NCBI GenBank assembly: GCA_024398295.1
Contig: JAKSJL010000001.1
Span: 1,589-65,588, forward strand
Length of the DNA: 64,000 nucleotides
Reading direction: 5' to 3'
Source of the DNA: Bacteroidales bacterium
Lineage (GTDB): Bacteria > Bacteroidota > Bacteroidia > Bacteroidales > UBA932
Shown in pieces: positions 1 to 64,000 of this stretch (within the stretch, counting starts at the first letter, position 1; each line of letters opens with the position of its first letter). The notes below the pieces were generated by a model. It saw only the letters and a list, made by a program, of their open reading frames with translations. It was not told the origin of the DNA and made no database searches. The translations under genes and the position numbers were made by a program.

Positions 1-155
1 ACTGTGAGGTTCGTGAAATCAGGCACGCCCAGTCTCTCCCCGTGATGGGTGTAGAGGTTAAGGAGAATGCTTACGCCTATTACCAATCCAAGAACCAGTC
101 CCACAGCGATGAGAAGGTTTTTGACTATCCAGTTCGAAAGGATTTTGTTTGACAT
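1..155 (-). CDS. PASTA domain-containing membrane protein, 5' part only (truncated by window edge)
   Basis: Not in ORF track. ATG at 155 gives MSNKILSNWIVKNLLIAVGLVLGLVIGVSILLNLYTHHGERLGVPDFTNLT: one TM helix then YTxHG..VPD, typical start of Bacteroidales PASTA proteins. Confidence 0.75.
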   Translation of the reverse strand, partial: MSNKILSNWIVKNLLIAVGLVLGLVIGVSILLNLYTHHGERLGVPDFTNLT

Positions 156-170
156 ATAAATGATTGTTTA

Positions 171-815
171 TTAGCTAGTTAATAGGATTTTGATGCCATT
201 TGTCAGGAAGGCAAGTCCGAAACCGATCACGATGTAGCCGGAAACCATTATCATGTATCTGACAGTGCCCATCTTGAATTTCTCCCTGCACTTGCTGATG
301 AGAAGTGTGAAGAAGAACCAGTAGAATTCGGTGCCCAGGAAGACCATGGCTATGATGGAAATGGTAGGAACCAGTCCTGCCACCTCGATGCCAAAGAATG
401 AGAAGAGTGTGAAATGAACCAGTATCGCGCCTGGGTTCGAGAGGCCTGATGCCAGCGCCTGCCCCATGAATCCCCAACCTATGTCTGGAGTCTCTGCAGG
501 CATGAAATGCTGCTTCGGGCTGCTTGGCTTGGGAGGAATGCCTCTAAGCATCAGGGCTCCGACCATAAGGATCAGGGTGCCACCCACGAACATGACTATC
601 ATCTGATGATCGTCCAGGAATGACTGTACCAGGCTCAGTGCCAGCAGACTCAGTGTAGCGTAGCATGTGTCTACGACAGACGCGCCCTGGCTGGTGGCAA
701 ATCCGCCTAACCTTCCGTACCGGAGTGTCTTCTGCATCACGAGCATAGCTACCGGTCCCAGAGGGGCCGATGCACAGATGCCGATGACGAATGCTTTCAG
801 AAGCTCAGATACCAT
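171..815 (-). CDS. LysE family translocator
   Basis: Start moved to ATG 815 (MVSELLKAF); APLGPV, GRLGGF and LSNPG motifs; several hydrophobic helices; TATATTTG at 847-840. Confidence 0.85.
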   Translation of the reverse strand: MVSELLKAFVIGICASAPLGPVAMLVMQKTLRYGRLGGFATSQGASVVDTCYATLSLLALSLVQSFLDDHQMIVMFVGGTLILMVGALMLRGIPPKPSSPKQHFMPAETPDIGWGFMGQALASGLSNPGAILVHFTLFSFFGIEVAGLVPTISIIAMVFLGTEFYWFFFTLLISKCREKFKMGTVRYMIMVSGYIVIGFGLAFLTNGIKILLTS

Positions 816-854
816 TTTGGGTCTTTGTTTACAAAGACACAAATATAGCAAGAA

Positions 855-2117
855 TTATGCACATTTCAATAACAAGGCGCTGCGGAGAGCCTCCCAGTCA
901 TAGTAGCAGCCCTGTACTGGAGAAATGCCTATATGCAGTAGCCTTTCTCTCTCATTCTCAAGTATTTTCACGAGCACGTGACCTTTTCGGTCCCTGTAGA
1001 AAACGAGCTGGATGTTTGACGCCATGCAGAGGTGCTCGTCTGCGCGCCAGGTCTTGTGCGCGTCGACGAAGGAGATATCCTGATCAGCTCCGTCAATGCC
1101 CATGAGGCAGGCAAGGGGCAGGACGTTGCTGTCGTGCCCGAAGCAGAGGTCGGCGACGATGTGGCCATCGGAGAGCGCCTCGTCGGCCTTTTCCACTATC
1201 CGGCGCAGAAGGGGTGCAGCCGACCTCGCGCGTACGTCACCAGTCTCCAAGGTGCGCCCGCTCCATGCGAATGAGAGGTTGTTGCGCACGATGGCGTAGC
1301 CCTCGAGCTCGTCGATGTCGAAGAACTTGAAGAGGTCAAGTTCATCATCCCCTATGCAGATAGCCTCACAACCCAGCCCATACGCCAGGTTCGCGAATGT
1401 GCCAGGTGAAGCCAATGCTGCAGCTTTCTCTGTATCTGTGAATATCCTCGCGAAAAGCTTGTCGCCTTTCGAATGTGACCTTGTCAATGAGTCCGCTGTC
1501 CTTCTCGCAATCTTCTGCACGATGTCCACGGTCCCTTCAGGGGCAATGTAACTCTGATACCTGTCGCCGGCCGCGAAGCTGAACTCCAGCTGTGGGGCGC
1601 AGCCTCTGAGGGCGTTAGTGAATGCGCTCATGCTGACAAGGCAGCGTGGCGCTACAGATGACTCAGCCCTCACGGCGCCAGCCTTAACCTTGAAGACTTT
1701 TGGAAAGCGCTGGAACATCCTCTGTGCCAATGCTTTATGCTCGCTCTGTCCGAGCTCGGTGAGCTGCGCATAGCGTCCTTCCGCCTGCTTGCAGATGGCT
1801 TCAGTCCTGCGCAGCATCTCCTTCCCATCAGTGGTGAGGATGCCCAGGGTGTCTGCTTTCTGCATGATAGAAAGGAACTTCTGGTCCTTCACGCCATCTG
1901 ACATGAATCTGGCACCATGTCTTCCGAAATGACTGATGTACACGGGGGAGTATCCGCGAGGAGCCCCTGTATCAACCCTTGGCGACATGTCGTAAGGTGC
2001 AAAGACCGCTCCAGCACGTCTGGTATCTTCTTGAATGTAAGTACCATATGTTTGCTGGGCGCTCGCCGTGAGGCATGTCAGGAGCAATGATAATATGATT
2101 GGTCTAGTATACTTCAT
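855..2117 (-). CDS. Exported histidine acid phosphatase family protein
   Basis: Start at ATG 2117 with signal peptide MKYTRPIILSLLLTCLTASA; YISHFGRHGAR (RHGxR) and FGHD motifs. Confidence 0.85.
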   Translation of the reverse strand: MKYTRPIILSLLLTCLTASAQQTYGTYIQEDTRRAGAVFAPYDMSPRVDTGAPRGYSPVYISHFGRHGARFMSDGVKDQKFLSIMQKADTLGILTTDGKEMLRRTEAICKQAEGRYAQLTELGQSEHKALAQRMFQRFPKVFKVKAGAVRAESSVAPRCLVSMSAFTNALRGCAPQLEFSFAAGDRYQSYIAPEGTVDIVQKIARRTADSLTRSHSKGDKLFARIFTDTEKAAALASPGTFANLAYGLGCEAICIGDDELDLFKFFDIDELEGYAIVRNNLSFAWSGRTLETGDVRARSAAPLLRRIVEKADEALSDGHIVADLCFGHDSNVLPLACLMGIDGADQDISFVDAHKTWRADEHLCMASNIQLVFYRDRKGHVLVKILENERERLLHIGISPVQGCYYDWEALRSALLLKCA

Positions 2118-2124
2118 GTGTCTA

Positions 2125-2132
2125 CAAAGATA
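2125..2132 (-). promoter_or_regulatory. Bacteroidota sigma-A -7 element (TATCTTTG) for the phosphatase gene
   Basis: Matches TAnnTTTG on minus strand, 7 nt upstream of ATG 2117. Confidence 0.6.
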
Positions 2133-2170
2133 AATTATAAATTTATTTTTTAACGTAATCCGTGCCACCC

Positions 2171-2193
2171 TATAGTCATTTTGACTATATTTG
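2171..2193 (+). promoter_or_regulatory. -7 element TATATTTG (2186-2193) of the glpT-PTS operon overlapped by a perfect inverted repeat (candidate operator)
   Basis: TATAGTCA-TTT-TGACTATA at 2171-2189 overlaps the TAnnTTTG element. Confidence 0.55.
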
Positions 2194-2216
2194 TATGATA
2201 AAAGAACCAATCACTA

Positions 2217-3674
2217 ATGGCACAGAAAACTAAACACTCATTCAATTATTGGCAGTGGAGGGTCATCATAGGCACCATGGTGGGCTATGCGACCTTCTAT
2301 TTTGTGAGAAAGAATTTTTCGTTTGTTATCCCAGGCCTGACCGCTGAGTATGGCATCACCAAGTCCACTTTTGGTGTGATCATCGCTGCTGTCAGCCTCA
2401 TATATGGAGTATCCAAGCTGGTCAATGGCTTCCTTGCAGACCGTCTCAATGGACGTTGGCACATGGTCACAGGACTTTCAGTCAGTGCCATTGTCAATTT
2501 CCTCTTCGGTGCAGGTGCCATGATCTGTGCTTATTTCGTGGGTGCTGACTATGGCCCAGAGTTCACCAAGTCTCTTGTGGCGCTGTTTGCGGTGCTGCTC
2601 ATTGTGAACAATATCTTCCAGGGCTGTGGATTCCCTCCATGCAACCGTCTCATCACGCATTGGGTTCCACCTAAGGAGCTTGCTACAAAGATGTCCCTGT
2701 GGAACACGTCGCACTCTATCGGTGCGTTTGTGGCTGCTGTCCTCAGTGGCTTCATCATGGGCCATTTCGGAAAGGACATGCGTGGAAGCGAAGTCCTTCG
2801 CCAGAGAGTGATGGAGAATACCCAGGCTGTCACTGACAAGATGGACCCTACCCAGGCCCAGGCATATGTAGACGGTATGCTCCAGCATTATGGCGCATGG
2901 CAGTGGGCATTCTTTGTCCCAGCCATCATCGCTGTGATAGGTGTCATCTTCCTTATAATCACACTTCGTGATACCCCTAAGTCAGTGGGTCTTCCTGAGC
3001 TCAGTGATGGAAACGAGAAGGCAGAGCAGAGCGAGGACGACAAGAAGTCTCACAGAGAGTTCCTCATCAAGAAGGTCATCCTCAATCCTATAGTCTGGAT
3101 TCTTGCACTTGGTGACTTCTTCGTATATATCGTCCGTATGGCGGTACTTGACTGGGGCCCAACCTTCCTTCAGGAGAGCCGTGGCCTTACCCCTGGAGCT
3201 TCAGCTGCAGTCGTAGCTTGCTTCGAGGTGTTCGGAGTGCTCGGTATGCTTGCGGCAGGTGTCCTCACTGACAAGCTCTTCAAGAGCCGTGGCCAGAGAA
3301 CCTGCGTGTTCTGCATGCTTGGTGTGATGATCTTCATCGCGGCATTCTGCTTCCTTCCTATCAAGAACCCTATCGTGCTCAGTGTATTCCTTGTTTGCGC
3401 TGGATTCTTCATCTATGGTCCTCAGGCCCTTATCGGTGTCATCGCGTCAAACCAGGTGACACGCCGTGGAGCCTCTTCGGCGAACGGAATCATTGGCTTC
3501 GTAAGCTACCTTGCCCCTATCATCTCAGGCTGGGTATTCGGTAGCCTCGCGGATAACCACGGCTGGGAGCTTGTATTCAAGGTGATGATAGTAGTCGCAT
3601 TCCTTGGCCTTCTCACCATGCTTTCTCTCTGGAATACAGGAGCTGACGGATATAGCAGTGAAACTGAAAAATAG
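2217..3674 (+). CDS. glpT: MFS organophosphate:Pi antiporter, GlpT/UhpC family
   Basis: GYATFYFVRKNF, YGVSK, QGCGFPPC, WNTSHSIG, YIVR..DWGP, IYGPQAL motifs; next to a GDPD. Confidence 0.85.
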   Translation: MAQKTKHSFNYWQWRVIIGTMVGYATFYFVRKNFSFVIPGLTAEYGITKSTFGVIIAAVSLIYGVSKLVNGFLADRLNGRWHMVTGLSVSAIVNFLFGAGAMICAYFVGADYGPEFTKSLVALFAVLLIVNNIFQGCGFPPCNRLITHWVPPKELATKMSLWNTSHSIGAFVAAVLSGFIMGHFGKDMRGSEVLRQRVMENTQAVTDKMDPTQAQAYVDGMLQHYGAWQWAFFVPAIIAVIGVIFLIITLRDTPKSVGLPELSDGNEKAEQSEDDKKSHREFLIKKVILNPIVWILALGDFFVYIVRMAVLDWGPTFLQESRGLTPGASAAVVACFEVFGVLGMLAAGVLTDKLFKSRGQRTCVFCMLGVMIFIAAFCFLPIKNPIVLSVFLVCAGFFIYGPQALIGVIASNQVTRRGASSANGIIGFVSYLAPIISGWVFGSLADNHGWELVFKVMIVVAFLGLLTMLSLWNTGADGYSSETEK

Positions 3675-3682
3675 TACGAAAT

Positions 3683-4504
3683 ATGAAAAAGATCGTTGTT
3701 ACATTTATTGCCCTGGCCATGGCTGCCAGCGCTTACGCACAGACCCAGACTATTCGCGCATTCTCTCACCGTGGTGGTAGAATGGAGCGCGATGAAAATA
3801 CCCTCAAGGCATTCCAAGAGAGCTGGGATGCAGGATACACAGGTTTTGAGACGGATATCCGCATGACCAAGGATGGTGTCCTGTATATGACTCATGATCA
3901 TACACTCGAGCGTACTACAAATGGCACAGGTATCTTTGAGGAGCACACTTCAGCGGAGATCGATGCACTTGTGACCAAGAAGGGAAACAAGATTATGCGC
4001 TTCGAGGAGTTCTGCAAGTTCCTCGATGGTAAGGATAACCTCTATGTAGAGTGGGAGTTCAAGACCAAGCCAGAGGAGCTCTACCCACAGGAGAGACTGG
4101 AGAAGTATGTAGAGACCATCTATCAGGCCGTAAAGAAGATCAAGACAAAGAACTCTCAGATGGTGTTCACATCTTCTGACTATCGTGGACTCCGCTATCT
4201 TCAGACACATCATCCAGATGCAGAGCTTCTTCTTATCATCTCGAAGCCTATCAATGACGAGACCATCGCCATGGCGAAGACTGTAGGCATCTATACACTT
4301 GGTTGCAAGATGGAAGGCACTTCCAGAGCAATGGTGGAGAAGGCACATAAGGAAGGCATCACAGTGAGCCTCTGGCCAGGCCAGAGCGTGGAGGACTTCA
4401 TGCTGGGCGCATACCTCGGATGCGACCGTATGTGTACAGACGTGCCAGTCACAGTCATGAAGTGGATGAAGGAGAACGCTCCTTGGATCAAGGTTATCTA
4501 CTAG
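3683..4504 (+). CDS. Exported glycerophosphodiester phosphodiesterase (GDPD)
   Basis: Signal peptide; SHRGG, ENT, GFETD..TKDG..HD..L.RTT motifs. Confidence 0.9.
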   Translation: MKKIVVTFIALAMAASAYAQTQTIRAFSHRGGRMERDENTLKAFQESWDAGYTGFETDIRMTKDGVLYMTHDHTLERTTNGTGIFEEHTSAEIDALVTKKGNKIMRFEEFCKFLDGKDNLYVEWEFKTKPEELYPQERLEKYVETIYQAVKKIKTKNSQMVFTSSDYRGLRYLQTHHPDAELLLIISKPINDETIAMAKTVGIYTLGCKMEGTSRAMVEKAHKEGITVSLWPGQSVEDFMLGAYLGCDRMCTDVPVTVMKWMKENAPWIKVIY

Positions 4505-4506
4505 AC

Positions 4507-4770
4507 ATGACATCAAAGAACATCGTAATAACTGCCCCTAATGGACTCCATGCGCGTCCAGTAGGGGAGTTAGTCAAGCTGGTGAAGTCTTTTGCCGATT
4601 CGGCAGTGACCCTGTCGACTCCGGTGAAGACTGTCAAAGCCAGCAGTATGCTTTCCATACTCTCACTCGGCCTTAAGCAGGGCAGTGAGGTGGAGGTGAA
4701 AGTGGAAGGAGGAGACGAGGCTCAGGTACTTGAGGCTGTCTCTTCGTTCATTTCTTCTATCACTGAATGA
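4507..4770 (+). CDS. ptsH: Phosphocarrier protein HPr
   Basis: Start at ATG 4507 gives 87 aa with NGLHARP, His exactly at position 15; KASSMLSILSL carries the Ser46-equivalent. Confidence 0.93.
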   Translation: MTSKNIVITAPNGLHARPVGELVKLVKSFADSAVTLSTPVKTVKASSMLSILSLGLKQGSEVEVKVEGGDEAQVLEAVSSFISSITE

Positions 4771-6326
4771 CGATTAAAGGTATAGGAACCAGAGGCCTTG
4801 CGGCAGGAAGGGCGTTCATGAAGCCAGATGTGCACATGGACGTCATTTTCTGTGGTGACGCTACCGCTGCTTTCAAGGAAGCGTACGACGCGGTACACGC
4901 AGACCTTGAGGAACTGGCTGAAAAAGAGGATGTGTTCGCAGCACATCTCGAGATGCTTGAGGACCCTATGCTCAGTGAAAGCATAGAGGCTTTCCTCGGG
5001 GAGGACATGCCCCCAGTGGCCGCTGTCCAGGCGGCATGCGAGCAGGTCTGCGGCATGTCTGAGGATACAGACGACGAGTATCTTCGTGCGAGGGTCGACG
5101 ACGTCAGGGACGTCTGTCGACGACTGGAGAGAAAGCTATGTGGCGATGTCTTCACTTGGGGCGACATGGAGCCCGGGAGTGTGGTGGTCGCAGACGAGCT
5201 GCTCCCTTCGGATACCGCAGAGATGGATATGTCCAAGGTATCAGCTTTTGTGACTCACAGGGGAAGCCGCACCAGCCATGTCTGTATCATTGCAGGAAAT
5301 CATGGTGTCCCAGTAGTGGTCGGCACCGACATAAGTGGCATCACGAAGGGAGATGTACTTCTCGTAGATGCATATGCCGGTGAGGTCATAGTATGTCCTA
5401 CACCGCAGCAAATGAAGGATTTCGAGGCTCGTCTCGATATGGAGGAGTCATCCCTTGGAGAGGTTTATGAGCACCGTTTCGAGCCTGCTGTCACCCGGGA
5501 AGGAAAGAAGATACCTGTATTTGCAAACGCAGGAAACATAGGGGAGGTCGTGAGTGCCATGGAGGCCGGAGCCGATGGCATTGGCCTTTTCCGTACTGAA
5601 TTTGTGTTCATGCTCTCGAATCAGCTGCCATCAGAGAGCATACAGTTTGAGACCTATCGGGACGCTGTACTTGCCTGCAAGGGCAAGCCTCTCACCATCA
5701 GGACATTGGATATAGGTGGAGACAAGGCGTTGCCGTATATGGACATGCCGAAAGAGGAGAATCCTTTCCTCGGACTGAGGGGCATACGCTTCAGCCTGGC
5801 ACATCCGGAGATAATGTGTCCGCAGCTGCGCGCCATCCTTCGCGCCTCTGTATTTGGGCCTGTCAGGATCATGTTCCCTATGGTCGATACAGTCGAGGAG
5901 CTCAGTCAGGCGCTGGCTTGCCTTGATGAGTGTAAGCTGCAGCTTACCCAGGAGGGCATCAGCTTCGATCGCGACATCGAAGTGGGCATCATGATCGAGA
6001 CCCCTGCCGCCGTTATCATGGCGGACAAACTTGCCCAGCAGTGCTCATTCTTCAGCATTGGCACAAATGACCTTACGCAGTACATAATGGCTGCGGATAG
6101 GGGAAATGCTTCTGTATCATATCTTTACAATGCGCTCAGTCAGCCCGTGGCACGCGCCGTGGCGATGACCATCGATGCCGCTCACAGAGCCGGCATCAGG
6201 GTAGCCATGTGTGGCGAGCTGGCGTCTGACCTGAACGCTACGGCACTCCTGCTGGGACTGGGGCTTGATGCATTCAGCGTCGCCTCTCCGGCAGTACCAT
6301 CAGTCAAGGAAAACATCAGGAAATGA
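4767..6326 (+). CDS. ptsI: PEP-protein phosphotransferase, PTS Enzyme I
   Basis: GSRTSH phospho-His, GIGLFRTEF, RTLDIGGDK, ENPFLGLRGIR, SIGTNDLTQY, MCGE; ATGA overlap with ptsH. Confidence 0.95.
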   Translation: MTIKGIGTRGLAAGRAFMKPDVHMDVIFCGDATAAFKEAYDAVHADLEELAEKEDVFAAHLEMLEDPMLSESIEAFLGEDMPPVAAVQAACEQVCGMSEDTDDEYLRARVDDVRDVCRRLERKLCGDVFTWGDMEPGSVVVADELLPSDTAEMDMSKVSAFVTHRGSRTSHVCIIAGNHGVPVVVGTDISGITKGDVLLVDAYAGEVIVCPTPQQMKDFEARLDMEESSLGEVYEHRFEPAVTREGKKIPVFANAGNIGEVVSAMEAGADGIGLFRTEFVFMLSNQLPSESIQFETYRDAVLACKGKPLTIRTLDIGGDKALPYMDMPKEENPFLGLRGIRFSLAHPEIMCPQLRAILRASVFGPVRIMFPMVDTVEELSQALACLDECKLQLTQEGISFDRDIEVGIMIETPAAVIMADKLAQQCSFFSIGTNDLTQYIMAADRGNASVSYLYNALSQPVARAVAMTIDAAHRAGIRVAMCGELASDLNATALLLGLGLDAFSVASPAVPSVKENIRK

Positions 6327-8152
6327 AAGCACAGATACAAAGGTTTGGACGCGCTTTGAGCGCAATGGTCATGCCGAACATCGGCGCATTCATCGCATGG
6401 GGACTCATCACCGCCATCTTCATAAGTGGCGGCTGGTGGCCAAATGAGAAGATCGCCCTTCTGGTATCCCCAATGCTCAAGTACATGCTCCCGATGCTTA
6501 TCGCATACACCGCAGGTAAGAATGTAGCTGGCGACAGAGGAGGCGTGGCAGGAGCCGTAGCCGCCATGGGCGTCATTGTGGGCTCCGACACGCCGATGTT
6601 CATCGGAGCCATGATGATGGGACCGCTGGCGGGATACTGCGTGAAGAAGTTTGATGCTCTCGTGAAGGGCAAGGTCCACTCCGGCTTCGAGATGCTGGTG
6701 GACAACTTCTCGCTCGGTATCATTGCCATGATACTCGCTATCATTGGCCATCTCCTTATAGGTCACGCCGTTACATGGGTGACGGACCTGCTGAGCCATG
6801 GCGTGAACTGGATGCTCGCGCACAAGATGAACCCGCTGCTCGCGGTGCTCGTCGACCCAGCGAAGGTGCTCTTCCTTAACAATGCTGTAAATCACGGTAT
6901 CATGACTCCACTCGGCATCCAGCAGGCTGCGGAGATGGGACATTCGATGCTGTTCCTGATAGACCCGAATCCGGGTCCTGGTCTCGGAATACTGCTTGCA
7001 TGCTGGGTATTCGGCAAGGGCACGACCAAGCAGTCTGCTCCTGGCGCTGCTGTGATCCAGCTTTTCGGCGGTATCCATGAGATCTACTTCCCATATGTGC
7101 TGGCGCGCCCTATCCTGCTTCTCGCAGTGATGATAGGAAACATCTGCGCGCTGACCTTCTTCACCCTCGTGGACTTTGGTCTGGTGGCTCCAGCTTCGCC
7201 TGGCAGCCTTATCTCCATCATCATCATGTCGCCGAAGGGGCAGACTCTCATAGGCATACTGGGCGTGCTGCTCTCCACTGTAGTGTCATTCCTTCTGGCG
7301 TGGCCAATGGTCAAGGCCCGCCCTGACTTCCAGGGTGAGGAGGAGAACAAGAGCGCGTCGGAGCCGGTAGAACCGATGACGATGGACTCGTCCATCAGGA
7401 AGATAGTCTTCTCGTGTGATGCAGGTATGGGCTCCAGCGCTCTCGGCGCCACACGCTTCAAGGCCCGCCTCATGAAGGCTGGGCATCCTGAGGTCCTCTG
7501 CACAAACTCAGCTGTAGGAAGCATCCCTTCGGATGCGTCCGTGGTGGTTTGCCAGAAGCAGCTGGCAGAACGCGCCAGACAGACCGCTCCGTTCGCCAAG
7601 GTCATCGAGATCGAGAACTTCCTCTCCGATCCAGCTCTCGACTCTCTGCTCGCTGCTGTCGCGAAGCAGCAGTCAGGCGCTCCAGCTCCAGCTGCCGCTT
7701 TCGCTGTCGCGCAGCCTGCAGCTCCCGCTGCGCTCGTGTTGAAGCAGAACGTGATAGCGGGGCTCCCATCCGAGTCGAAAGAAGATGCGATACGCCGTGC
7801 TGGACGCATGCTTGTGGAGGCTGGATATGTGGATCAGGCTTATGCCGATGCCATGCTTGAGAGAGAGAAGATAGCCACCACTTACATGGGGGAGGGTCTT
7901 GCCATACCTCATGGTACTTCCGAGGCGAAGCAGGCAGTCAAGCACTCGGGTATTGTGGTCCTTCAGTATCCTGAGGGAGCTGATTTCGACGGAGAGAAGG
8001 CTCATCTGGTCATCGGAATAGCCGGCGTCGGAGACGAGCATCTGGAGATTCTGGCGAAGGTCAGTGAGGCACTTGAGGACGAGGAAATCCTGAATTCACT
8101 TTATTCTTCATCTGACGAAGATTTGTGGGGTTTTTTCAGCAAAATTCAGTAA
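6323..8152 (+). CDS. mtlA: PTS mannitol-type transporter subunit IICBA
   Basis: MVMPNIGAFIAWG, FLNNAVNHG, NPGPGLG, GGIHEIYFPY (IIC); CDAGMGSS (IIB Cys); Ala/Pro linker; AIPHG (IIA His). Confidence 0.93.
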   Translation: MKAQIQRFGRALSAMVMPNIGAFIAWGLITAIFISGGWWPNEKIALLVSPMLKYMLPMLIAYTAGKNVAGDRGGVAGAVAAMGVIVGSDTPMFIGAMMMGPLAGYCVKKFDALVKGKVHSGFEMLVDNFSLGIIAMILAIIGHLLIGHAVTWVTDLLSHGVNWMLAHKMNPLLAVLVDPAKVLFLNNAVNHGIMTPLGIQQAAEMGHSMLFLIDPNPGPGLGILLACWVFGKGTTKQSAPGAAVIQLFGGIHEIYFPYVLARPILLLAVMIGNICALTFFTLVDFGLVAPASPGSLISIIIMSPKGQTLIGILGVLLSTVVSFLLAWPMVKARPDFQGEEENKSASEPVEPMTMDSSIRKIVFSCDAGMGSSALGATRFKARLMKAGHPEVLCTNSAVGSIPSDASVVVCQKQLAERARQTAPFAKVIEIENFLSDPALDSLLAAVAKQQSGAPAPAAAFAVAQPAAPAALVLKQNVIAGLPSESKEDAIRRAGRMLVEAGYVDQAYADAMLEREKIATTYMGEGLAIPHGTSEAKQAVKHSGIVVLQYPEGADFDGEKAHLVIGIAGVGDEHLEILAKVSEALEDEEILNSLYSSSDEDLWGFFSKIQ

Positions 8153-8157
8153 ATTTG
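8150..8157 (+). promoter_or_regulatory. Internal -7 element (TAAATTTG) overlapping the mtlA stop codon
   Basis: TAnnTTTG match 20 nt upstream of ATG 8178, in an AT-rich stretch. Confidence 0.45.
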
Positions 8158-8177
8158 AAAGATGATTGAATAAGGTC

Positions 8178-9614
8178 ATGGGTAGGTCAGCATACATATA
8201 CATCCTTGCTGGTGCGCTACTTTTCTCGGCTTTTCCTCTTTTTGCGCAGAAGCCAGGAAAGGAGCGTGCTGATGAGCTGCTGAGTCGTCAGACTGCGGTA
8301 CGTGACTCGTATGCTGAGATAGTGGCTGATCCGGACAAGGCAGGCACCGTTTACTATACCTACGACCACGAGAACATCCCGGCTTACACCAAGGCTCCGA
8401 AGGGCTATAAGCCTTTCTACATCAGTCATTATGGCCGTCACGGAGAGCGTAACATCTCGTCAAATTCCGATGTCAGAAAGAACATGGAGCTTTTCCGTGA
8501 GGCTCATGAGCTGGGTATCCTCACAGAGAAGGGCGAGGAGTATCTGAGGCGTTACGAGAAGGCGTATCCATTCCTGGATGGCTTTGGCTCTGACCTTACT
8601 GGTCTCGGTGCCCAGAGCCAGCATATCATTGCCCGAAACATGTACCATAACTATCCTGAGGTCTTTCCTAAGGGCGCCAGGATAGATGCGAAATCTACCA
8701 TTGTCCCTCGCTGTATCCTCACCATGTCTGCATTTTGCGAAGGACTCAAGGAGCAGGATGCCAGCCTCAGGATCTCTCAGGCGGCAGGTGAGAATACCAT
8801 GTACTACCTGAATCCATTTACCCTGAATAACCCTGATGTCAAGCCTACAGATGAGGGCTATGATAACAAGAATGCTTACTGGCAGGCTTCCTTCAAGGAG
8901 CGTCTCAAGAACAGTGCAGACGCAGAGAAGGTATTCGGCCCGCTCATTACAGACCTCTCCATCCTGTCCAAGTATGGCAAGCCTGAGGACGTGGTGAAGC
9001 GTTTCTTCGCGGTGGCTCAGGCTGTCCAGTGCAACGAAAACGTGCAGGACCGTTTCTGGGAGTTCATCCCTATCGAGGAGACCTACAAGCTTTGGGATGC
9101 ACTGAACTACAGGTATTATAACTCCAAGGGCCCGGATGTGCTGTTCCAGAGGGGACGCCAGTGGGCCTTCGCATGGACTACTCTCCAGAACATCATCGAC
9201 CAGGCCGAGGAAGACATGCAGAGCGGCGAGTACAAGGCTCGCCTGCGTTTCGGACACGATATCATTGCCATGGCATTGTTCGCCCTCATGGACATACCTG
9301 GCTATAACATAGCAGTAGGGGATGCAGACCGCATCAAGGATGTGTTCCGCTCCTACGATTTCCCTATGTCACTCAACATCCAGTTCATCTTCTACAGGAA
9401 CAAGTCAGGAGATGTCCTGGTGAGGATGATGTACAATGAAAGAGACATGGTGCTCCCTATCGAGTCGGAGACTGCTCCGTACTACAGCTGGGACGCATTC
9501 AAATCATATTCTCTCCAGCGCATAGAGGTGGCCCAGAGGATCATCGCCACTACCCAGGCGCCGCCAGAGAAGACAGCAGCAAAGAAAATGACTACCATAG
9601 ATTTGGTTAATTAG
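8178..9614 (+). CDS. Exported histidine acid phosphatase family protein (paralogue of 855-2117)
   Basis: Signal peptide (..FSAFPLFA); YISHYGRHGER and FGHD motifs; start could be TTG 8166. Confidence 0.85.
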   Translation: MGRSAYIYILAGALLFSAFPLFAQKPGKERADELLSRQTAVRDSYAEIVADPDKAGTVYYTYDHENIPAYTKAPKGYKPFYISHYGRHGERNISSNSDVRKNMELFREAHELGILTEKGEEYLRRYEKAYPFLDGFGSDLTGLGAQSQHIIARNMYHNYPEVFPKGARIDAKSTIVPRCILTMSAFCEGLKEQDASLRISQAAGENTMYYLNPFTLNNPDVKPTDEGYDNKNAYWQASFKERLKNSADAEKVFGPLITDLSILSKYGKPEDVVKRFFAVAQAVQCNENVQDRFWEFIPIEETYKLWDALNYRYYNSKGPDVLFQRGRQWAFAWTTLQNIIDQAEEDMQSGEYKARLRFGHDIIAMALFALMDIPGYNIAVGDADRIKDVFRSYDFPMSLNIQFIFYRNKSGDVLVRMMYNERDMVLPIESETAPYYSWDAFKSYSLQRIEVAQRIIATTQAPPEKTAAKKMTTIDLVN

Positions 9615-9622
9615 TACATATC

Positions 9623-10774
9623 ATGAAAAAAGCAATCCAGTTTGGCGCGGGTAACATTGGCCGCGGTTTTATCGGAGCTGTCCTCGCAGAGGCCGGCTAC
9701 GAAGTGGTTTTTGCTGATGTAGTCGAGGAACTCCTCACAAACATCAACAGTAGAAAAGAGTATACCGTACACGTGACTGACGCAGTCAGCCGTGATATCG
9801 ATATCAAGGGTATCAGAGCTGTGAACTCAAACAGCCCAGAGGCAGTACAGGAGGTGGTGGACGCAGAGGTCATCACTACTGCGGTAGGTCTTCGCATCCT
9901 CAAGTTTGTGGCTCCAGCCATCGCGAAGGGCCTTGTAGCCAGAAAGGCGGCAGGAAATGAGGCTCCTCTCAATGTGATCGCCTGTGAGAATGGTCTTCGC
10001 GCCACCTCGCAGCTCAAGGAGCTCGTGTTCGCTCAGCTCGATGCTGAGACCGCTGCATGGGCGGAAAGCCATGTCGGCTTCCCTGATGCAGCCGTAGACC
10101 GCATCGTACCTCCAGTACGCTGTGAGATTCCTCTTGACGTGGCAGTGGAGGAGTATTTTGAGTGGGATGTAGAGAAGTCATCCTTCGTAGGTGAGATCCC
10201 TCAGATCCCTGGCATGACCCCAGTGGACAACCTCCTCGCCTATGTGGAGAGAAAGCTGTTCACCCTTAACACAGGACATGCGACAGCTGCATATCTTGGT
10301 AAGCTCAGAGGCATCTCTACCATCGGTGAGAGCATCGCTGACCCAGTGGTTGCACCTATCGTTAAGGCAGCTATGCAGCAGAGTGGAGAGGGCCTCGTGA
10401 AGAAGTTCGGCTTTGACCATGACGCTCACTTCGCATACATTGAGAAGATCCTCAAGCGCTTCTCGAACCCATTCCTTCGTGATGAGTGTAACAGAGTGGG
10501 ACGTGAGCCACTCCGCAAGCTCGCTCCAAATGACCGTCTCATCCTCCCTATGATGACAGCGAAGAGCTTCGGCCTTCCTTATGACAAGCTTCTTCTTGCC
10601 ATAGGTGGTGCACTCCACTTCGAGAATCCAGAGGATCCTCAGAGCGTGGAGATGCTTGCAAGCATCGCATCTGATGGACTTGAGGCTACCATTGTCAAGT
10701 ATACAGGTATCGAAGCCGGCGATCCACTTGTAGCAGAGATCGTTGAGGCTTATAAGGCAGTAGAAACACTTTAA
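9623..10774 (+). CDS. mtlD: Mannitol-1-phosphate 5-dehydrogenase
   Basis: QFGAGNIGRGFIG, ITTAVG, IACEN, VDRIVP, ERKLFTLNTGHA, RVGREPLRKL..DRL. Confidence 0.95.
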   Translation: MKKAIQFGAGNIGRGFIGAVLAEAGYEVVFADVVEELLTNINSRKEYTVHVTDAVSRDIDIKGIRAVNSNSPEAVQEVVDAEVITTAVGLRILKFVAPAIAKGLVARKAAGNEAPLNVIACENGLRATSQLKELVFAQLDAETAAWAESHVGFPDAAVDRIVPPVRCEIPLDVAVEEYFEWDVEKSSFVGEIPQIPGMTPVDNLLAYVERKLFTLNTGHATAAYLGKLRGISTIGESIADPVVAPIVKAAMQQSGEGLVKKFGFDHDAHFAYIEKILKRFSNPFLRDECNRVGREPLRKLAPNDRLILPMMTAKSFGLPYDKLLLAIGGALHFENPEDPQSVEMLASIASDGLEATIVKYTGIEAGDPLVAEIVEAYKAVETL

Positions 10775-10785
10775 CACTTAATACA

Positions 10786-11577
10786 ATGAAAGTTATTATC
10801 AGAGACACAAAGGCAGAGGCTTCCATCTGGGCAGCTCACCACATCGCAGATGCCATCAAGGCTAAGGCTGCGGTTACCGATGAACCATTCGTTCTCGGAC
10901 TCGCTACCGGTTCAACCCCTATCGAGACTTATGATGAGCTCGTAAGAATGTGCAAGGCTGGCGAGATTTCATTCAAGAACGTCATCACCTTCAACATGGA
11001 CGAGTATGTAGGTCTTCCTGTTGAGCATCCAGAGAGCTACCATTCATTCATGGACAAGTATCTCTTCAATCACATTGACATTGACAGAAAGAATGTTCAT
11101 CTTCTTGATGGAAATGCTCCTGATCTTAAGGAGGAGTGTGAGAAGTATGAGGAAATGATCTTTGACGCAGGTGGCATCGACCTCTTCCTCGGTGGTGTAG
11201 GTGAGGATGGACATCTCGCATTCAACGAGCCATTCTCTTCACTTTCTTCTCGTACCCGCGTGATGACTCTTACATACGACACCCGCGTCGTAAACTCAAG
11301 ATTCTTCGACAACGACGTGAACAAGGTGCCTGCCCAGGCTATGTCAGTAGGTGTTGCTACCGTTACTGATGCCAAGGAGGTTCTCATCGAGGGCTTCGGC
11401 TCAAAGAAGGCAAAGGCTATCCAGGCTGCTATCGAGGGTCCTGTAAGCCACTATGTTACCCTTTCTGCACTCCAGATGCATCCAAATGGCGTAGTCGTTA
11501 TCGATGAGGCTGCAGCTGGTGAGCTCAAGCTTAACTCATACAAGTACTTCAAGGCTGTCGAGGAGGCAGAGAAGTAA
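10786..11577 (+). CDS. nagB: Glucosamine-6-phosphate deaminase
   Basis: LGLATGSTP, TFNMDEYVGL..HPESY, GEDGHLAFNEP, NSRFF. Confidence 0.95.
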   Translation: MKVIIRDTKAEASIWAAHHIADAIKAKAAVTDEPFVLGLATGSTPIETYDELVRMCKAGEISFKNVITFNMDEYVGLPVEHPESYHSFMDKYLFNHIDIDRKNVHLLDGNAPDLKEECEKYEEMIFDAGGIDLFLGGVGEDGHLAFNEPFSSLSSRTRVMTLTYDTRVVNSRFFDNDVNKVPAQAMSVGVATVTDAKEVLIEGFGSKKAKAIQAAIEGPVSHYVTLSALQMHPNGVVVIDEAAAGELKLNSYKYFKAVEEAEK

Positions 11578-11579
11578 TC

Positions 11580-13223
11580 ATGAAAGGTCCGAGGAAGACA
11601 ATGCTGATCCTTGTGGTGCTCTTCGCTGTACTGATGAGCATCCCATGGCTTGTGCCGCATCTTGGCTTCCTCGCTCTATTTGGTTTAGTGCCACTGCTCT
11701 GTCTGGAACATATCGCGTTCCAGACAGGCCAGAGGCATTTTTGGTGGTGGCACTATGGCGCCTTTGTGCTCTGGAATGCTATCACTACCTTCTGGGTCTG
11801 CAATGCCACCGTGGGTGGCGGCATCTTCGCTGTCCTGGCGAACTCATTGCAGATGTCAGTCATCTTCGCGCTCTTCCACTACAGCCGCAAAAAGCTCAGG
11901 GGAGCGCTTCCATACATCTTCCTTGCGGCGATGTGGATCGCCTGGGAGAGATGGTATTTTGTGAGTGCGCAGATCTCATGGCCTTGGCTTGTGCTGGGCA
12001 ATGCTTTCGCGCGTACCACGCACCTTGTCCAGTGGTATGAATTCACAGGCACGCTAGGCGGCTCCCTGTGGGTTTGGGTCACAAATCTCGGAATCTTCGG
12101 CATCATGTCATCCCTTGCCAGCGGAAGCTGGGCGGGACTGAACATGAAGGCCCGTTCAGCCGCCATCACATCGCTTGCGCTGGCATTCTTCGCTCCGATG
12201 CTGCTTTCTTCTGTCATCTATTCAAGGTATGAAGAAGTATCTGAGGATCAGGTGGATGTGCTTATAGGCCAGCCAAATTTCGACCCTTATCAGAAGTTCA
12301 CATCCCTGTCACAGCAGCAGCAGAACGCCATTCTTCTGGACTTGTATAAGAGTGAACTCAAGGATGATTCTCCTGTACTTCTCCTCGCTCCAGAGACCTT
12401 CACTTCGGGTGTAGTCCTGGACAGATATGAGGAGGCTCCTACCTGGAGGGCTCTGTATGCCTTCCTTCAGGATCATAAATCGGCAAATATACTCTTCGGA
12501 GCGTCTACATACGGTTATTTCCTCACGGATGAAGCACCTTCGCTGTATGCGAGGAAGATCCGTGATGGCTTCTGGGTCGAGTCTCATAACTCAGCCATGA
12601 TGATGGATGCGACTTCCCGTACCGAGATTTTCCACAAGTCCAAGCTTGTGGTCGGTACAGAGCTTACCCCATATCCTCGTTTCTTTAACAAGATAGACGA
12701 TATGCTTGGAGGAGTGATGGCGCGCTGCTCCGGTCAGGAGGAGATATCAGTGCTTCATTTTCAGCAGAGAGATAACGCTGGGGCTCTCAAGAGAAATATC
12801 CCTGTGGGAAGCATAGTATGCTACGAATCCATCTACCCCGAGTACTGTACAGGCTATATCCGTAAGGGGGCGAAGTTCCTCACAGTTATTACCAATGATG
12901 CCTGGTGGGGAAATACAGCGGGGTATAAGCAGCATTTCAGCTACTCTAGACTGAGGGCGATAGAGACCCGTCGTGATATCGCAAGATGTGGAAACACAGG
13001 TATTTCCGCTTTCATTGATCAGAGGGGTGATGTGGTCACCCGTGGCCCTTGGTGGGAGGCATGTGTGCTTCGTGGCAAGGTTAACCTAAATTCCAAGGAG
13101 ACCTTCTTCGTAAGGAATGGAGACATCGTTGGTCGCGTCTGCACCTTCGTGTTCCTCCTCCTTCTTCTCTATCTGATCACGGTGCTCATCCCTAGAGACA
13201 CAAAAAAGGTGAAAAGCCTATAG
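11580..13223 (+). CDS. lnt: Apolipoprotein N-acyltransferase
   Basis: N-terminal TM helices, WPW..LG, QPNF; nitrilase triad PET / KSKLV / CYES; TNDAWWG..QH..RAIE. Confidence 0.92.
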   Translation: MKGPRKTMLILVVLFAVLMSIPWLVPHLGFLALFGLVPLLCLEHIAFQTGQRHFWWWHYGAFVLWNAITTFWVCNATVGGGIFAVLANSLQMSVIFALFHYSRKKLRGALPYIFLAAMWIAWERWYFVSAQISWPWLVLGNAFARTTHLVQWYEFTGTLGGSLWVWVTNLGIFGIMSSLASGSWAGLNMKARSAAITSLALAFFAPMLLSSVIYSRYEEVSEDQVDVLIGQPNFDPYQKFTSLSQQQQNAILLDLYKSELKDDSPVLLLAPETFTSGVVLDRYEEAPTWRALYAFLQDHKSANILFGASTYGYFLTDEAPSLYARKIRDGFWVESHNSAMMMDATSRTEIFHKSKLVVGTELTPYPRFFNKIDDMLGGVMARCSGQEEISVLHFQQRDNAGALKRNIPVGSIVCYESIYPEYCTGYIRKGAKFLTVITNDAWWGNTAGYKQHFSYSRLRAIETRRDIARCGNTGISAFIDQRGDVVTRGPWWEACVLRGKVNLNSKETFFVRNGDIVGRVCTFVFLLLLLYLITVLIPRDTKKVKSL

Positions 13224-14777
13224 CTTTCCACCCTTCTCGTCATAGAATTCATTTTGCAGAACCGTGAAGTTAGGGTCTTCTACGACCTTTACCTTGCACT
13301 TGTACTTTCTTCTCCACTTGGCCGTGAATGAATTCAGGCCTCGTGTAACGTAGGCTCCCAGGATAGGACCAACCTTGAGGGTGACACATTTCAGAGGCTT
13401 CTCTGCCAATATGTCGCTGAGCTTTCTCTCGATCTCCTCGTCAATCAGTGAACTTGCCGCGATCTTTCCGGTGCCGTGGCACATCGGACATACTTCCGTA
13501 GTGTTGATCTCGGTGACAGGGCGGATGCGCTGTCTGGTGATCTGCATCAGTCCAAACTTCGTGAGAGGGAGAACATTGTGTTTCGCCCTGTCACTCTCCA
13601 TCAGCTCCTGCATGTATTTGTACAGACCATTGCGATGCTCCTGGGTATCCATATCGATGAAATCCACGATCACAATGCCACCCATATCACGCAGACGCAG
13701 CTGACGCGCAATCTCTTCCGCTGCCAAGCGGTTCACCTCGTAGGTGTTTTCTTCCTGGTTCGTGGTCTTGGAGCGTGTGCCGCTGTTCACGTCGATGACG
13801 TTGAGCGCCTCTGTGGTCTCGATGACCAGATATGCTCCCTGCTTCATAGGTACCACCTTTCCGAATGAGCCTTTGATCTGGCGGTTCACTTCGAAATGCT
13901 CGAAGATAGGTTCCTTGCCTTCATAAAGCTTCACGATCTTCTCCTTCTCTGGTGAGATGATGGAGATATACTTCTTTGCTTCCTCGTAGACCTTCTCGTC
14001 ATTTACAAAGATGTTTGAGAATGAGTCGTTGAACAGGTCCCTGAGGATGGTGGTGGTCTTTGAGTACTCTGTGAACAGTATGTCTACTGTCTTCTTGGTA
14101 CTAACTTTCTTCCACGAACTTTCCCACTTTTCAATGAGCGATCGGAGCTCTCCTACAAGTATAGCTGTGTTCTTTCCTTCAGCTGCTGTGCGGATGATCG
14201 CTCCGTAATTTTTCGGGAGGATGCTCTTCACGAGCATCTCGAGCCTTTTCTTTTCCTCTTTAGATTCAATCTTCTGAGAAATGCTCACCTTCTCAGCGAA
14301 GGGGAGCAGTACAATGTTTCGTCCTGCTAATGAAATTTCCGCGGTAAGTCTGGATCCTTTCGTAGAGATGGGCTCCTTGACGATCTGGACCATGATAGGC
14401 TGTCCTACAGCCAGATGCTCTTCTATGCGTCCTTCCTTAGGAAGGATGCCTCCGAGCTTTATGCTGCTGTAGAGCTCTCCAGCATTTACATTTGAGTTTG
14501 TCTTCTTCACAAACTCGTCAAATGCGTTGAAGTAGAGACCCAGGTCCAGGTAATGGATGAAGGCTTCCTTGCTGTCGCCGATGTCCACGAATGCGGCGTT
14601 CAGGGCAGGAAGCAGTTTCTTCACCTTTCCCAGGAATACATCTCCGACGGAATAGGTGTGTCCTTGATTAGACTCCCGACTGTACTCGATAAGCCTGTGA
14701 TTCTCCATCAAGGCTATCTGGACTTCGCTGGGGGTGACGTCCACCACGAGGTCCTTCTCGGCTTTTTCAGTCTCCAT
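13218..14777 (-). CDS. rng: Rne/Rng family ribonuclease
   Basis: S1 domain (AAFVDIG), KEPISTKG, IDVNSG, LRLRDMGGIVIVDFIDM, CPMCHGTG. Confidence 0.92.
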   Translation of the reverse strand: METEKAEKDLVVDVTPSEVQIALMENHRLIEYSRESNQGHTYSVGDVFLGKVKKLLPALNAAFVDIGDSKEAFIHYLDLGLYFNAFDEFVKKTNSNVNAGELYSSIKLGGILPKEGRIEEHLAVGQPIMVQIVKEPISTKGSRLTAEISLAGRNIVLLPFAEKVSISQKIESKEEKKRLEMLVKSILPKNYGAIIRTAAEGKNTAILVGELRSLIEKWESSWKKVSTKKTVDILFTEYSKTTTILRDLFNDSFSNIFVNDEKVYEEAKKYISIISPEKEKIVKLYEGKEPIFEHFEVNRQIKGSFGKVVPMKQGAYLVIETTEALNVIDVNSGTRSKTTNQEENTYEVNRLAAEEIARQLRLRDMGGIVIVDFIDMDTQEHRNGLYKYMQELMESDRAKHNVLPLTKFGLMQITRQRIRPVTEINTTEVCPMCHGTGKIAASSLIDEEIERKLSDILAEKPLKCVTLKVGPILGAYVTRGLNSFTAKWRRKYKCKVKVVEDPNFTVLQNEFYDEKGGKL

Positions 14778-14811
14778 CTGGAAATTTTATTTTAAAGAAC
14801 GATTATTACTG

Positions 14812-14847
14812 AAAAAAGGGACCGACCATATCTGGCCAGACCCTTTT
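14812..14847 (-). terminator. Intrinsic terminator downstream of HU-bS22
   Basis: Minus strand GGGTCTGGCCA-GATA-TGGTCGGTCCC followed by TTTTTT. Confidence 0.6.
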
Positions 14848-14881
14848 CTTTTAGCTGTGCTAAAATGGCAGACCAAGAGAA

Positions 14882-14971
14882 TTACTTCTTCTTGTGTCTA
14901 TTCTTACGCAAGCGCTTCTTACGCTTGTGGGTAGCCATCTTATGCCTCTTGTGCTTCTTTCCGTTTGGCAT
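14882..14971 (-). CDS. 30S ribosomal protein bS22 (AURKAIP1/COX24-like 29-aa basic protein)
   Basis: Not in ORF track: MPNGKKHKRHKMATHKRKKRLRKNRHKKK, between HU and rng. Confidence 0.88.
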   Translation of the reverse strand: MPNGKKHKRHKMATHKRKKRLRKNRHKKK

Positions 14972-14993
14972 ATGCTTATGATTTTAAAATATA

Positions 14994-15281
14994 TTAGTCA
15001 ATCTTGATCTTCTTTACCTCAGCTGCGAACTCCTTAGCAGGCTTGAATGCTGGAATCTTGTGAGCCTCAATGGTAATAGTGGTCTTCTGGGTGATATTAC
15101 GTGCGGCCTTCTGAGCTCTCTTCTTTGTGATGAAGCTACCGAATCCACGGAGGTAAACTGGCTTATCATCTGCGAGCGCGTTCTTTACGCACTTCATGAA
15201 CTCCTCGATAACTGCCTGAACCTCTGCCTTGTCGAGGCCCTTTTCCTTGGCGATTTCGTTTACAATTTCTGCCTTAGTCAT
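14994..15281 (-). CDS. hup: HU family DNA-binding protein
   Basis: Start ATG 15281 (MTKAEIV); VYLRGFGSF, ARNI, IPAFKPAK; TATCTTTG at 15331-15324. Confidence 0.92.
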   Translation of the reverse strand: MTKAEIVNEIAKEKGLDKAEVQAVIEEFMKCVKNALADDKPVYLRGFGSFITKKRAQKAARNITQKTTITIEAHKIPAFKPAKEFAAEVKKIKID

Positions 15282-15420
15282 AATTATTATCTCTTTTATT
15301 ACGTATTTTCGAAATATGGAGTGCAAAGATAGTTTTATTTTCTGGATAAACAAAAAACTTTTTGAGATTTTGCCCATTCATACAATGCTGTTTTTCAAAT
15401 GATTGTATATACAGCGATAG

Positions 15421-15494
15421 TGGCATAAAGATTGACAATATACTATATGGGCTAATGCTTGCCTGACGTCTGCCAATTTGGCAGATTTGGTCAG
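15421..15494 (+). promoter_or_regulatory. Candidate -24/-12-like element and inverted repeat upstream of lon
   Basis: TGGCA-TAAAGA-TTGA at 15421-15435; TCTGCCA-ATT-TGGCAGA at 15469-15485; no TAnnTTTG found on this strand. Confidence 0.35.
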
Positions 15495-15528
15495 TGTGTG
15501 GCGTGGCCCAGCTATAATACTTGAATAT

Positions 15529-17934
15529 ATGAATAACAAATACGACGATTTTATGATGCCTGCGGGCGCAGAGGTGAACATCATTCCAGTGATGCAGGGG
15601 GAGGGACCGATAAAGTTCGTGGAGTCTGAACTCCCCGACAAGCTTCCTATCCTGACGCTCAGGAATGCAGTCATCTTCCCAGGCACTATCTACCCTGTGA
15701 CTATCGGCAGAGAGAAGTCTGTCCGTCTCATCAAGGACGCCGAGAAGAATAACCTCTTTTTCGGTGCAGTCCCTCAGATGGATGTCACCGTGGAGGATCC
15801 TAAGGAAGCAGATCTGAGCAAGTACGGAACCGTGGTCAAGATAGCGAAGACTCTTGAGATGCCTGATGGTACCATCACGGCTATCCTTCAGGGTTTCAAG
15901 CGTTTCTCTCTGGACGCAGTGATAACCTACGATCCATATGTGGTCGCACGTGTACACTATCTGGACGACTATCTGGATGACAAGGACAGCGCAAATACGA
16001 AGATGGTCATGGATACCCTCAAGGAGAAGGCCATCGCTGTGATCAGGTCGTCCTCATTCGGCTCCAAGGAGACTGTGAACGCCATCAAGGGCGTGGATGA
16101 TTTCCAGTTCCTCGTGAACTTCATATCTACCACCATTGACGTGGAGAACTTCACTGATAAGGCTGCCCTTCTGGAGTATGACGATGTGACTGTGAGAGCG
16201 CTCAAGCTCCTCACCGTGCTTGACGTGCAGCTTCAGTTCATGCATATCAAGCAGGAGATAAACCAGAAGGTCAAGAGCGAGATCGACCAGCAGCAGAGAG
16301 AGTACTTCCTCAACAACCAGCTCCGCACCATCCAGGAGGAGCTCGGCATGGACGAGTCAGGTGAGATGGAGAAGTTCCGCCAGAGAGCGGCACAGAAGAA
16401 CTGGCCTAAGGAGGTTCAGGCTGCATTCGAGAAGGAGATGGCTAAGCTCGAGAAGTATAACCCTAGCACTCCTGACTACAGCATCCAGTTCAATTATATC
16501 CAGTTCATGCTGGACCTTCCATGGGGTGAGTTCTCAGAGGATAATCTCGATCTGAAGCATGCCCAGGAGGTGCTGGATTCAGACCACTACGGCCTCGATA
16601 CAGTAAAGGACCGTATCATCGAGTACCTTGCAGTCCTCAAGCTGAAGGGAAACATGAAGTCTCCTATCCTCTGCCTCTATGGCCCTCCAGGAGTGGGTAA
16701 GACGAGCCTTGGCAAGTCCATCGCGAAGTCTCTCGGTAGAGAGTATGTACGTATCGCCCTCGGTGGAATGCATGATGAGGCTGAGATACGTGGACACAGA
16801 AAGACCTACATAGGAGCGCTTCCAGGACGTATTCTGAACGGTATCGCGCGTGCTGGCAAGTCAAATCCAGTGATTGTCCTCGATGAGATCGACAAGCTCG
16901 CCTCAGACTTCAAGGGCGATCCGTCTTCGGCTCTTCTCGAGGCACTCGACCCAGAGCAGAACGGCAAGTTCCATGACAACTATCTGGACATCGACTATGA
17001 CCTGTCAAATGTCCTCTTCCTTACCACGGCAAACAATATCTCGACCATCCAGCCTGCGCTGCTTGACCGTATGGAGCTCATAAATGTCACCGGCTACCTC
17101 GCAGAGGAGAAGGCAGAGATCGCGAAGCGCTATCTCGTGCCTAAGCAGCTCGAGGAGCATGGCATCGGCAAGAAGCAGCTGAAGATCGACAAGGGCGCCA
17201 TCGCCGAGATCATTGACAGTTATACACATGAGTCAGGTGTACGTGGACTTGAGAAGCAGATCGCGAAGATCGCCCGCGTGACCGCGAAGAAGATCGCTCT
17301 CGAGCAGGAGTATCCTACTACCATAAAGAAGTGTCACCTCAAGGAGTACCTTGGCCTTCCTACTGCATCTCACGATGCGCAGAAGGGAAATGAGGCTCCT
17401 GGAGTGGTCACAGGACTTGCTTGGACGTCGATGGGAGGAGAGATCCTCTTCGTGGAGAGCCAGGCCAGCGTGGGCAAGGGAGCGCTTACCATGACAGGAA
17501 ACCTGGGTGACGTCATGAAGGAGTCTGCGACTATCGCATATCAGTACATCAAGGCTCATCCTGAGCTCGCGAAGATGACTCCAGAAGAGTTCGCGGCCCG
17601 TGACATCCATGTGCATGTGCCAGAAGGCGCAGTGCCAAAGGATGGCCCTTCAGCGGGTATCACCATGGTAAGTTCGATGGTGTCTGCCCTTCGCGGAGAG
17701 TGCGTGAAGAAGGGTATCGCGATGACCGGCGAGATGACGCTCAGGGGAAGGGTTCTTCCAGTGGGTGGCATCAAGGAAAAGATCCTCGCGGCGAAGCGCG
17801 CAGGTGTGACTACCATCGTGATTTGCGAGGAGAACAGAAAAGATATCGAGGATATCAAGGAAATCTACATAAAAGGTCTTAACTTTGTCTATGTAAAGAA
17901 CATCGCAGATGTGGTGAACTACATATTCGAGTAA
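15529..17934 (+). CDS. lon: Lon ATP-dependent protease
   Basis: LON N-domain, [23 protein letters not shown] catalytic Ser; start set at ATG 15529. Confidence 0.96.
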
Positions 17935-18602
17935 TGGACGTCAAGATAGAGAATAGCTGGAAGCAAGCCCTGCAGAGTGAGTTTGATAAACCCTACTTTG
18001 CGGAGCTTGTCCGTTTCTTGCACGAGGAGAAGCGTGCGGGGAAGGTGATCTTCCCTCCTGGCCCTGAGATCTTCAAGGCCTTTGACCTCACCCCTCTGGA
18101 CCAGGTGAAGGTGGTCATCCTTGGCCAGGATCCATATCATGGATATGGCCAGGCCATGGGCCTGTCCTTCTCTGTGCCGGATGACATCCCGGCCCCTCCA
18201 TCCCTTAAGAACATCTTCAAGGAGATAGAGAGCGATATGGGAGTGAAGATGAGCGGCAAGCCGAACCTTGAGGCTTGGGCGCGTCAGGGCGTGCTCCTTC
18301 TTAACGCGGTGCTTACAGTGCGCGCTAGCGAGCCTACCTCGCACAGCCGCATAGGCTGGCAGGAGTTCACCGACGCGGTGATACGCATCATCAGCGAGCG
18401 CTGCGAGGGCGTGGTGTTCCTGCTTTGGGGTAACTACGCACGCCAGAAGCGCGAGCTCATAGACGCTACGCGTCATCATGTGCTCGAGGCCGCGCACCCT
18501 TCACCATTGGCCAGAGGCGCATTCTTTGGCTGCAGGCATTTTTCTAAGACAAACGATATTTTGGTAGGGGAGGGTAAGTCCCCTATAGACTGGAAGTTAT
18601 GA
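17934..18602 (+). CDS. ung: Uracil-DNA glycosylase
   Basis: GQDPYH, GVLLLN, HPSPL. Confidence 0.96.
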   Translation: MDVKIENSWKQALQSEFDKPYFAELVRFLHEEKRAGKVIFPPGPEIFKAFDLTPLDQVKVVILGQDPYHGYGQAMGLSFSVPDDIPAPPSLKNIFKEIESDMGVKMSGKPNLEAWARQGVLLLNAVLTVRASEPTSHSRIGWQEFTDAVIRIISERCEGVVFLLWGNYARQKRELIDATRHHVLEAAHPSPLARGAFFGCRHFSKTNDILVGEGKSPIDWKL

Positions 18603-19063
18603 AAACAAAGGCATTGTTTCCTGGATCTTTTGACCCATTTACCGCAGGCCATCTGAACATACTCAGACGTGCCCTTACCATGTTTGATGAGGTCGTTGTC
18701 GCAGTCGGCGTGAACCAGGATAAGAGGGGCTTCTTCGACATGGACGCCCGCATTGACATCATAAAGCAGGCTACGGATGGCCTTCAGGGTGTGACTGTGA
18801 TAAAGTATGATAACCTCACTGTGGACACATGTCACGAACTCGGTATCCATCACATTGTGCGTGGTGTCAGGAACATGATAGATTTCGAGACGGAGCGCAG
18901 CATTGCAGATGCAAACAGAAGGATTGCCCCGGATATCGAGACCATCATCATCCCTACGGCTCAGGAGTTTGCGCATATCTCTTCGTCAGCGGTCCGCGAC
19001 CTTCTGCGCCATCGTGGTGACACCAGCCTCTTCCTTCCGGAAGGCGTAAAACTCCCAGAATAG
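18599..19063 (+). CDS. coaD: Pantetheine-phosphate adenylyltransferase
   Basis: FPGSFDPFTAGH, VRGVR..DFE.E, ISSSAVR. Confidence 0.95.
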   Translation: MKTKALFPGSFDPFTAGHLNILRRALTMFDEVVVAVGVNQDKRGFFDMDARIDIIKQATDGLQGVTVIKYDNLTVDTCHELGIHHIVRGVRNMIDFETERSIADANRRIAPDIETIIIPTAQEFAHISSSAVRDLLRHRGDTSLFLPEGVKLPE

Positions 19064-19064
19064 C

Positions 19065-20237
19065 ATGAAAAGAATCTTCCTCATCTCCGCACTCGCTCTG
19101 TGTCTTTTCCCGATGGCCTTGCGTGCCCAGGTGGATACCACCAAGCTTGCGCAGCTCAAGTCCATGCTTCAGGAGTACTACCTGGCTCTTGACCAGGAGA
19201 CCATTGAGACGAAGTCTTCCGAGTGTGACCTTATCATCGAGACCTGCACGGACAGCCTCCTGCGTCAGGAGGTGGTCCTGGATGTATATGACCACTACCT
19301 GCACTCGAAGATGATGGGTGATGAGGCTGTCGCTATCCATGTCTATGACACCTGGTTGGCGACGAAGAGGGTGAAGATGAGAAGTGATGCTGACCTTATC
19401 AATGCAGGCATCTTCGCCACGTTCAACAGAAGCACGCTGCTGGGCTGCGAGGCACCTCGCCTTACCCTCGGAAACATCGAGGGAGGCTTCGAGGATCTTC
19501 CTGCCGAGGGACGCGTCTCGGTGCTCTTCTTCTACAGCACCAGCTGCGCCAAGTGCAAGCTGGAGACCATCCTGCTGCGTACTTTCCTCATGTCGCAGGA
19601 GAATTCAAACTTTGATTTCTACGCCATCTATCTCGGCAGCGACGAGGAGCAGTGGAAGTCGTATGTGGCGGCAAATTTCAGCATGAACATCCCAGGTGTG
19701 AAGATGCACCATCTTTGGGACCCAGACGATTCTACAGAGATGGGTGAGGCCTATGGCCTTTACCAGACTCCGCGTATGTACCTCACGGACCCGAACGGCA
19801 TCATCATTGGCCGCGGGCTTGACACAGAGGCACTAAAGAAGCTCATGGGCTATGCAGGCCTGCTGCAGGACCTCTATGACAGATGCCCTGTGGGCCAGAA
19901 GCTTCCGGCGCTGACGGTTCCAGGTAAGCAGCATACCTATCTCGTGAGCCTGAAATATGTGGACCAGGATCTCAGCCGTTTCAAGGGATGGCCTGGCTAT
20001 GTCATCTTCTATACCAATGGATGTGGTAACTGCGAGGCGGAGCGCAGCCAGATAGTGCGCATGACGCGTCTGGGCACGAAGATACTTGAGGTCAATGTAG
20101 ACGAGTTATGGTCCACCGACGAAGAACTCGCAGCAAAGGTGTTTGATGCGTTTGACCTGACTAGCCTTCCTTTCATCGTGGAAGTGGACAGGAAAGGCTA
20201 TGTGAGAAGGAAGTATGTTTCATTTCTGAATAATTGA
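19065..20237 (+). CDS. Exported protein with two thioredoxin-like (TlpA/redoxin) domains
   Basis: Signal peptide; FYSTSCAKC..QTP and FYTNGCGNC..SLP (CxxC plus cis-Pro loop, twice). Confidence 0.7.
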   Translation: MKRIFLISALALCLFPMALRAQVDTTKLAQLKSMLQEYYLALDQETIETKSSECDLIIETCTDSLLRQEVVLDVYDHYLHSKMMGDEAVAIHVYDTWLATKRVKMRSDADLINAGIFATFNRSTLLGCEAPRLTLGNIEGGFEDLPAEGRVSVLFFYSTSCAKCKLETILLRTFLMSQENSNFDFYAIYLGSDEEQWKSYVAANFSMNIPGVKMHHLWDPDDSTEMGEAYGLYQTPRMYLTDPNGIIIGRGLDTEALKKLMGYAGLLQDLYDRCPVGQKLPALTVPGKQHTYLVSLKYVDQDLSRFKGWPGYVIFYTNGCGNCEAERSQIVRMTRLGTKILEVNVDELWSTDEELAAKVFDAFDLTSLPFIVEVDRKGYVRRKYVSFLNN

Positions 20238-20266
20238 TTATCTTTGTCATTGGAATAGAAAAGGTT

Positions 20267-20509
20267 ATGGCAGCAAAGAAATCTAAGAAGAAGAAAGGTC
20301 CCGTAATTAGCCCGGACTTCATGGACAAGCAGAGGGAGGCTCTCAAGCGCACCCATCGTCAGGTCATCTATTTCAATGAAAAAGAGATGGCAGCAATAAA
20401 TGAATATTGCCGCCAGTTCAAGATCTCGGCCAAGTCTGTACTCTACAGAAAGGCCATTATGGAGAGAGTCCTCGAGGGACTGGATGAAAATCATCCAACC
20501 CTCTTCTAG
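20267..20509 (+). CDS. Small hypothetical protein, ribbon-helix-helix-like
   Basis: ATG 20267 after TATCTTTG (20239-20246); basic N-terminus, strand-helix-helix pattern, ends HPTLF. Confidence 0.65.
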   Translation: MAAKKSKKKKGPVISPDFMDKQREALKRTHRQVIYFNEKEMAAINEYCRQFKISAKSVLYRKAIMERVLEGLDENHPTLF

Positions 20510-21165
20510 TCTCTCGCGATTCCGATATAGTAAAGCAGGGTGGCGAGTGAGCCAAGCGCTGCGATCACATAGGTGTAGGCAGCCCATTTGAGGGCGTCCT
20601 GCGCCATAGGCTTCGTCTCGTATGTGGTGATGCCTGCGTCAGAAAGCCAAGCGACTGCGCGACGGCTGGCGTTGATCTCCACAGGAAGGGTGACCAAGCT
20701 GAAGAGCGTGCTGGCTCCGAAGAGGATGATGGCGATCCACAGCGGAGCGCTGGTGATCTGGATGAGGAGTATGCCGAGGAGCAATGCCCACGAAACCCAC
20801 TTGCTGGCGAAGTTCACGAATGGCACAAGCGCAGACCTGAGGCGAAGAGGGGCGTAGCCTGTCGCATGCTGCACTGCGTGTCCGCACTCATGTGCAGCCA
20901 CTGCTGCGGCAGCCACACTAGGCATCCTGTAGACAGCCTCGCTGAGATTAAGCTGCTTCTTTGTAGGGTCGTAGTGGTCGGTGAGGGTACCTGGAATGCA
21001 GGATACAGACACATCATGTATGCCGTGTGCCATGAGCATCCTCTCTGCTACCTCTGCGCCCGTCATGCCGATTCTGACCTTTGAGTACTTCTCAAATCGT
21101 CTGTTCAATACTGACTGGACAATGGCACTTGCCACCATCACAGCGATCATTATAATGTAAATCAT
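20506..21165 (-). CDS. Membrane zinc metallopeptidase (YugP/Zn_peptidase_2-like)
   Basis: LTDHYDP, AAHECGHAVQH, TLPVEINASRRA, AAYTYV; TAGGTTTG at 21205-21198. Confidence 0.9.
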   Translation of the reverse strand: MIYIIMIAVMVASAIVQSVLNRRFEKYSKVRIGMTGAEVAERMLMAHGIHDVSVSCIPGTLTDHYDPTKKQLNLSEAVYRMPSVAAAAVAAHECGHAVQHATGYAPLRLRSALVPFVNFASKWVSWALLLGILLIQITSAPLWIAIILFGASTLFSLVTLPVEINASRRAVAWLSDAGITTYETKPMAQDALKWAAYTYVIAALGSLATLLYYIGIARD

Positions 21166-21290
21166 ATTCTAGGTTTTACTCTGTCACTAGCAAAATCCAA
21201 ACCTAAACTGGCTTACTGACAAAGTGTCTGGAAAAGAATAATGAAATTGATTTAGCCAAAATAGACAAGAAAGAACTATATTTGTATTCT

Positions 21291-22412
21291 ATGCAACATT
21301 TGAACAAGGACAATGATTTCTCGCGTCTGGAACTGAACCTTCCAGCATGTAGGGATAACTATAGATACTTCCGTTCGCGCTTGAAGCCAAGCACGAAGCT
21401 GCTTGTGCTCGTGAAGGCAAATGCATATGGACATGGTGCAGTGGAATTTGCTGCCATGATGCAGGGCTGTGGTGCTGACTATCTGGCTGTGGCACTTCCT
21501 GTTGAGGGCGTGGAGCTCAGAAAGGCTGGTATCAGCCTGCCTATCCTTGTGCTGACTGCAGGCACTGATTTCTTTGAGGAGATCATTGAGAATCATCTGG
21601 AACCTGGAATTCCGAACATATATACCCTGAAAGCCTTTTGCGAAGTGCTCAGGGCTCATGGCATAAAGAACTATCCTGTGCACATAAAGATGGATACAGG
21701 CATGCATAGGCTTGGCTTCATGGCTGGTGAGCTGCCGGAACTGTTTGATTTCCTGAATTCCTGCGACGAAGTGAAGGTGAAGTCGACATACTCTCATCTT
21801 GCTGCGGCAGAGGATCCTGCGGAGGATGATTTCACCCTGGGGCAGATAAAGATGTTCAAGGACCACGCAGATGCATTGGCGGAGGCTATCGGCTATAAGC
21901 CTATGTATCACGTGCTTAACTCTGCTGGTATAGAGAGATTCACTCAGTATCAGTTCGATATGGTACGCCTTGGCGTGGGCATCTATGGCATCAGTGCGCT
22001 TCCGGGAGTGAAGCTCTCGCCTGTCGCTTCGCTGAAGGTGAAGATACTGCAGATCAAGCACTTGAGCGCCGAGGACGGAACCATTGGCTATGGAAGACAT
22101 GGACATGTGGCTCCTCAGGGCACTGTCATCGCCACCATCCCAGTGGGATATGCGGATGGCGTGGACAGGCATCTGGGACGTGGCAATGCATCATTCTCGC
22201 TGAATGGCCATCGCGTACCGACCATTGGAAATATCTGTATGGACATGTGTATGATAGATATCACGGGGGTACCTGCTGAAGTTGGTGACACAGTCACCAT
22301 TTTCGGCGAGGATCCTACAGTGAGCGAGCTCGCTGAGATCCTGGGCACCATCCCTTATGAGGTGATGACATCTGTGCACAGAAGAATCGAAAGAATAGTA
22401 ATCAGAAAGTAG
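21291..22412 (+). CDS. alr: Alanine racemase
   Basis: VKANAYGHG PLP lysine, HIKMDTGMHRLG, IGYG, GYADG, ICMD, TIPYE; TATATTTG at 21277-21284. Confidence 0.95.
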   Translation: MQHLNKDNDFSRLELNLPACRDNYRYFRSRLKPSTKLLVLVKANAYGHGAVEFAAMMQGCGADYLAVALPVEGVELRKAGISLPILVLTAGTDFFEEIIENHLEPGIPNIYTLKAFCEVLRAHGIKNYPVHIKMDTGMHRLGFMAGELPELFDFLNSCDEVKVKSTYSHLAAAEDPAEDDFTLGQIKMFKDHADALAEAIGYKPMYHVLNSAGIERFTQYQFDMVRLGVGIYGISALPGVKLSPVASLKVKILQIKHLSAEDGTIGYGRHGHVAPQGTVIATIPVGYADGVDRHLGRGNASFSLNGHRVPTIGNICMDMCMIDITGVPAEVGDTVTIFGEDPTVSELAEILGTIPYEVMTSVHRRIERIVIRK

Positions 22413-22414
22413 AT

Positions 22415-23464
22415 ATGGAAGAGGAGAGAAAACTATACCCATTCAAGTTCATCCCTATCGAGGATTCATTCGCGTGGGGAGAAGATAAGCATCAGCTTGC
22501 AGACCTGGGCTATCGCGATACATTCGTGAAGAGTGGCTGGCTTGGAGGCGTTTCCATCAGCGAAGTGATGGATATGTATATGGACCGCGTGGTGGGTGAC
22601 AACACTTTCAGATACTATGGAAGGCAGTTCCCAGTGAGCGTGAAGATAGTGGATGCCCGTGAGAGGACTCCTCTGGTGGTTCACCCTGATGATGAGGTGG
22701 CAGCTGAGCGCTACGACAGCCTCGGCAAGGCGAAGCTGTGGTATGTGCTGGAGGCTACCACAGCGTCGAAGATATATCTTGGCTTCTCTGAAGATACCGA
22801 TGCCTCAGCTCTCTACGCTGCCTGTCTGGCAGGTGACGCCTCTTCTCTTCTGAACGAGGTGAAGGTGAGGAAGGGTGATCACTTTGTCATCTGCCCTGGC
22901 ACCGTGCATGCAGCAGAGGGCGTGAAGCTTCTGGAAATTTCAGAAGCGTCGCCACTTGATTTCTGCCTGTGCGCCTGGGGAAGGGAAGTGGGGGAGCAGT
23001 TTGACCCATCCCTGAATGTCGTGGACGCATTGGATTTCATAGACTATAAGCGCTACAAGGCTTCTGCTGAGGCGCTTCCGAAGGATCAGATAAGCGAGAA
23101 ACTCGCAGTTCGCAGGGAGTTTACTGTAAGCAGGATGCCGCTGGTGAACACGGTCCGCATACACTCTGATGAGCCTACAGGCTTTTCGGTGTATTCATGC
23201 ATTGACGGTGAAGTGAATGTGATGGTGCAGGAGGAGGAAGATAAGAAGTCTTACCAGCTGAAGGCTGGCGAGACGATGCTCGTCCCTGCTGACGTTCTCG
23301 ACTTCTACCTGGAGCCTGCGAAGTCTGGCACTGTGATACTTGAGACTGTGCTTGACCCTATCATCGAGGAAGACGAATACATTGACCCTTCTGCGGAGCC
23401 TTCACTTGAGGGTGAGGAGCCACAGGAGAGCAGCATAGGAGATAGGTCATGGCGGATTCTGTAA
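22415..23464 (+). CDS. Class I mannose-6-phosphate isomerase-like cupin with degenerate active site
   Basis: FPVSVKIVDA..VHPDD..GKAKLWY..PGTVHA aligns with type I PMI but Gln and Glu ligands are replaced. Confidence 0.75.
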   Translation: MEEERKLYPFKFIPIEDSFAWGEDKHQLADLGYRDTFVKSGWLGGVSISEVMDMYMDRVVGDNTFRYYGRQFPVSVKIVDARERTPLVVHPDDEVAAERYDSLGKAKLWYVLEATTASKIYLGFSEDTDASALYAACLAGDASSLLNEVKVRKGDHFVICPGTVHAAEGVKLLEISEASPLDFCLCAWGREVGEQFDPSLNVVDALDFIDYKRYKASAEALPKDQISEKLAVRREFTVSRMPLVNTVRIHSDEPTGFSVYSCIDGEVNVMVQEEEDKKSYQLKAGETMLVPADVLDFYLEPAKSGTVILETVLDPIIEEDEYIDPSAEPSLEGEEPQESSIGDRSWRIL

Positions 23465-23874
23465 GACTCGACAAGTACGTCTGGGCCATTCGCCAGTTCA
23501 AGACCAGAAGCGAGGCCACTGACGCCTGCAATGGAAACAAGGTGCAGCTGAATGGCGCACCCGCGAAGCCGTCTAAGCCGGTGAAGGTGGGCGATATGCT
23601 CGCTATCAGGAAAGGTTCCGCGCAGTTCACCTTCAAGGTGCTGCAGCTCACCGAGACGCGCATGGGCGCGAAGCTCGTGCCTGAGTTTGCCGAAAACCTC
23701 ACACCAGAGTCGGAGATGGAGAAGCTCCGCGCACCGCACGAGACGTTCTTTGTGCAGCGTGACAGGGGTATGGGACGCCCTACGAAGAAGGACCGCCGCG
23801 AGATGGACACTCTCTGGGCAAACTTCGACCCTAGCGACCTTCCGGATGACTATTTTGATGATGACAATGATTAA
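23449..23874 (+). CDS. hslR: RNA-binding S4 domain protein (Hsp15)
   Basis: VRLDKYVWAIRQFKTRS, KPSK, RDRGMGRPTKKDRR. Confidence 0.9.
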   Translation: MADSVRLDKYVWAIRQFKTRSEATDACNGNKVQLNGAPAKPSKPVKVGDMLAIRKGSAQFTFKVLQLTETRMGAKLVPEFAENLTPESEMEKLRAPHETFFVQRDRGMGRPTKKDRREMDTLWANFDPSDLPDDYFDDDND

Positions 23875-23882
23875 GTGATTAT

Positions 23883-24470
23883 ATGAAAGGAGTTTACATT
23901 TTTCTTGCTGACGGCTTCGAGGATATCGAGGCTCTCGGAACATTGGATGTGCTCCGCCGTGGCGGAGTAGAGGCTTCACTGGTTTCTGTAAGTGACGAGC
24001 CTTTCGTGGTGTCTTCGCATAGAGTGGCTGTGGGGGTGGACTACACCTTCGAGGAGCTTCTGGACAGCGCTGACCTGGCCAATGCTTCTGAGGAGGATGT
24101 CATGATCTTCCCTGGTGGAATGCCAGGCTCGAAGACCCTCGCGTCAAACAAGAAACTCATCGAGCTTATGAAGAAGCACTATGCCGCAGGAGGTACCGTG
24201 GCTGCCATCTGTGCTGCTCCGGGACTTGTTCTCAGTCAGCTGGGAGGACTTGATGAACATATCATGACCTGCTTCGATGGCTTCGAGACTGGCCTGACAG
24301 ACGCCGGCGCTGCGTTTGTGCCGAAGGCTGCCTACACCAGCGAGCGCATCATCACCGGCCGCAGCGCCGGCTACTGCATTCCTTTCGGACTGGAGATCCT
24401 TAGGAAGCTCAAGGGAGATGAGGCAGCGGAGAAGGTTCGTTCAGCGATGCTTCTTCCCGTCTGTGAATAG
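23883..24470 (+). CDS. DJ-1/PfpI (ThiJ/YajL) family protein
   Basis: LADGFEDIEA..LRRG, PGGMPG, AICAAP. Confidence 0.92.
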   Translation: MKGVYIFLADGFEDIEALGTLDVLRRGGVEASLVSVSDEPFVVSSHRVAVGVDYTFEELLDSADLANASEEDVMIFPGGMPGSKTLASNKKLIELMKKHYAAGGTVAAICAAPGLVLSQLGGLDEHIMTCFDGFETGLTDAGAAFVPKAAYTSERIITGRSAGYCIPFGLEILRKLKGDEAAEKVRSAMLLPVCE

Positions 24471-24498
24471 CTTTTTTCTCCTTTTTTAGGCGTTTTAT

Positions 24499-24541
24499 GT
24501 AGCTTGTGCCAGACGTATGGCACAAGCTACTGCTATTTTTG
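24499..24541 (+). promoter_or_regulatory. Perfect 13-bp inverted repeat followed by -7 element of the addBA operon
   Basis: GTAGCTTGTGCCA-GACGTA-TGGCACAAGCTAC (24499-24530), TATTTTTG at 24534-24541; second copy at 61135. Confidence 0.65.
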
Positions 24542-24577
24542 CAGAAAGATTCCGTAGAGTTGATGGTATAAGAAAGT

Positions 24578-27508
24578 ATGAAAGAATTTTTGAGACAAGT
24601 AGCAGAACACTACTGCACCGAGGCAGATGCTTCTCAGCGCTGCTTCATTTTTCCGAACAGAAGATCCCTTGTCTTCTTTAAGGAGTACTTCAGACAGTCT
24701 GTGGCTTCCGGCATGCGTGAGTCCAGACCGGTGATGGTGCCGCGTCTTTATACCATCAATGATTTCTTCTATGAGCTCAGTGGCCAGAAGGTTACGGACA
24801 AGGTCCACCTGCTTCTGGAGCTGTACAAGTGCTACGCGAAGCTTAATCCTTCGGCTGAACCGCTTGACGACTTCATCTTCTGGGGTGATGTCCTCCTGGG
24901 CGATTTTGACGATACTGACAAGTATCTGGTCGATCCAGTGCAGCTCTTCCAGAATGTCTCCGACCTTAAGGATATTCAGGATACCTATGAGTATCTTTCT
25001 GAGGAGCAGAAGGCTGCCATTGAGCACTTCATTGGCCATTTCCGTGAGGGACAGCTCATGAAGGGAGGTGAGAAGAACATCAAGGAGAAGTTCCTTCAGA
25101 TCTGGAACATACTTCTTCCTCTCTATCGAGATTTCAACTCCCAGCTCTCCCAGAAGGGCATGTCGTATGAGGGTATGGTGTACCGTCGTACAGCAGAGCT
25201 TCTGGATAAGACCTCCGTGGTGGATATGCTTGCACCACAGTTCGGAGATGAGGCGCGCTTCGTGTTCGTGGGCCTGAATGCCATGAGCGAGTGCGAGAAG
25301 AAGCTTCTGAAGAAGATGCGCGATGCTGGACTCGCGGAGTTCTGCTGGGACTACTCGAGCGATCTGATCAAGAACTCGCGTAACAAGTCTTCTTTCTTCC
25401 TTCGTGAGAATGTGGAGATGTTTCCACAGGCCTTCACCCTGGATCAGGAAGGGCTTGACGTGCCAGAGGTGAATGTCCTCAGTGTGCCTTCGTCTGTGGG
25501 ACAGGCGAAGCAGGTGCCTGGCATACTCGCCCAGCTGAGCGCTGATGGCGATATCTCCAAGCTTGGTCTCGATACGGCTCTGGTACTCCCAGATGAGACC
25601 CTCCTTCTGCCTGTGCTGAATTCATTGCCTTATGAGGTGAAGAATATAAATGTGACCATGGGCTACCCTATGGGCGAGAGCGCGTGGTGGTCACTCATGA
25701 ACGACATAGCGACGCTCCAGATGCACATGAGGGAGAAGGATGGTAAGTGGTTCTTCTACCATAAGCAGGTATGGTCCATCCTTTCCAGCAGTATCCTGAA
25801 GGCTGTCCTTTCAGATGAGGCGTCGGAGAAGCTGAAGGAGCTGAAGAAGAAAGCTTCCTACTATGTGGGACAGGATGAGCTCTCATTCGATCCAGTGCTG
25901 GCTTCCATCTTCAAGCCAGTGGCGAAGGATGTCAAGCTCAAGTCCTCAGTGCAGGTGGCTGAGCTCGAGGGCTATCAGAAAGACATAGTGCTTGCTCTCG
26001 CTCCGCACATGAAGGACGACAAGGAGATGTCGATAGAGCTGGAGTTCGCGAAGGCATTCTTCCTGGCAGTCGGTAAGCTTCAGAACGTTGAGCTTGAGGT
26101 ACTTCCAGCCACATATTTCCGTCTTCTCACACAGCTTGTGGCAGGTATGTCTGTTCCTTTCACTGGAGAGCCGCTTAAAGGTCTTCAGGTCATGGGACCG
26201 CTGGAGATGAGAGCGTTGGATTTCGAGAACGTGGTGATCCTGTCGTGCAACGAAGGCATGTTCCCTCGTCGCTCAGTCAGCTCGTCATTCATTCCATCGG
26301 AGCTCAGACAGTGCTTCGGGCTTCCTACCTATGAGTATCAGGATGCGGTGTGGGCATATTATTTCTACAGGGTCATCCAGAGAGCGAAGAAGGTATGGCT
26401 GGTGTTTGATTCAAGGACAGATGGACTGAAAGGCGGTGAGGAGAGCCGCTATATCAAGCAGCTCGAGCTGCACTTCAACCTCCATCTGAATAGATTCGTG
26501 GCCAAGGCTCCTATCGGCGATACTGTCGAGGAGTCTGAGATAAAGAAGACTCAGGAGGATGTGGACATAGTGAAGAACACCCACCTGTCTGCTTCTGCTC
26601 TTCAGAACTATCTCCACTGCCCTGCGAAGTTCTATTATCACACAGTGAAGAAGCTTTCACAGGAGGATGAGGTGGCTGAGTCTCTGGATGCCGGCATGAT
26701 AGGAAATGTCTACCATGGTACCATGCAGGCGCTTTATTTTGGCCCTGTGGCGATGGATCCAGGCTTCAGCATGGAGAGGAAGAATGTGGAGGCGCACATC
26801 TCGGAGCAGCAGAAGGAGGTGAGCATAGACTATATAAAGTCATGGCTCTCCCGTGGCGACGAGATAAAGGCTCGTATCCGTTCGCTCGTGAAGGCCGAGC
26901 TGAATAATGCTTTCGAGGTCACTGGAAGAAATCTGGTCTACGAGGATGTAGTCCTTCAGTATGTCCTCAAGACCCTGCAGCGTGATATCGAGCTCATGGA
27001 GCAGAACCATGTTTCTTCATTCCAGATACTTGGACTTGAGCTCAGCTGCAAGTGGCAGTTTGAGGGATATAATTTCGTCGGATACATAGACAGACTTGAC
27101 TCTGTGGTGCCTGGAGTGGTTAGGGTCGTGGACTATAAGACTGGAAAGGTCGAGGATGCCGATGTGAACATAGACGATGCAAATGCAGACAGCGTGGTCG
27201 AGAGCCTGTACCTTCCGGATAACCCGAAGAGGCCGAAGATTGCCATGCAGCTCTTCCTCTACGACATGTTCATCGAGGATACAGATCTGGTGAAGGACCA
27301 GCAGATCGTGAACTCCATTTATCCTGCAGCGAAGCTCTTCGTCTCGCCTGTCGTCGAGGTGCCTAGAAGCGCACGCTTCACCGAACTGATGAAGGACAGG
27401 CTGAAGGGTATGCTTGAGGAGATATCTGACCTGAGCGTAGGATTCAGAAGGACTTCATGTGTGGATAACTGTAAGTACTGTGATTTCAAGACCATTTGTG
27501 GACGTTAG
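24578..27508 (+). CDS. AddB-like PD-(D/E)XK nuclease subunit
   Basis: FPNRRS start, degenerate helicase body, SAS..YLHCP, GYIDRLD..DYKTG, C-terminal CKYCDFKTIC Fe-S motif. Confidence 0.85.
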   Translation: MKEFLRQVAEHYCTEADASQRCFIFPNRRSLVFFKEYFRQSVASGMRESRPVMVPRLYTINDFFYELSGQKVTDKVHLLLELYKCYAKLNPSAEPLDDFIFWGDVLLGDFDDTDKYLVDPVQLFQNVSDLKDIQDTYEYLSEEQKAAIEHFIGHFREGQLMKGGEKNIKEKFLQIWNILLPLYRDFNSQLSQKGMSYEGMVYRRTAELLDKTSVVDMLAPQFGDEARFVFVGLNAMSECEKKLLKKMRDAGLAEFCWDYSSDLIKNSRNKSSFFLRENVEMFPQAFTLDQEGLDVPEVNVLSVPSSVGQAKQVPGILAQLSADGDISKLGLDTALVLPDETLLLPVLNSLPYEVKNINVTMGYPMGESAWWSLMNDIATLQMHMREKDGKWFFYHKQVWSILSSSILKAVLSDEASEKLKELKKKASYYVGQDELSFDPVLASIFKPVAKDVKLKSSVQVAELEGYQKDIVLALAPHMKDDKEMSIELEFAKAFFLAVGKLQNVELEVLPATYFRLLTQLVAGMSVPFTGEPLKGLQVMGPLEMRALDFENVVILSCNEGMFPRRSVSSSFIPSELRQCFGLPTYEYQDAVWAYYFYRVIQRAKKVWLVFDSRTDGLKGGEESRYIKQLELHFNLHLNRFVAKAPIGDTVEESEIKKTQEDVDIVKNTHLSASALQNYLHCPAKFYYHTVKKLSQEDEVAESLDAGMIGNVYHGTMQALYFGPVAMDPGFSMERKNVEAHISEQQKEVSIDYIKSWLSRGDEIKARIRSLVKAELNNAFEVTGRNLVYEDVVLQYVLKTLQRDIELMEQNHVSSFQILGLELSCKWQFEGYNFVGYIDRLDSVVPGVVRVVDYKTGKVEDADVNIDDANADSVVESLYLPDNPKRPKIAMQLFLYDMFIEDTDLVKDQQIVNSIYPAAKLFVSPVVEVPRSARFTELMKDRLKGMLEEISDLSVGFRRTSCVDNCKYCDFKTICGR

Positions 27509-27511
27509 GCT

Positions 27512-30500
27512 ATGATCAACATAATGAAAGCATCTGCAGGTTCAGGTAAGACCTATAACCTTGCGAAGACATATTTGACACTGCTGTTCAGCAGCGAGGA
27601 GCGCCGCCAGTATAAGCATATACTTGCAGTCACCTTCACAAACAAGGCGACTGCCGAGATGAAGTCCCGTATCCTGAAGGAGCTTCATGTGCTTTCTGTC
27701 ACACCTGAGAAGTCTGGCTATTTCAAGGACTTCGTGCCGTCGCTCTTCCCATCTGCCGAATCGCTCAGGAAGAAGGCTGAGGAGGTGCTGGTGGATATAC
27801 TTCATGACTACAGCGCATTCTCGGTCAGCACCATTGACAAGTTCTTCCAGCAGACCCTCAAGGCGTTTGCCAGGGAGATAGGACAGTTCTCTGCATATCA
27901 GATCGAGCTGGATAAGAAATCATTGATCCATGAGTCTGTAGACCGCATCCTCGACTCGCTTACCGAGGATAATGTGGCGCTTCTGTCGTGGCTTAATGAG
28001 AATGTCATGAACCAGCTCGCGAAGGGTACGAAGGTAGCCATAGAGAGTGAACTTTATGACATGGCTGAGCGCCTGAAGAGCGAGGAGCACAGGACCCTCG
28101 CAGAGGCCAAGGACATCGATGACTCGGTGGCGTTCTCCAAGGAGAGACTCGACATCATCCGCAAGGAGTGTGATGAGGTGATCGCTTCGTTCCCTGCGAA
28201 GGTCGAGGAAGGCGCGAAGGCTGTTCTCGAGGCTCTCAAGCGTGCATGCATCAGTGTAGAAGATACATATAAAGGCTTTATCGGGGCAGTCTATAACTAT
28301 ACCGAGATCGCTGACGGTGACGAGGTGAAGCGCCCTAGTGATGCGTTCCTCAGAAGGGCTGCAGATCCGGAGCAGTGGTTCTCGAAGGCAAATGCGAAGA
28401 AGCTGCTTGCGCAGACTCAGCCTTGTCTGGAGGATCCACTTGGCAGTTTCTGTGCGCTGTTTGACACAGAGTTCAAGTTCTACAAGACAGCTCTGCTTCT
28501 GAGAGAGCAGACCTTCACCCTGGGCATCGCGGCAGTGGTGAATGCTGAGTTTGAGGCCCTTCTCAAGGAGAAGAATGTACTGAGCCTTGATGACTCAAAT
28601 ACCCTTCTTCATCGCATCATAGATGGCAGTGATGCTCCGTTCGTGTACGAGAAGCTCGGCGTAAGGTTCGAGAACTTCCTCCTGGACGAGTTCCAGGATA
28701 CATCTACCATCCAGTGGGATAACTTCAAGCCACTTCTCGCGGAGAGTGATGCAAATGGCAGGTCAAACCTCGTGGTGGGTGATGTCAAGCAGAGTATCTA
28801 CAGATGGAGAGGTTCAGACTGGAAGCTTCTGGGCGAGACAGTCTCCGGCAGTTTCCAGGACTCTGAGGAGAAGACTCTCGATTCAAACTACAGAAGTGCG
28901 AAGGCTGTGGTCGAGTTTAACAATGCCTTCTTCAAGAGTGCCGCAGAGACTCTCGGTCTCAGTGACATCTATGCAGATGTGGCTCAGGCTCCTATGACTG
29001 ACGAGAAGCAGCCAGGATCAGTGCTTGTCGATTTCTGTGATGCGGAGGAGGTCCTTTCCAAGGTGTGCCAGAGCGTCAAGGATGCTACTGACAGGGGAGC
29101 CAGGTATGGCGATATCGCTGTGCTTGTGAGAAACAATGCAGAAGGCGGTACCATCGCTACAGAGCTCATCAAGGCTGGCATCCCTGTCATCTCCGATGAT
29201 TCACTGGACACGAAGTCCTCAGTGACGGTGAGAAGGCTCGTTTCCATCCTTACGTGCGTAGATAACCCTTCAGATGGGGTGGGCGGCTTCATCGCCAGTA
29301 CGCTGGGCGTGGAGATGCCGAAAAGATACCACTCCCTGGTAGACCTGTGCGAGGTAATACTCAGAAGACTCAAGGAGTATGACCCTTCGGCCTTCGAGGG
29401 AGAAGTGCTCTATATCCAGTCGTTCATGGATGCGCTCAAGGACTGGACTTCGACCAATGGCCAGAACCTTGGCCAGTTCATCAAGTACTGGCAGGATGGC
29501 TCGTTCCATATCAGTTCTCCAGCAGATCCTGATTCAGTCAGGATCATGACTATCCATAAGTCCAAGGGACTTGAGTTCCCTTATGTCATCTTCCCGTTTG
29601 CAGAGAATGTAGGCCTTTACAAGCATGACACTCACTGGTGCGAGATGGATGAGGCTGGAAATCACCTCGAGGCTTCCAAGTCCATATTCCCGGTGGATCT
29701 CTCGTCCGGTGCGGCAAATACCTTGTTCAATGGCCGCTATCAGGAGGAGCTTTTCCTTCAGAAGGTAGATAACCTTAACGTGTTCTATGTGGCTCTCACC
29801 AGAGCGGCGAAGGAGCTTCATGTCATATGTACAGAGCCTTCGGAGTCGTTCCTTAAGAGCATGGAGAAGGGCAGCCCTGCCTATAAGGACCTCTCGCATA
29901 TCCTCTATGCCTATACGAGGACTGCCGGGACCAAGTTTGGACAGCCGTACGACTACAGGAAGATGGAGAGGAAGAATGACTCCAAGGAGTCGGTATTTGA
30001 CGCCTCTTATCCTTCATTTGCCCTCAATGTCCCTTCTGAGGGACTTGCGAGACTTGAGCTGAGCTCGGATTCGGCGGACTTCTTCTCTGAGGATGGTCTC
30101 GCTGGAGTGGAGGCCTCCGCACGTCTGAACGGCGTAGTGCTTCACTGCATTCTGTCGAAGGTAGATACCCTGGACGATCTCAGACCTGCTGTAGAAGCTG
30201 CGGTTCTCGATGGTATGCTCACTGCATTCGAGGGTGAGAAAGCCCTGAAGCTCCTGACAGCCCGAGTGCAGTCGGCCATGGATAGAGGCTGGTTCGACTC
30301 GTCTGCGTCATTCCGCGAAGTGGATATCATAGACGATACGAAGGGCGATCTCTATCGTCCAGACCGCGTGGAAGTATCTGGGAATGAGGTGACTGTGATA
30401 GACTATAAGTTCGCGAAGAAAGTGCAGGAGCACATAGACCAGGTATCCCACTATATGGATCTCTATAAGAGGATGGGGTACTCTTCTGTGAAGGGTTATC

Positions 30501-30538
30501 TGTGGTATGTCTACGATGACAGTGTGATCGAGATCTAG
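27512..30538 (+). CDS. AddA-like UvrD helicase-nuclease
   Basis: ASAGSGKT, TFTNKA, DEFQDT, VGDVKQSIYRWRG, TIHKSKGLEF, YVALTRA, RPDR..IDYK. Confidence 0.9.
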   Translation: MINIMKASAGSGKTYNLAKTYLTLLFSSEERRQYKHILAVTFTNKATAEMKSRILKELHVLSVTPEKSGYFKDFVPSLFPSAESLRKKAEEVLVDILHDYSAFSVSTIDKFFQQTLKAFAREIGQFSAYQIELDKKSLIHESVDRILDSLTEDNVALLSWLNENVMNQLAKGTKVAIESELYDMAERLKSEEHRTLAEAKDIDDSVAFSKERLDIIRKECDEVIASFPAKVEEGAKAVLEALKRACISVEDTYKGFIGAVYNYTEIADGDEVKRPSDAFLRRAADPEQWFSKANAKKLLAQTQPCLEDPLGSFCALFDTEFKFYKTALLLREQTFTLGIAAVVNAEFEALLKEKNVLSLDDSNTLLHRIIDGSDAPFVYEKLGVRFENFLLDEFQDTSTIQWDNFKPLLAESDANGRSNLVVGDVKQSIYRWRGSDWKLLGETVSGSFQDSEEKTLDSNYRSAKAVVEFNNAFFKSAAETLGLSDIYADVAQAPMTDEKQPGSVLVDFCDAEEVLSKVCQSVKDATDRGARYGDIAVLVRNNAEGGTIATELIKAGIPVISDDSLDTKSSVTVRRLVSILTCVDNPSDGVGGFIASTLGVEMPKRYHSLVDLCEVILRRLKEYDPSAFEGEVLYIQSFMDALKDWTSTNGQNLGQFIKYWQDGSFHISSPADPDSVRIMTIHKSKGLEFPYVIFPFAENVGLYKHDTHWCEMDEAGNHLEASKSIFPVDLSSGAANTLFNGRYQEELFLQKVDNLNVFYVALTRAAKELHVICTEPSESFLKSMEKGSPAYKDLSHILYAYTRTAGTKFGQPYDYRKMERKNDSKESVFDASYPSFALNVPSEGLARLELSSDSADFFSEDGLAGVEASARLNGVVLHCILSKVDTLDDLRPAVEAAVLDGMLTAFEGEKALKLLTARVQSAMDRGWFDSSASFREVDIIDDTKGDLYRPDRVEVSGNEVTVIDYKFAKKVQEHIDQVSHYMDLYKRMGYSSVKGYLWYVYDDSVIEI

Positions 30539-32166
30539 ATTCTGAGGGTGCCTGTCGCGATGCTGGTCACGGCTTCGCGATGGGTGATCCATAAGATAGT
30601 CCTCTCTCCGTCCAGAGACTTGTTCATCCTCTCGAGCAGCGTCTTCTCAGTCTCGCTGTCGAGAGCAGAAGTGGCCTCGTCAAGGATGAGGATGCCACCT
30701 TCATGAAGGAGCGCGCGAGCGATAGCGATGCGCTGCGCCTGGCCTTCGCTCAGGCCACCGCCCTTCTCGCTGCAGATGCTGTCCAGCCCGTGAGGCAGGT
30801 CGAGGACGAAGTCCGCGACTGCCGTGTGGAGGGCGTCACGTATCTGCTGCTCTGTGGCATCAGGATTCGCCAGCAGCAGGTTTTCTCTGATGGTTCCTGT
30901 CATGAGACTGTTCCCTTGAGGGACATACATGAAGTTACATCTGGTATTTACGTCAGCTGGGACAGACTCCTCGCTGTCATACAGGTATATATTTCCAGAA
31001 GTAGGTTTGAGAAGACCGAGGATAAGTCTGGTAAGAGTACTCTTTCCTGCTCCGGTGAGACCCATTATGGCCGTGATGCCGCCTGGCTTGAAATCATATG
31101 AGAAATGCGACAGAACCTCCTCAGTACCATCCGCATACATAAAACTCATGTCTTCGATCCTGATGCCTGGAGCTCCCTTGAGAAGTTTCTTCTCTCCGCT
31201 GGTTTCAAGAGGAAGGTCTGTCATCTCTGAGATTCTGTCTACAGATGTGAGGGCGTGGATGAATGCTGGTATGTGGCGACCTATCTCAGCTATAGGTCTC
31301 TGGACCTGTCCGACGAGCTGCAGGAATGCAGTCATCATACCGAAGGTCACTGTCCCTGCCTTTATGCCCAGTATGCCCCAGAGGAATGCGGCAGCGTAGC
31401 CTGCAAGGAAGCCAAGTCGCATGAAGCCGCGAGCTACAGCATTGTAATTCAGCCTCTTGACTGTATATCCCTCGAGATCCTCCTGAAGCCATCCCATCTT
31501 TTCGAGCACCCTCTCGGTGCAGCCAAGTGTGAGCACCAGCATCCTGTGCTGAAGGTTTTCCTGCATGTGCCCCTGGATCTCGCTGTCCTTCGCTCTCACC
31601 AGTGAGGTGAGTTTCCTTATCTGCTTGAAGAACAGCTTGCTTCCAAGCACAGCTACAGGCATGAGGATGAGGAGCACCCAGAGGAGCGAGCTTTCCAGCG
31701 AGAAGAGGAAGATGGACGCTGCGATGAGCTGGCAGATGGTCACTATCACATCAGGCACCCTGCTGCAGATGAGCTCCACCACCACCCTGACATCTTCTTC
31801 CAGACGGTTTATCATGTCTGCGGAATGGAAGGCCTCGCGTCCTTTCCACTCGACCTTCATGACATGGTCGAATACGCTGGCTCTCATCTTGTTCTGCGCT
31901 TTCAGGGTGATGTATCCACTCCACCATGCCTCGCCGATGCCCTCTACCAGCTGCATGCTGATGATGCCGATCATGATGGCAATGTGTACCCTGAGGTCTG
32001 CAGGGGAGACGCCCGTGGCTATGTCCACGAGAGCCTTGCATATCCACACGAAGCCCAGCGACAGCGCTATGCGGCACAGGCCCAGGGCGCAGCTGGCAGC
32101 AATCTGCCATCTGTGCGGGCGCATCATGCCTATGAGGCATCTGAGGCTGGTCTTGAACTCTCTCAT
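30535..32166 (-). CDS. ABC exporter, fused permease/ATPase
   Basis: TM domain then GLTGAGKST, LSEGQAQR, ILDEATSALD. Confidence 0.92.
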   Translation of the reverse strand: MREFKTSLRCLIGMMRPHRWQIAASCALGLCRIALSLGFVWICKALVDIATGVSPADLRVHIAIMIGIISMQLVEGIGEAWWSGYITLKAQNKMRASVFDHVMKVEWKGREAFHSADMINRLEEDVRVVVELICSRVPDVIVTICQLIAASIFLFSLESSLLWVLLILMPVAVLGSKLFFKQIRKLTSLVRAKDSEIQGHMQENLQHRMLVLTLGCTERVLEKMGWLQEDLEGYTVKRLNYNAVARGFMRLGFLAGYAAAFLWGILGIKAGTVTFGMMTAFLQLVGQVQRPIAEIGRHIPAFIHALTSVDRISEMTDLPLETSGEKKLLKGAPGIRIEDMSFMYADGTEEVLSHFSYDFKPGGITAIMGLTGAGKSTLTRLILGLLKPTSGNIYLYDSEESVPADVNTRCNFMYVPQGNSLMTGTIRENLLLANPDATEQQIRDALHTAVADFVLDLPHGLDSICSEKGGGLSEGQAQRIAIARALLHEGGILILDEATSALDSETEKTLLERMNKSLDGERTILWITHREAVTSIATGTLRI

Positions 32167-32433
32167 TTACTCGATGATACCTGCTTCCGTGAGGCTTGTT
32201 ACGAGTCTCTCAGCATCTGTGCGGGCGAGCTGCTCGTCGATGCCATACTTCTCACAGAGAAGTCGGGACAGGTCCTCTACGGTGAACTCCTTGTCCACCA
32301 CCTGCTCCCAAAGATAGGCTGCAGAAGAATTCAACGCTGCCATCTTGTTGAAGTTAATGAGCTGCTTGCCCTCTGGGATGACGATGTGGTCGCTGCCCAC
32401 TGAGCGCATCTTGAAACCTGACTTTATCTTCAT
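32167..32433 (-). CDS. PqqD family protein (RiPP recognition element)
   Basis: 88 aa; MKIKSGF..LNSSAAYLW..L..Y.ID...A..D...L...GII pattern. Confidence 0.88.
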   Translation of the reverse strand: MKIKSGFKMRSVGSDHIVIPEGKQLINFNKMAALNSSAAYLWEQVVDKEFTVEDLSRLLCEKYGIDEQLARTDAERLVTSLTEAGIIE

Positions 32434-32434
32434 A

Positions 32435-32890
32435 TCAATATAATTTCAACAATGTTCTTCTATAAACTCCGAGGATGATCCTGCGAAGTGGCAGGAGCCT
32501 TCTCCAGAAGCGCGCCTGTCGCTGATGCTTAACTCCCTCGCAGTCAATCGAGTGCCCCTTCTTCTTCGATATCTTTGTGGCTGTGCCAATGATATCCTCC
32601 TTATGGCACCTCTCCTGCCCCTTGAGGTTGCCGTCGCCCATCAGCACTATCTCGTCAGAGCCCACTTCCAACACCCTGTGGAGCACGTAGGATTTTCCGT
32701 TCACAAGTGCAAGGACAATGTCTCCCACCTTCACATCCTCCATCTTTTTCAATGTCACCGTGTCCTTCTCACCGACGATGAATGGCAGCATGCTGTTTCC
32801 CTTGGTCGGGATGACTACCTCGTGTCCATCGCGTAGGAGCCTGTCCACCTCGGCGAACATCAGGTCATTCTGGATCGTAACCTTATTCAT
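32435..32890 (-). CDS. S24/S26 family peptidase
   Basis: GNSMLP Ser, GDIVL, LHRV, MGDGN (Ser/His signal-peptidase-like). Confidence 0.85.
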   Translation of the reverse strand: MNKVTIQNDLMFAEVDRLLRDGHEVVIPTKGNSMLPFIVGEKDTVTLKKMEDVKVGDIVLALVNGKSYVLHRVLEVGSDEIVLMGDGNLKGQERCHKEDIIGTATKISKKKGHSIDCEGVKHQRQARFWRRLLPLRRIILGVYRRTLLKLY

Positions 32891-33776
32891 CGCCTAGGAC
32901 TTCTGCTGCGCACACCCTCGCCGCCATCTCGTCAGGCAGGCAGTCAAGCACGTAGCAAGGTGTGCTGATGGCTACTTTCGCAAATGTATCATGAAGTCCA
33001 TCCACCATATTGGCCTCGAACTTGAGTCCTGATGATGATGAATAGACAGAGGCGTATGCTTCTGGTATGCTGAGCCTGGTAATCTTGTCGAAAGGTGCCC
33101 TTCTTATCCTGACCATGGCCCCGACGGGTGCGCTTATATTGCGGTAGCAAGGAGTCTTTCCGCTCCATGGCGAGCCATAGGCAATGACGCTGCCATCCTC
33201 CTTCACCCTCACTATAGGGTTATCGTCATTCATCAGTTCGCTGCCTTCTATGTGCTTGAGCCAGAGGCTGCTGTGGGTGCTCTTTCCAGTGCCGCTCTTC
33301 GCGAGGAAAAGGAAAGCCTTGCCCTTGCACATGATTACTGACGAGTGCATCTCCAGTGTGCCGAGGGATGCTGTATTCAGCGCATAAAGAAGCATCAGTG
33401 AGTTGTTTATGCCATACATGACGGTGGATGGCGTGCCGCTAACGTGTGCAAGGCCTTTCTTCAAGTCCTTCGAAGCGTCAAGCACGCAGCAGATAGGGGA
33501 GTAGTGGTTAATGCTCATCCTGAACTGCCACTCGCCACCCTCGGTGCGGTACACCTCGATGCGTGGCATGTCCTTGTCTTCGCACTCGTCTTCATATGCG
33601 GGCTCACCCATGAATGTCCATGGTTCAGATGTCGCCTCGACTGAGAATACAGGATCTGAAGCGCCCCCGAGGGCAAATGGCTCGTATGCCTTGAGGGTAT
33701 CCCATGCAGGAAAATCCTCTGGCATCACCAGGCTGAAGTCGTGCTCAGCCACCCTGAATAATCTTTCTTTTTTCAT
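32883..33776 (-). CDS. HPr kinase/PEPCK-like P-loop protein
   Basis: MHSS, AKSGTGKST Walker A, NDD, GSPWSGK. Confidence 0.75.
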   Translation of the reverse strand: MKKERLFRVAEHDFSLVMPEDFPAWDTLKAYEPFALGGASDPVFSVEATSEPWTFMGEPAYEDECEDKDMPRIEVYRTEGGEWQFRMSINHYSPICCVLDASKDLKKGLAHVSGTPSTVMYGINNSLMLLYALNTASLGTLEMHSSVIMCKGKAFLFLAKSGTGKSTHSSLWLKHIEGSELMNDDNPIVRVKEDGSVIAYGSPWSGKTPCYRNISAPVGAMVRIRRAPFDKITRLSIPEAYASVYSSSSGLKFEANMVDGLHDTFAKVAISTPCYVLDCLPDEMAARVCAAEVLGDE

Positions 33777-33895
33777 ACCGATTTAGGGTGTAAAGTTACT
33801 AATAATATTTTGTATATTTGTAAACTGAATAAACTTGATTCAAAGTACGGACGTGAAGGCCTTCTCGAGCCTTCAGCCGTGAATGAAAGAACATT

Positions 33896-34576
33896 ATGGA
33901 AGCTAACGAAAATACTATCAAACTGTACTATAATACAGAAAGGGAGAGTCTCGCCATGCCGGAGTACGGACGAAATGTACTCAGGATGGTCGAGCAGTTG
34001 AAGGAGATCGAGGACAGGGACAAGCGCAGCGAGCAGGCTCGCGCTGTGGTCAAGGTGATGGAGACCCTGAACCCTCAGGTACATCAGCAGGAGAATTTCG
34101 AGCAGAAGCTCTGGGATCATCTTTTCCTTATCGCAGGTCTTGACCTGGATATCGATGCCCCATTCCCTAAGCCTACTGCAGAGCAGCTGCAGTCGCGCCC
34201 AGAGATCATTCCTCTCAAGAAGAAGCCAGTGAAGGCGGCTCACTATGGAAGGAACATAGAGAGCATCATTGACCTCATCGCTGGGGAGAATGATGGAGAG
34301 GTGAAGACTGCCATGATCAGGTCTCTTGCCATCTACATGCGCCAGCAGTATCTTATCTGGAACAAGGACAGCGTAGCCGATGAGACCATCTTCTCTGATA
34401 TCGAGCAGCTCTCAGATGGCCGCATCAAGGTGCCAGAGGAGATCAGCCTGACCAGGATTTCTGAGAATGCCAGCTTTGCGCGTCCAGGCATGTCCGTGAA
34501 TGTAGGACAGGCAGCCCAGAACAAGCAGGGATGGGGTAGGAAGAACTTTGGAAAGAAAGGAAACAGGAGGAAATAG
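33896..34576 (+). CDS. DUF4290 domain protein
   Basis: YNTERE.L.MPEYGRNV, KLWDHL, YGRNI, WNKDSV.D; TATATTTG at 33813-33820. Confidence 0.85.
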   Translation: MEANENTIKLYYNTERESLAMPEYGRNVLRMVEQLKEIEDRDKRSEQARAVVKVMETLNPQVHQQENFEQKLWDHLFLIAGLDLDIDAPFPKPTAEQLQSRPEIIPLKKKPVKAAHYGRNIESIIDLIAGENDGEVKTAMIRSLAIYMRQQYLIWNKDSVADETIFSDIEQLSDGRIKVPEEISLTRISENASFARPGMSVNVGQAAQNKQGWGRKNFGKKGNRRK

Positions 34577-34578
34577 AC

Positions 34579-37122
34579 ATGAAATTCTTTTCTGGACTCA
34601 CATCGAAGATAACAGATGAGACCAAGGACAAGGTGAGGATAGCCACAGGTATCTGCGTGGCGATCTTCACTCTCTTTACCTTGCTCTCGGTAGTCTCGTT
34701 TCTCTTCACCTGGAAGCAGGATCAGAGTCTCATGACCGATCCTGCGATGATGAAGGGCTCTGTGGATGCTGCGAACCTGTGCGGAAAGATGGGACTCAGA
34801 TGGTCCTGGATGCTTGTCCATAACTGGTTTGGACTCGGAAGCATTGCCTTCGTGGTCATACTCTTTGCCCTCTCTGTGAGGCTCCTCACGGGTCAGTGGA
34901 AGCAGTCGCTTCTTAAGACTGCGATCCTCACTCTCTCGGGCGCATTTGTCGCTTCGCTTGTATGCGCGTTCATCGGCCAGATGTTTGGCGCAGTGGGCGC
35001 ATTCGGTGCCGGCGCAGGTGGCCAGTGCGGCCAGTTCGTGGTGGATAGCCTGAGTAATCTGGTAGGCCCGTTCATCGCCGGCGCCCTTATCTGCGCCCTG
35101 GTGATTTTCTGGCTGTTCCTGTGCTCAGACAGGTTCGCGGAGATAGTGAATGGCTGGTTCGCCAGCTTCGGCGCTGATACAGCCGCAGACCCTGCTCCTA
35201 GGCAGGAGCCGGAAGTGGTGAACACCCCATCCGAAGCCCCTGTGGTGGATGATTACTCTGAAAATGTACAGCCAGTCACTGTGCATCAGTCAGTGGTGTG
35301 GGACACTCCTAAGGTGGTGGAGCCTGAGGTGACGACTCCTGAGGAGGCGCCGCATAGCGCATTCGACGATATCTTTGCTCCTCGACAGACAGAGGAAGTG
35401 GAGACCCCGGCTGCTCCTGTCTACCAGACTCCAGTATATCAGACGCCATCATATCAGCCAGCGGCAGAGGAGACCCCTGCCACAGAGGGCTCGTTCTCTG
35501 TGGAGATGGGAAAGGATCTTGACCTTGATGCCAAGGAGCCACTTCCAAGGATGGATGTCCGCATGGACCCTCCTGAGGGCCTGCCTAAGTACAAGTTCCC
35601 TTCGCTGGAACTCCTTGGAGACCATGACGCCGACAAGGAGGATGTGTCTGCGGAAGAGCTCGAGAGAAACAATAACAAAATCCGCTGCGCTCTGCGTAAC
35701 TATGGCATAGAGGTGGATGATGTACGCGCCATCGTGGGCCCTACAGTCACCTTGTACAAGGTTTATCCTGCACAGGGCGTGAAGATATCCGCGATCAGGA
35801 ACCGTCATGAGGACATCGCGATGTCGCTCCACGCAAACGGAGTGCGTATCGTCACACTACCTGATTCAGTAGGTATCGAGGTGGCGAATGACAAGGCGTC
35901 CATCGTTCCGCTCAAGGGACTTCTGAACTCTGATGCATTCCGTAACTCGAAGGCAGAGCTGCCTGTTGCTATCGGATGTAACATTCAGAAGAAGGTGAGG
36001 GTGTTTGACCTCGCCGATGCACCGCATCTGCTCGTGGCCGGTGCGACCAAGCAGGGTAAGTCAGTCGGCCTGAACGTACTCATTGCCTCTCTTCTCTATG
36101 CCAAGCATCCGGCAGAGATGAAGATGGTGTTCATCGATCCGAAGATGGTGGAGTTCTCTCCTTATGAGAGACTTATTCATCACTATCTGGCTGTGCTTCC
36201 AGATGCTGTGGATGAGCAGGATGAGATGTCTAAGGCTATCGTGAAGACTCCTAAGCAGGCGGAGCGCGTGCTCAAGTCTCTCTGTATCGAGATGGACCAG
36301 CGCTATGAGCTCCTCTCCAAGGCATATGTGAACAAGATCACCCTCTATAATGAGAAGTTCAAGGATCATAAGCTGAACCCTCAGCATGGCCACAGGTTCA
36401 TGCCATACATAGTCTGCATCATTGATGAGTATGCCGACCTAGCTATGTCAGGTGGCTCAGGATCAGAGGGAAAGGCTATGAAGAAGAATATCATGGACGC
36501 TATCGTGCGCCTTGCCCAGAAGGGTCGTGCCGCTGGTATCCATGTGGTCATTGCGACCCAGAGGCCTTCTGTCGATGTGATCACAGGTCTTATCAAGGCG
36601 AACTTCCCTGCTCGTATCGCATTCCGCGTGACCACGGGTGTGGACTCGAAGACCATCCTCGATCAGTCTGGTGCTGAGAAGCTCATCGGTAGGGGAGACA
36701 TGCTCTACTACGCAGGAGTGGAGAGCGAGCGTATCCAGTGCGGCTATATCTCGAACAGCGAGATCAATGACCTGTCTGAGTGGGTATTCAATCAGCAGGG
36801 ATACGGAAAGAGCTATAATACACCATATTACCTGCCGGAGCCTGAACCAGAAGGAGAGGGCGAGAGCATTGGTATGGTGGATATGAAGGATCTCGATGAG
36901 AAGTTCGAGGAGGCTGCGAAGCTGGTCGTGATGACCCAGAAGGGCTCGACTTCAGACCTTCAGAGAAGGCTTGGCATGGGATATGCGAAGGCAGGTAGAG
37001 TGATGGACCAGCTTGAGGCTGCGGGTATCGTAGGCCCTCAGGAGGGATCGAAGCCTAGACAGGTTCTCGTCTCTTCGCTTGAGGAGCTGGAGGTCATCAT
37101 CAAACCATTCCTGAATTACTAG
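34579..37122 (+). CDS. ftsK: DNA translocase FtsK
   Basis: 4TM N-domain, Pro-rich linker, PHLLVAGATKQGKS, IDEYAD, ATQRPS, gamma domain LQRRLGMGY. Confidence 0.95.
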   Translation: MKFFSGLTSKITDETKDKVRIATGICVAIFTLFTLLSVVSFLFTWKQDQSLMTDPAMMKGSVDAANLCGKMGLRWSWMLVHNWFGLGSIAFVVILFALSVRLLTGQWKQSLLKTAILTLSGAFVASLVCAFIGQMFGAVGAFGAGAGGQCGQFVVDSLSNLVGPFIAGALICALVIFWLFLCSDRFAEIVNGWFASFGADTAADPAPRQEPEVVNTPSEAPVVDDYSENVQPVTVHQSVVWDTPKVVEPEVTTPEEAPHSAFDDIFAPRQTEEVETPAAPVYQTPVYQTPSYQPAAEETPATEGSFSVEMGKDLDLDAKEPLPRMDVRMDPPEGLPKYKFPSLELLGDHDADKEDVSAEELERNNNKIRCALRNYGIEVDDVRAIVGPTVTLYKVYPAQGVKISAIRNRHEDIAMSLHANGVRIVTLPDSVGIEVANDKASIVPLKGLLNSDAFRNSKAELPVAIGCNIQKKVRVFDLADAPHLLVAGATKQGKSVGLNVLIASLLYAKHPAEMKMVFIDPKMVEFSPYERLIHHYLAVLPDAVDEQDEMSKAIVKTPKQAERVLKSLCIEMDQRYELLSKAYVNKITLYNEKFKDHKLNPQHGHRFMPYIVCIIDEYADLAMSGGSGSEGKAMKKNIMDAIVRLAQKGRAAGIHVVIATQRPSVDVITGLIKANFPARIAFRVTTGVDSKTILDQSGAEKLIGRGDMLYYAGVESERIQCGYISNSEINDLSEWVFNQQGYGKSYNTPYYLPEPEPEGEGESIGMVDMKDLDEKFEEAAKLVVMTQKGSTSDLQRRLGMGYAKAGRVMDQLEAAGIVGPQEGSKPRQVLVSSLEELEVIIKPFLNY

Positions 37123-37123
37123 T

Positions 37124-37738
37124 ATGAAGAGAACATTCGCTATCCTCCTCTCAGTCATGCTGACAGCTTCGGCATGGGGCCAGAACATTGTCTCAGACTT
37201 CGCTGCTTCCCTCAAGGGGCACAAGGCGTCATTTGACTATTCATATGCTGTGAAGGGAGACCTTCCGCTTTCGGGCAAGGGCAAGGTAGCTCTCCAGGGA
37301 GATGCCTTCACCATGACAGGCAATGGTCTGGAGATCTACTGTGATGGCGCTACACGCTGGACAGTGGACACCGCAGCAGAGGAGTGCTATATCGAGAGCG
37401 TAAGCGGGGAAACTCCTGACTATGAGGCAAATCCAGCCCTCCTTGTGGGTGCTGTAGACAAGGCTTTCGCGTTGAAGAAGACTTCGTCTACTACCTTCAA
37501 GGGCAAGAAAGTGACCGCTGCGTATATGGAACCTAAGACCAAGGGGACAAACTTCAAGAGCGTGACCCTGTTCTTTGCGGGGAAGTCACTTGAGGGCGCG
37601 TCTATCGTGGTCAGTGATGGCACAGTGACAGAGTTTGTGATATCAGGACTGACTCTTACTGATGCGAAGGCGAAGAGCACTTATTCCTTCGATACAAAGA
37701 AACTATCAAAAAGCTATATAATAACAGACCTACGATAA
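37124..37738 (+). CDS. LolA-like outer membrane lipoprotein carrier
   Basis: Signal peptide, DG.T.W, NPA, ends ITDLR; follows ftsK. Confidence 0.75.
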   Translation: MKRTFAILLSVMLTASAWGQNIVSDFAASLKGHKASFDYSYAVKGDLPLSGKGKVALQGDAFTMTGNGLEIYCDGATRWTVDTAAEECYIESVSGETPDYEANPALLVGAVDKAFALKKTSSTTFKGKKVTAAYMEPKTKGTNFKSVTLFFAGKSLEGASIVVSDGTVTEFVISGLTLTDAKAKSTYSFDTKKLSKSYIITDLR

Positions 37739-37739
37739 T

Positions 37740-38867
37740 ATGTCTAAGTCAAAAGTTTACTTTACAGACTTCCGTACCCCAGCGTACGGAATGCCATTGC
37801 CACAGAAACTGCAGAAGCTCATCAAGGCTGCAGGTATCGGCGACATCGACATGGATGGCAAGTTCGTTGCCATCAAGATGCACTTCGGAGAGCATGGAAA
37901 CCTCAGTTTCCTCCGTCCAAACTATGCTAGAGCGGTGGTTGACGTGGTCAATGAGCTTGGTGGCAAGCCATTCCTCACAGACTGTAACACCATGTATCCT
38001 GGATATAGGAAGAATGCGCTTGAGCATCTGTACTGCGCATGGGAGAATGGTTTCACTCCTCTCGCAGCAGGCTGCCCTATCATCATCGGAGACGGCCTCA
38101 AGGGTACCGACGACATCGATGTGCCTGTAAATGGAGAGTATGTGAAGAATGCCCACATCGGACGCGCTATCATGGATGCTGACGTATTCATCAGCCTTAC
38201 TCACTTCAAGGGACACGAGGAAGCTGGTTTCGGCGGCGCCATAAAGAATATAGGTATGGGCTGCGGTTCACGCGCAGGAAAGAAGGAGCAGCACTCGAGC
38301 GGCAAGGCTTCTGTGACCCCTGACCTTTGCCGTGGATGTAAGAAGTGCCAGAAGGAATGTGCGAACAATGGTCTCGTGTTCAATGCTGAGGCGAAGAAGA
38401 TGACAGTGGATCAGAACAACTGCGTAGGTTGTGGCCGCTGCCTCGGTGCATGTAACTTCGACGCTATCCACTTCATCGATTCAGATGCAAATGACCTACT
38501 CGGAAAGAGAATGGCAGAGTACACAAAGGCAGTTCTCGATGGAAGACCTCATTTCCATATCTCACTCGTCATCGACGTGTCACCAAACTGCGACTGTCAT
38601 CAGGAGAATGATGCTCCTATCCTTCCAAACATTGGTATGTTCGCGTCGTTCGATCCTCTTGCACTTGACTGGGCGTGTGTAGATGCCTGCATGGCCGCTA
38701 CACCTATCCATAACAGCCAGCTGGGAGAGCATATACATGCACATGACTTCGTGGATCATCACGATCATTTCAAGAACTCGAACCCTCACTCAGACTGGAA
38801 GCCTTGTCTGGCACACGCTGAGAAGATAGGACTTGGCTCTCGTGAGTATGAGCTGATCAGAATCTAG
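37740..38867 (+). CDS. DUF362 domain 2[4Fe-4S] protein
   Basis: AIKMHFGE, HFKGH..GGAIKN.GMG, CRGCKKCQKEC and CVGCGRCLGAC. Confidence 0.88.
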   Translation: MSKSKVYFTDFRTPAYGMPLPQKLQKLIKAAGIGDIDMDGKFVAIKMHFGEHGNLSFLRPNYARAVVDVVNELGGKPFLTDCNTMYPGYRKNALEHLYCAWENGFTPLAAGCPIIIGDGLKGTDDIDVPVNGEYVKNAHIGRAIMDADVFISLTHFKGHEEAGFGGAIKNIGMGCGSRAGKKEQHSSGKASVTPDLCRGCKKCQKECANNGLVFNAEAKKMTVDQNNCVGCGRCLGACNFDAIHFIDSDANDLLGKRMAEYTKAVLDGRPHFHISLVIDVSPNCDCHQENDAPILPNIGMFASFDPLALDWACVDACMAATPIHNSQLGEHIHAHDFVDHHDHFKNSNPHSDWKPCLAHAEKIGLGSREYELIRI

Positions 38868-38884
38868 AGCGCATGTCATAATCA

Positions 38885-38912
38885 AAGAAGCCGTCCAAAA
38901 GGGCGGCTTCTT
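38885..38912. terminator. Bidirectional intrinsic terminator
   Basis: AAGAAGCCGTCC-AAAA-GGGCGGCTTCTT between convergent genes. Confidence 0.8.
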
Positions 38913-38919
38913 CGTTTTC

Positions 38920-39063
38920 TTAGGTTCCAGGGACTGTCTGTCCACCTGGATCCACTATGTGGTCGTACTGCGGCATCTGACCCCTTTCTGGTCTGTCTGT
39001 GTCAGGCTTCTGACAAGATGCTAGTCCCAGAATGAGAAGTAATGCTATGACGAGCTTTTTCAT
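38920..39063 (-). CDS. Small lipoprotein, 47 aa, unknown function
   Basis: Not in ORF track: MKKLVIALLLILGLASCQKPDTDRPERGQMPQYDHIVDPGGQTVPGT; LASC lipobox; starts 3 nt after pta stop and ends just before the terminator. Confidence 0.75.
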   Translation of the reverse strand: MKKLVIALLLILGLASCQKPDTDRPERGQMPQYDHIVDPGGQTVPGT

Positions 39064-39066
39064 GGC

Positions 39067-40074
39067 TTATTTCGCATCCATAGCCTGGCATGCTGTGATA
39101 GCGACCATCTTATAGATGTCGTCTACTGAACAGCCACGGCTGAGGTCATTAACTGGACGGGCGATACCCTGAAGGATAGGTCCGATAGCCTCTGCGCCAC
39201 CGAGTCTCTGGATAAGCTTGTAGCCGATGTTTCCAGCCTCAAGGCTAGGGAATACAAGGACATTTGCCTTACCTGCGATCTCTGAACCAGGAGCTTTCTT
39301 AGAGCCTACTGAAGGAACGAGAGCGGCGTCTGCCTGGAGCTCACCGTCAAGCTTGAGCTCTGGTGCGAGCTCATGAGCGAGCTTGGTAGCCTCGACAACC
39401 TTGTCTACAGCCTCGTGCTTCGCTGAACCCTTGGTAGAGAATGAAAGCATAGCCACGCGTGGATCTGCGAAACCAGCTACAGACTTCGCGGTCTGTGCTG
39501 TGCAAACAGCGATCTGTGCGAGCTGTCCTGCATCTGGAACTGGGGTCACAGCTACGTCGCCGATCACGAGAACGCCATCCTCGCCGTACTGCTTAGCCTC
39601 GGTGAGCATGAGCATGGCACCGCTGACGCAGGTGATGCCAGGTGCGCACTTGATGATCTGGAGTGCAGGACGAAGTGTGTCGCCGGTGGTAGAGAGAGCA
39701 CCGCTGATCTGGCCGTCAGCATCTCCGCTCTTGATGATGAGGCATCCGAAGTAGAGAGGGTTGAGGACAGTCTGACGAGCGACCTCGATGGTCATGCCCT
39801 TCTTCTGGCGGAGCTGGAAAAGGAGCTGTGCATACTCCTCAGTCTTCTCGCTGGTAGCAGGGTCGATGATGGTAGCCTTCTCGATGTTCTTGAGGCCAAG
39901 CTTCTCAGCGAGGGCGAGGATCTCCTCTCTGTTACCGATGAGGATGATCTCTGCGAGCTCATCTGCAAGGGCCTTGTCTGCTGCTGTGATGGTGCGCTCC
40001 TCAAGTGACTCTGGGAGCACGATGCGCTGCTTGTTTGACTTCGCACGCGCGATGATGTTATCCATTAAAGACAT
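39067..40074 (-). CDS. pta: Phosphate acetyltransferase
   Basis: [40 protein letters not shown]. Confidence 0.96.
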
Positions 40075-40086
40075 ATTCGTGTATGT

Positions 40087-41301
40087 TTATTCGTCCATGT
40101 TCTGTACGAGATGCATGGTGTCGCGTGCGATCACGAGCTCCTCGTCTGTGGTGATGAGAGCGATCTTGACCTTTGAGTCAGGGCAAGAAAGCAGTGTGTC
40201 CTTTCCTGAAACTGCATTTGCCTCATAGTCAAACTTGACGCCGAGGTAGGTGAGGTTCTCGCATACTCTTCTGCGGAATCTTGCGTTGTTCTCACCGATA
40301 CCTGCAGTGAAGAAGATGGCGTCTACGCCGTCCATCGCAGCTACATATGAGCCAATGAGCTTGATCACGTCGTAGGTGAGCTTCTTGAGCACGAGCTTCG
40401 CTCTCTTGTCGCCCTCGTTTGCGGCAGCGTCGAGGTCGCGTGCATCAGATGAGATGCCTGAAAGGCCTGCGAAGCCACTCTTCTTGTTCATGATGTCGGT
40501 CATCTGGTCAGGAGTGAGGTTCTCCTTCTTCATGATGTAAGGGACGATATTAGGGTCGATGTTACCACATCTTGTACCCATGATCATACCCTCGAGTGGA
40601 GTGAAGCCCATAGAGGTATCCACAACCTTTCCGTTTACGATGGCGGTGACTGAGCTACCGTTACCGATATGGCAGGTGATGATCTTTGAGTTCTCGAGGT
40701 CGAGGCCTACGAACTTCGCACCCTTCTGTGCTACGAACTGGTGAGATGTGCCGTGTGCACCGTAGCGACGTACGCGATACTTGGTGTAGTACTCATATGG
40801 GAGAGCATACATGTATGCATACTCAGGCATGGTCTGGTGATATGCGGTGTCGAAGGTAACTACCTGAGGGACAGAAGGGAGAACCTGCTGTACGGCTCTG
40901 ATACCGAGGATGTGTGCTGGGTTATGGAGCGGAGCGAAGTCGCAGCAGATGCCGATCTTCTCCATGACGTCCTCATCCACGATGGCGCTGCCTGAGAAAT
41001 AGTCAGCACCCTGGACGATACGGTGACCTACGGCCTCGATGTCGTCGAAAGACTTGAGCACACCGCTTACAGGGTTGATGAGCTCGTCAAGGACAAGCTG
41101 CATACCTATCTTATGGTCTGCGATAGGGAGCTCCTTATATACCTTGTCCTTACCTGTAGGTCTGTGAGTGAGAGCTCCCATAGGGAGGCCAATCTTCTCG
41201 ACAAGACCCTTTGCAAGGAGATCGTAAACGTCGTCATTCTTCATGTCAAGCAGCTGGTACTTGATGGAAGAACTTCCGCAATTGATAACAAGAATGATCA
41301 T
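40087..41301 (-). CDS. ackA: Acetate kinase
   Basis: INCGSSSIKY, GHRIV, APLHNP, FDTAYH, HGTSH, FTAGIGEN, TDEE; TAACTTTG at 41353-41346. Confidence 0.96.
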   Translation of the reverse strand: MIILVINCGSSSIKYQLLDMKNDDVYDLLAKGLVEKIGLPMGALTHRPTGKDKVYKELPIADHKIGMQLVLDELINPVSGVLKSFDDIEAVGHRIVQGADYFSGSAIVDEDVMEKIGICCDFAPLHNPAHILGIRAVQQVLPSVPQVVTFDTAYHQTMPEYAYMYALPYEYYTKYRVRRYGAHGTSHQFVAQKGAKFVGLDLENSKIITCHIGNGSSVTAIVNGKVVDTSMGFTPLEGMIMGTRCGNIDPNIVPYIMKKENLTPDQMTDIMNKKSGFAGLSGISSDARDLDAAANEGDKRAKLVLKKLTYDVIKLIGSYVAAMDGVDAIFFTAGIGENNARFRRRVCENLTYLGVKFDYEANAVSGKDTLLSCPDSKVKIALITTDEELVIARDTMHLVQNMDE

Positions 41302-41392
41302 AACTTATATTTTTTCAAATTTTAACCAAGTTTTGCTATAACACACAAAGTTAACAATAATTCTCACTATATTAGCAAAAATCTGTTTCGAA

Positions 41393-42475
41393 ATGGATGT
41401 GGCTGGAGAGATTGAGGGGATTTCGATTCCTTTTGTGATAGGTGTGTTTGTGGGCGCTGTCCTGGCGCCTTCTACAGGTGGGTTTCTCCTGCCTGCTTCG
41501 CTGTCACTTGCTTCGCTGTTTGCTGCAGCGAGCATCATTTTCCTTATGTCCAGGGACGCCTCTGGAGCGTATGGGCCGATGCTCATGTTCTTCCTTCTGG
41601 GCGTGTTCTGCTTCACATCAAGGGCGATCTGTGTGGATGTCTCTGACCCAGAGCCGATGCTCGCGAAGGCGGCGCTGCAGCGGTTGAGGGCGCTGATAGC
41701 GGGCATCCCGTTCGCCCACGGGCGGACGAATGCCCTGCTGATGGCGCTCCTCACGGGCGACCGCTCAGGCCTTGCGGCCGCGCAGGTCGCCGCGTTCCGC
41801 GCCGCCGGCGCTTCCCACATCCTCGCGCTTTCCGGCCTGCATCTCGGACTCGTGTATATGATGGTGGGACGTACTCTGGGACTGCTCGGGAACTCCCCAC
41901 GCATGAGGCTCGTCCGCTCGGTACTATGTGTGGCCCTCGCTGGTTTCTATACCGTCATGACGGGCGCAGGCCCTTCCATAGTCCGTGCTTTTCTTTTCAT
42001 CTGCTTCAGAGAGATCTCGGTCATTGACCCTGAAAGGAAGGCTGAGCCGAAGAACATCTTCTTTGCGGCGCTGACTGTGCAGCTTGTGCTGACTCCGTCG
42101 GTAATCATGAGCATTGGCTTTCAACTGTCGTATCTGGCTATGTGCGGCATTGTCTTCGTCTTCCCGTACCTGAAGAGCTGGTATCCAGAGGAACGCAGGA
42201 CTTCGCCCATGCATTGGATGTGGAATGCCGTGTCGCTGACATTGTCGTGTCAGGTTTTCACCGCTCCTCTCAGCTGGATTCGCTTTCATAGCTTCCCTAG
42301 GTATTTCCTGCTTACGAATCTGATTGCATTGCCATTGACCTCTGTCATAATGACGCTTGCCGTGGTGGTAGTGGCTGCTCAGGCCATAAACATGTGTCCC
42401 CCAGCTCTGGTGTGGCTGGAGGACACTGCTGTTCAGGTATTTCTCTTCGTGCTTGAAGCTATTTCGTCGATGTGA
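41393..42475 (+). CDS. comEC: ComEC/Rec2 family competence protein (membrane domain only)
   Basis: GASHILALSGLH, GAGPSIVRA, GFQLSY; no C-terminal metallo-beta-lactamase domain. Confidence 0.85.
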   Translation: MDVAGEIEGISIPFVIGVFVGAVLAPSTGGFLLPASLSLASLFAAASIIFLMSRDASGAYGPMLMFFLLGVFCFTSRAICVDVSDPEPMLAKAALQRLRALIAGIPFAHGRTNALLMALLTGDRSGLAAAQVAAFRAAGASHILALSGLHLGLVYMMVGRTLGLLGNSPRMRLVRSVLCVALAGFYTVMTGAGPSIVRAFLFICFREISVIDPERKAEPKNIFFAALTVQLVLTPSVIMSIGFQLSYLAMCGIVFVFPYLKSWYPEERRTSPMHWMWNAVSLTLSCQVFTAPLSWIRFHSFPRYFLLTNLIALPLTSVIMTLAVVVVAAQAINMCPPALVWLEDTAVQVFLFVLEAISSM

Positions 42476-43520
42476 TGACGTTGAATCCGTCAGATGCCCA
42501 CTCGCGCATCTGGCCTCCCTCGTCATAGATGAGGTAGCCTTCCAGGTCAGCTCGTGAGCAGATGAACTCCTTCGCCTCCTCCAGACCGATCACCATGCAG
42601 TAGGTCGCGAGCGCATCCGCCTCTGCCGATGTGGGAGCCACAATGGTGGCGCTCAGCAGGCTGTGCTGTACAGGGTAGCCTGTGCGAGGATCAACGGTGT
42701 GGGCGTATTTCTTTCCGTCCACGATATGGAACTTGCGGTAGTTTCCTGATGTCACGATGCCGCATGCGCTGCCATCCGACTGCCAAATGCCGTCGATGTC
42801 GGCTCCCAGCTCGTCATTTCCATCTACCGGTCTGTCCACTCCTATCGACCAGCCTATGCCTGCAGGGTTCACGCCTTCGCAGTATATCTCACCGATATCC
42901 ACGAGCATGTCATGGATGCCGAGGGAGTGGAGGTATTCTGCCACGAGGTCGCACGAGTAGCCCTGTGCGACTGCATTGTAATTCAGCCTTGGAAGCGCCT
43001 CCGAGCCGTCCGTGATCAGTGCGGCAGGGGAGAGCAAGCCATCCTGGATGGCGCCTTCCATGTGCTTCGCCAGCCTCTTCATGCCGCATGTGGCGAGCGT
43101 CTGCTGCACCTGCTCGTCGGTAGGGAATGACTCTCCCTTGAAACCGAATCCCCAGACATCGAAGAGTGGCCCCGATGCCACATCAAGTGCAGTGCCTGTC
43201 TGCTCGTACATCTGCGCGCAGTAGTCGTAGATGTCGATGAAGAGCTGGTTCGGCCTCACTGCTTCGCCTGCGTTGAAGCGGCTCAGCATCGAGGACTTGT
43301 TATAACCCGAAAGTGTGGTGTCGATGAGGGTGAGGATGGAGTCAATGCCCTCGCGTATAGCCTCTGGAGCGACGTGCACCTCCTTCAGGTTCATCTTCAC
43401 TGTGTAGGTCCCGCCCTGGGCGAATCCATTCACGGCAATGTACCTGTCAGAGCGGCTGCAGCCGCCCAATGTCAGCGCGATCATCGCGGCAGTGATGAAA
43501 AAAGTGGCAATGCTTCTCAT
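42459..43520 (-). CDS. apbE: FAD:protein FMN transferase ApbE (lipoprotein)
   Basis: Lipobox LGGC, QGGTY, WGFG, AQGY..D, TSGNYR, HTVDPRTG, ADALAT. Confidence 0.92.
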   Translation of the reverse strand: MRSIATFFITAAMIALTLGGCSRSDRYIAVNGFAQGGTYTVKMNLKEVHVAPEAIREGIDSILTLIDTTLSGYNKSSMLSRFNAGEAVRPNQLFIDIYDYCAQMYEQTGTALDVASGPLFDVWGFGFKGESFPTDEQVQQTLATCGMKRLAKHMEGAIQDGLLSPAALITDGSEALPRLNYNAVAQGYSCDLVAEYLHSLGIHDMLVDIGEIYCEGVNPAGIGWSIGVDRPVDGNDELGADIDGIWQSDGSACGIVTSGNYRKFHIVDGKKYAHTVDPRTGYPVQHSLLSATIVAPTSAEADALATYCMVIGLEEAKEFICSRADLEGYLIYDEGGQMREWASDGFNVITSTK

Positions 43521-43596
43521 ATTCGGCAAAGTATTTGCACAAATTTAGCGGTTTTGACCCAAAAAATGCTCATATTTGTAAGTTAATTGACTAATT

Positions 43597-44628
43597 ATGC
43601 ATTTGATGAATAAATACTTGAAGATTTCGTTGGCACTCTGTACTGCTGCCTTGCTCGCTCTCTCGTGCGAGGAGAAGGAGGAGGAGACTACCACTAACTA
43701 CTTCAGCGGCTCATTGAAGTTCGATATGCCTTCGTATGTTCTCAAGGGACAGACCTTTGATCTCGTCCCTTCTGGCGCGAAGAGAGATGATGATGGCGAC
43801 TACAGAGTCTACTGGAAGCTTCTTTCCAGCGATTCCCGTATCTCACGTACAGATACCACCAAGGCTTACGGAGAGGTAAAGGATGGTAGATATAAGCTTG
43901 TGGTTCCGGATACACTTTGTTCTTTCACCGTTACCTGCTACTATAATGCTGAAGGTTATTCCGCAGCATCCTGCTCGAAGAAGTTCGTAGTGGTAGACGC
44001 GGATAGGGAGAATGGTTCGCTCAAGGGACTCCAGCTCAGACCAGATGATTTCGTGTTTGTGGACGTCAGGGATGGCTTGAAGTATAACTGCACAACAGTA
44101 GGAAAGACAGACTGGTTCAGAGAGAACCTCGCCTACGTCCCTAAGGGAAAGGCCTTCCTCGATGCTGACGCCATGTCCAAGGTAGCTGGTCGTTTCTATA
44201 CCTGGAGTGAGGCTAAGGCCGCTTGTCCTACAGGATGGAGACTTCCTTCCCAGGACGACTGGATGGCTGCGGCCCAGGCTGCTGGCGCTCAGGTGACAGA
44301 TAAGAATTCTACATTCAAAGCGTGCGCAGGTCTTTTCATGGCGGATATCTATTTCAATGGCGCCAAGATGTGGGAGTTCTGGCCAGATGTGAAGGTTACA
44401 GATAAGACCGGTATAAGCATCTTCCCATTTGGATATGCCCTCGTAGACGGCAGCGACTACTCTTTCAGAAACTATCAGGATTACTCAGCGCATTGGACTG
44501 CAGATGAGTCTGATGACGAGTATGCTTACTATCGTTACATCTTTGTCCAGAAGCCGGATCTCTATACAGGCACGGCGCTTAAGGATGGATTCGCAGCGCA
44601 GGTTCGTTGCGTTAGAGACAGAGTCTAA
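43597..44628 (+). CDS. Lipoprotein with FISUMP (Fibrobacter succinogenes major paralogous) domain
   Basis: LALSC followed by acidic EEKEEE; WFRENL, GRFYTW..A..ACPTGWRLPS..DW, VRCVRD. Confidence 0.85.
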   Translation: MHLMNKYLKISLALCTAALLALSCEEKEEETTTNYFSGSLKFDMPSYVLKGQTFDLVPSGAKRDDDGDYRVYWKLLSSDSRISRTDTTKAYGEVKDGRYKLVVPDTLCSFTVTCYYNAEGYSAASCSKKFVVVDADRENGSLKGLQLRPDDFVFVDVRDGLKYNCTTVGKTDWFRENLAYVPKGKAFLDADAMSKVAGRFYTWSEAKAACPTGWRLPSQDDWMAAAQAAGAQVTDKNSTFKACAGLFMADIYFNGAKMWEFWPDVKVTDKTGISIFPFGYALVDGSDYSFRNYQDYSAHWTADESDDEYAYYRYIFVQKPDLYTGTALKDGFAAQVRCVRDRV

Positions 44629-44647
44629 AAGTCATTACATATATATT

Positions 44648-44675
44648 TAAAGGGTGACCGTTTGGCCACCCTTTA
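44648..44675. terminator. Bidirectional intrinsic terminator
   Basis: TAAAGGGTGACC-GTTT-GGCCACCCTTTA followed by a T run, between convergent genes. Confidence 0.75.
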
Positions 44676-44678
44676 TTT

Positions 44679-46553
44679 TTACTTTAGCAGGTCTATGACT
44701 GACCTGTTTGCTTTCGATACCCGTCCGACGTCCAGCTTGTTCACCTTTCTGTCGTATGTCATGAGGCCATTGACCTCACCCTCCACGTCTGTAGTCTGGG
44801 TATAGACTGCTCCACTTACACCCTGTCTGGTGAGCTCCTTCATGGTCTCTGTGAACTCGACATACTTGTCGGTGACCTCCTGTGAGGACTTGAATTCCTG
44901 GTATCCCCAGTTCTTGTCAGCCTGCCAGAGATGGCCCTCGAGTGGGAGGCCGAGTCCGCCGTATTCGCCCACCACGTTCACGAGGTCATTGTCCCATACC
45001 CTCATCCTAGGCTGAGGGTAGTTGTGGCTGTCCATGATGTCACCCACTCCACCGCTGATCCAGTTTCCGCCGGAAGCCATGTTGATGAGTCTGGTGTCGT
45101 CCTGCTTCCTGGTGAATGCGACGACGCGAGGGGTATCAAACTGGCCCCACGCCTCGTTGAATGGCACCCAGACCACGATGCATGGATACTCCTTGCGCTG
45201 TGCAATGATCTCTGACCACTCCTTGAAGTAGTTCTCCTTCGCGGCATCGCTGAGTGGGAAGTCGGTGCCTTCGTCATACTCATTGTCTCCCCAATGGTTG
45301 AGGTCGTTGGCGGCATTTGAAGGCATGTCCTGCCATACCATGATGCCCAGCTGGTCGCAATGGGTGTACCATCTGGCTGGCTCTATCTTTATGTGCTTTC
45401 GTATCATGTTGAAACCGTACTCCTTGGTCATCTCGACATCGTGTCTGAGAGCCTCGTCAGTCGGTGCCGTATAGAGGCCGTCTGGCCACCATCCCTGGTC
45501 AAGTGGTCCGTAGTGGAATATAGGCTTGCCGTTAAGAGCGAAGCGCCTGTGGCCCGCAGCATCGGTGATGGTGCCTACCTCGCGCATCGCTGCATAGCCC
45601 TTGATGCAGTCCACTGTCTCTCCTGCACGGATGATGCTTATGTTCAGACCATAGAGGTATGGGTAGTCTGGACTCCAGGTCTTGATAGTCTTGAGGACAA
45701 GTCTGGCTGGCTTCCCGTCCACAGTATTCATGCTTGTGATGATGCTCTGACCAGGTGCCTCGGCTGAATAGCCTACCTTTCCCTCTATGAGATCTATCTT
45801 GATGACATCACCTTCCTTGGCATTCTTGATGGTAGGGTAGACCACAAGTGAGCTGTCTGCGAGTGAGGCTACGGTGTAGTAGCTCTCTATCGATGTCTCC
45901 GGAACTGCCTCCATCCACACTGACTGCCATATGCCGGTGACTCTGGTGTACCAGATGCCGCTAGGCTTGGAAACCTGCTTTCCTCGTGGCTGGAAGTTTC
46001 CCTTGTCGGTAGCATCGAGAACCTTGACCTCGATGGTCTGCTTGCCATTCATATATAAATAAGGTGTGATGTCATAGCTGAAGGCTGTGTATCCTCCTGT
46101 ATGTCTGCCCATGCTCTGGCCATTCACGAATACTTCTGAGTCCCAGTCCACGGCATCGAAGTTGAGCATGATGTGTTTTCCATTCCAGTCCTTAGGCACC
46201 TCGATTATCCTCCTGTACCACAACGAGCTGTCTGCTGACACGGTGCGGCCTACTCCTGAGAGTGAAGACTCTACAGGGAACGGAACCAGAATCTTTCCTT
46301 CTGGCTCTGGCATTTCCTTTACTCCGGCCTCCACGATGGCGTAGTCCCACAGACCATTGAGTGACTGCCAGTCGTCTCTTACCATCTTAGGCCTAGGATA
46401 CTCAGGATGTGCGTTCTGAGGAGTCACTTCCTCAGCCCAAGCTGTCCTGATCCTGTCTCCCGCTGGTGCCCAGCTCTCTTCTGTCGTACGGCTGGTGCAT
46501 GCCACCAGTGCCATGGCTATGGCTCCAGCAGCGAAAAAAACTTTGAATGTCAT
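44679..46553 (-). CDS. Glycoside hydrolase family 2 lipoprotein
   Basis: LVAC lipobox; EYPRP, SLNGLW, H.GGY, LDQGWWPDG, PFNEAWG (acid/base), GEYGG (nucleophile). Confidence 0.9.
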   Translation of the reverse strand: MTFKVFFAAGAIAMALVACTSRTTEESWAPAGDRIRTAWAEEVTPQNAHPEYPRPKMVRDDWQSLNGLWDYAIVEAGVKEMPEPEGKILVPFPVESSLSGVGRTVSADSSLWYRRIIEVPKDWNGKHIMLNFDAVDWDSEVFVNGQSMGRHTGGYTAFSYDITPYLYMNGKQTIEVKVLDATDKGNFQPRGKQVSKPSGIWYTRVTGIWQSVWMEAVPETSIESYYTVASLADSSLVVYPTIKNAKEGDVIKIDLIEGKVGYSAEAPGQSIITSMNTVDGKPARLVLKTIKTWSPDYPYLYGLNISIIRAGETVDCIKGYAAMREVGTITDAAGHRRFALNGKPIFHYGPLDQGWWPDGLYTAPTDEALRHDVEMTKEYGFNMIRKHIKIEPARWYTHCDQLGIMVWQDMPSNAANDLNHWGDNEYDEGTDFPLSDAAKENYFKEWSEIIAQRKEYPCIVVWVPFNEAWGQFDTPRVVAFTRKQDDTRLINMASGGNWISGGVGDIMDSHNYPQPRMRVWDNDLVNVVGEYGGLGLPLEGHLWQADKNWGYQEFKSSQEVTDKYVEFTETMKELTRQGVSGAVYTQTTDVEGEVNGLMTYDRKVNKLDVGRVSKANRSVIDLLK

Positions 46554-46554
46554 C

Positions 46555-47091
46555 TTATTTCTTTATGAAAAATGAAAAGTGAACTCTACCGTAAGTTCTC
46601 TCCTTGACAAAGCAAGGATGCGCCTTGAACGAGTGCTCGTCTCCATGTTCAAGGATAAAGTAGCACTCTGGGTGAAGCAGGTCCAGACCAAGCACCTGGT
46701 CTGGTATGGTCTGGAGATTCTCCAGTGCGTAAGGAGGGTCTGCGAAGATGATGTCGAACTTCTCGCGGCAGATAGGGAGAAAATCGAAGACATTGTCTCT
46801 CACCATGGTCACATTTGTGAGTCCCAGCCTGCCGGCTTCTGTCTTTATGAAAGAGGCATTCTCCCTGGCCATCTCCACACAGTATACGCGTGACGCTCCT
46901 CTGGAGGCGAACTCGAATGCAATGGATCCTGTGCCGCCGAAGAGGTCCAGGACCTTCAGGTCCTCGAACTCGTATTCATTGTCCAAGATGTTGAAAAGGC
47001 CCTCCTTCGCGAAATCCGTGGTAGGGCGGGCCTTATATCCTGCTGGGGGATTGATAGACTTCCCCTTGAGCTTTCCTCCGATTATTCTCAT
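46555..47091 (-). CDS. rsmD: 16S rRNA m2G966 methyltransferase
   Basis: MRIIGG, RPTTD..KEGLFN, LDLFGGTG, DPPY. Confidence 0.92.
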   Translation of the reverse strand: MRIIGGKLKGKSINPPAGYKARPTTDFAKEGLFNILDNEYEFEDLKVLDLFGGTGSIAFEFASRGASRVYCVEMARENASFIKTEAGRLGLTNVTMVRDNVFDFLPICREKFDIIFADPPYALENLQTIPDQVLGLDLLHPECYFILEHGDEHSFKAHPCFVKERTYGRVHFSFFIKK

Positions 47092-47771
47092 ATCTGCTCT
47101 ACTGCTTTGAAGTATCTGTAAAGAGACATCTCATCCTCTGCCTTGAGAGGCATTCTCCAGCATATGGTAGATACCTCTGGATTCAGCTGGAGCGACTTCA
47201 TGGCGTTGAAGATGAAGTATTCCGCCGTGGTGAAGTCGGGTGCATGGAAGCTGTTTGCGAGCAGCAGGCTCTTTCCCTGCGCGATGGCCAGATGGAGATG
47301 GCTGTCCTTCCATGTCGCCAGGATCTTGTTGTACTCAGGGCACTTAGGCAGCTCCTCGAGTATGTAGTACATCTCAGGGAGTATCCTGGCGGTCTCGCCT
47401 GATGTGGTCCTTACTGTCTGCTCGATGACCTTCGAGAGCGACTCATCGATGGAATTTGAGAAGATGAGACTCGCTCCGAACTGCGGTACCTCCACATATT
47501 CTACCGCATCGCTCTCCCTGATGTTCATGACGTCAGAGAGCATGCTTCTCGCAGAAGACGGTGTGAAGAACTGAGAAGGGACGAGAGTGAACTTCGGGGT
47601 GAGAAGGGAAATGCGTACTTCGTCGTAGCGCTTCTGAAGCTCAGGGCAGGTGAAGACGCGCTCGGCGCCAAGCCATCCAGATGTCTTGACGTCATTACCA
47701 CTCTCTATTTTAAAAGAATATCCACTCAAGGTGACTTGAATGGATATTCTCTCTTTCTGTATTTGATCCAT
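47088..47771 (-). CDS. DUF3822 family protein
   Basis: Start ATG 47771; SIQV...GYSF, FTLVP..F, LANSF; position upstream of rsmD as in other Bacteroidota. Confidence 0.7.
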   Translation of the reverse strand: MDQIQKERISIQVTLSGYSFKIESGNDVKTSGWLGAERVFTCPELQKRYDEVRISLLTPKFTLVPSQFFTPSSARSMLSDVMNIRESDAVEYVEVPQFGASLIFSNSIDESLSKVIEQTVRTTSGETARILPEMYYILEELPKCPEYNKILATWKDSHLHLAIAQGKSLLLANSFHAPDFTTAEYFIFNAMKSLQLNPEVSTICWRMPLKAEDEMSLYRYFKAVEQI

Positions 47772-47775
47772 CAGA

Positions 47776-48471
47776 TTACTCCCAGTTTCCTGCGTTGTTA
47801 TTTGGAGCGGTGATGCTACCAACCTGAAGACCTTCGTACTTGTTCTGATCTCTTCTGTCGAAATCAAGATTGATTCTAAGCTGGTTATCCATACCCTTAA
47901 GAAGGTCTCTGTAAGGCATCTTAGCCTCGAAGAGAGGAACATCTACACCTGACACCTTCTTTACGATAGACTCCATGAGGACAGGGGTCTTGCCTGAGAA
48001 TGGGATGTACTTGAGTGAGTCGATGCAGAAATCAGGACGGTCGTTGAAGAGGGTATCCTTTACAGCGATCTTGTTCTCTACCTTGAACACGAGGTTCTTG
48101 TCACCCTTAAGATACATATCATAAAGCTGTGCGGCAGTGATCTTCTTGTTTGCTCTCTTTACAGCCTCGGTGTGAGTCATGGCGAGGGAGTCATCCTGTG
48201 AACCGATCTGCATGATCACAGCCATCTGCTCCTTGTTATAGAAGTCGATGAGTGAGTCAACAGATGAGTTGAACTTGTTGTGAACACCCTTGTAAGCTAC
48301 CTGAAGGGTACGGATGTCCTTAAGGCGCTGGATAGCTACTTCCTCACGCTGAGCCTTCTCCTTATTGAAGTTTACAGGCTGCATGATACTCTGAACGATA
48401 GTGTAAACAAGGACCACGATGATGGCAGGAAGAACGAGCCAGGTCAAAACTTTTTTAAGAATTGGATTCAT
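47776..48471 (-). CDS. Conserved Bacteroidota hypothetical membrane-anchored protein
   Basis: Start ATG 48471; one TM helix, RLKDIR..Q..Y, DSLKYIP, C-terminal VGS...NNAGNWE. Confidence 0.75.
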   Translation of the reverse strand: MNPILKKVLTWLVLPAIIVVLVYTIVQSIMQPVNFNKEKAQREEVAIQRLKDIRTLQVAYKGVHNKFNSSVDSLIDFYNKEQMAVIMQIGSQDDSLAMTHTEAVKRANKKITAAQLYDMYLKGDKNLVFKVENKIAVKDTLFNDRPDFCIDSLKYIPFSGKTPVLMESIVKKVSGVDVPLFEAKMPYRDLLKGMDNQLRINLDFDRRDQNKYEGLQVGSITAPNNNAGNWE

Positions 48472-48581
48472 TGTATTATGTTTTATTTTACTTTCTAAAC
48501 AGTCTTTACAACGGACAAAGTTATAAAAATGAATTATGAAATGCAATATTCTTTGTAAATTTGCAAATCAAATTACGCACG

Positions 48582-49637
48582 ATGTTCCAGATTACAGAAA
48601 GCTGCATATCCAGACTGGACGGTTTCTTCGCACAGTCGCGTCGGGTTTCCATCATTTCGCACACGCGTCCTGATGGCGATGCCCTGGGTAGTACCACGGC
48701 TCTCCTGATGTTCTTGAGAAGGTACTATAGTGCTGAAGCTAAGGTGGTTATGCCGAATGCTATATCGCAGAACATCGCGTTCATCAAGCCTTCTTCCACA
48801 GAGGATGCTTACCTGGATTTCTCTCAGGAGATACAGGCCGCAGGAGAATGGCTCAAGTCTTCAGATCTGATACTCTGTCTGGACTTCAATTCCTTCGCAA
48901 GGACAGATGGTCTCCAGAACTTGCTTGAGGATTCGAAGTCGTCCAAGGTCCTGATCGACCATCATCTTCATCCTGACGAGACTGCGTTTGATCTCGTTTT
49001 TTCGACACCGGACATCTCGTCAGCATCAGAGCTGCTGTATCACATACTCATGGCCATGCCTCAGATCGCAGGAGATGCGACGAAGCTTCCAGCGGAGAGC
49101 GCCTATGCGCTCATGTCAGGTATGACCACTGATACGAACAACTTCGCGAATTCGGTGTTCCCATCCACTCTGAGAATGGCTTCTGAACTTCTCGCAGCCG
49201 GCGTGGATAGGGATGACATCGTGAGCCATATCAATAATGAGTATAGGGAAAACAGGGTAAGGCTCATGGGTTATCTTCTGGACAGGAAACTGACCATCAC
49301 TGCAGAAGGAGTGGCGTATATCATCCTTACCAGAAAGGAGCAGGAACAGTTCGATCTTCAGGAGGGCGATCTGGAGGGAGTCGTGAATATCCCTCTTCAG
49401 GTGGAAAAGGTCAAGATAAGCCTGCTTCTTCGTGAGGACACTGAATATTATAGAGTATCCATACGCTCGAAGGTGGGATATTCCGCAAACTCCATGGCCA
49501 CACGCTATTTTCATGGCGGCGGGCATGAGCAGGCTTCCGGAGGCCGCCTCTTCTTCCCTCAGGACATCGCGACTCCAGAGGGCGCCGAGGCTTATATCGT
49601 GAACATTTTGAAAGATTATTTTGATGAGGATAGATAA
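48582..49637 (+). CDS. nrnA: DHH family phosphoesterase (NrnA-like)
   Basis: HTRPDGDALGS, IDHH, TDT..F, SIRS, GGGH..ASG; TAAATTTG at 48556-48563. Confidence 0.88.
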   Translation: MFQITESCISRLDGFFAQSRRVSIISHTRPDGDALGSTTALLMFLRRYYSAEAKVVMPNAISQNIAFIKPSSTEDAYLDFSQEIQAAGEWLKSSDLILCLDFNSFARTDGLQNLLEDSKSSKVLIDHHLHPDETAFDLVFSTPDISSASELLYHILMAMPQIAGDATKLPAESAYALMSGMTTDTNNFANSVFPSTLRMASELLAAGVDRDDIVSHINNEYRENRVRLMGYLLDRKLTITAEGVAYIILTRKEQEQFDLQEGDLEGVVNIPLQVEKVKISLLLREDTEYYRVSIRSKVGYSANSMATRYFHGGGHEQASGGRLFFPQDIATPEGAEAYIVNILKDYFDEDR

Positions 49638-50244
49638 AATCTTACTTTTGTCCTTCTGTTTCCTTGCTGCATTTGCCTGCACCAAGGCTTCAGAGGATCA
49701 GGTGTACACCAAGCAGGAAGAGACGATTGACCGTTTTATCGCCGGCCTTATCACTCCGTGCGATACGCTCAGCATGGTGGAGGATGGCGGAACTACGGTG
49801 CTACGCGTAGACAAGGTAAGCAACGATGGTGATCAGGAACTGCACGACACCATCACCGTGACCTATTACGGTGGAACCACCAGGGTTACCATCCAGCAGG
49901 GAAGGGGAGACGCGCTGCTGAAGAGAGGAAAGGTGTCTTTCTATTATGGAGGATATGATTTTTCTTCAGGTTCTCTTCAGCCTGGTTCGCTTTTTGCGAC
50001 AAACAGGCAGGAACTTGCTGGCGCTGCCGGCATGGACTGTGTTTTCACGGACCCTGTCTCATTCAGCCTTTCTGATGCGAAGATCGTGGATGGCTTGAAG
50101 AGAGGACTTGTGGGTGTGAGGCCAGGTGAGGAGTGCGTGATCCTGTTCTCAGGGAAGTATGGCTTCGGGAGCCACCCTGTAGGAACCATCCCGCCAAGAA
50201 CTCCACTCGCTTATAGAGTGTGGGTGGAAACAGTTGATAATTAA
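49624..50244 (+). CDS. FKBP-type peptidyl-prolyl isomerase lipoprotein
   Basis: AFAC lipobox; IVDGLKRGL, GKYGFG, IPPRTPL. Confidence 0.8.
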   Translation: MRIDKILLLSFCFLAAFACTKASEDQVYTKQEETIDRFIAGLITPCDTLSMVEDGGTTVLRVDKVSNDGDQELHDTITVTYYGGTTRVTIQQGRGDALLKRGKVSFYYGGYDFSSGSLQPGSLFATNRQELAGAAGMDCVFTDPVSFSLSDAKIVDGLKRGLVGVRPGEECVILFSGKYGFGSHPVGTIPPRTPLAYRVWVETVDN

Positions 50245-50265
50245 GATATTAGTTGATTTTGATAT

Positions 50266-51279
50266 ATGACATTTAGAAAGACTTTTTTCGCTATTGCCAT
50301 GGCTGCGGCAGTGCTTACTGGCTGTGCCAAGACAAATACAGCAGGAAAGAACGACGCAGCGAAGAGATATTTTGACGCATGGTTGCTCACCCATTATCCA
50401 GATGCCCAGAAGGTGGCTCCTGGCATATATATCATTGAGGACATTCCAGGTACAGGCATTTCAGTCTCAGATATCAAGTCCTTCCCTTATGTGAGAGCTC
50501 ACTATACATCAAAGGATCTTCAGGGTAATGTGAAGAAGACCACAGTGGAGTCGCTTGCGAAGCAGGTGGGCACATACAGTGAGTCTGAGTACTACGGACC
50601 GTATTTCTTCTATCGTGGAGACAATAACCTCGAGGCAGGTATCGACGCTGTCCTCTCTACCATGAAGGTGGGTGGCAAGAGAACCGCTATCGTGCCAGGC
50701 TGGCTTTCATCGTACGAAAGATACGATTCAGAAGAGGAGTATCTGGCAAATGTGAGCGGAAGTGACTATATCTATACCTTCGAGGTCACAGAGGCTGTCC
50801 CAGATATCAAGAAGTGGGAGATCGCTCAGGCTGAGAACTATCTTGCAAAGACATATAGTAACATCCCTGATTCGACTGGACTTGGTTTCTACTATATCAA
50901 GATCAAGGATGGTACTGACACCACCTCATTCAAGAACGGAGACAAGGTTTACCTAAACTATACGGGACGACTTTTGAGTGGCAAGGTATTCGACACTACC
51001 ATCGCAGATACTGCGAAGGTACACGGCATCTACAGCCCATCGAATACTTATGAGCCTACATATGTCACCTGGGCTGACAAGTATGAGGATCTCACCATGG
51101 GCACCAGTAACTCAGATGTCATCGATGGCTTCAAGAAGACCATCTACAGCATGAAGCTGGGAGAAAAGGGTGCTGGAGTATTTATCTCAGACCGTGGTTA
51201 TACCTATAACGGAAGCAACTCTACCATCCCACCTTACGCCCCACTCGTATTTGAGATCGAAATAACCAAGAAAGACTAG
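50266..51279 (+). CDS. FKBP-type peptidyl-prolyl isomerase lipoprotein with two FKBP domains
   Basis: LTGC lipobox; MKVGG..IVP and YTGRLLSGKVFDT..VIDGF..IPPYAPLVFEI. Confidence 0.85.
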   Translation: MTFRKTFFAIAMAAAVLTGCAKTNTAGKNDAAKRYFDAWLLTHYPDAQKVAPGIYIIEDIPGTGISVSDIKSFPYVRAHYTSKDLQGNVKKTTVESLAKQVGTYSESEYYGPYFFYRGDNNLEAGIDAVLSTMKVGGKRTAIVPGWLSSYERYDSEEEYLANVSGSDYIYTFEVTEAVPDIKKWEIAQAENYLAKTYSNIPDSTGLGFYYIKIKDGTDTTSFKNGDKVYLNYTGRLLSGKVFDTTIADTAKVHGIYSPSNTYEPTYVTWADKYEDLTMGTSNSDVIDGFKKTIYSMKLGEKGAGVFISDRGYTYNGSNSTIPPYAPLVFEIEITKKD

Positions 51280-51287
51280 TTCTGCCT

Positions 51288-52688
51288 ATGGCGTTGAAAA
51301 GAAGTGCCGCTCCTACGGAGCTCGGCACCCTTAAGATAAGTACCTTACTTAGAATGTACGCAGTCCCCGGCATCATTGCCATGACTGCGTCTTCTCTATA
51401 TAATGTGATAGATAGCATCTACATCGGACATATCGAAGGTGTGGGTTCGTATGCTATCTCCGGCCTGGCGGTCACCTTCCCGCTTATGAACCTTGCTGCC
51501 GCCCTCGGTACCCTGGTGGGCGTGGGCGCGATGACCATGATCTCTGTCATGCTTGGACAGAGGAACTATGAGAACGCAAACAAAGTCCTTGGAAATGTAC
51601 TGTCGCTGAACACCATCATCGGTGTCATCTTTACGTTTCTCACCATCCCATTCCTGGACAAGATCCTGTATTTCTTCGGGGCAAGTGAGAATACATTGCC
51701 TTTCGCGAGGGACTATATGCTCATCATCCTCCTTGGAAATGTGTTCTCGCATCTGTATTTCGGATTCAACGGCATCATCAGGGCCGGTGGCGACCCGAAG
51801 ACGGCCATGGGCCTGACCCTTTTCACCGTCGTCTCGAATGCCATCCTCGACCCTATATTCATCTTCGTCCTGAAGCTTGGCATTCAGGGTGCAGCCATCG
51901 CCACCATCCTTTGTCAGTTGATGGCGTTGGTATATTCTTTCCGCTTCCTTGCAGACAAGAACAAGGCTGTGCACTTCCCTAGACCATTGTTCCAGCTTGA
52001 CTGGAGAGTGGCGAAGCAGTCCATGGCCATTGGACTTGGACCATTTCTCATGAACGTGGCATCATGCATCGTGGCGCTTTTCATCAACCAGCAGCTCAGA
52101 AAGTATGGCGGTGACCTTGCCATCGGAGCGTATGGAATTGTGAACAGGATCACCATGATGGCGGCCATGATCGTGATGGGACTGAATCAGGGAATGCAGC
52201 CTATCGCAGGATATAACTATGGTGCGCGTCAGTACAGTAGGGTGAAGGAGGTATTCAAACTCACTGTGATGTGGGCACTGCTCATAACTACGATTTGCTG
52301 GGTGGTTTCAGTATTCTTCCCACGCGCTGCTGTGAGCATCTTCACCAGCGATCCTACGCTCATAGATCTATCTGTTCATGGCCTTAGGGTGATGAATTGT
52401 GTGTTCTGCGTCGTGGGCTTTGGTATGATTACGTCAAACTTCTTCCAGTGCCTCGGAATGGTGAAGATCTCCATCTTCCTGTCGCTGTCGCGTCAGCTCA
52501 TTTTCCTTGTGCCAATGGTATATCTGCTCCCTCTGTGGCTGCAGGAGACAGGCGTTTGGATTAGTTTCCCTATCTCGGATTTGATGTCTGTCGTATTCTC
52601 GGCATTCTTCATCATAAGACTATTTAGAAAGTTCAACAAAATCAGCGATGGCGATGACTCGTCTTCGCTTGGAGGCGCTATCAGCTAA
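51288..52688 (+). CDS. MATE family efflux transporter
   Basis: SLYNVIDSIYIG, NAILDPIFIF..GIQGAA.AT, QPIAGYNYGA. Confidence 0.92.
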   Translation: MALKRSAAPTELGTLKISTLLRMYAVPGIIAMTASSLYNVIDSIYIGHIEGVGSYAISGLAVTFPLMNLAAALGTLVGVGAMTMISVMLGQRNYENANKVLGNVLSLNTIIGVIFTFLTIPFLDKILYFFGASENTLPFARDYMLIILLGNVFSHLYFGFNGIIRAGGDPKTAMGLTLFTVVSNAILDPIFIFVLKLGIQGAAIATILCQLMALVYSFRFLADKNKAVHFPRPLFQLDWRVAKQSMAIGLGPFLMNVASCIVALFINQQLRKYGGDLAIGAYGIVNRITMMAAMIVMGLNQGMQPIAGYNYGARQYSRVKEVFKLTVMWALLITTICWVVSVFFPRAAVSIFTSDPTLIDLSVHGLRVMNCVFCVVGFGMITSNFFQCLGMVKISIFLSLSRQLIFLVPMVYLLPLWLQETGVWISFPISDLMSVVFSAFFIIRLFRKFNKISDGDDSSSLGGAIS

Positions 52689-52690
52689 TC

Positions 52691-53305
52691 ATGGATAAGA
52701 AAATCATCATCAACATCGGACGTCAGTTTGGCAGTGGTGGCAAGAGTGTCGCTATCGCACTTGGGCAGAAACTGGGCATTCCAGTCTATGACAGCGAACT
52801 CCTGATTCAGGCTGCCAAGGAGAGCGGCTACAGTGAGGACTTCTTTGCGAAGCGTGATGAGCAGAAGAAGTTCTTCTCTCTGTCAAACCTCACATCGACG
52901 CTGGTGAACAGTTTCGGCATTGCGGAGAACTATCTGAATGACGATGAGCTCTTCCGCATCCAGAGTGATGTGATAAGGCATGCTGCGGAGAACGGCTCGG
53001 CCATCTTTGTGGGACGTGCCTCTGACTATGTCCTGAGGGACATGGACTGCCTGGATGTATTCATCACCGCTCCTATGTCTGAAAGGAAGAAAAGAGTGTC
53101 TGAGCGTGCTGGGGTGAGCCTTGAGGAGGCTGAAGCCATCATCGTGAAGCGCGACAAGACAAGGAAGTCGTACTACGACTACTTCACCTTCGGCGACTGG
53201 GGAGTGGCTTCAAACTATGACCTCTGCGTGGATTCTTCCATGCTCGGGGTGGATGGGACAGCTGACTTCATCATTGAGTTTGGAAAGAAAGCCGGCCTGA
53301 TATAG
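52691..53305 (+). CDS. Cytidylate kinase-like family protein
   Basis: IGRQFGSGG, VGRASDYVL, R..YY, YDLCVDSS. Confidence 0.88.
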   Translation: MDKKIIINIGRQFGSGGKSVAIALGQKLGIPVYDSELLIQAAKESGYSEDFFAKRDEQKKFFSLSNLTSTLVNSFGIAENYLNDDELFRIQSDVIRHAAENGSAIFVGRASDYVLRDMDCLDVFITAPMSERKKRVSERAGVSLEEAEAIIVKRDKTRKSYYDYFTFGDWGVASNYDLCVDSSMLGVDGTADFIIEFGKKAGLI

Positions 53306-53306
53306 A

Positions 53307-54605
53307 ATGATTTCGAGAGGTGGACATACTCTGAGCCTGACGGCTCTGGCACTGGTGATAGGCGGACTGCTCATCTGGGCGTTCCGCTCCACTCTGCTTG
53401 ATGAAGAGGAGCCGGAGGTGCCCAAGGTGTCGCGTACACTCAATGATTTCCTGACAAATGAGATGTCGGATTCATTGGCACTCGACTACATCGACAAGGA
53501 GATGGAGACCTACCTGAGCTTCTGGCACATCAAGGGCGTCTCGCTCACCATCACCAGGAATGACTCCCTTGTGTATTCGAAGGGCTTCGGCTGGGCCGAC
53601 AAGGAAAAGGGTGAGAGGATGACCCCAGGCACCATCATGCGCCTGGCTTCAGTGTCCAAGCTCATCACGGCGGCGGGCATCATGAAGCTTCAGGAGATGG
53701 GCAAGCTCTCTCTCGGTGACCGCGTCTTCGGCCCCCTGGGCATACTCAATGATCAGGTCTTTACCGACGCCCTGACAGATCCGAACTATCTGAAAGTCAC
53801 GGTGGAGCACCTCCTGAGGCATCAGGCGGGCTTCTCGACCCGACGCGGCGACCCTCTCTTCTCGACGGTCACCGTCATGCAGCAGCACCACCTGAGCTCG
53901 GCTCCGGATGCGGCGACCCTTCTGCTCACGCAGCTTCCGCGGCCGCTGTATTTCCAGCCAGGCACATCTCAGGAGTACTCGAATCTCGGCTATCTCATAC
54001 TCTCGATGATCATCGAAAAGGTGACGGGAGAGCCATATGAAGACTGGATGCAGGAGAATATCCTGCGCCCTGCCGGCTGCGTGGATTTCCATATTGCAGG
54101 GAACTATTATGCGGATAAGTATCCCAATGAAACCCGTTATTATCTCCAGGATGACGACGAGCCTGTCGAGGAGTATACCCACAGCGGCAAGGAAGTCCTT
54201 CGCTGCTATGGAGGCAATGATATAGCTGGACTCAAGGGCGCTGGCGCCTGGGTGGCGTCCACTCCGGAGCTTGCGCGTTTCGTGGCCGCCATCGACGGCA
54301 TGCCTTGGGTGCCTGACGTCCTTTCGCAGGAGAGCATTGACCAGATGACGAGGTATGTCGATGAGAATACGTACTCATTGGGATGGAATGACACCACTCC
54401 AGGGCACTGCTGGTCGCGTACGGGTACGCTTTCGGGCACCAGCGCCCTTATCAGGCTCTTTCCTGATGGCGAGTGCTGGGTGATGGTGGCAAATACCAGC
54501 ACCTGGAAGGGTCCACGCCAGACTGGTTATACCGCAGAGCTGTTCAAAAGATGCCGAGAGAAATGCTCTGCATCTCTCCCGGCACGCGATTTCTTCTTCG
54601 AATAG
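53307..54605 (+). CDS. Serine hydrolase, beta-lactamase/PBP family
   Basis: N-terminal TM anchor; ASVSK (SxxK), LLRHQAG, YSN, RTG. Confidence 0.88.
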   Translation: MISRGGHTLSLTALALVIGGLLIWAFRSTLLDEEEPEVPKVSRTLNDFLTNEMSDSLALDYIDKEMETYLSFWHIKGVSLTITRNDSLVYSKGFGWADKEKGERMTPGTIMRLASVSKLITAAGIMKLQEMGKLSLGDRVFGPLGILNDQVFTDALTDPNYLKVTVEHLLRHQAGFSTRRGDPLFSTVTVMQQHHLSSAPDAATLLLTQLPRPLYFQPGTSQEYSNLGYLILSMIIEKVTGEPYEDWMQENILRPAGCVDFHIAGNYYADKYPNETRYYLQDDDEPVEEYTHSGKEVLRCYGGNDIAGLKGAGAWVASTPELARFVAAIDGMPWVPDVLSQESIDQMTRYVDENTYSLGWNDTTPGHCWSRTGTLSGTSALIRLFPDGECWVMVANTSTWKGPRQTGYTAELFKRCREKCSASLPARDFFFE

Positions 54606-54609
54606 TGGG

Positions 54610-55392
54610 CTACAGGCCTTTCGCCTTCGCCTCGTCCCAGTATCTGTCCATCTCGGCCAGTGTCAGCTCTGACAGCTTCAGGCCTTTCTTCAATGTGTTC
54701 TCCTCAAGATAGGTAAAGCGTCTGCGGAACTTCGCGCAGGTGCCGTTCAGGGCCGCCTCCGGGTCGACGCCGAAGAGGCGTGCCGCATTTATGACAGAGA
54801 AGAGCAGGTCTCCGAACTCTTCCTGCAGATGTGATGGGGCCTTGGTGGCCTCTTCCACTTCGCCTACTTCTTCCTTCACCTTCTCCCAGACATCCTCGGG
54901 CTTCTCCCAGTCAAATCCACATCCTCTGGCTTTTTCCTGCATGGACAGTGCCTTGAGAAGGGATGGCATGGCCTCGGGGATTCCTGACATGACTGTCTTG
55001 TTACCGTCCTTCTCCTTCGCCTTGACCAGCTCCCACGTGTCTGCAATCTCCTTGGCACTCATTTGCTGGCAGTTCGGGTCGAACACGTGTGGATGGCGGA
55101 ACACCATCTTGTCGCACACCTTCTCGAGGGAGGCGGCGATGTCGAAATCTCCGGCTTCCTGTGCTATGCGGGCGTAGAATACGAGGTGATACATGAGGTC
55201 GCCTATCTCTTTCGCGGTGGCTTTCTTGTCCCCGCTCAGAATGGCGTCGCTGAGCTCATAGACTTCCTCCTCGGTCATGGGGCGTATGCTCTCCATGGTC
55301 TGTTCTGCGTTCCATGGACACTTCTCCCTGAGCTGGTCCATGATGTCCAGCAGTCTTCCGAATGATGCTAACTTTTCTTCTCTGGTGTGCAT
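54610..55392 (-). CDS. mazG: Nucleoside triphosphate pyrophosphohydrolase MazG
   Basis: Start ATG 55392; LREKCPW, EEVYEL, EIGD, RHPHVF, GFDW, EFGDLLF. Confidence 0.93.
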   Translation of the reverse strand: MHTREEKLASFGRLLDIMDQLREKCPWNAEQTMESIRPMTEEEVYELSDAILSGDKKATAKEIGDLMYHLVFYARIAQEAGDFDIAASLEKVCDKMVFRHPHVFDPNCQQMSAKEIADTWELVKAKEKDGNKTVMSGIPEAMPSLLKALSMQEKARGCGFDWEKPEDVWEKVKEEVGEVEEATKAPSHLQEEFGDLLFSVINAARLFGVDPEAALNGTCAKFRRRFTYLEENTLKKGLKLSELTLAEMDRYWDEAKAKGL

Positions 55393-55486
55393 TTTCAAAA
55401 ATCTTTTCCTGTACACGCAAATATAGCCAAGTTTCTCCCAAAAATTAACTATCTTTGTATGATTTATTGCAATACACTAACTAATT

Positions 55487-56791
55487 ATGGCATATACCAT
55501 TAATTTTGTTTCGGCTGATGAGGCAGTAAGCCACATCAAGTCACATAGCCACATACATCTGAGCAGTGTTGCCAGCGTGCCACACATCCTCATCCAGGCT
55601 CTCTGCAGAAGAGCAGACGCAGGTGAGGTAGAGGATCTGCATTTCCATCATTTCCATACTGAAGGTCCAGCACCATACAGCGAGCCTCGTTATGAAGGTA
55701 TCTTCTTCGAGCAGGGCTTCTTCGTAGGACCAAATGTCCGCGCAAATGTAAACGCGGGATATGCTGATTACCTTCCAGTCCATCTCGGAGAGAGCCAGAA
55801 GCTCTATCGCGATGGTTTCATCAAGCTCGGTGCGGCACTCGTGAATGTGTCTCGCCCTGATGCGAATGGTATGGTATCCCTGGGTACTTCAGTAGACTGC
55901 TCCATCGCAGCCATCGAGACCGCTGAGCTGGTCATCGGTGTAGTAAATCCAAATGTCCCTTATGCCCACGGCGATCTCGTGAGCCTCGACCAGTTCGACT
56001 ATCTGGTAGAGGATGACACTCCGCTCGTGACTGCGCACTTCGCCGAGCCTACTCCTACAGAGGTCCTCATCGGAAAGAACTGCGCTTCACTCATCGAGGA
56101 CGGCGACTGTATCCAGATGGGTATCGGTGCTCTTCCAAATGCGCTCGCTGCGCAGCTTGGCGGCCATAAGAACCTCGGTCTTCACACTGAGATGTTTGCA
56201 GACGGCCTTCTCCGCCTCATCAAGGCAGGAGTGATTAACGGAGCATGCAAGAAGATCGATACCGGAAAGGTGGTCTCATCTTTCCTTCTCGGTTCTCAGG
56301 AAGTATATTCATTCATTGACGATAATCCTGATGTCCTCATGAAGGATATCGGTTATACAAATAACCCTATGGTCATTGCCCAGAACCCTCACATGAAGGC
56401 GATCAACTCAGCTGTCGAGGTGGACATCACTGGCCAGATCAGTGCGGATTCCATCGGTACACGTATCTTCAGTGGTACTGGCGGCCAGGTGGAGTTCGTG
56501 AAGGGCGCTACCATGTCTGAGGGTGGCAAATCCATCACTGCCTTTGCGTCACGCACAAACAAGGGCAAGAACAAGATAGTGAGCACCCTTAACGCTGGCG
56601 CCGGAGTCGTTACCCCTCGTGCGGATGCACACTGGATCGTGACAGAGTATGGCGCAGTGGATCTCTACGGCAAGTCTCTGCAGGAGCGCGCGAAGCTTCT
56701 CATAAGCATCGCTCATCCTGATGACAGGGAGATGCTTGACCGCGAGGCGTTCGAGCGTTTCGGCCCTCACTACCATAATTTCAGCATTTAA
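55487..56791 (+). CDS. Acetyl-CoA hydrolase/transferase family protein (4-hydroxybutyrate CoA-transferase-like)
   Basis: QMGIGALP, HTEM catalytic Glu, INSAVEVDITGQ, SGTGGQ, VTEYG; TATCTTTG at 55450-55457. Confidence 0.88.
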   Translation: MAYTINFVSADEAVSHIKSHSHIHLSSVASVPHILIQALCRRADAGEVEDLHFHHFHTEGPAPYSEPRYEGIFFEQGFFVGPNVRANVNAGYADYLPVHLGESQKLYRDGFIKLGAALVNVSRPDANGMVSLGTSVDCSIAAIETAELVIGVVNPNVPYAHGDLVSLDQFDYLVEDDTPLVTAHFAEPTPTEVLIGKNCASLIEDGDCIQMGIGALPNALAAQLGGHKNLGLHTEMFADGLLRLIKAGVINGACKKIDTGKVVSSFLLGSQEVYSFIDDNPDVLMKDIGYTNNPMVIAQNPHMKAINSAVEVDITGQISADSIGTRIFSGTGGQVEFVKGATMSEGGKSITAFASRTNKGKNKIVSTLNAGAGVVTPRADAHWIVTEYGAVDLYGKSLQERAKLLISIAHPDDREMLDREAFERFGPHYHNFSI

Positions 56792-56798
56792 TTTTTAT

Positions 56799-57887
56799 AT
56801 GGCAGAAAATACACTTTTAGAGAAAGTCCTCTCTTTGCAGGACAAATTCCAGTCGCTTCAGGATCAGCTTGCAAGCCCAGAGGTGATGTCGGACATGAAG
56901 AAGTATGTCCAGCTGAACAAGGACTACAAGGAGCTTGAGCCTATCATCAAGGCAGGTCTCGAGTACAAGATGGTGCTGGAGGAGCTGGCATCAGCGAAGG
57001 ACATCCTCATGAATGAGAAGGATGATGACCTTCGTGAGATGGCCCGCGAGGAGATCAGCGAAATAGAGCCTAAGATTCCAGAGATGGAGCAGAATATCAA
57101 GCTTCTGCTTATCCCTGCAGACCCTGATGACTCGAAGAACGCCATGGTCGAGATCCGTGGTGGTACCGGAGGTGACGAGGCGGCTATCTTCGCTGGTGAC
57201 CTTTTCAGAATGTATACAAAGTATGCTGAGTCCAAGGGTTGGAAGGTGGAGATCACCGATCAGGCTCCAGGAACAGCCGGTGGATACAAGCAGATAGTCT
57301 TCAAGCTTTCCAGCCCAGAAGGCGTATACGGCGTGATGAAGTATGAGTCAGGTGTGCATCGTGTACAGCGTGTGCCTCAGACTGAGACTCAGGGTCGTAT
57401 CCAGACCTCTGCGGCATCTGTGGCAGTGTTCCCAGAGGCTGGTGAGTTCGATGTAGAGCTCAACTGGAGTGATATCAGACTTGATCTCTTCTGCGCATCA
57501 GGTCCTGGTGGACAGGGTGTGAACACCACTTATTCTGCAGTGCGTCTTACCCATATCCCTTCAGGTCTGGTTGTACAGTGCCAGGAGGAGCGCTCACAGC
57601 TCAAGAACAAGGACAGGGCATTCGAGGAGCTCAGAACCCGTCTCTATAACCTCGAGCATCAGAAGTACCTCGACGAGGTGGCATCCAAGCGTAAGACCAT
57701 GGTGTCTACCGGAGACCGCTCGGCGAAGATCCGTACATATAACTACCCTCAGGGACGTGTCACCGATCATCGTATCAACTGGAGTATGTATAACCTTCCA
57801 GTGTTCATGGATGGAGACATTCAGGAGGTCATCGACCAGCTTACCATCGCAGAGAACGCTGAGCGTCTCAAGGAAGCTGGAGACTAG
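56799..57887 (+). CDS. prfA: Peptide chain release factor 1
   Basis: Start ATG 56799; GTGGDEA, HRVQRVPQT (PxT motif of RF1), GGQ, RTYNYPQGR. Confidence 0.96.
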   Translation: MAENTLLEKVLSLQDKFQSLQDQLASPEVMSDMKKYVQLNKDYKELEPIIKAGLEYKMVLEELASAKDILMNEKDDDLREMAREEISEIEPKIPEMEQNIKLLLIPADPDDSKNAMVEIRGGTGGDEAAIFAGDLFRMYTKYAESKGWKVEITDQAPGTAGGYKQIVFKLSSPEGVYGVMKYESGVHRVQRVPQTETQGRIQTSAASVAVFPEAGEFDVELNWSDIRLDLFCASGPGGQGVNTTYSAVRLTHIPSGLVVQCQEERSQLKNKDRAFEELRTRLYNLEHQKYLDEVASKRKTMVSTGDRSAKIRTYNYPQGRVTDHRINWSMYNLPVFMDGDIQEVIDQLTIAENAERLKEAGD

Positions 57888-58777
57888 TCTACAGGGAACT
57901 GGTTTACAGACCTCAGGATTTTCTCCTCGTAGGTCTTGGATATAGAAATAGGTGGGATGGATTCGTTTTCAAGTTCGAGAACGAATCCATCCTTCTCTTT
58001 ACGAAGGACCTTGATCTTCTCTGTGTTCACGATGTACTTTCTGTGGCATCGTACGAGAGAACTGCCTGAGAAGCTCTCCTCTATGGTTTTCAGACGACAG
58101 CGGAGCATATATTTCTTCAGCATGTCCTGACCATCTGTGTACCACACGATGATGTAGTTGTCGTCAGACTCGATATAGTAAAGACTCGATGATCTGATAG
58201 AGAGCTTCATCGCACCGCTGCTGTCGAAGAGGGTAATCTTCTTCTCGTCCTTAGGAGCTACGATCTCGTCGGAAACGACTGTGCTGTAGTTCATAAGGCG
58301 TATGGTGTTATTCTTGTCCATGAGCGCGAAGTACATTCCCGCCAGCGTGTATGGGACGCCAATGATGATCACGCACTGCTCTATGGCCCTGATGAACATG
58401 CTGATAGGTGACTCTCCGAAGGAGTCGATCACCCCAAGCTTTTCTCCCTCCATGGTGAAGAAGGTGTATAGGGTGCTTATGATTATGATTTCCAGTAAGT
58501 TCCAGATGATGTACTCTGTGTAGGTGAGAGCCCTTCTGGTGCCGGTCAGATGCATGGTCCTCTTGCTGATGCTGACCAGTATGAGCACTATGAGGAAGAA
58601 GATGGCGGTGAAGCCTAGTCCTCTGGTCGCACCGATGGCGAACCAGGCGAAATCCTGATGGAATGGGGCGCTGAGCACGGTGAAGAGCACAGCGAACAGC
58701 GCGGTGAAAATCACCGTGGCTGTGAGCTGATAGTCTCCCACAAGATAGGCTGGAAGCCTCTTACCCCAGTCTATCAT
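57884..58777 (-). CDS. Membrane-bound LytTR family regulator
   Basis: Four TM segments then YIESDDNY, LKTIEE, RCHRKYIVN, IPPISISKTY. Confidence 0.88.
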   Translation of the reverse strand: MIDWGKRLPAYLVGDYQLTATVIFTALFAVLFTVLSAPFHQDFAWFAIGATRGLGFTAIFFLIVLILVSISKRTMHLTGTRRALTYTEYIIWNLLEIIIISTLYTFFTMEGEKLGVIDSFGESPISMFIRAIEQCVIIIGVPYTLAGMYFALMDKNNTIRLMNYSTVVSDEIVAPKDEKKITLFDSSGAMKLSIRSSSLYYIESDDNYIIVWYTDGQDMLKKYMLRCRLKTIEESFSGSSLVRCHRKYIVNTEKIKVLRKEKDGFVLELENESIPPISISKTYEEKILRSVNQFPVD

Positions 58778-58778
58778 G

Positions 58779-59201
58779 CTACTTGCGATGCTTTCTGGAT
58801 GAGCGCAGACGGTTCACGCTTTCCGCAACCATGATGTCAGACATGATGCCACGGATGGCAAGGATGTCGAGGATGACTGCCACCAGAGGGAAGATGGCTG
58901 TGAAGCGGAATACATAGGTGGTGCCCATAAGGGCAATGTAGTCGACCACGAGCCAGATCTGAAGGGCGAGCGTGACGATGGCTGCCATGGCCATGGTCCT
59001 CATCTGGAACACCCTCTGCTTGTACGCCATGAGGGCGAGTACATTGAAGATGGTGATGATGATGAGAAGGATGAGGTAAGGGATGTATGAGATATAGCTT
59101 ATCTGCTCCCCGGTGGCTGCCACTGCCTTAGGTCCAAAGAAGAGGGCTGTGATGAGCGCGGTCTCGATGCCAATGTATAATGTCTGTATTCTCTGCCACA
59201 T
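58779..59201 (-). CDS. DUF4293 family membrane protein
   Basis: Start ATG 59201 MWQRIQTLY; YKQRVFQ; AIRGI..D..V....RLR. Confidence 0.82.
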   Translation of the reverse strand: MWQRIQTLYIGIETALITALFFGPKAVAATGEQISYISYIPYLILLIIITIFNVLALMAYKQRVFQMRTMAMAAIVTLALQIWLVVDYIALMGTTYVFRFTAIFPLVAVILDILAIRGIMSDIMVAESVNRLRSSRKHRK

Positions 59202-59290
59202 AATGTTCAAAATTATCAGTTTATTACGCAAAAGTAGGAAATTTCGAAGGATAATCCTAACTTTGGGTAAAACTGTAAAACTAATAACAC

Positions 59291-60163
59291 ATGAGAATAC
59301 CAGAATCAGAACTTATAATCAATGACGATGGATCTGCATTCCACATCCATCTTCGTCCCGAGGAACTGGCTGATAATGTTATACTTGTAGGCGATCCTGG
59401 CCGTGTGGCCATGGTGAGCAAGTTCTTCACAAGCATAGAGTGCCATCATGAGGCGCGTGAGTTTGTGTCCACGACGGGCATCTATAACGGAAAGAGGGTG
59501 ACTGCGCTTTCTACCGGTATCGGAACAGATAATATCGATATTGTCATGACAGAGCTCGACGCTCTGGCAAACGTGGATTTTGAGACCAGGGAAGTGAAGC
59601 CAGAGCACCGCACTCTTACCGTGCTCCGTATCGGAACCTCCGGAGCTATCCATGCAGACATTCCGCTCGGGTCATTTGTGTTCTCGCACTATTCTGTCGG
59701 AGTGGACGGACTGATCAATTGGTATGAGGACAGGGACAGCTACTCGAATCTCGCCATGGAAGAGGCTTTCAAGGAGCATGTGCATTGGGACAAGCATCTT
59801 CCAGACCCATATTTCATCAAGGCCAGCGACAGGCTCATCGAGAAGTTCAAGGATGTCACGGTGAAGGGTGTCACCATCTCAGCTCCAGGCTTTTATGGCC
59901 CTCAGGGCAGGGTAGTGCGCATCCCTCTTGCCATGCCGAACATGCTTGAGGACTTCGAGAGCTACAGCTTCGGGGAGTATCGCATCACAAACTTCGAGAT
60001 GGAGGGTTCTGCGCTCGCTGGACTCGCTGCGCATCTGGGACATGATGCGGGTACTGTCTGCTGTATCATCGCGAACAGATATCTGAAGAGCTCAAATACA
60101 AATTACAAGCCCCTCGTGGAGGAGCTTGTAAAACTGTCTTTGGATAAACTTACTGAAGATTAG
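59291..60163 (+). CDS. Nucleoside phosphorylase (uridine phosphorylase-like)
   Basis: SELIIN.DG..FH, VGDPGRV, REF, STGIG.DN, RIGTSG, GFYGPQGR, NFEME. Confidence 0.9.
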   Translation: MRIPESELIINDDGSAFHIHLRPEELADNVILVGDPGRVAMVSKFFTSIECHHEAREFVSTTGIYNGKRVTALSTGIGTDNIDIVMTELDALANVDFETREVKPEHRTLTVLRIGTSGAIHADIPLGSFVFSHYSVGVDGLINWYEDRDSYSNLAMEEAFKEHVHWDKHLPDPYFIKASDRLIEKFKDVTVKGVTISAPGFYGPQGRVVRIPLAMPNMLEDFESYSFGEYRITNFEMEGSALAGLAAHLGHDAGTVCCIIANRYLKSSNTNYKPLVEELVKLSLDKLTED

Positions 60164-61114
60164 TTACTTCTGGCTGGCGTACAGCTTTTTCTGTGAGCCT
60201 GCTCCCCATGATGGAGCGGGCTCATTGTCATTTATGACAGCGTCCACATTGGCTTTCTTGCCCTTCATGACATTTGTGTAGATGAATGCCATCTCTTCAT
60301 CGTATGCCTTCTCCATGTACATGGATACCTCGTGGCCGTGGCCCTTGTATCTGTAGATCCTGTGGTTGTAGTTCATCTTTCTGAAGGTCTTCTCCACGAT
60401 GTTCGATCCAGCGAACCTGATGTTGAAGAACCAGATCTGGTTGTAGGTGACGATCCTGTCATCCATGCCGTGAAACATGAAGGTAGGAGCTGGCTCCTGC
60501 TTGTACTTCACCTTGCCTTCCTTCGAGTAGACTGCGCCGGAGAATGACATCACGCCGGCGTACTTGAATCCCTCTGGGAGCACGGCGGCGGCAGGGTGTG
60601 AGTTTGCCCTCTCCCATTCTGCCTGCATGATGGTGATGGCACCTGCGGATGATCCACTTGTGACAATGTTTGCGGGATCCACTCCGAACTCAGCTGCGTT
60701 CTCGCAGATGAAAGCGGTAGCGCTGAAAAGGTCTTCGACGGCCATCTGCACAGCCTTCTCGAGGAGGTCTCGCTGAGCTACGCCCATCTTGGTGACGCCC
60801 TTGAGGCCGAGTCGGTAGTCGATGGAGAAAACCTTGAAGCCGTCATTTGTCAGGTGTGTGAACCATCTGTCGAAAGACTTGTCGTTGCGTGAACCTGTGA
60901 AGAAGCCGCCTCCGAATACGAAGATGATGGCTGGTTTCTGCTTTCCGTCTATCGTGGTCTTGCTGCCTGGGGCGGCATCATAATAGTCAAGCATGAGAGT
61001 GGATGAGTCCTTTTCGGCGAAGATGTATGTGCCGGTAGGCTCAATGGCGTGCGATCTCAGCTCCGAAACAAGCATTCCGGCGAGAATTGCGAGAAAAATG
61101 AATGTTTTTTTCAT
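60164..61114 (-). CDS. Exported alpha/beta hydrolase (carboxylesterase-like)
   Basis: Signal peptide; FGGGF oxyanion loop, DYRL, GSSAG nucleophile, HG.DD..V, GHGH. Confidence 0.88.
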   Translation of the reverse strand: MKKTFIFLAILAGMLVSELRSHAIEPTGTYIFAEKDSSTLMLDYYDAAPGSKTTIDGKQKPAIIFVFGGGFFTGSRNDKSFDRWFTHLTNDGFKVFSIDYRLGLKGVTKMGVAQRDLLEKAVQMAVEDLFSATAFICENAAEFGVDPANIVTSGSSAGAITIMQAEWERANSHPAAAVLPEGFKYAGVMSFSGAVYSKEGKVKYKQEPAPTFMFHGMDDRIVTYNQIWFFNIRFAGSNIVEKTFRKMNYNHRIYRYKGHGHEVSMYMEKAYDEEMAFIYTNVMKGKKANVDAVINDNEPAPSWGAGSQKKLYASQK

Positions 61115-61134
61115 AATTTATGTAAAATTTCTTG

Positions 61135-61174
61135 AGCTTGTGCCGTAGTTTGGCACAAGCTTGACTTAACTTTG
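61135..61174 (+). promoter_or_regulatory. Second copy of the AGCTTGTGCC/GGCACAAGCT palindrome followed by -7 element
   Basis: AGCTTGTGCC-GTAGTTT-GGCACAAGCT (61135-61161), TAACTTTG at 61167-61174. Confidence 0.65.
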
Positions 61175-61199
61175 CACCTGTAAACAAAAACAATGCTTT

Positions 61200-61328
61200 A
61201 TGAAGAACACAGAATTCACCACTATCTCGACTGTATTTTCATCAGTTTTCTCTGAGGATTCCATCGATGCATTCGCTGAGATGGTAGATGATCTCGGACT
61301 TGAACTTATCTCCCTCAGACAAGCTTAG
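61200..61328 (+). CDS. Small acidic hypothetical protein, 42 aa
   Basis: Not in ORF track: MKNTEFTTISTVFSSVFSEDSIDAFAEMVDDLGLELISLRQA; own -7 element, A-rich leader, host-like codons by eye. Confidence 0.5.
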   Translation: MKNTEFTTISTVFSSVFSEDSIDAFAEMVDDLGLELISLRQA

Positions 61329-63645
61329 TCACCTGGGTTCCTTCCTTGTCGCGCATGAGGTTCACCCTTATCACGGTGTCCTTCTTCACGTGACCAAGCA
61401 TCCTGTCTGAGATGATGAACTCGGACACAGGGTCCTCGATGTATCTGGTGATCGCCCTTCTGAGCGGGCGGGCTCCATATACGGAGTCGAAGCCTGCGTC
61501 GGCGACAAACTTGCGCACGCCAGGCGTGATCCTGAGGTGGTAGCCTGCCTCTGCGGCTCTCTTCACGAGGCTCTTTATCTCGATGTCTATGATCTTTTCT
61601 ATGGCGTCCTTGGTGAGAGGGGAGAAGTAGACCTTCTCATCCACTCTGTTTATGAACTCAGGCGCAAATGCTTTCTTTATAGCCTTTTCCAGTACGGATT
61701 TCCTGTCGGCCTCCACATCTTTCCTTGCCCTGGCGAATCCCATGCCGTTTCCGTACTCCTCCAGCTCCCTTGAACCCACGTTCGAGGTCATGATGACTAT
61801 GGTGTTCTTGAAGTTCACCGTGTGTCCCTGGCTGTCTGTCAGGCGGCCTTCGTCAAGTACCTGAAGCAGGAGGTTGAATATGTCTGGATGTGCCTTTTCT
61901 ATCTCGTCGAGCAGGACCACGCTGTATGGTTTCTGCCTTACCTTCTCGCTGAGCTGACCGCCCTCGTCGTGGCCTACATATCCTGGAGGCGCACCTATGA
62001 GTCTGGACGATGAGAACTTCTCCGTATACTCGGACATGTCCACGCGTATTATGTTTTCCTCAGAGTCGAATAGATACTCCGCGATCCTCTTTGCGAGCAG
62101 GGTCTTTCCCACGCCGGTAGGGCCGAAGAAAAGGAAAGTGCCGATAGGCCTGTTCGGATCCTTGAGGCCGGCCCTGTTCCTTCTGATAGCTCTCGCAATG
62201 GTCTCGATGGCTTCGTCCTGACCAACGATGCGCTCCTTGAGCTTGTCGCTCATCTTCAGGAGCTTACATCCTTCGTTCTCGGCTACTTTGTTTACCGGTA
62301 TGCCTGTCATACGTGAGATCACGAATGCTATGTCTTCTGCATTGACCACGGAGCCTTTCCTCGCCCCGCTGGCCTTCCTGAGCCTTACCATTGACCCGGC
62401 TTCGTCCATCGCGTCGATGGCCTTGTCCGGGAGCGCCTTGTCGCTGATGTATCTGTCAGTCAGCTTTGCGCACGCCTCTACCGCCTCGTCGGGGTATGCC
62501 ACCTGGTGGTACTCCTCGTAGCGCGACTGCAGCTTCTTGAGGATGGCGATGCTCTGCTCGACATCATTGGCCTCCACAATGACCTTGTGGAATCGCCTGT
62601 CGAGCGCCCCATCCTTCTCAATGATCTTCCTGAACTCGTCAAGCGTGGTCGCTCCGATGCACTGGATCTCGCCGCGCGCAAGCGCAGGCTTAAGCAGTCC
62701 AGCCGCATCCAGTGCTCCCTGGGAGCCTCCCGCTCCGACCAGGGTGTGGAACTCGTCGATGAAAAGCAGCGTGTCCTGATTTTCCTTCAGATATGCTATG
62801 AGGTCCTTGATCCTCTTCTCGAAGTCGCCCCTGTAGCGGGTGCCGGCGACGATGGAAGCTATGTCAAGGGATATGATTCTCTTCTGCCCAAGGCTTGGCG
62901 GGATGTCGCCGGTGGCGATCTTCATGGCGATTCCCTCCACGATGGCTGACTTTCCTACGCCAGCCTCGCCGATGAGCATAGGGTTATTCTTCCTGCGCCT
63001 TCCCAGTATCTCGATGACGCGTCCGATCTCGTCCTCCCTGCCTACGACAGGGTCGAGCTGGCCGTCTGCAGCGGCCTTCGTGAGGTCCACTCCATACTCT
63101 TCGATCTGGAACTGGCTTGGCTGAGGTGCTGATGCCTCAAGTGGTTCATCCTTAGGAACTTCCTGCTCGCTGTTATTCTGCGATGCCTCGGTGTGTGGGA
63201 TGCCGTCCATGCACTTGCTTTCGGCTACAGCCGAGAGGACGGCGTGAATGTCGATGCCGAACTTCTTCAGGTAGGTGGATGTGCCGTTCTCGCTGCGGCA
63301 GATGGCCAGCAGGAGGTGTATGCTTCTTGTCTCCGCATGCTTGTACCTTGTGGCCTCAAGGATGCTGAGGTTGATGATATTCTGTGAACCTCTGGTGAGA
63401 ACCACCTGATCTACCTGGGTGTATGGGATGATGCCGTCTCTGGTGACCTGCGCATCAATCCACTCCTTGAGGCTTTCTGGGTCGACACCAAGGCTCATCA
63501 TGAGCTTGAACGCGTCGTTCTCTCCATGTCGTATGATACCTAGGGTGAGGTGGTCGATTCGGATGCCGTAATTTCCGGTCCTCATCGCTTCTTCCCTGGC
63601 ATATTTGACGATATCGTTAAGCTCGTCTGAGATTCTCATTTCCAT
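61315..63645 (-). CDS. clpC: ATP-dependent Clp protease ATP-binding subunit (ClpC-like, no middle domain)
   Basis: Clp N repeats, GEAGVGKS, IDEFH, PDKAID, GPTGVGKT, GAPPGYVG, GMGF ClpP loop, YGARPL; divergent from gyrA. Confidence 0.85.
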   Translation of the reverse strand: MEMRISDELNDIVKYAREEAMRTGNYGIRIDHLTLGIIRHGENDAFKLMMSLGVDPESLKEWIDAQVTRDGIIPYTQVDQVVLTRGSQNIINLSILEATRYKHAETRSIHLLLAICRSENGTSTYLKKFGIDIHAVLSAVAESKCMDGIPHTEASQNNSEQEVPKDEPLEASAPQPSQFQIEEYGVDLTKAAADGQLDPVVGREDEIGRVIEILGRRRKNNPMLIGEAGVGKSAIVEGIAMKIATGDIPPSLGQKRIISLDIASIVAGTRYRGDFEKRIKDLIAYLKENQDTLLFIDEFHTLVGAGGSQGALDAAGLLKPALARGEIQCIGATTLDEFRKIIEKDGALDRRFHKVIVEANDVEQSIAILKKLQSRYEEYHQVAYPDEAVEACAKLTDRYISDKALPDKAIDAMDEAGSMVRLRKASGARKGSVVNAEDIAFVISRMTGIPVNKVAENEGCKLLKMSDKLKERIVGQDEAIETIARAIRRNRAGLKDPNRPIGTFLFFGPTGVGKTLLAKRIAEYLFDSEENIIRVDMSEYTEKFSSSRLIGAPPGYVGHDEGGQLSEKVRQKPYSVVLLDEIEKAHPDIFNLLLQVLDEGRLTDSQGHTVNFKNTIVIMTSNVGSRELEEYGNGMGFARARKDVEADRKSVLEKAIKKAFAPEFINRVDEKVYFSPLTKDAIEKIIDIEIKSLVKRAAEAGYHLRITPGVRKFVADAGFDSVYGARPLRRAITRYIEDPVSEFIISDRMLGHVKKDTVIRVNLMRDKEGTQVTKLV

Positions 63646-63741
63646 ATCCGCTCATCTTTCGAAGTTCACAAAGATAATACTTTTTTTCTTTTGTTTTAGT
63701 CGTGGAAATTTCGTACATTTGCGTGTTTATATACGTAAAAT

Positions 63742-64000
63742 ATGGAGGAAATTAAAGAAGGTCAGATTCACGGTATCATTGAGCCGGTGGAGATAGATCA
63801 CGAGATGAGGTCTGCGTACATCGATTATTCGATGTCAGTCATCGTCTCCAGAGCCCTCCCTGATGCAAGGGATGGACTCAAGCCTGTGCAGAGAAGGGTT
63901 CTTTTCGGTATGGATGGACTGGGACTTGGATACTCAGGCCAGACCAGAAAGTGTGCGAAGATCGTCGGTGAGGTACTTGGTAAGTATCATCCTCATGGTG
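63742..64000 (+). CDS. gyrA: DNA gyrase subunit A, 5' part (truncated by window edge)
   Basis: Not in ORF track: [44 protein letters not shown]; TACATTTG at 63714-63721. Confidence 0.93.

What the first reader, a model, noticed from the sequence alone, without database searches (positions are those of the whole stretch)
4507..10774. Complete, self-contained mannitol-type PTS in a Bacteroidales chromosome
Seen: ptsH (His15), ptsI (TSH), fused EIICBA (IIB Cys, IIA His) and mtlD, all with intact phosphotransfer residues. ptsH-ptsI and ptsI-mtlA overlap by ATGA and ptsH starts 2 nt after the GDPD stop. Established: Bacteroidota generally lack sugar-transporting PTS and use SusC/D plus MFS/SSS transporters and kinases; in PTS-bearing phyla ptsHI is usually apart from mtlAD. 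Inference: a horizontally acquired minimal one-substrate PTS carrying its own general components, now under Bacteroidota TAnnTTTG promoters. By eye codon style matches the flanks and no mobile element is visible, suggesting an old acquisition.
Basis: partly seen in the sequence, partly recalled or inferred. Interest (0 to 1): 0.88.

Follow-up and report, generated by a model that had tools for sequence, protein, structure and literature searches.

The report
Complete mannitol-type PTS in gut Bacteroidales
A gut bacterium of an order thought to lack sugar-importing phosphotransferase systems carries a complete, intact mannitol-type one, shared with some relatives including Alistipes, in a gene run with phosphate-ester-scavenging genes, so it likely feeds on mannitol and mannitol-phosphate released from phosphorylated compounds.

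Summary
Confirmed and real. HPr, Enzyme I, fused EIICBA and MtlD are intact. Every phosphotransfer and catalytic residue checked is present, dN/dS is 0.04-0.08, and contigs from another study bridge both borders.

ptsH also has no promoter motif of its own: it follows a GlpT-like antiporter and a GDPD gene.

The system is patchy but not unique. mtlA is in 43 of 400 genomes of the genus (likely Ca. Cryptobacteroides) and in Rikenellaceae; the Alistipes finegoldii type strain has the EI. Order-wide, EI was found in 3 of 350 genomes. EI, MtlA and MtlD each form one Bacteroidales clade, so the acquisition is old; the donor is unresolved.

New here: Bacteroidales mtlD lies within 5 kb of an antiporter or GDPD gene in 37 of 51 loci (background 25 of 1123), but near mtlA in only 18. 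The PTS is likely one entry of a polyol-phosphate scavenging module.

The machinery is canonical and already annotated in NCBI; no paper on it was found in ten searches. This scan reported the three-gene PTS before on other DNA (e1-1970863). Substrate untested; 8 of 34 PTS genomes lack the mtlD orthologue.

The parts
855..2210 (-). Histidine acid phosphatase (branch 2), divergent from the operon; likely start at ATG 2117 with a signal-peptide-like N-terminus
   Evidence: PF00328; RHGxR motif in the translation; signal peptide judged by eye
2186..2193 (+). TATATTTG, candidate Bacteroidota -7 promoter element (consensus recalled) for the run antiporter-GDPD-ptsH-ptsI-mtlA
   Evidence: 36 matches in the window against 15.9 expected; no -33 TTTG at the canonical distance; function inferred
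2217..3674 (+). GlpT/UhpT-family MFS (organophosphate:phosphate antiporter family); substrate untested
   Evidence: TIGR00881 316 bits, TIGR00712 285 bits, both under their cut-offs; best PDB hit GlpT 1pw4, E 4e-60
3683..4504 (+). Glycerophosphodiester phosphodiesterase family protein with a signal-peptide-like N-terminus
   Evidence: PF03009 111 bits; PDB 2pz0
4507..4770 (+). ptsH, HPr, His15 in GLHARP; the only HPr match in the genome
4767..6326 (+). ptsI, Enzyme I, 519 aa; shortened by about 16 residues ahead of the aligned region and about 36 at the C-terminus; fold predicted intact
   Evidence: model pLDDT 90.4, TM-score 0.84 to 2wqd
6323..8152 (+). mtlA, fused EIICBA of the fructose-mannitol family; IIC 57%, IIB 40%, IIA 44% identical to an E. 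coli-type MtlA
8166..9614 (+).
   Evidence: PF00328; PDB 7r5y E 8e-51, Minpp 5cu7 E 1e-44
9623..10774 (+). mtlD, mannitol-1-phosphate 5-dehydrogenase family; catalytic triad and Arg phosphate pocket intact; TAGATTTG motif at 9598-9605 upstream
10786..11577 (+). nagB, glucosamine-6-phosphate deaminase; flanking core gene, same strand, 11 nt after mtlD
   Evidence: TIGR00502 368 > 237

Best explanation
The locus encodes a complete mannitol-type phosphotransferase system with its own Enzyme I and HPr, and it is likely one of two entry routes of a polyol-phosphate scavenging module that would feed mannitol-1-phosphate to MtlD and so into glycolysis. Shown: the genes, their family membership, intact active-site residues, purifying selection, a real chromosomal position, and the conserved linkage of mtlD to antiporter and GDPD genes. 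From established PTS biochemistry: PEP phosphorylates EI His171, then HPr His15, IIA His530 and IIB Cys365; IIC imports the hexitol and releases it as the 1-phosphate; MtlD oxidises it with NAD+ to fructose-6-phosphate. Inferred: periplasmic GDPD cuts phosphodiesters (for example polyol-phosphate cell-wall or capsule polymers of other gut microbes) to polyol-phosphate; this either enters directly through the GlpT-like antiporter, or is dephosphorylated by the periplasmic histidine phosphatase and taken up by the PTS together with free dietary or fungal mannitol. Also inferred: one old acquisition in a common ancestor of this genus and Rikenellaceae (or early transfer between them), then repeated loss, shuffling and trimming of EI.
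For: Family cut-offs passed for all four proteins. Eight EI catalytic positions are invariant in every row aligned except one X. IIB Cys and IIA His/Arg are kept in all full-length Bacteroidales MtlA rows and lost only in 4 IIC-only rows. EI and mtlA co-occur: 34 of 36 EI genomes have mtlA. dN/dS against L006: HPr 0.060, EI 0.079, MtlA 0.037, MtlD 0.037, phosphatase 0.082. MtlD keeps the three-Arg phosphate pocket that separates M1PDH from mannitol 2-dehydrogenase (PMC6623548 passages). 37 of 51 Bacteroidales mtlD loci (>=50% identity) have a GlpT-like MFS or GDPD gene within 5 kb, against 25 of 1123 long ORFs in the own genome and 0 of 15 outgroup mtlD loci; only 18 of 51 have mtlA within 5 kb. 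The link is on basal Rikenellaceae branches too (L064, L257, L258). 16 of 46 genus genomes with this mtlD have neither mtlA nor EI, which fits a PTS-independent entry of the phosphorylated polyol. Other neighbours are metallophosphoesterases, alkaline phosphatase, SusD and G1PDH-like dehydrogenases. Single clades: MtlA SH-aLRT 95, EI 98-99, MtlD 98.
Against: No biochemical or expression data. 8 of 34 genus genomes with mtlA and EI lack the mtlD orthologue. Four of them, 95-98% complete (G084, G174, G032, G366), have no PF01232 match at all although their IIC motifs are unchanged, so mannitol-1-phosphate would have no obvious exit there. Ribulokinase lies beside the cassette in L016, L017 and L130 and araD between mtlA and ptsH in L029, which hints at pentitols. 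The 51 loci are related, not independent, and some are short. In the window itself mtlD is more than 5 kb from the antiporter and GDPD (5.9 and 5.1 kb in the syntenic L006), so the window would not pass my 5 kb rule. In the 80 Alistipes-type metagenome loci mtlA-ptsH-ptsI stands without mtlD or the antiporter; in G798 mtlD-GDPD-MFS is a separate cluster about 35 kb away. The antiporter and GDPD could simply serve glycerophosphodiesters, and the phosphatase phytate. No abundant gut source of mannitol-phosphate esters turned up in the paper search.
Confidence: 0.55

Rival explanations
1. A plain PTS for free mannitol (forage, fungi, silage); the antiporter, GDPD and phosphatase neighbours serve glycerophosphodiesters or phytate and cluster nearby for unrelated reasons.
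For: All four proteins are canonical. The three-gene core travels alone in many loci (L007, L010, L021, L023, L028, L030 and the Alistipes-type loci). The genome holds 4 such antiporters, 5 GDPD matches and 5 histidine phosphatases.
Against: mtlD is linked to antiporter or GDPD in 37 of 51 loci against 2.2% background, in many gene orders and in two families. 16 genomes keep mtlD without the PTS.
Confidence: 0.2
2. The transporter's main substrate is another polyol (D-arabitol, ribitol or glucitol, for example from teichoic acids or fungi), and the phosphate is oxidised by MtlD or by a G1PDH-like iron dehydrogenase.
For: PTS genomes without any PF01232 protein each have an Fe-ADH_2 protein (5 of 5). 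Ribulokinase, araD and G1PDH-like genes lie beside the cassette in several loci. E. coli MtlA accepts other polyols weakly (recalled).
Against: The IIC motifs NHG and GGIHE match E. coli MtlA, and the window's MtlD keeps all 10 M1PDH residues checked. The Fe-ADH_2 genes in the three mtlD-less genomes inspected are not near the PTS (L278-L280), and such genes are common (3 in the own genome).
Confidence: 0.15
3. The module runs mainly outward: MtlD reduces fructose-6-phosphate as an electron sink or for osmolyte supply, the antiporter exports mannitol-1-phosphate, the periplasmic phosphatase frees mannitol, and the PTS recaptures it later.
For: M1PDH is reversible (PMC6623548 passages). mtlD sits directly behind a phosphatase gene here. 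mtlD occurs without the PTS in 16 genomes.
Against: A histidine phosphatase is next to mtlD only here, in L006 and near it in L251. GDPD, SusD and metallophosphoesterase neighbours point to uptake and breakdown.
Confidence: 0.06
4. EI and HPr are kept mainly for regulation, as a remnant of the transport-less PTS of other Bacteroidota classes, and transport is vestigial.
For: EI is in 125 of 165 phylum genomes, with no EIIC match in 5 of 5 tested. The AU test does not reject a joint EI clade (p=0.129). EI diverges faster than MtlA (42-52% against 69-75% to most named relatives).
Against: EI is found almost only with mtlA in the genus (34 of 36). No HPr kinase match in the own genome (76% complete). 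The cassette EI is closer by BLAST to EIs of G753, the genome of the Vallitaleaceae locus L054 (38-42%), than to most EIs of the other classes (33-41%). MtlA is under strong purifying selection.
Confidence: 0.03
5. Assembly or binning artefact.
For: The genome is a 76% complete, 125-contig assembly.
Against: Independent contigs bridge both borders; L006 is syntenic; orthologues sit beside rpoC, recA, rng and lon in other genomes.
Confidence: 0.01

Closest known systems
E. coli mannitol PTS, mtlADR (MtlA EIICBA, TCDB 4.A.2 fructose-mannitol family; MtlD)
   Same: Fused IICBA order, the same phosphoacceptor and IIC residues, M1PDH partner.
   Different: Carries its own ptsH and ptsI; no regulator gene among the ORFs of the locus; a phosphatase gene lies between mtlA and mtlD; embedded with antiporter and GDPD genes; EI about 55 aa shorter.
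Self-contained single-sugar PTS clusters, such as the haloarchaeal fructose PTS and the Pseudomonas fru system (recalled, not read here)
   Same: General components EI and HPr are dedicated to one transporter in a host that otherwise lacks sugar PTSs.
   Different: Mannitol family, separate EI and HPr polypeptides, Bacteroidales host.
GlpQ-GlpT glycerophosphodiester scavenging (recalled; GlpT 1pw4)
   Same: Secreted GDPD next to an organophosphate:Pi antiporter.
   Different: The linked dehydrogenase is an M1PDH-family enzyme, not a glycerol-3-phosphate dehydrogenase, and a polyol PTS is attached; the antiporter scores below the glpT cut-off (285 < 633).
Mannitol use in Bacteroidia through mannitol 2-dehydrogenase and fructokinase (PMC11333855, passages)
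   Same: Same end product, fructose-6-phosphate.
   Different: That study found PTS components or M1PDH only in Clostridia, one Bacilli and one Gammaproteobacteria MAG, not in Bacteroidia; here the PTS-M1PDH route is in Bacteroidales.
Earlier scan finding e1-1970863 (three-gene mannitol PTS in a human-gut Bacteroidales; AI note)
   Same: mtlA, ptsH, ptsI together in Bacteroidales and Alistipes.
   Different: Its summary names no mtlD, antiporter, GDPD or phosphatase link; this locus has all of them.

Membership tests
Complete sugar-transporting PTS | Enzyme I with phospho-His and PEP-binding residues | tested here: met
   TIGR01417 494 > 342; His171, Cys482 align to E. coli His189, Cys502; 8 positions conserved; EI fold
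Complete sugar-transporting PTS | HPr with His15 | tested here: met
   GLHARP
Complete sugar-transporting PTS | EIIA, EIIB and membrane EIIC with phosphoacceptors | tested here: met
   PF00359, PF02302, PF02378 above cut-off; His530, Cys365
Complete sugar-transporting PTS | PEP-dependent transport with phosphorylation | not testable with these tools
   needs a biochemical assay
Mannitol EII (MtlA, fructose-mannitol family) | IICBA model and NHG / GGIHE motifs | tested here: met
   NF011663 694 > 589; TIGR00851 467.0, just under its 468.4 cut-off; motifs
Mannitol EII (MtlA, fructose-mannitol family) | Mannitol as physiological substrate | tested here: inconclusive
   mtlD linked here, but 8 of 34 PTS genomes lack the orthologue
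Mannitol-1-phosphate 5-dehydrogenase | Asn-Lys-Asn catalytic triad and three-Arg phosphate pocket | tested here: met
   N123, K211, N216, R294, R298, R305 match S. aureus N119, K200, N205, R283, R287, R294
Canonical mtl operon | MtlR regulator in the operon; general PTS genes elsewhere | tested here: not met
   no regulator among ORFs 171-14777; ptsHI inside the operon and single-copy
GlpT (glycerol-3-phosphate antiporter equivalog) | TIGR00712 cut-off | tested here: not met
   284.6 < 632.55; family-level relative only
Mobile genomic island | Integrase or transposase, tRNA site, flanking repeats, odd composition | tested here: not met
   no such hit among the ORFs scanned; no tRNA; no convincing terminal repeat; codon fit within the genome's range
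Regulatory (transport-less) PTS of other Bacteroidota classes | EI and HPr without EIIC | tested here: not met
   EIIC present; EIs fall in separate clades, joint clade not rejected

The most novel reading that the evidence does not exclude
Ca. Cryptobacteroides and some Alistipes run an undescribed pathway that strips polyol-phosphate from the cell-wall or capsule polymers of neighbouring microbes: periplasmic phosphodiesterase and phosphatase release the units, an antiporter takes the phosphorylated form, a PTS with its own trimmed EI and HPr takes the free polyol, and an M1PDH-family enzyme feeds both into central metabolism. It would be the first working sugar PTS in Bacteroidales known to me and is testable in the cultured A. 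finegoldii type strain.
Probability: 0.3. Interest if true: 0.75.

Novelty: new variant of a known kind. Interest (0 to 1): 0.52.

Why it matters
Lack of a PTS is a working assumption in Bacteroidales physiology. It is stated for Bacteroides in PMC12078602, and a 2026 review lists no characterised glycoside PTS from Bacteroidota (PMC13543919 Table 3). This shows that the rule has recurring exceptions in herbivore-gut and human-gut lineages: one old mannitol-type system, plus separate glucose-family systems in two other families. A cultured strain makes it testable. The conserved mtlD-GDPD-antiporter link points to a possible unrecognised carbon and phosphate source (polyol-phosphate esters) for an abundant, mostly uncultured genus, and a naturally trimmed EI with a single partner is a model of a minimal PTS.

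Tried and rejected
Donor search failed. All trees are 'quick' IQ-TREE runs with SH-aLRT only; the careful MtlA tree did not finish. P0004 (1026 aa) looked like a fusion but is a tandem repeat of an E. coli-type MtlA; P0185 (EIIC joined to EI, one sequence on one contig) may be an assembly deletion and was not used as evidence of fusion. A YggP/SorE-type dehydrogenase or 1-phosphofructokinase upstream of the Alistipes operon was considered and rejected: those genes are glyA, a TIGR02453 protein and an esterase. Expression: no RNA holder listed, which says nothing either way. The sigma-70 promoter and terminator scan was at chance level. Papers: ten searches gave no listing that describes this system. 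The A. finegoldii genome paper has 0 occurrences of 'PTS', 'phosphotransferase' or 'mannitol' (PMC3739176); PMC4149002 Table 2 gives 'na' for A. finegoldii mannitol and '+' for A. indistinctus; PMC10465942 and PMC12282095 had nothing relevant. Barabote and Saier 2005 is not held, and most subscription papers are not searched. No supplements were opened; those of PMC11333855 (mannitol gene tables) and PMC13543919 may bear on novelty. No complex prediction was sent, since EI-HPr is a textbook pair.
Full report
Observation. Each passes a curated family cut-off (TIGR01003, TIGR01417, NF011663, NF002646). EI His171 and Cys482 align to His189 and Cys502 of E. coli EI. MtlA His191, His252, Glu253, Cys365, Arg514 and His530 align to positions 195, 256, 257, 384, 538 and 554 of an E. 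coli-type MtlA (the roles of these E. coli positions are recalled). MtlD keeps the catalytic triad and the three-Arg phosphate pocket described for S. aureus M1PDH (PMC6623548, passages). EI is 519 aa: it aligns from residue 51 to E. coli residue 67 and ends at E. coli 538. Its model is confident (pLDDT 90.4) and matches full-length EI (TM 0.84 to 2wqd). The genome (76% complete) has one HPr, one EI beside one other PEP-utilising enzyme, one PF02378 EIIC and no HPr kinase match.

A 482-aa histidine acid phosphatase (8166-9614; best PDB hits 7r5y and Minpp) lies between mtlA and mtlD. Upstream on the same strand are a GlpT/UhpT-family antiporter (2217-3674) and a GDPD (3683-4504); a second histidine phosphatase is divergent. 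GDPD and both phosphatases have signal-peptide-like N-termini (by eye). TAnnTTTG motifs (consensus recalled) are at 2186, 3931 (inside GDPD), 8150 and 9598; none is directly upstream of ptsH. ptsH-ptsI-mtlA is therefore likely read from the promoter ahead of the antiporter.

It is real. A contig of run X2, from a study other than the best holder's, covers 2727-6394 and another 7723-11005, bridging both borders, with flat depth (4 of 24 listed runs were laid). L006 has the same order from lysE to lon at 78-99% identity. dN/dS against L006 is 0.037-0.082 for the five cassette genes and 0.013-0.068 for six flanking genes. Codon fit lies between the 8th (HPr) and 69th (MtlD) percentile of 1123 long ORFs; HPr and EI are at the low end. 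No integrase, transposase, tRNA or convincing terminal repeat was seen.

Host and spread. The closest named loci are titled Bacteroidales bacterium or Ca. Cryptobacteroides sp., from horse faeces, rumen and faecal MAGs, and they cluster with same-genus handles in the trees, so the genus is likely Ca. Cryptobacteroides. In 400 genomes of the genus, mtlA matched 43, EI 36 and mtlD 55, of which 46 at 50% identity or more (9 weaker paralogue-only genomes dropped). 34 have mtlA and EI, 26 of these also mtlD; 16 have mtlD alone. In 350 genomes drawn across the order, EI matched 3, 2 over the cut-off; these two belong to separate glucose-family systems with EIIA-Glc and IICB or IIBC (L127, L128). In the family of the Rikenellaceae locus L064, mtlA matched 3 of 131, the centre genome included. 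A cluster of EI homologues contains AFL79315.1 of Alistipes finegoldii DSM. Of the best 80 of 377 metagenome loci found with it, 77 carry mtlA and 78 ptsH, none mtlD. I did not read the type strain's genome itself. NCBI already names several of these proteins 'PTS mannitol transporter subunit IICBA [Bacteroidales bacterium]'. At phylum level EI is common: 125 of 165 genomes, all marked as outside the class, while the 20 listed non-matching rows (of 40) are in the same class or order. 11 of 20 such EI loci have an HPr match within the 1.5 kb flanks, and 0 of 5 genomes tested have a PF02378 EIIC.

History. Bacteroidales MtlA (IIC domain), EI and MtlD each form one clade holding both families, with Rikenellaceae rows near the base (SH-aLRT 95, 98-99 and 98; quick trees, sparse outgroups). 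On an RNase G tree of 60 rows chosen by me (33 PTS-bearing), the PTS label needs 13 changes, at least 9 forced by well-supported branches, and is clustered more than shuffles (3 of 500 as low). Several subclades recur in the MtlA and RNase G trees (for example G084/G174/G258/G366/G032 and G061/G171/G399). This fits an old acquisition with repeated loss, though re-transfer within the genus is not excluded. The donor is not resolved, and holding cassette EIs together with the EIs of other Bacteroidota classes is not rejected (p-AU 0.129). Horizontal origin is thus an inference from rarity in the class and order, not a result.

The larger module. Gene order varies widely, but phosphate-ester genes follow. 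Of 51 Bacteroidales mtlD loci at 50% identity or more, 29 have a GlpT-like MFS and 20 a GDPD gene within 5 kb (37 either), against 18 with mtlA; 0 of 15 outgroup mtlD loci show this, and the background in the own genome is 25 of 1123 ORFs. The loci are related and some are short, so this is not a statistical test, but the link appears on basal Rikenellaceae branches and in many orders. By the same 5 kb rule the window itself would just miss. Further neighbours are metallophosphoesterases, alkaline phosphatase, SusD, G1PDH-like dehydrogenases, ribulokinase and araD. In G798, which has the Alistipes-type neighbourhood, mtlA-ptsH-ptsI and mtlD-GDPD-MFS are two clusters about 35 kb apart.

Mechanism. 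Shown: the parts, their residues, selection and linkage. From established PTS chemistry: PEP to EI to HPr to IIA to IIB to the hexitol entering through IIC, then oxidation by MtlD to fructose-6-phosphate. Inferred: periplasmic GDPD and phosphatase release polyol-phosphate and free polyol from phosphodiesters; the antiporter imports the first, the PTS the second, and both meet at MtlD. That would explain mtlD without a PTS in 16 genomes. It does not explain a PTS without mtlD: 8 of 34 genomes, four of them 95-98% complete with no PF01232 match, while their IIC motifs are unchanged. Either another dehydrogenase acts there (each of 5 tested has an Fe-ADH_2 protein) or the substrate range is wider than mannitol. 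I put 0.55 on the two-entry mannitol model, 0.2 on a plain mannitol PTS, 0.15 on another polyol, and little on the rest; a working transport PTS of some polyol is about 0.9.

Comparison and novelty. It works like E. coli MtlA-MtlD and meets the sequence tests for that family; it does not meet those for a canonical mtl operon or a mobile island. Self-contained single-sugar PTS clusters are known in other hosts (recalled). Print seen by me says Bacteroides lack PTS orthologues (PMC12078602, passages), lists no characterised glycoside PTS from Bacteroidota (PMC13543919, passages with Table 3), and assigns Bacteroidia mannitol use to mannitol 2-dehydrogenase (PMC11333855, passages). Ten searches (listings only, apart from the papers named) found no description of this system; subscription papers, Barabote and Saier 2005 and all supplements were not seen.

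Verdict. Real, canonical machinery in an unexpected but not unique host group, database-annotated and untested, with a conserved link to phosphate-ester scavenging that is the new part.

Noticed in passing
L127:8018-11976 (G530) and L128:6534-10594 (G565): Two other Bacteroidales families carry separate complete-looking glucose-family PTSs (EIIA-Glc, EI, HPr, IICB or IIBC); their EIs fall outside the mannitol-cassette clade. L127's lies between a GH141-domain gene and a GH31 gene.
   Followed up: partly
L130:5583-6650, L131:5991-7073, L138:5772-6866, L027:9995-11089: IIC-only MtlA genes with no IIB or IIA, in genomes with no EI match (G143, G194, G197); L130's is divergent from a ribulokinase gene, and L131 has Trp in place of the NHG histidine. 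Possible facilitators or remnants.
   Followed up: partly
G084, G174, G032, G366 (L079, L081, L002, L080): A clade of 95-98% complete genomes with mtlA, ptsH and ptsI but no mannitol-dehydrogenase-family protein; the fate of the phosphorylated product is unexplained.
   Followed up: partly
L340-L359: EI is nearly universal in Bacteroidota outside this class (125 of 165 sampled), often next to HPr, with no PF02378 EIIC in 5 of 5 tested: probably a transport-less regulatory PTS.
   Followed up: partly
G000 contigs C33:2084-3421, C45:2025-3407, C48:13530-14900: Three G1PDH-like iron dehydrogenases in the own genome; one follows a histidine phosphatase and one is divergent from a gene that looks GatZ/KbaZ-like by eye, suggesting further polyol-phosphate routes.
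   Followed up: partly
L011, L013, L015, L018, L020, L025, L121, L122: A subclade with EIs trimmed further, to 457-477 aa, with all eight catalytic positions intact.
   Followed up: partly
L132 (G278:C16): This same-genus genome's MtlA groups with the Alistipes-type sequences and has an esterase neighbour 78% identical to theirs: a transfer between families or a misbinned contig.
   Followed up: no
L276:6709-7923, L277:7107-8321: A distant MtlD paralogue (about 40% identity) with Tyr at the position of the last phosphate-binding Arg, next to GH92 or Stealth-family genes.
   Followed up: no
P0185: One 840-aa protein joining the mannitol EIIC directly to EI without IIB, IIA or HPr; single sequence on one contig, possibly an assembly deletion.
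   Followed up: no
window 21282-22412: Stand-alone alanine racemase matching only the C-terminal half of the Bacteroidota Mur ligase-alanine racemase fusion model NF008897.
   Followed up: no
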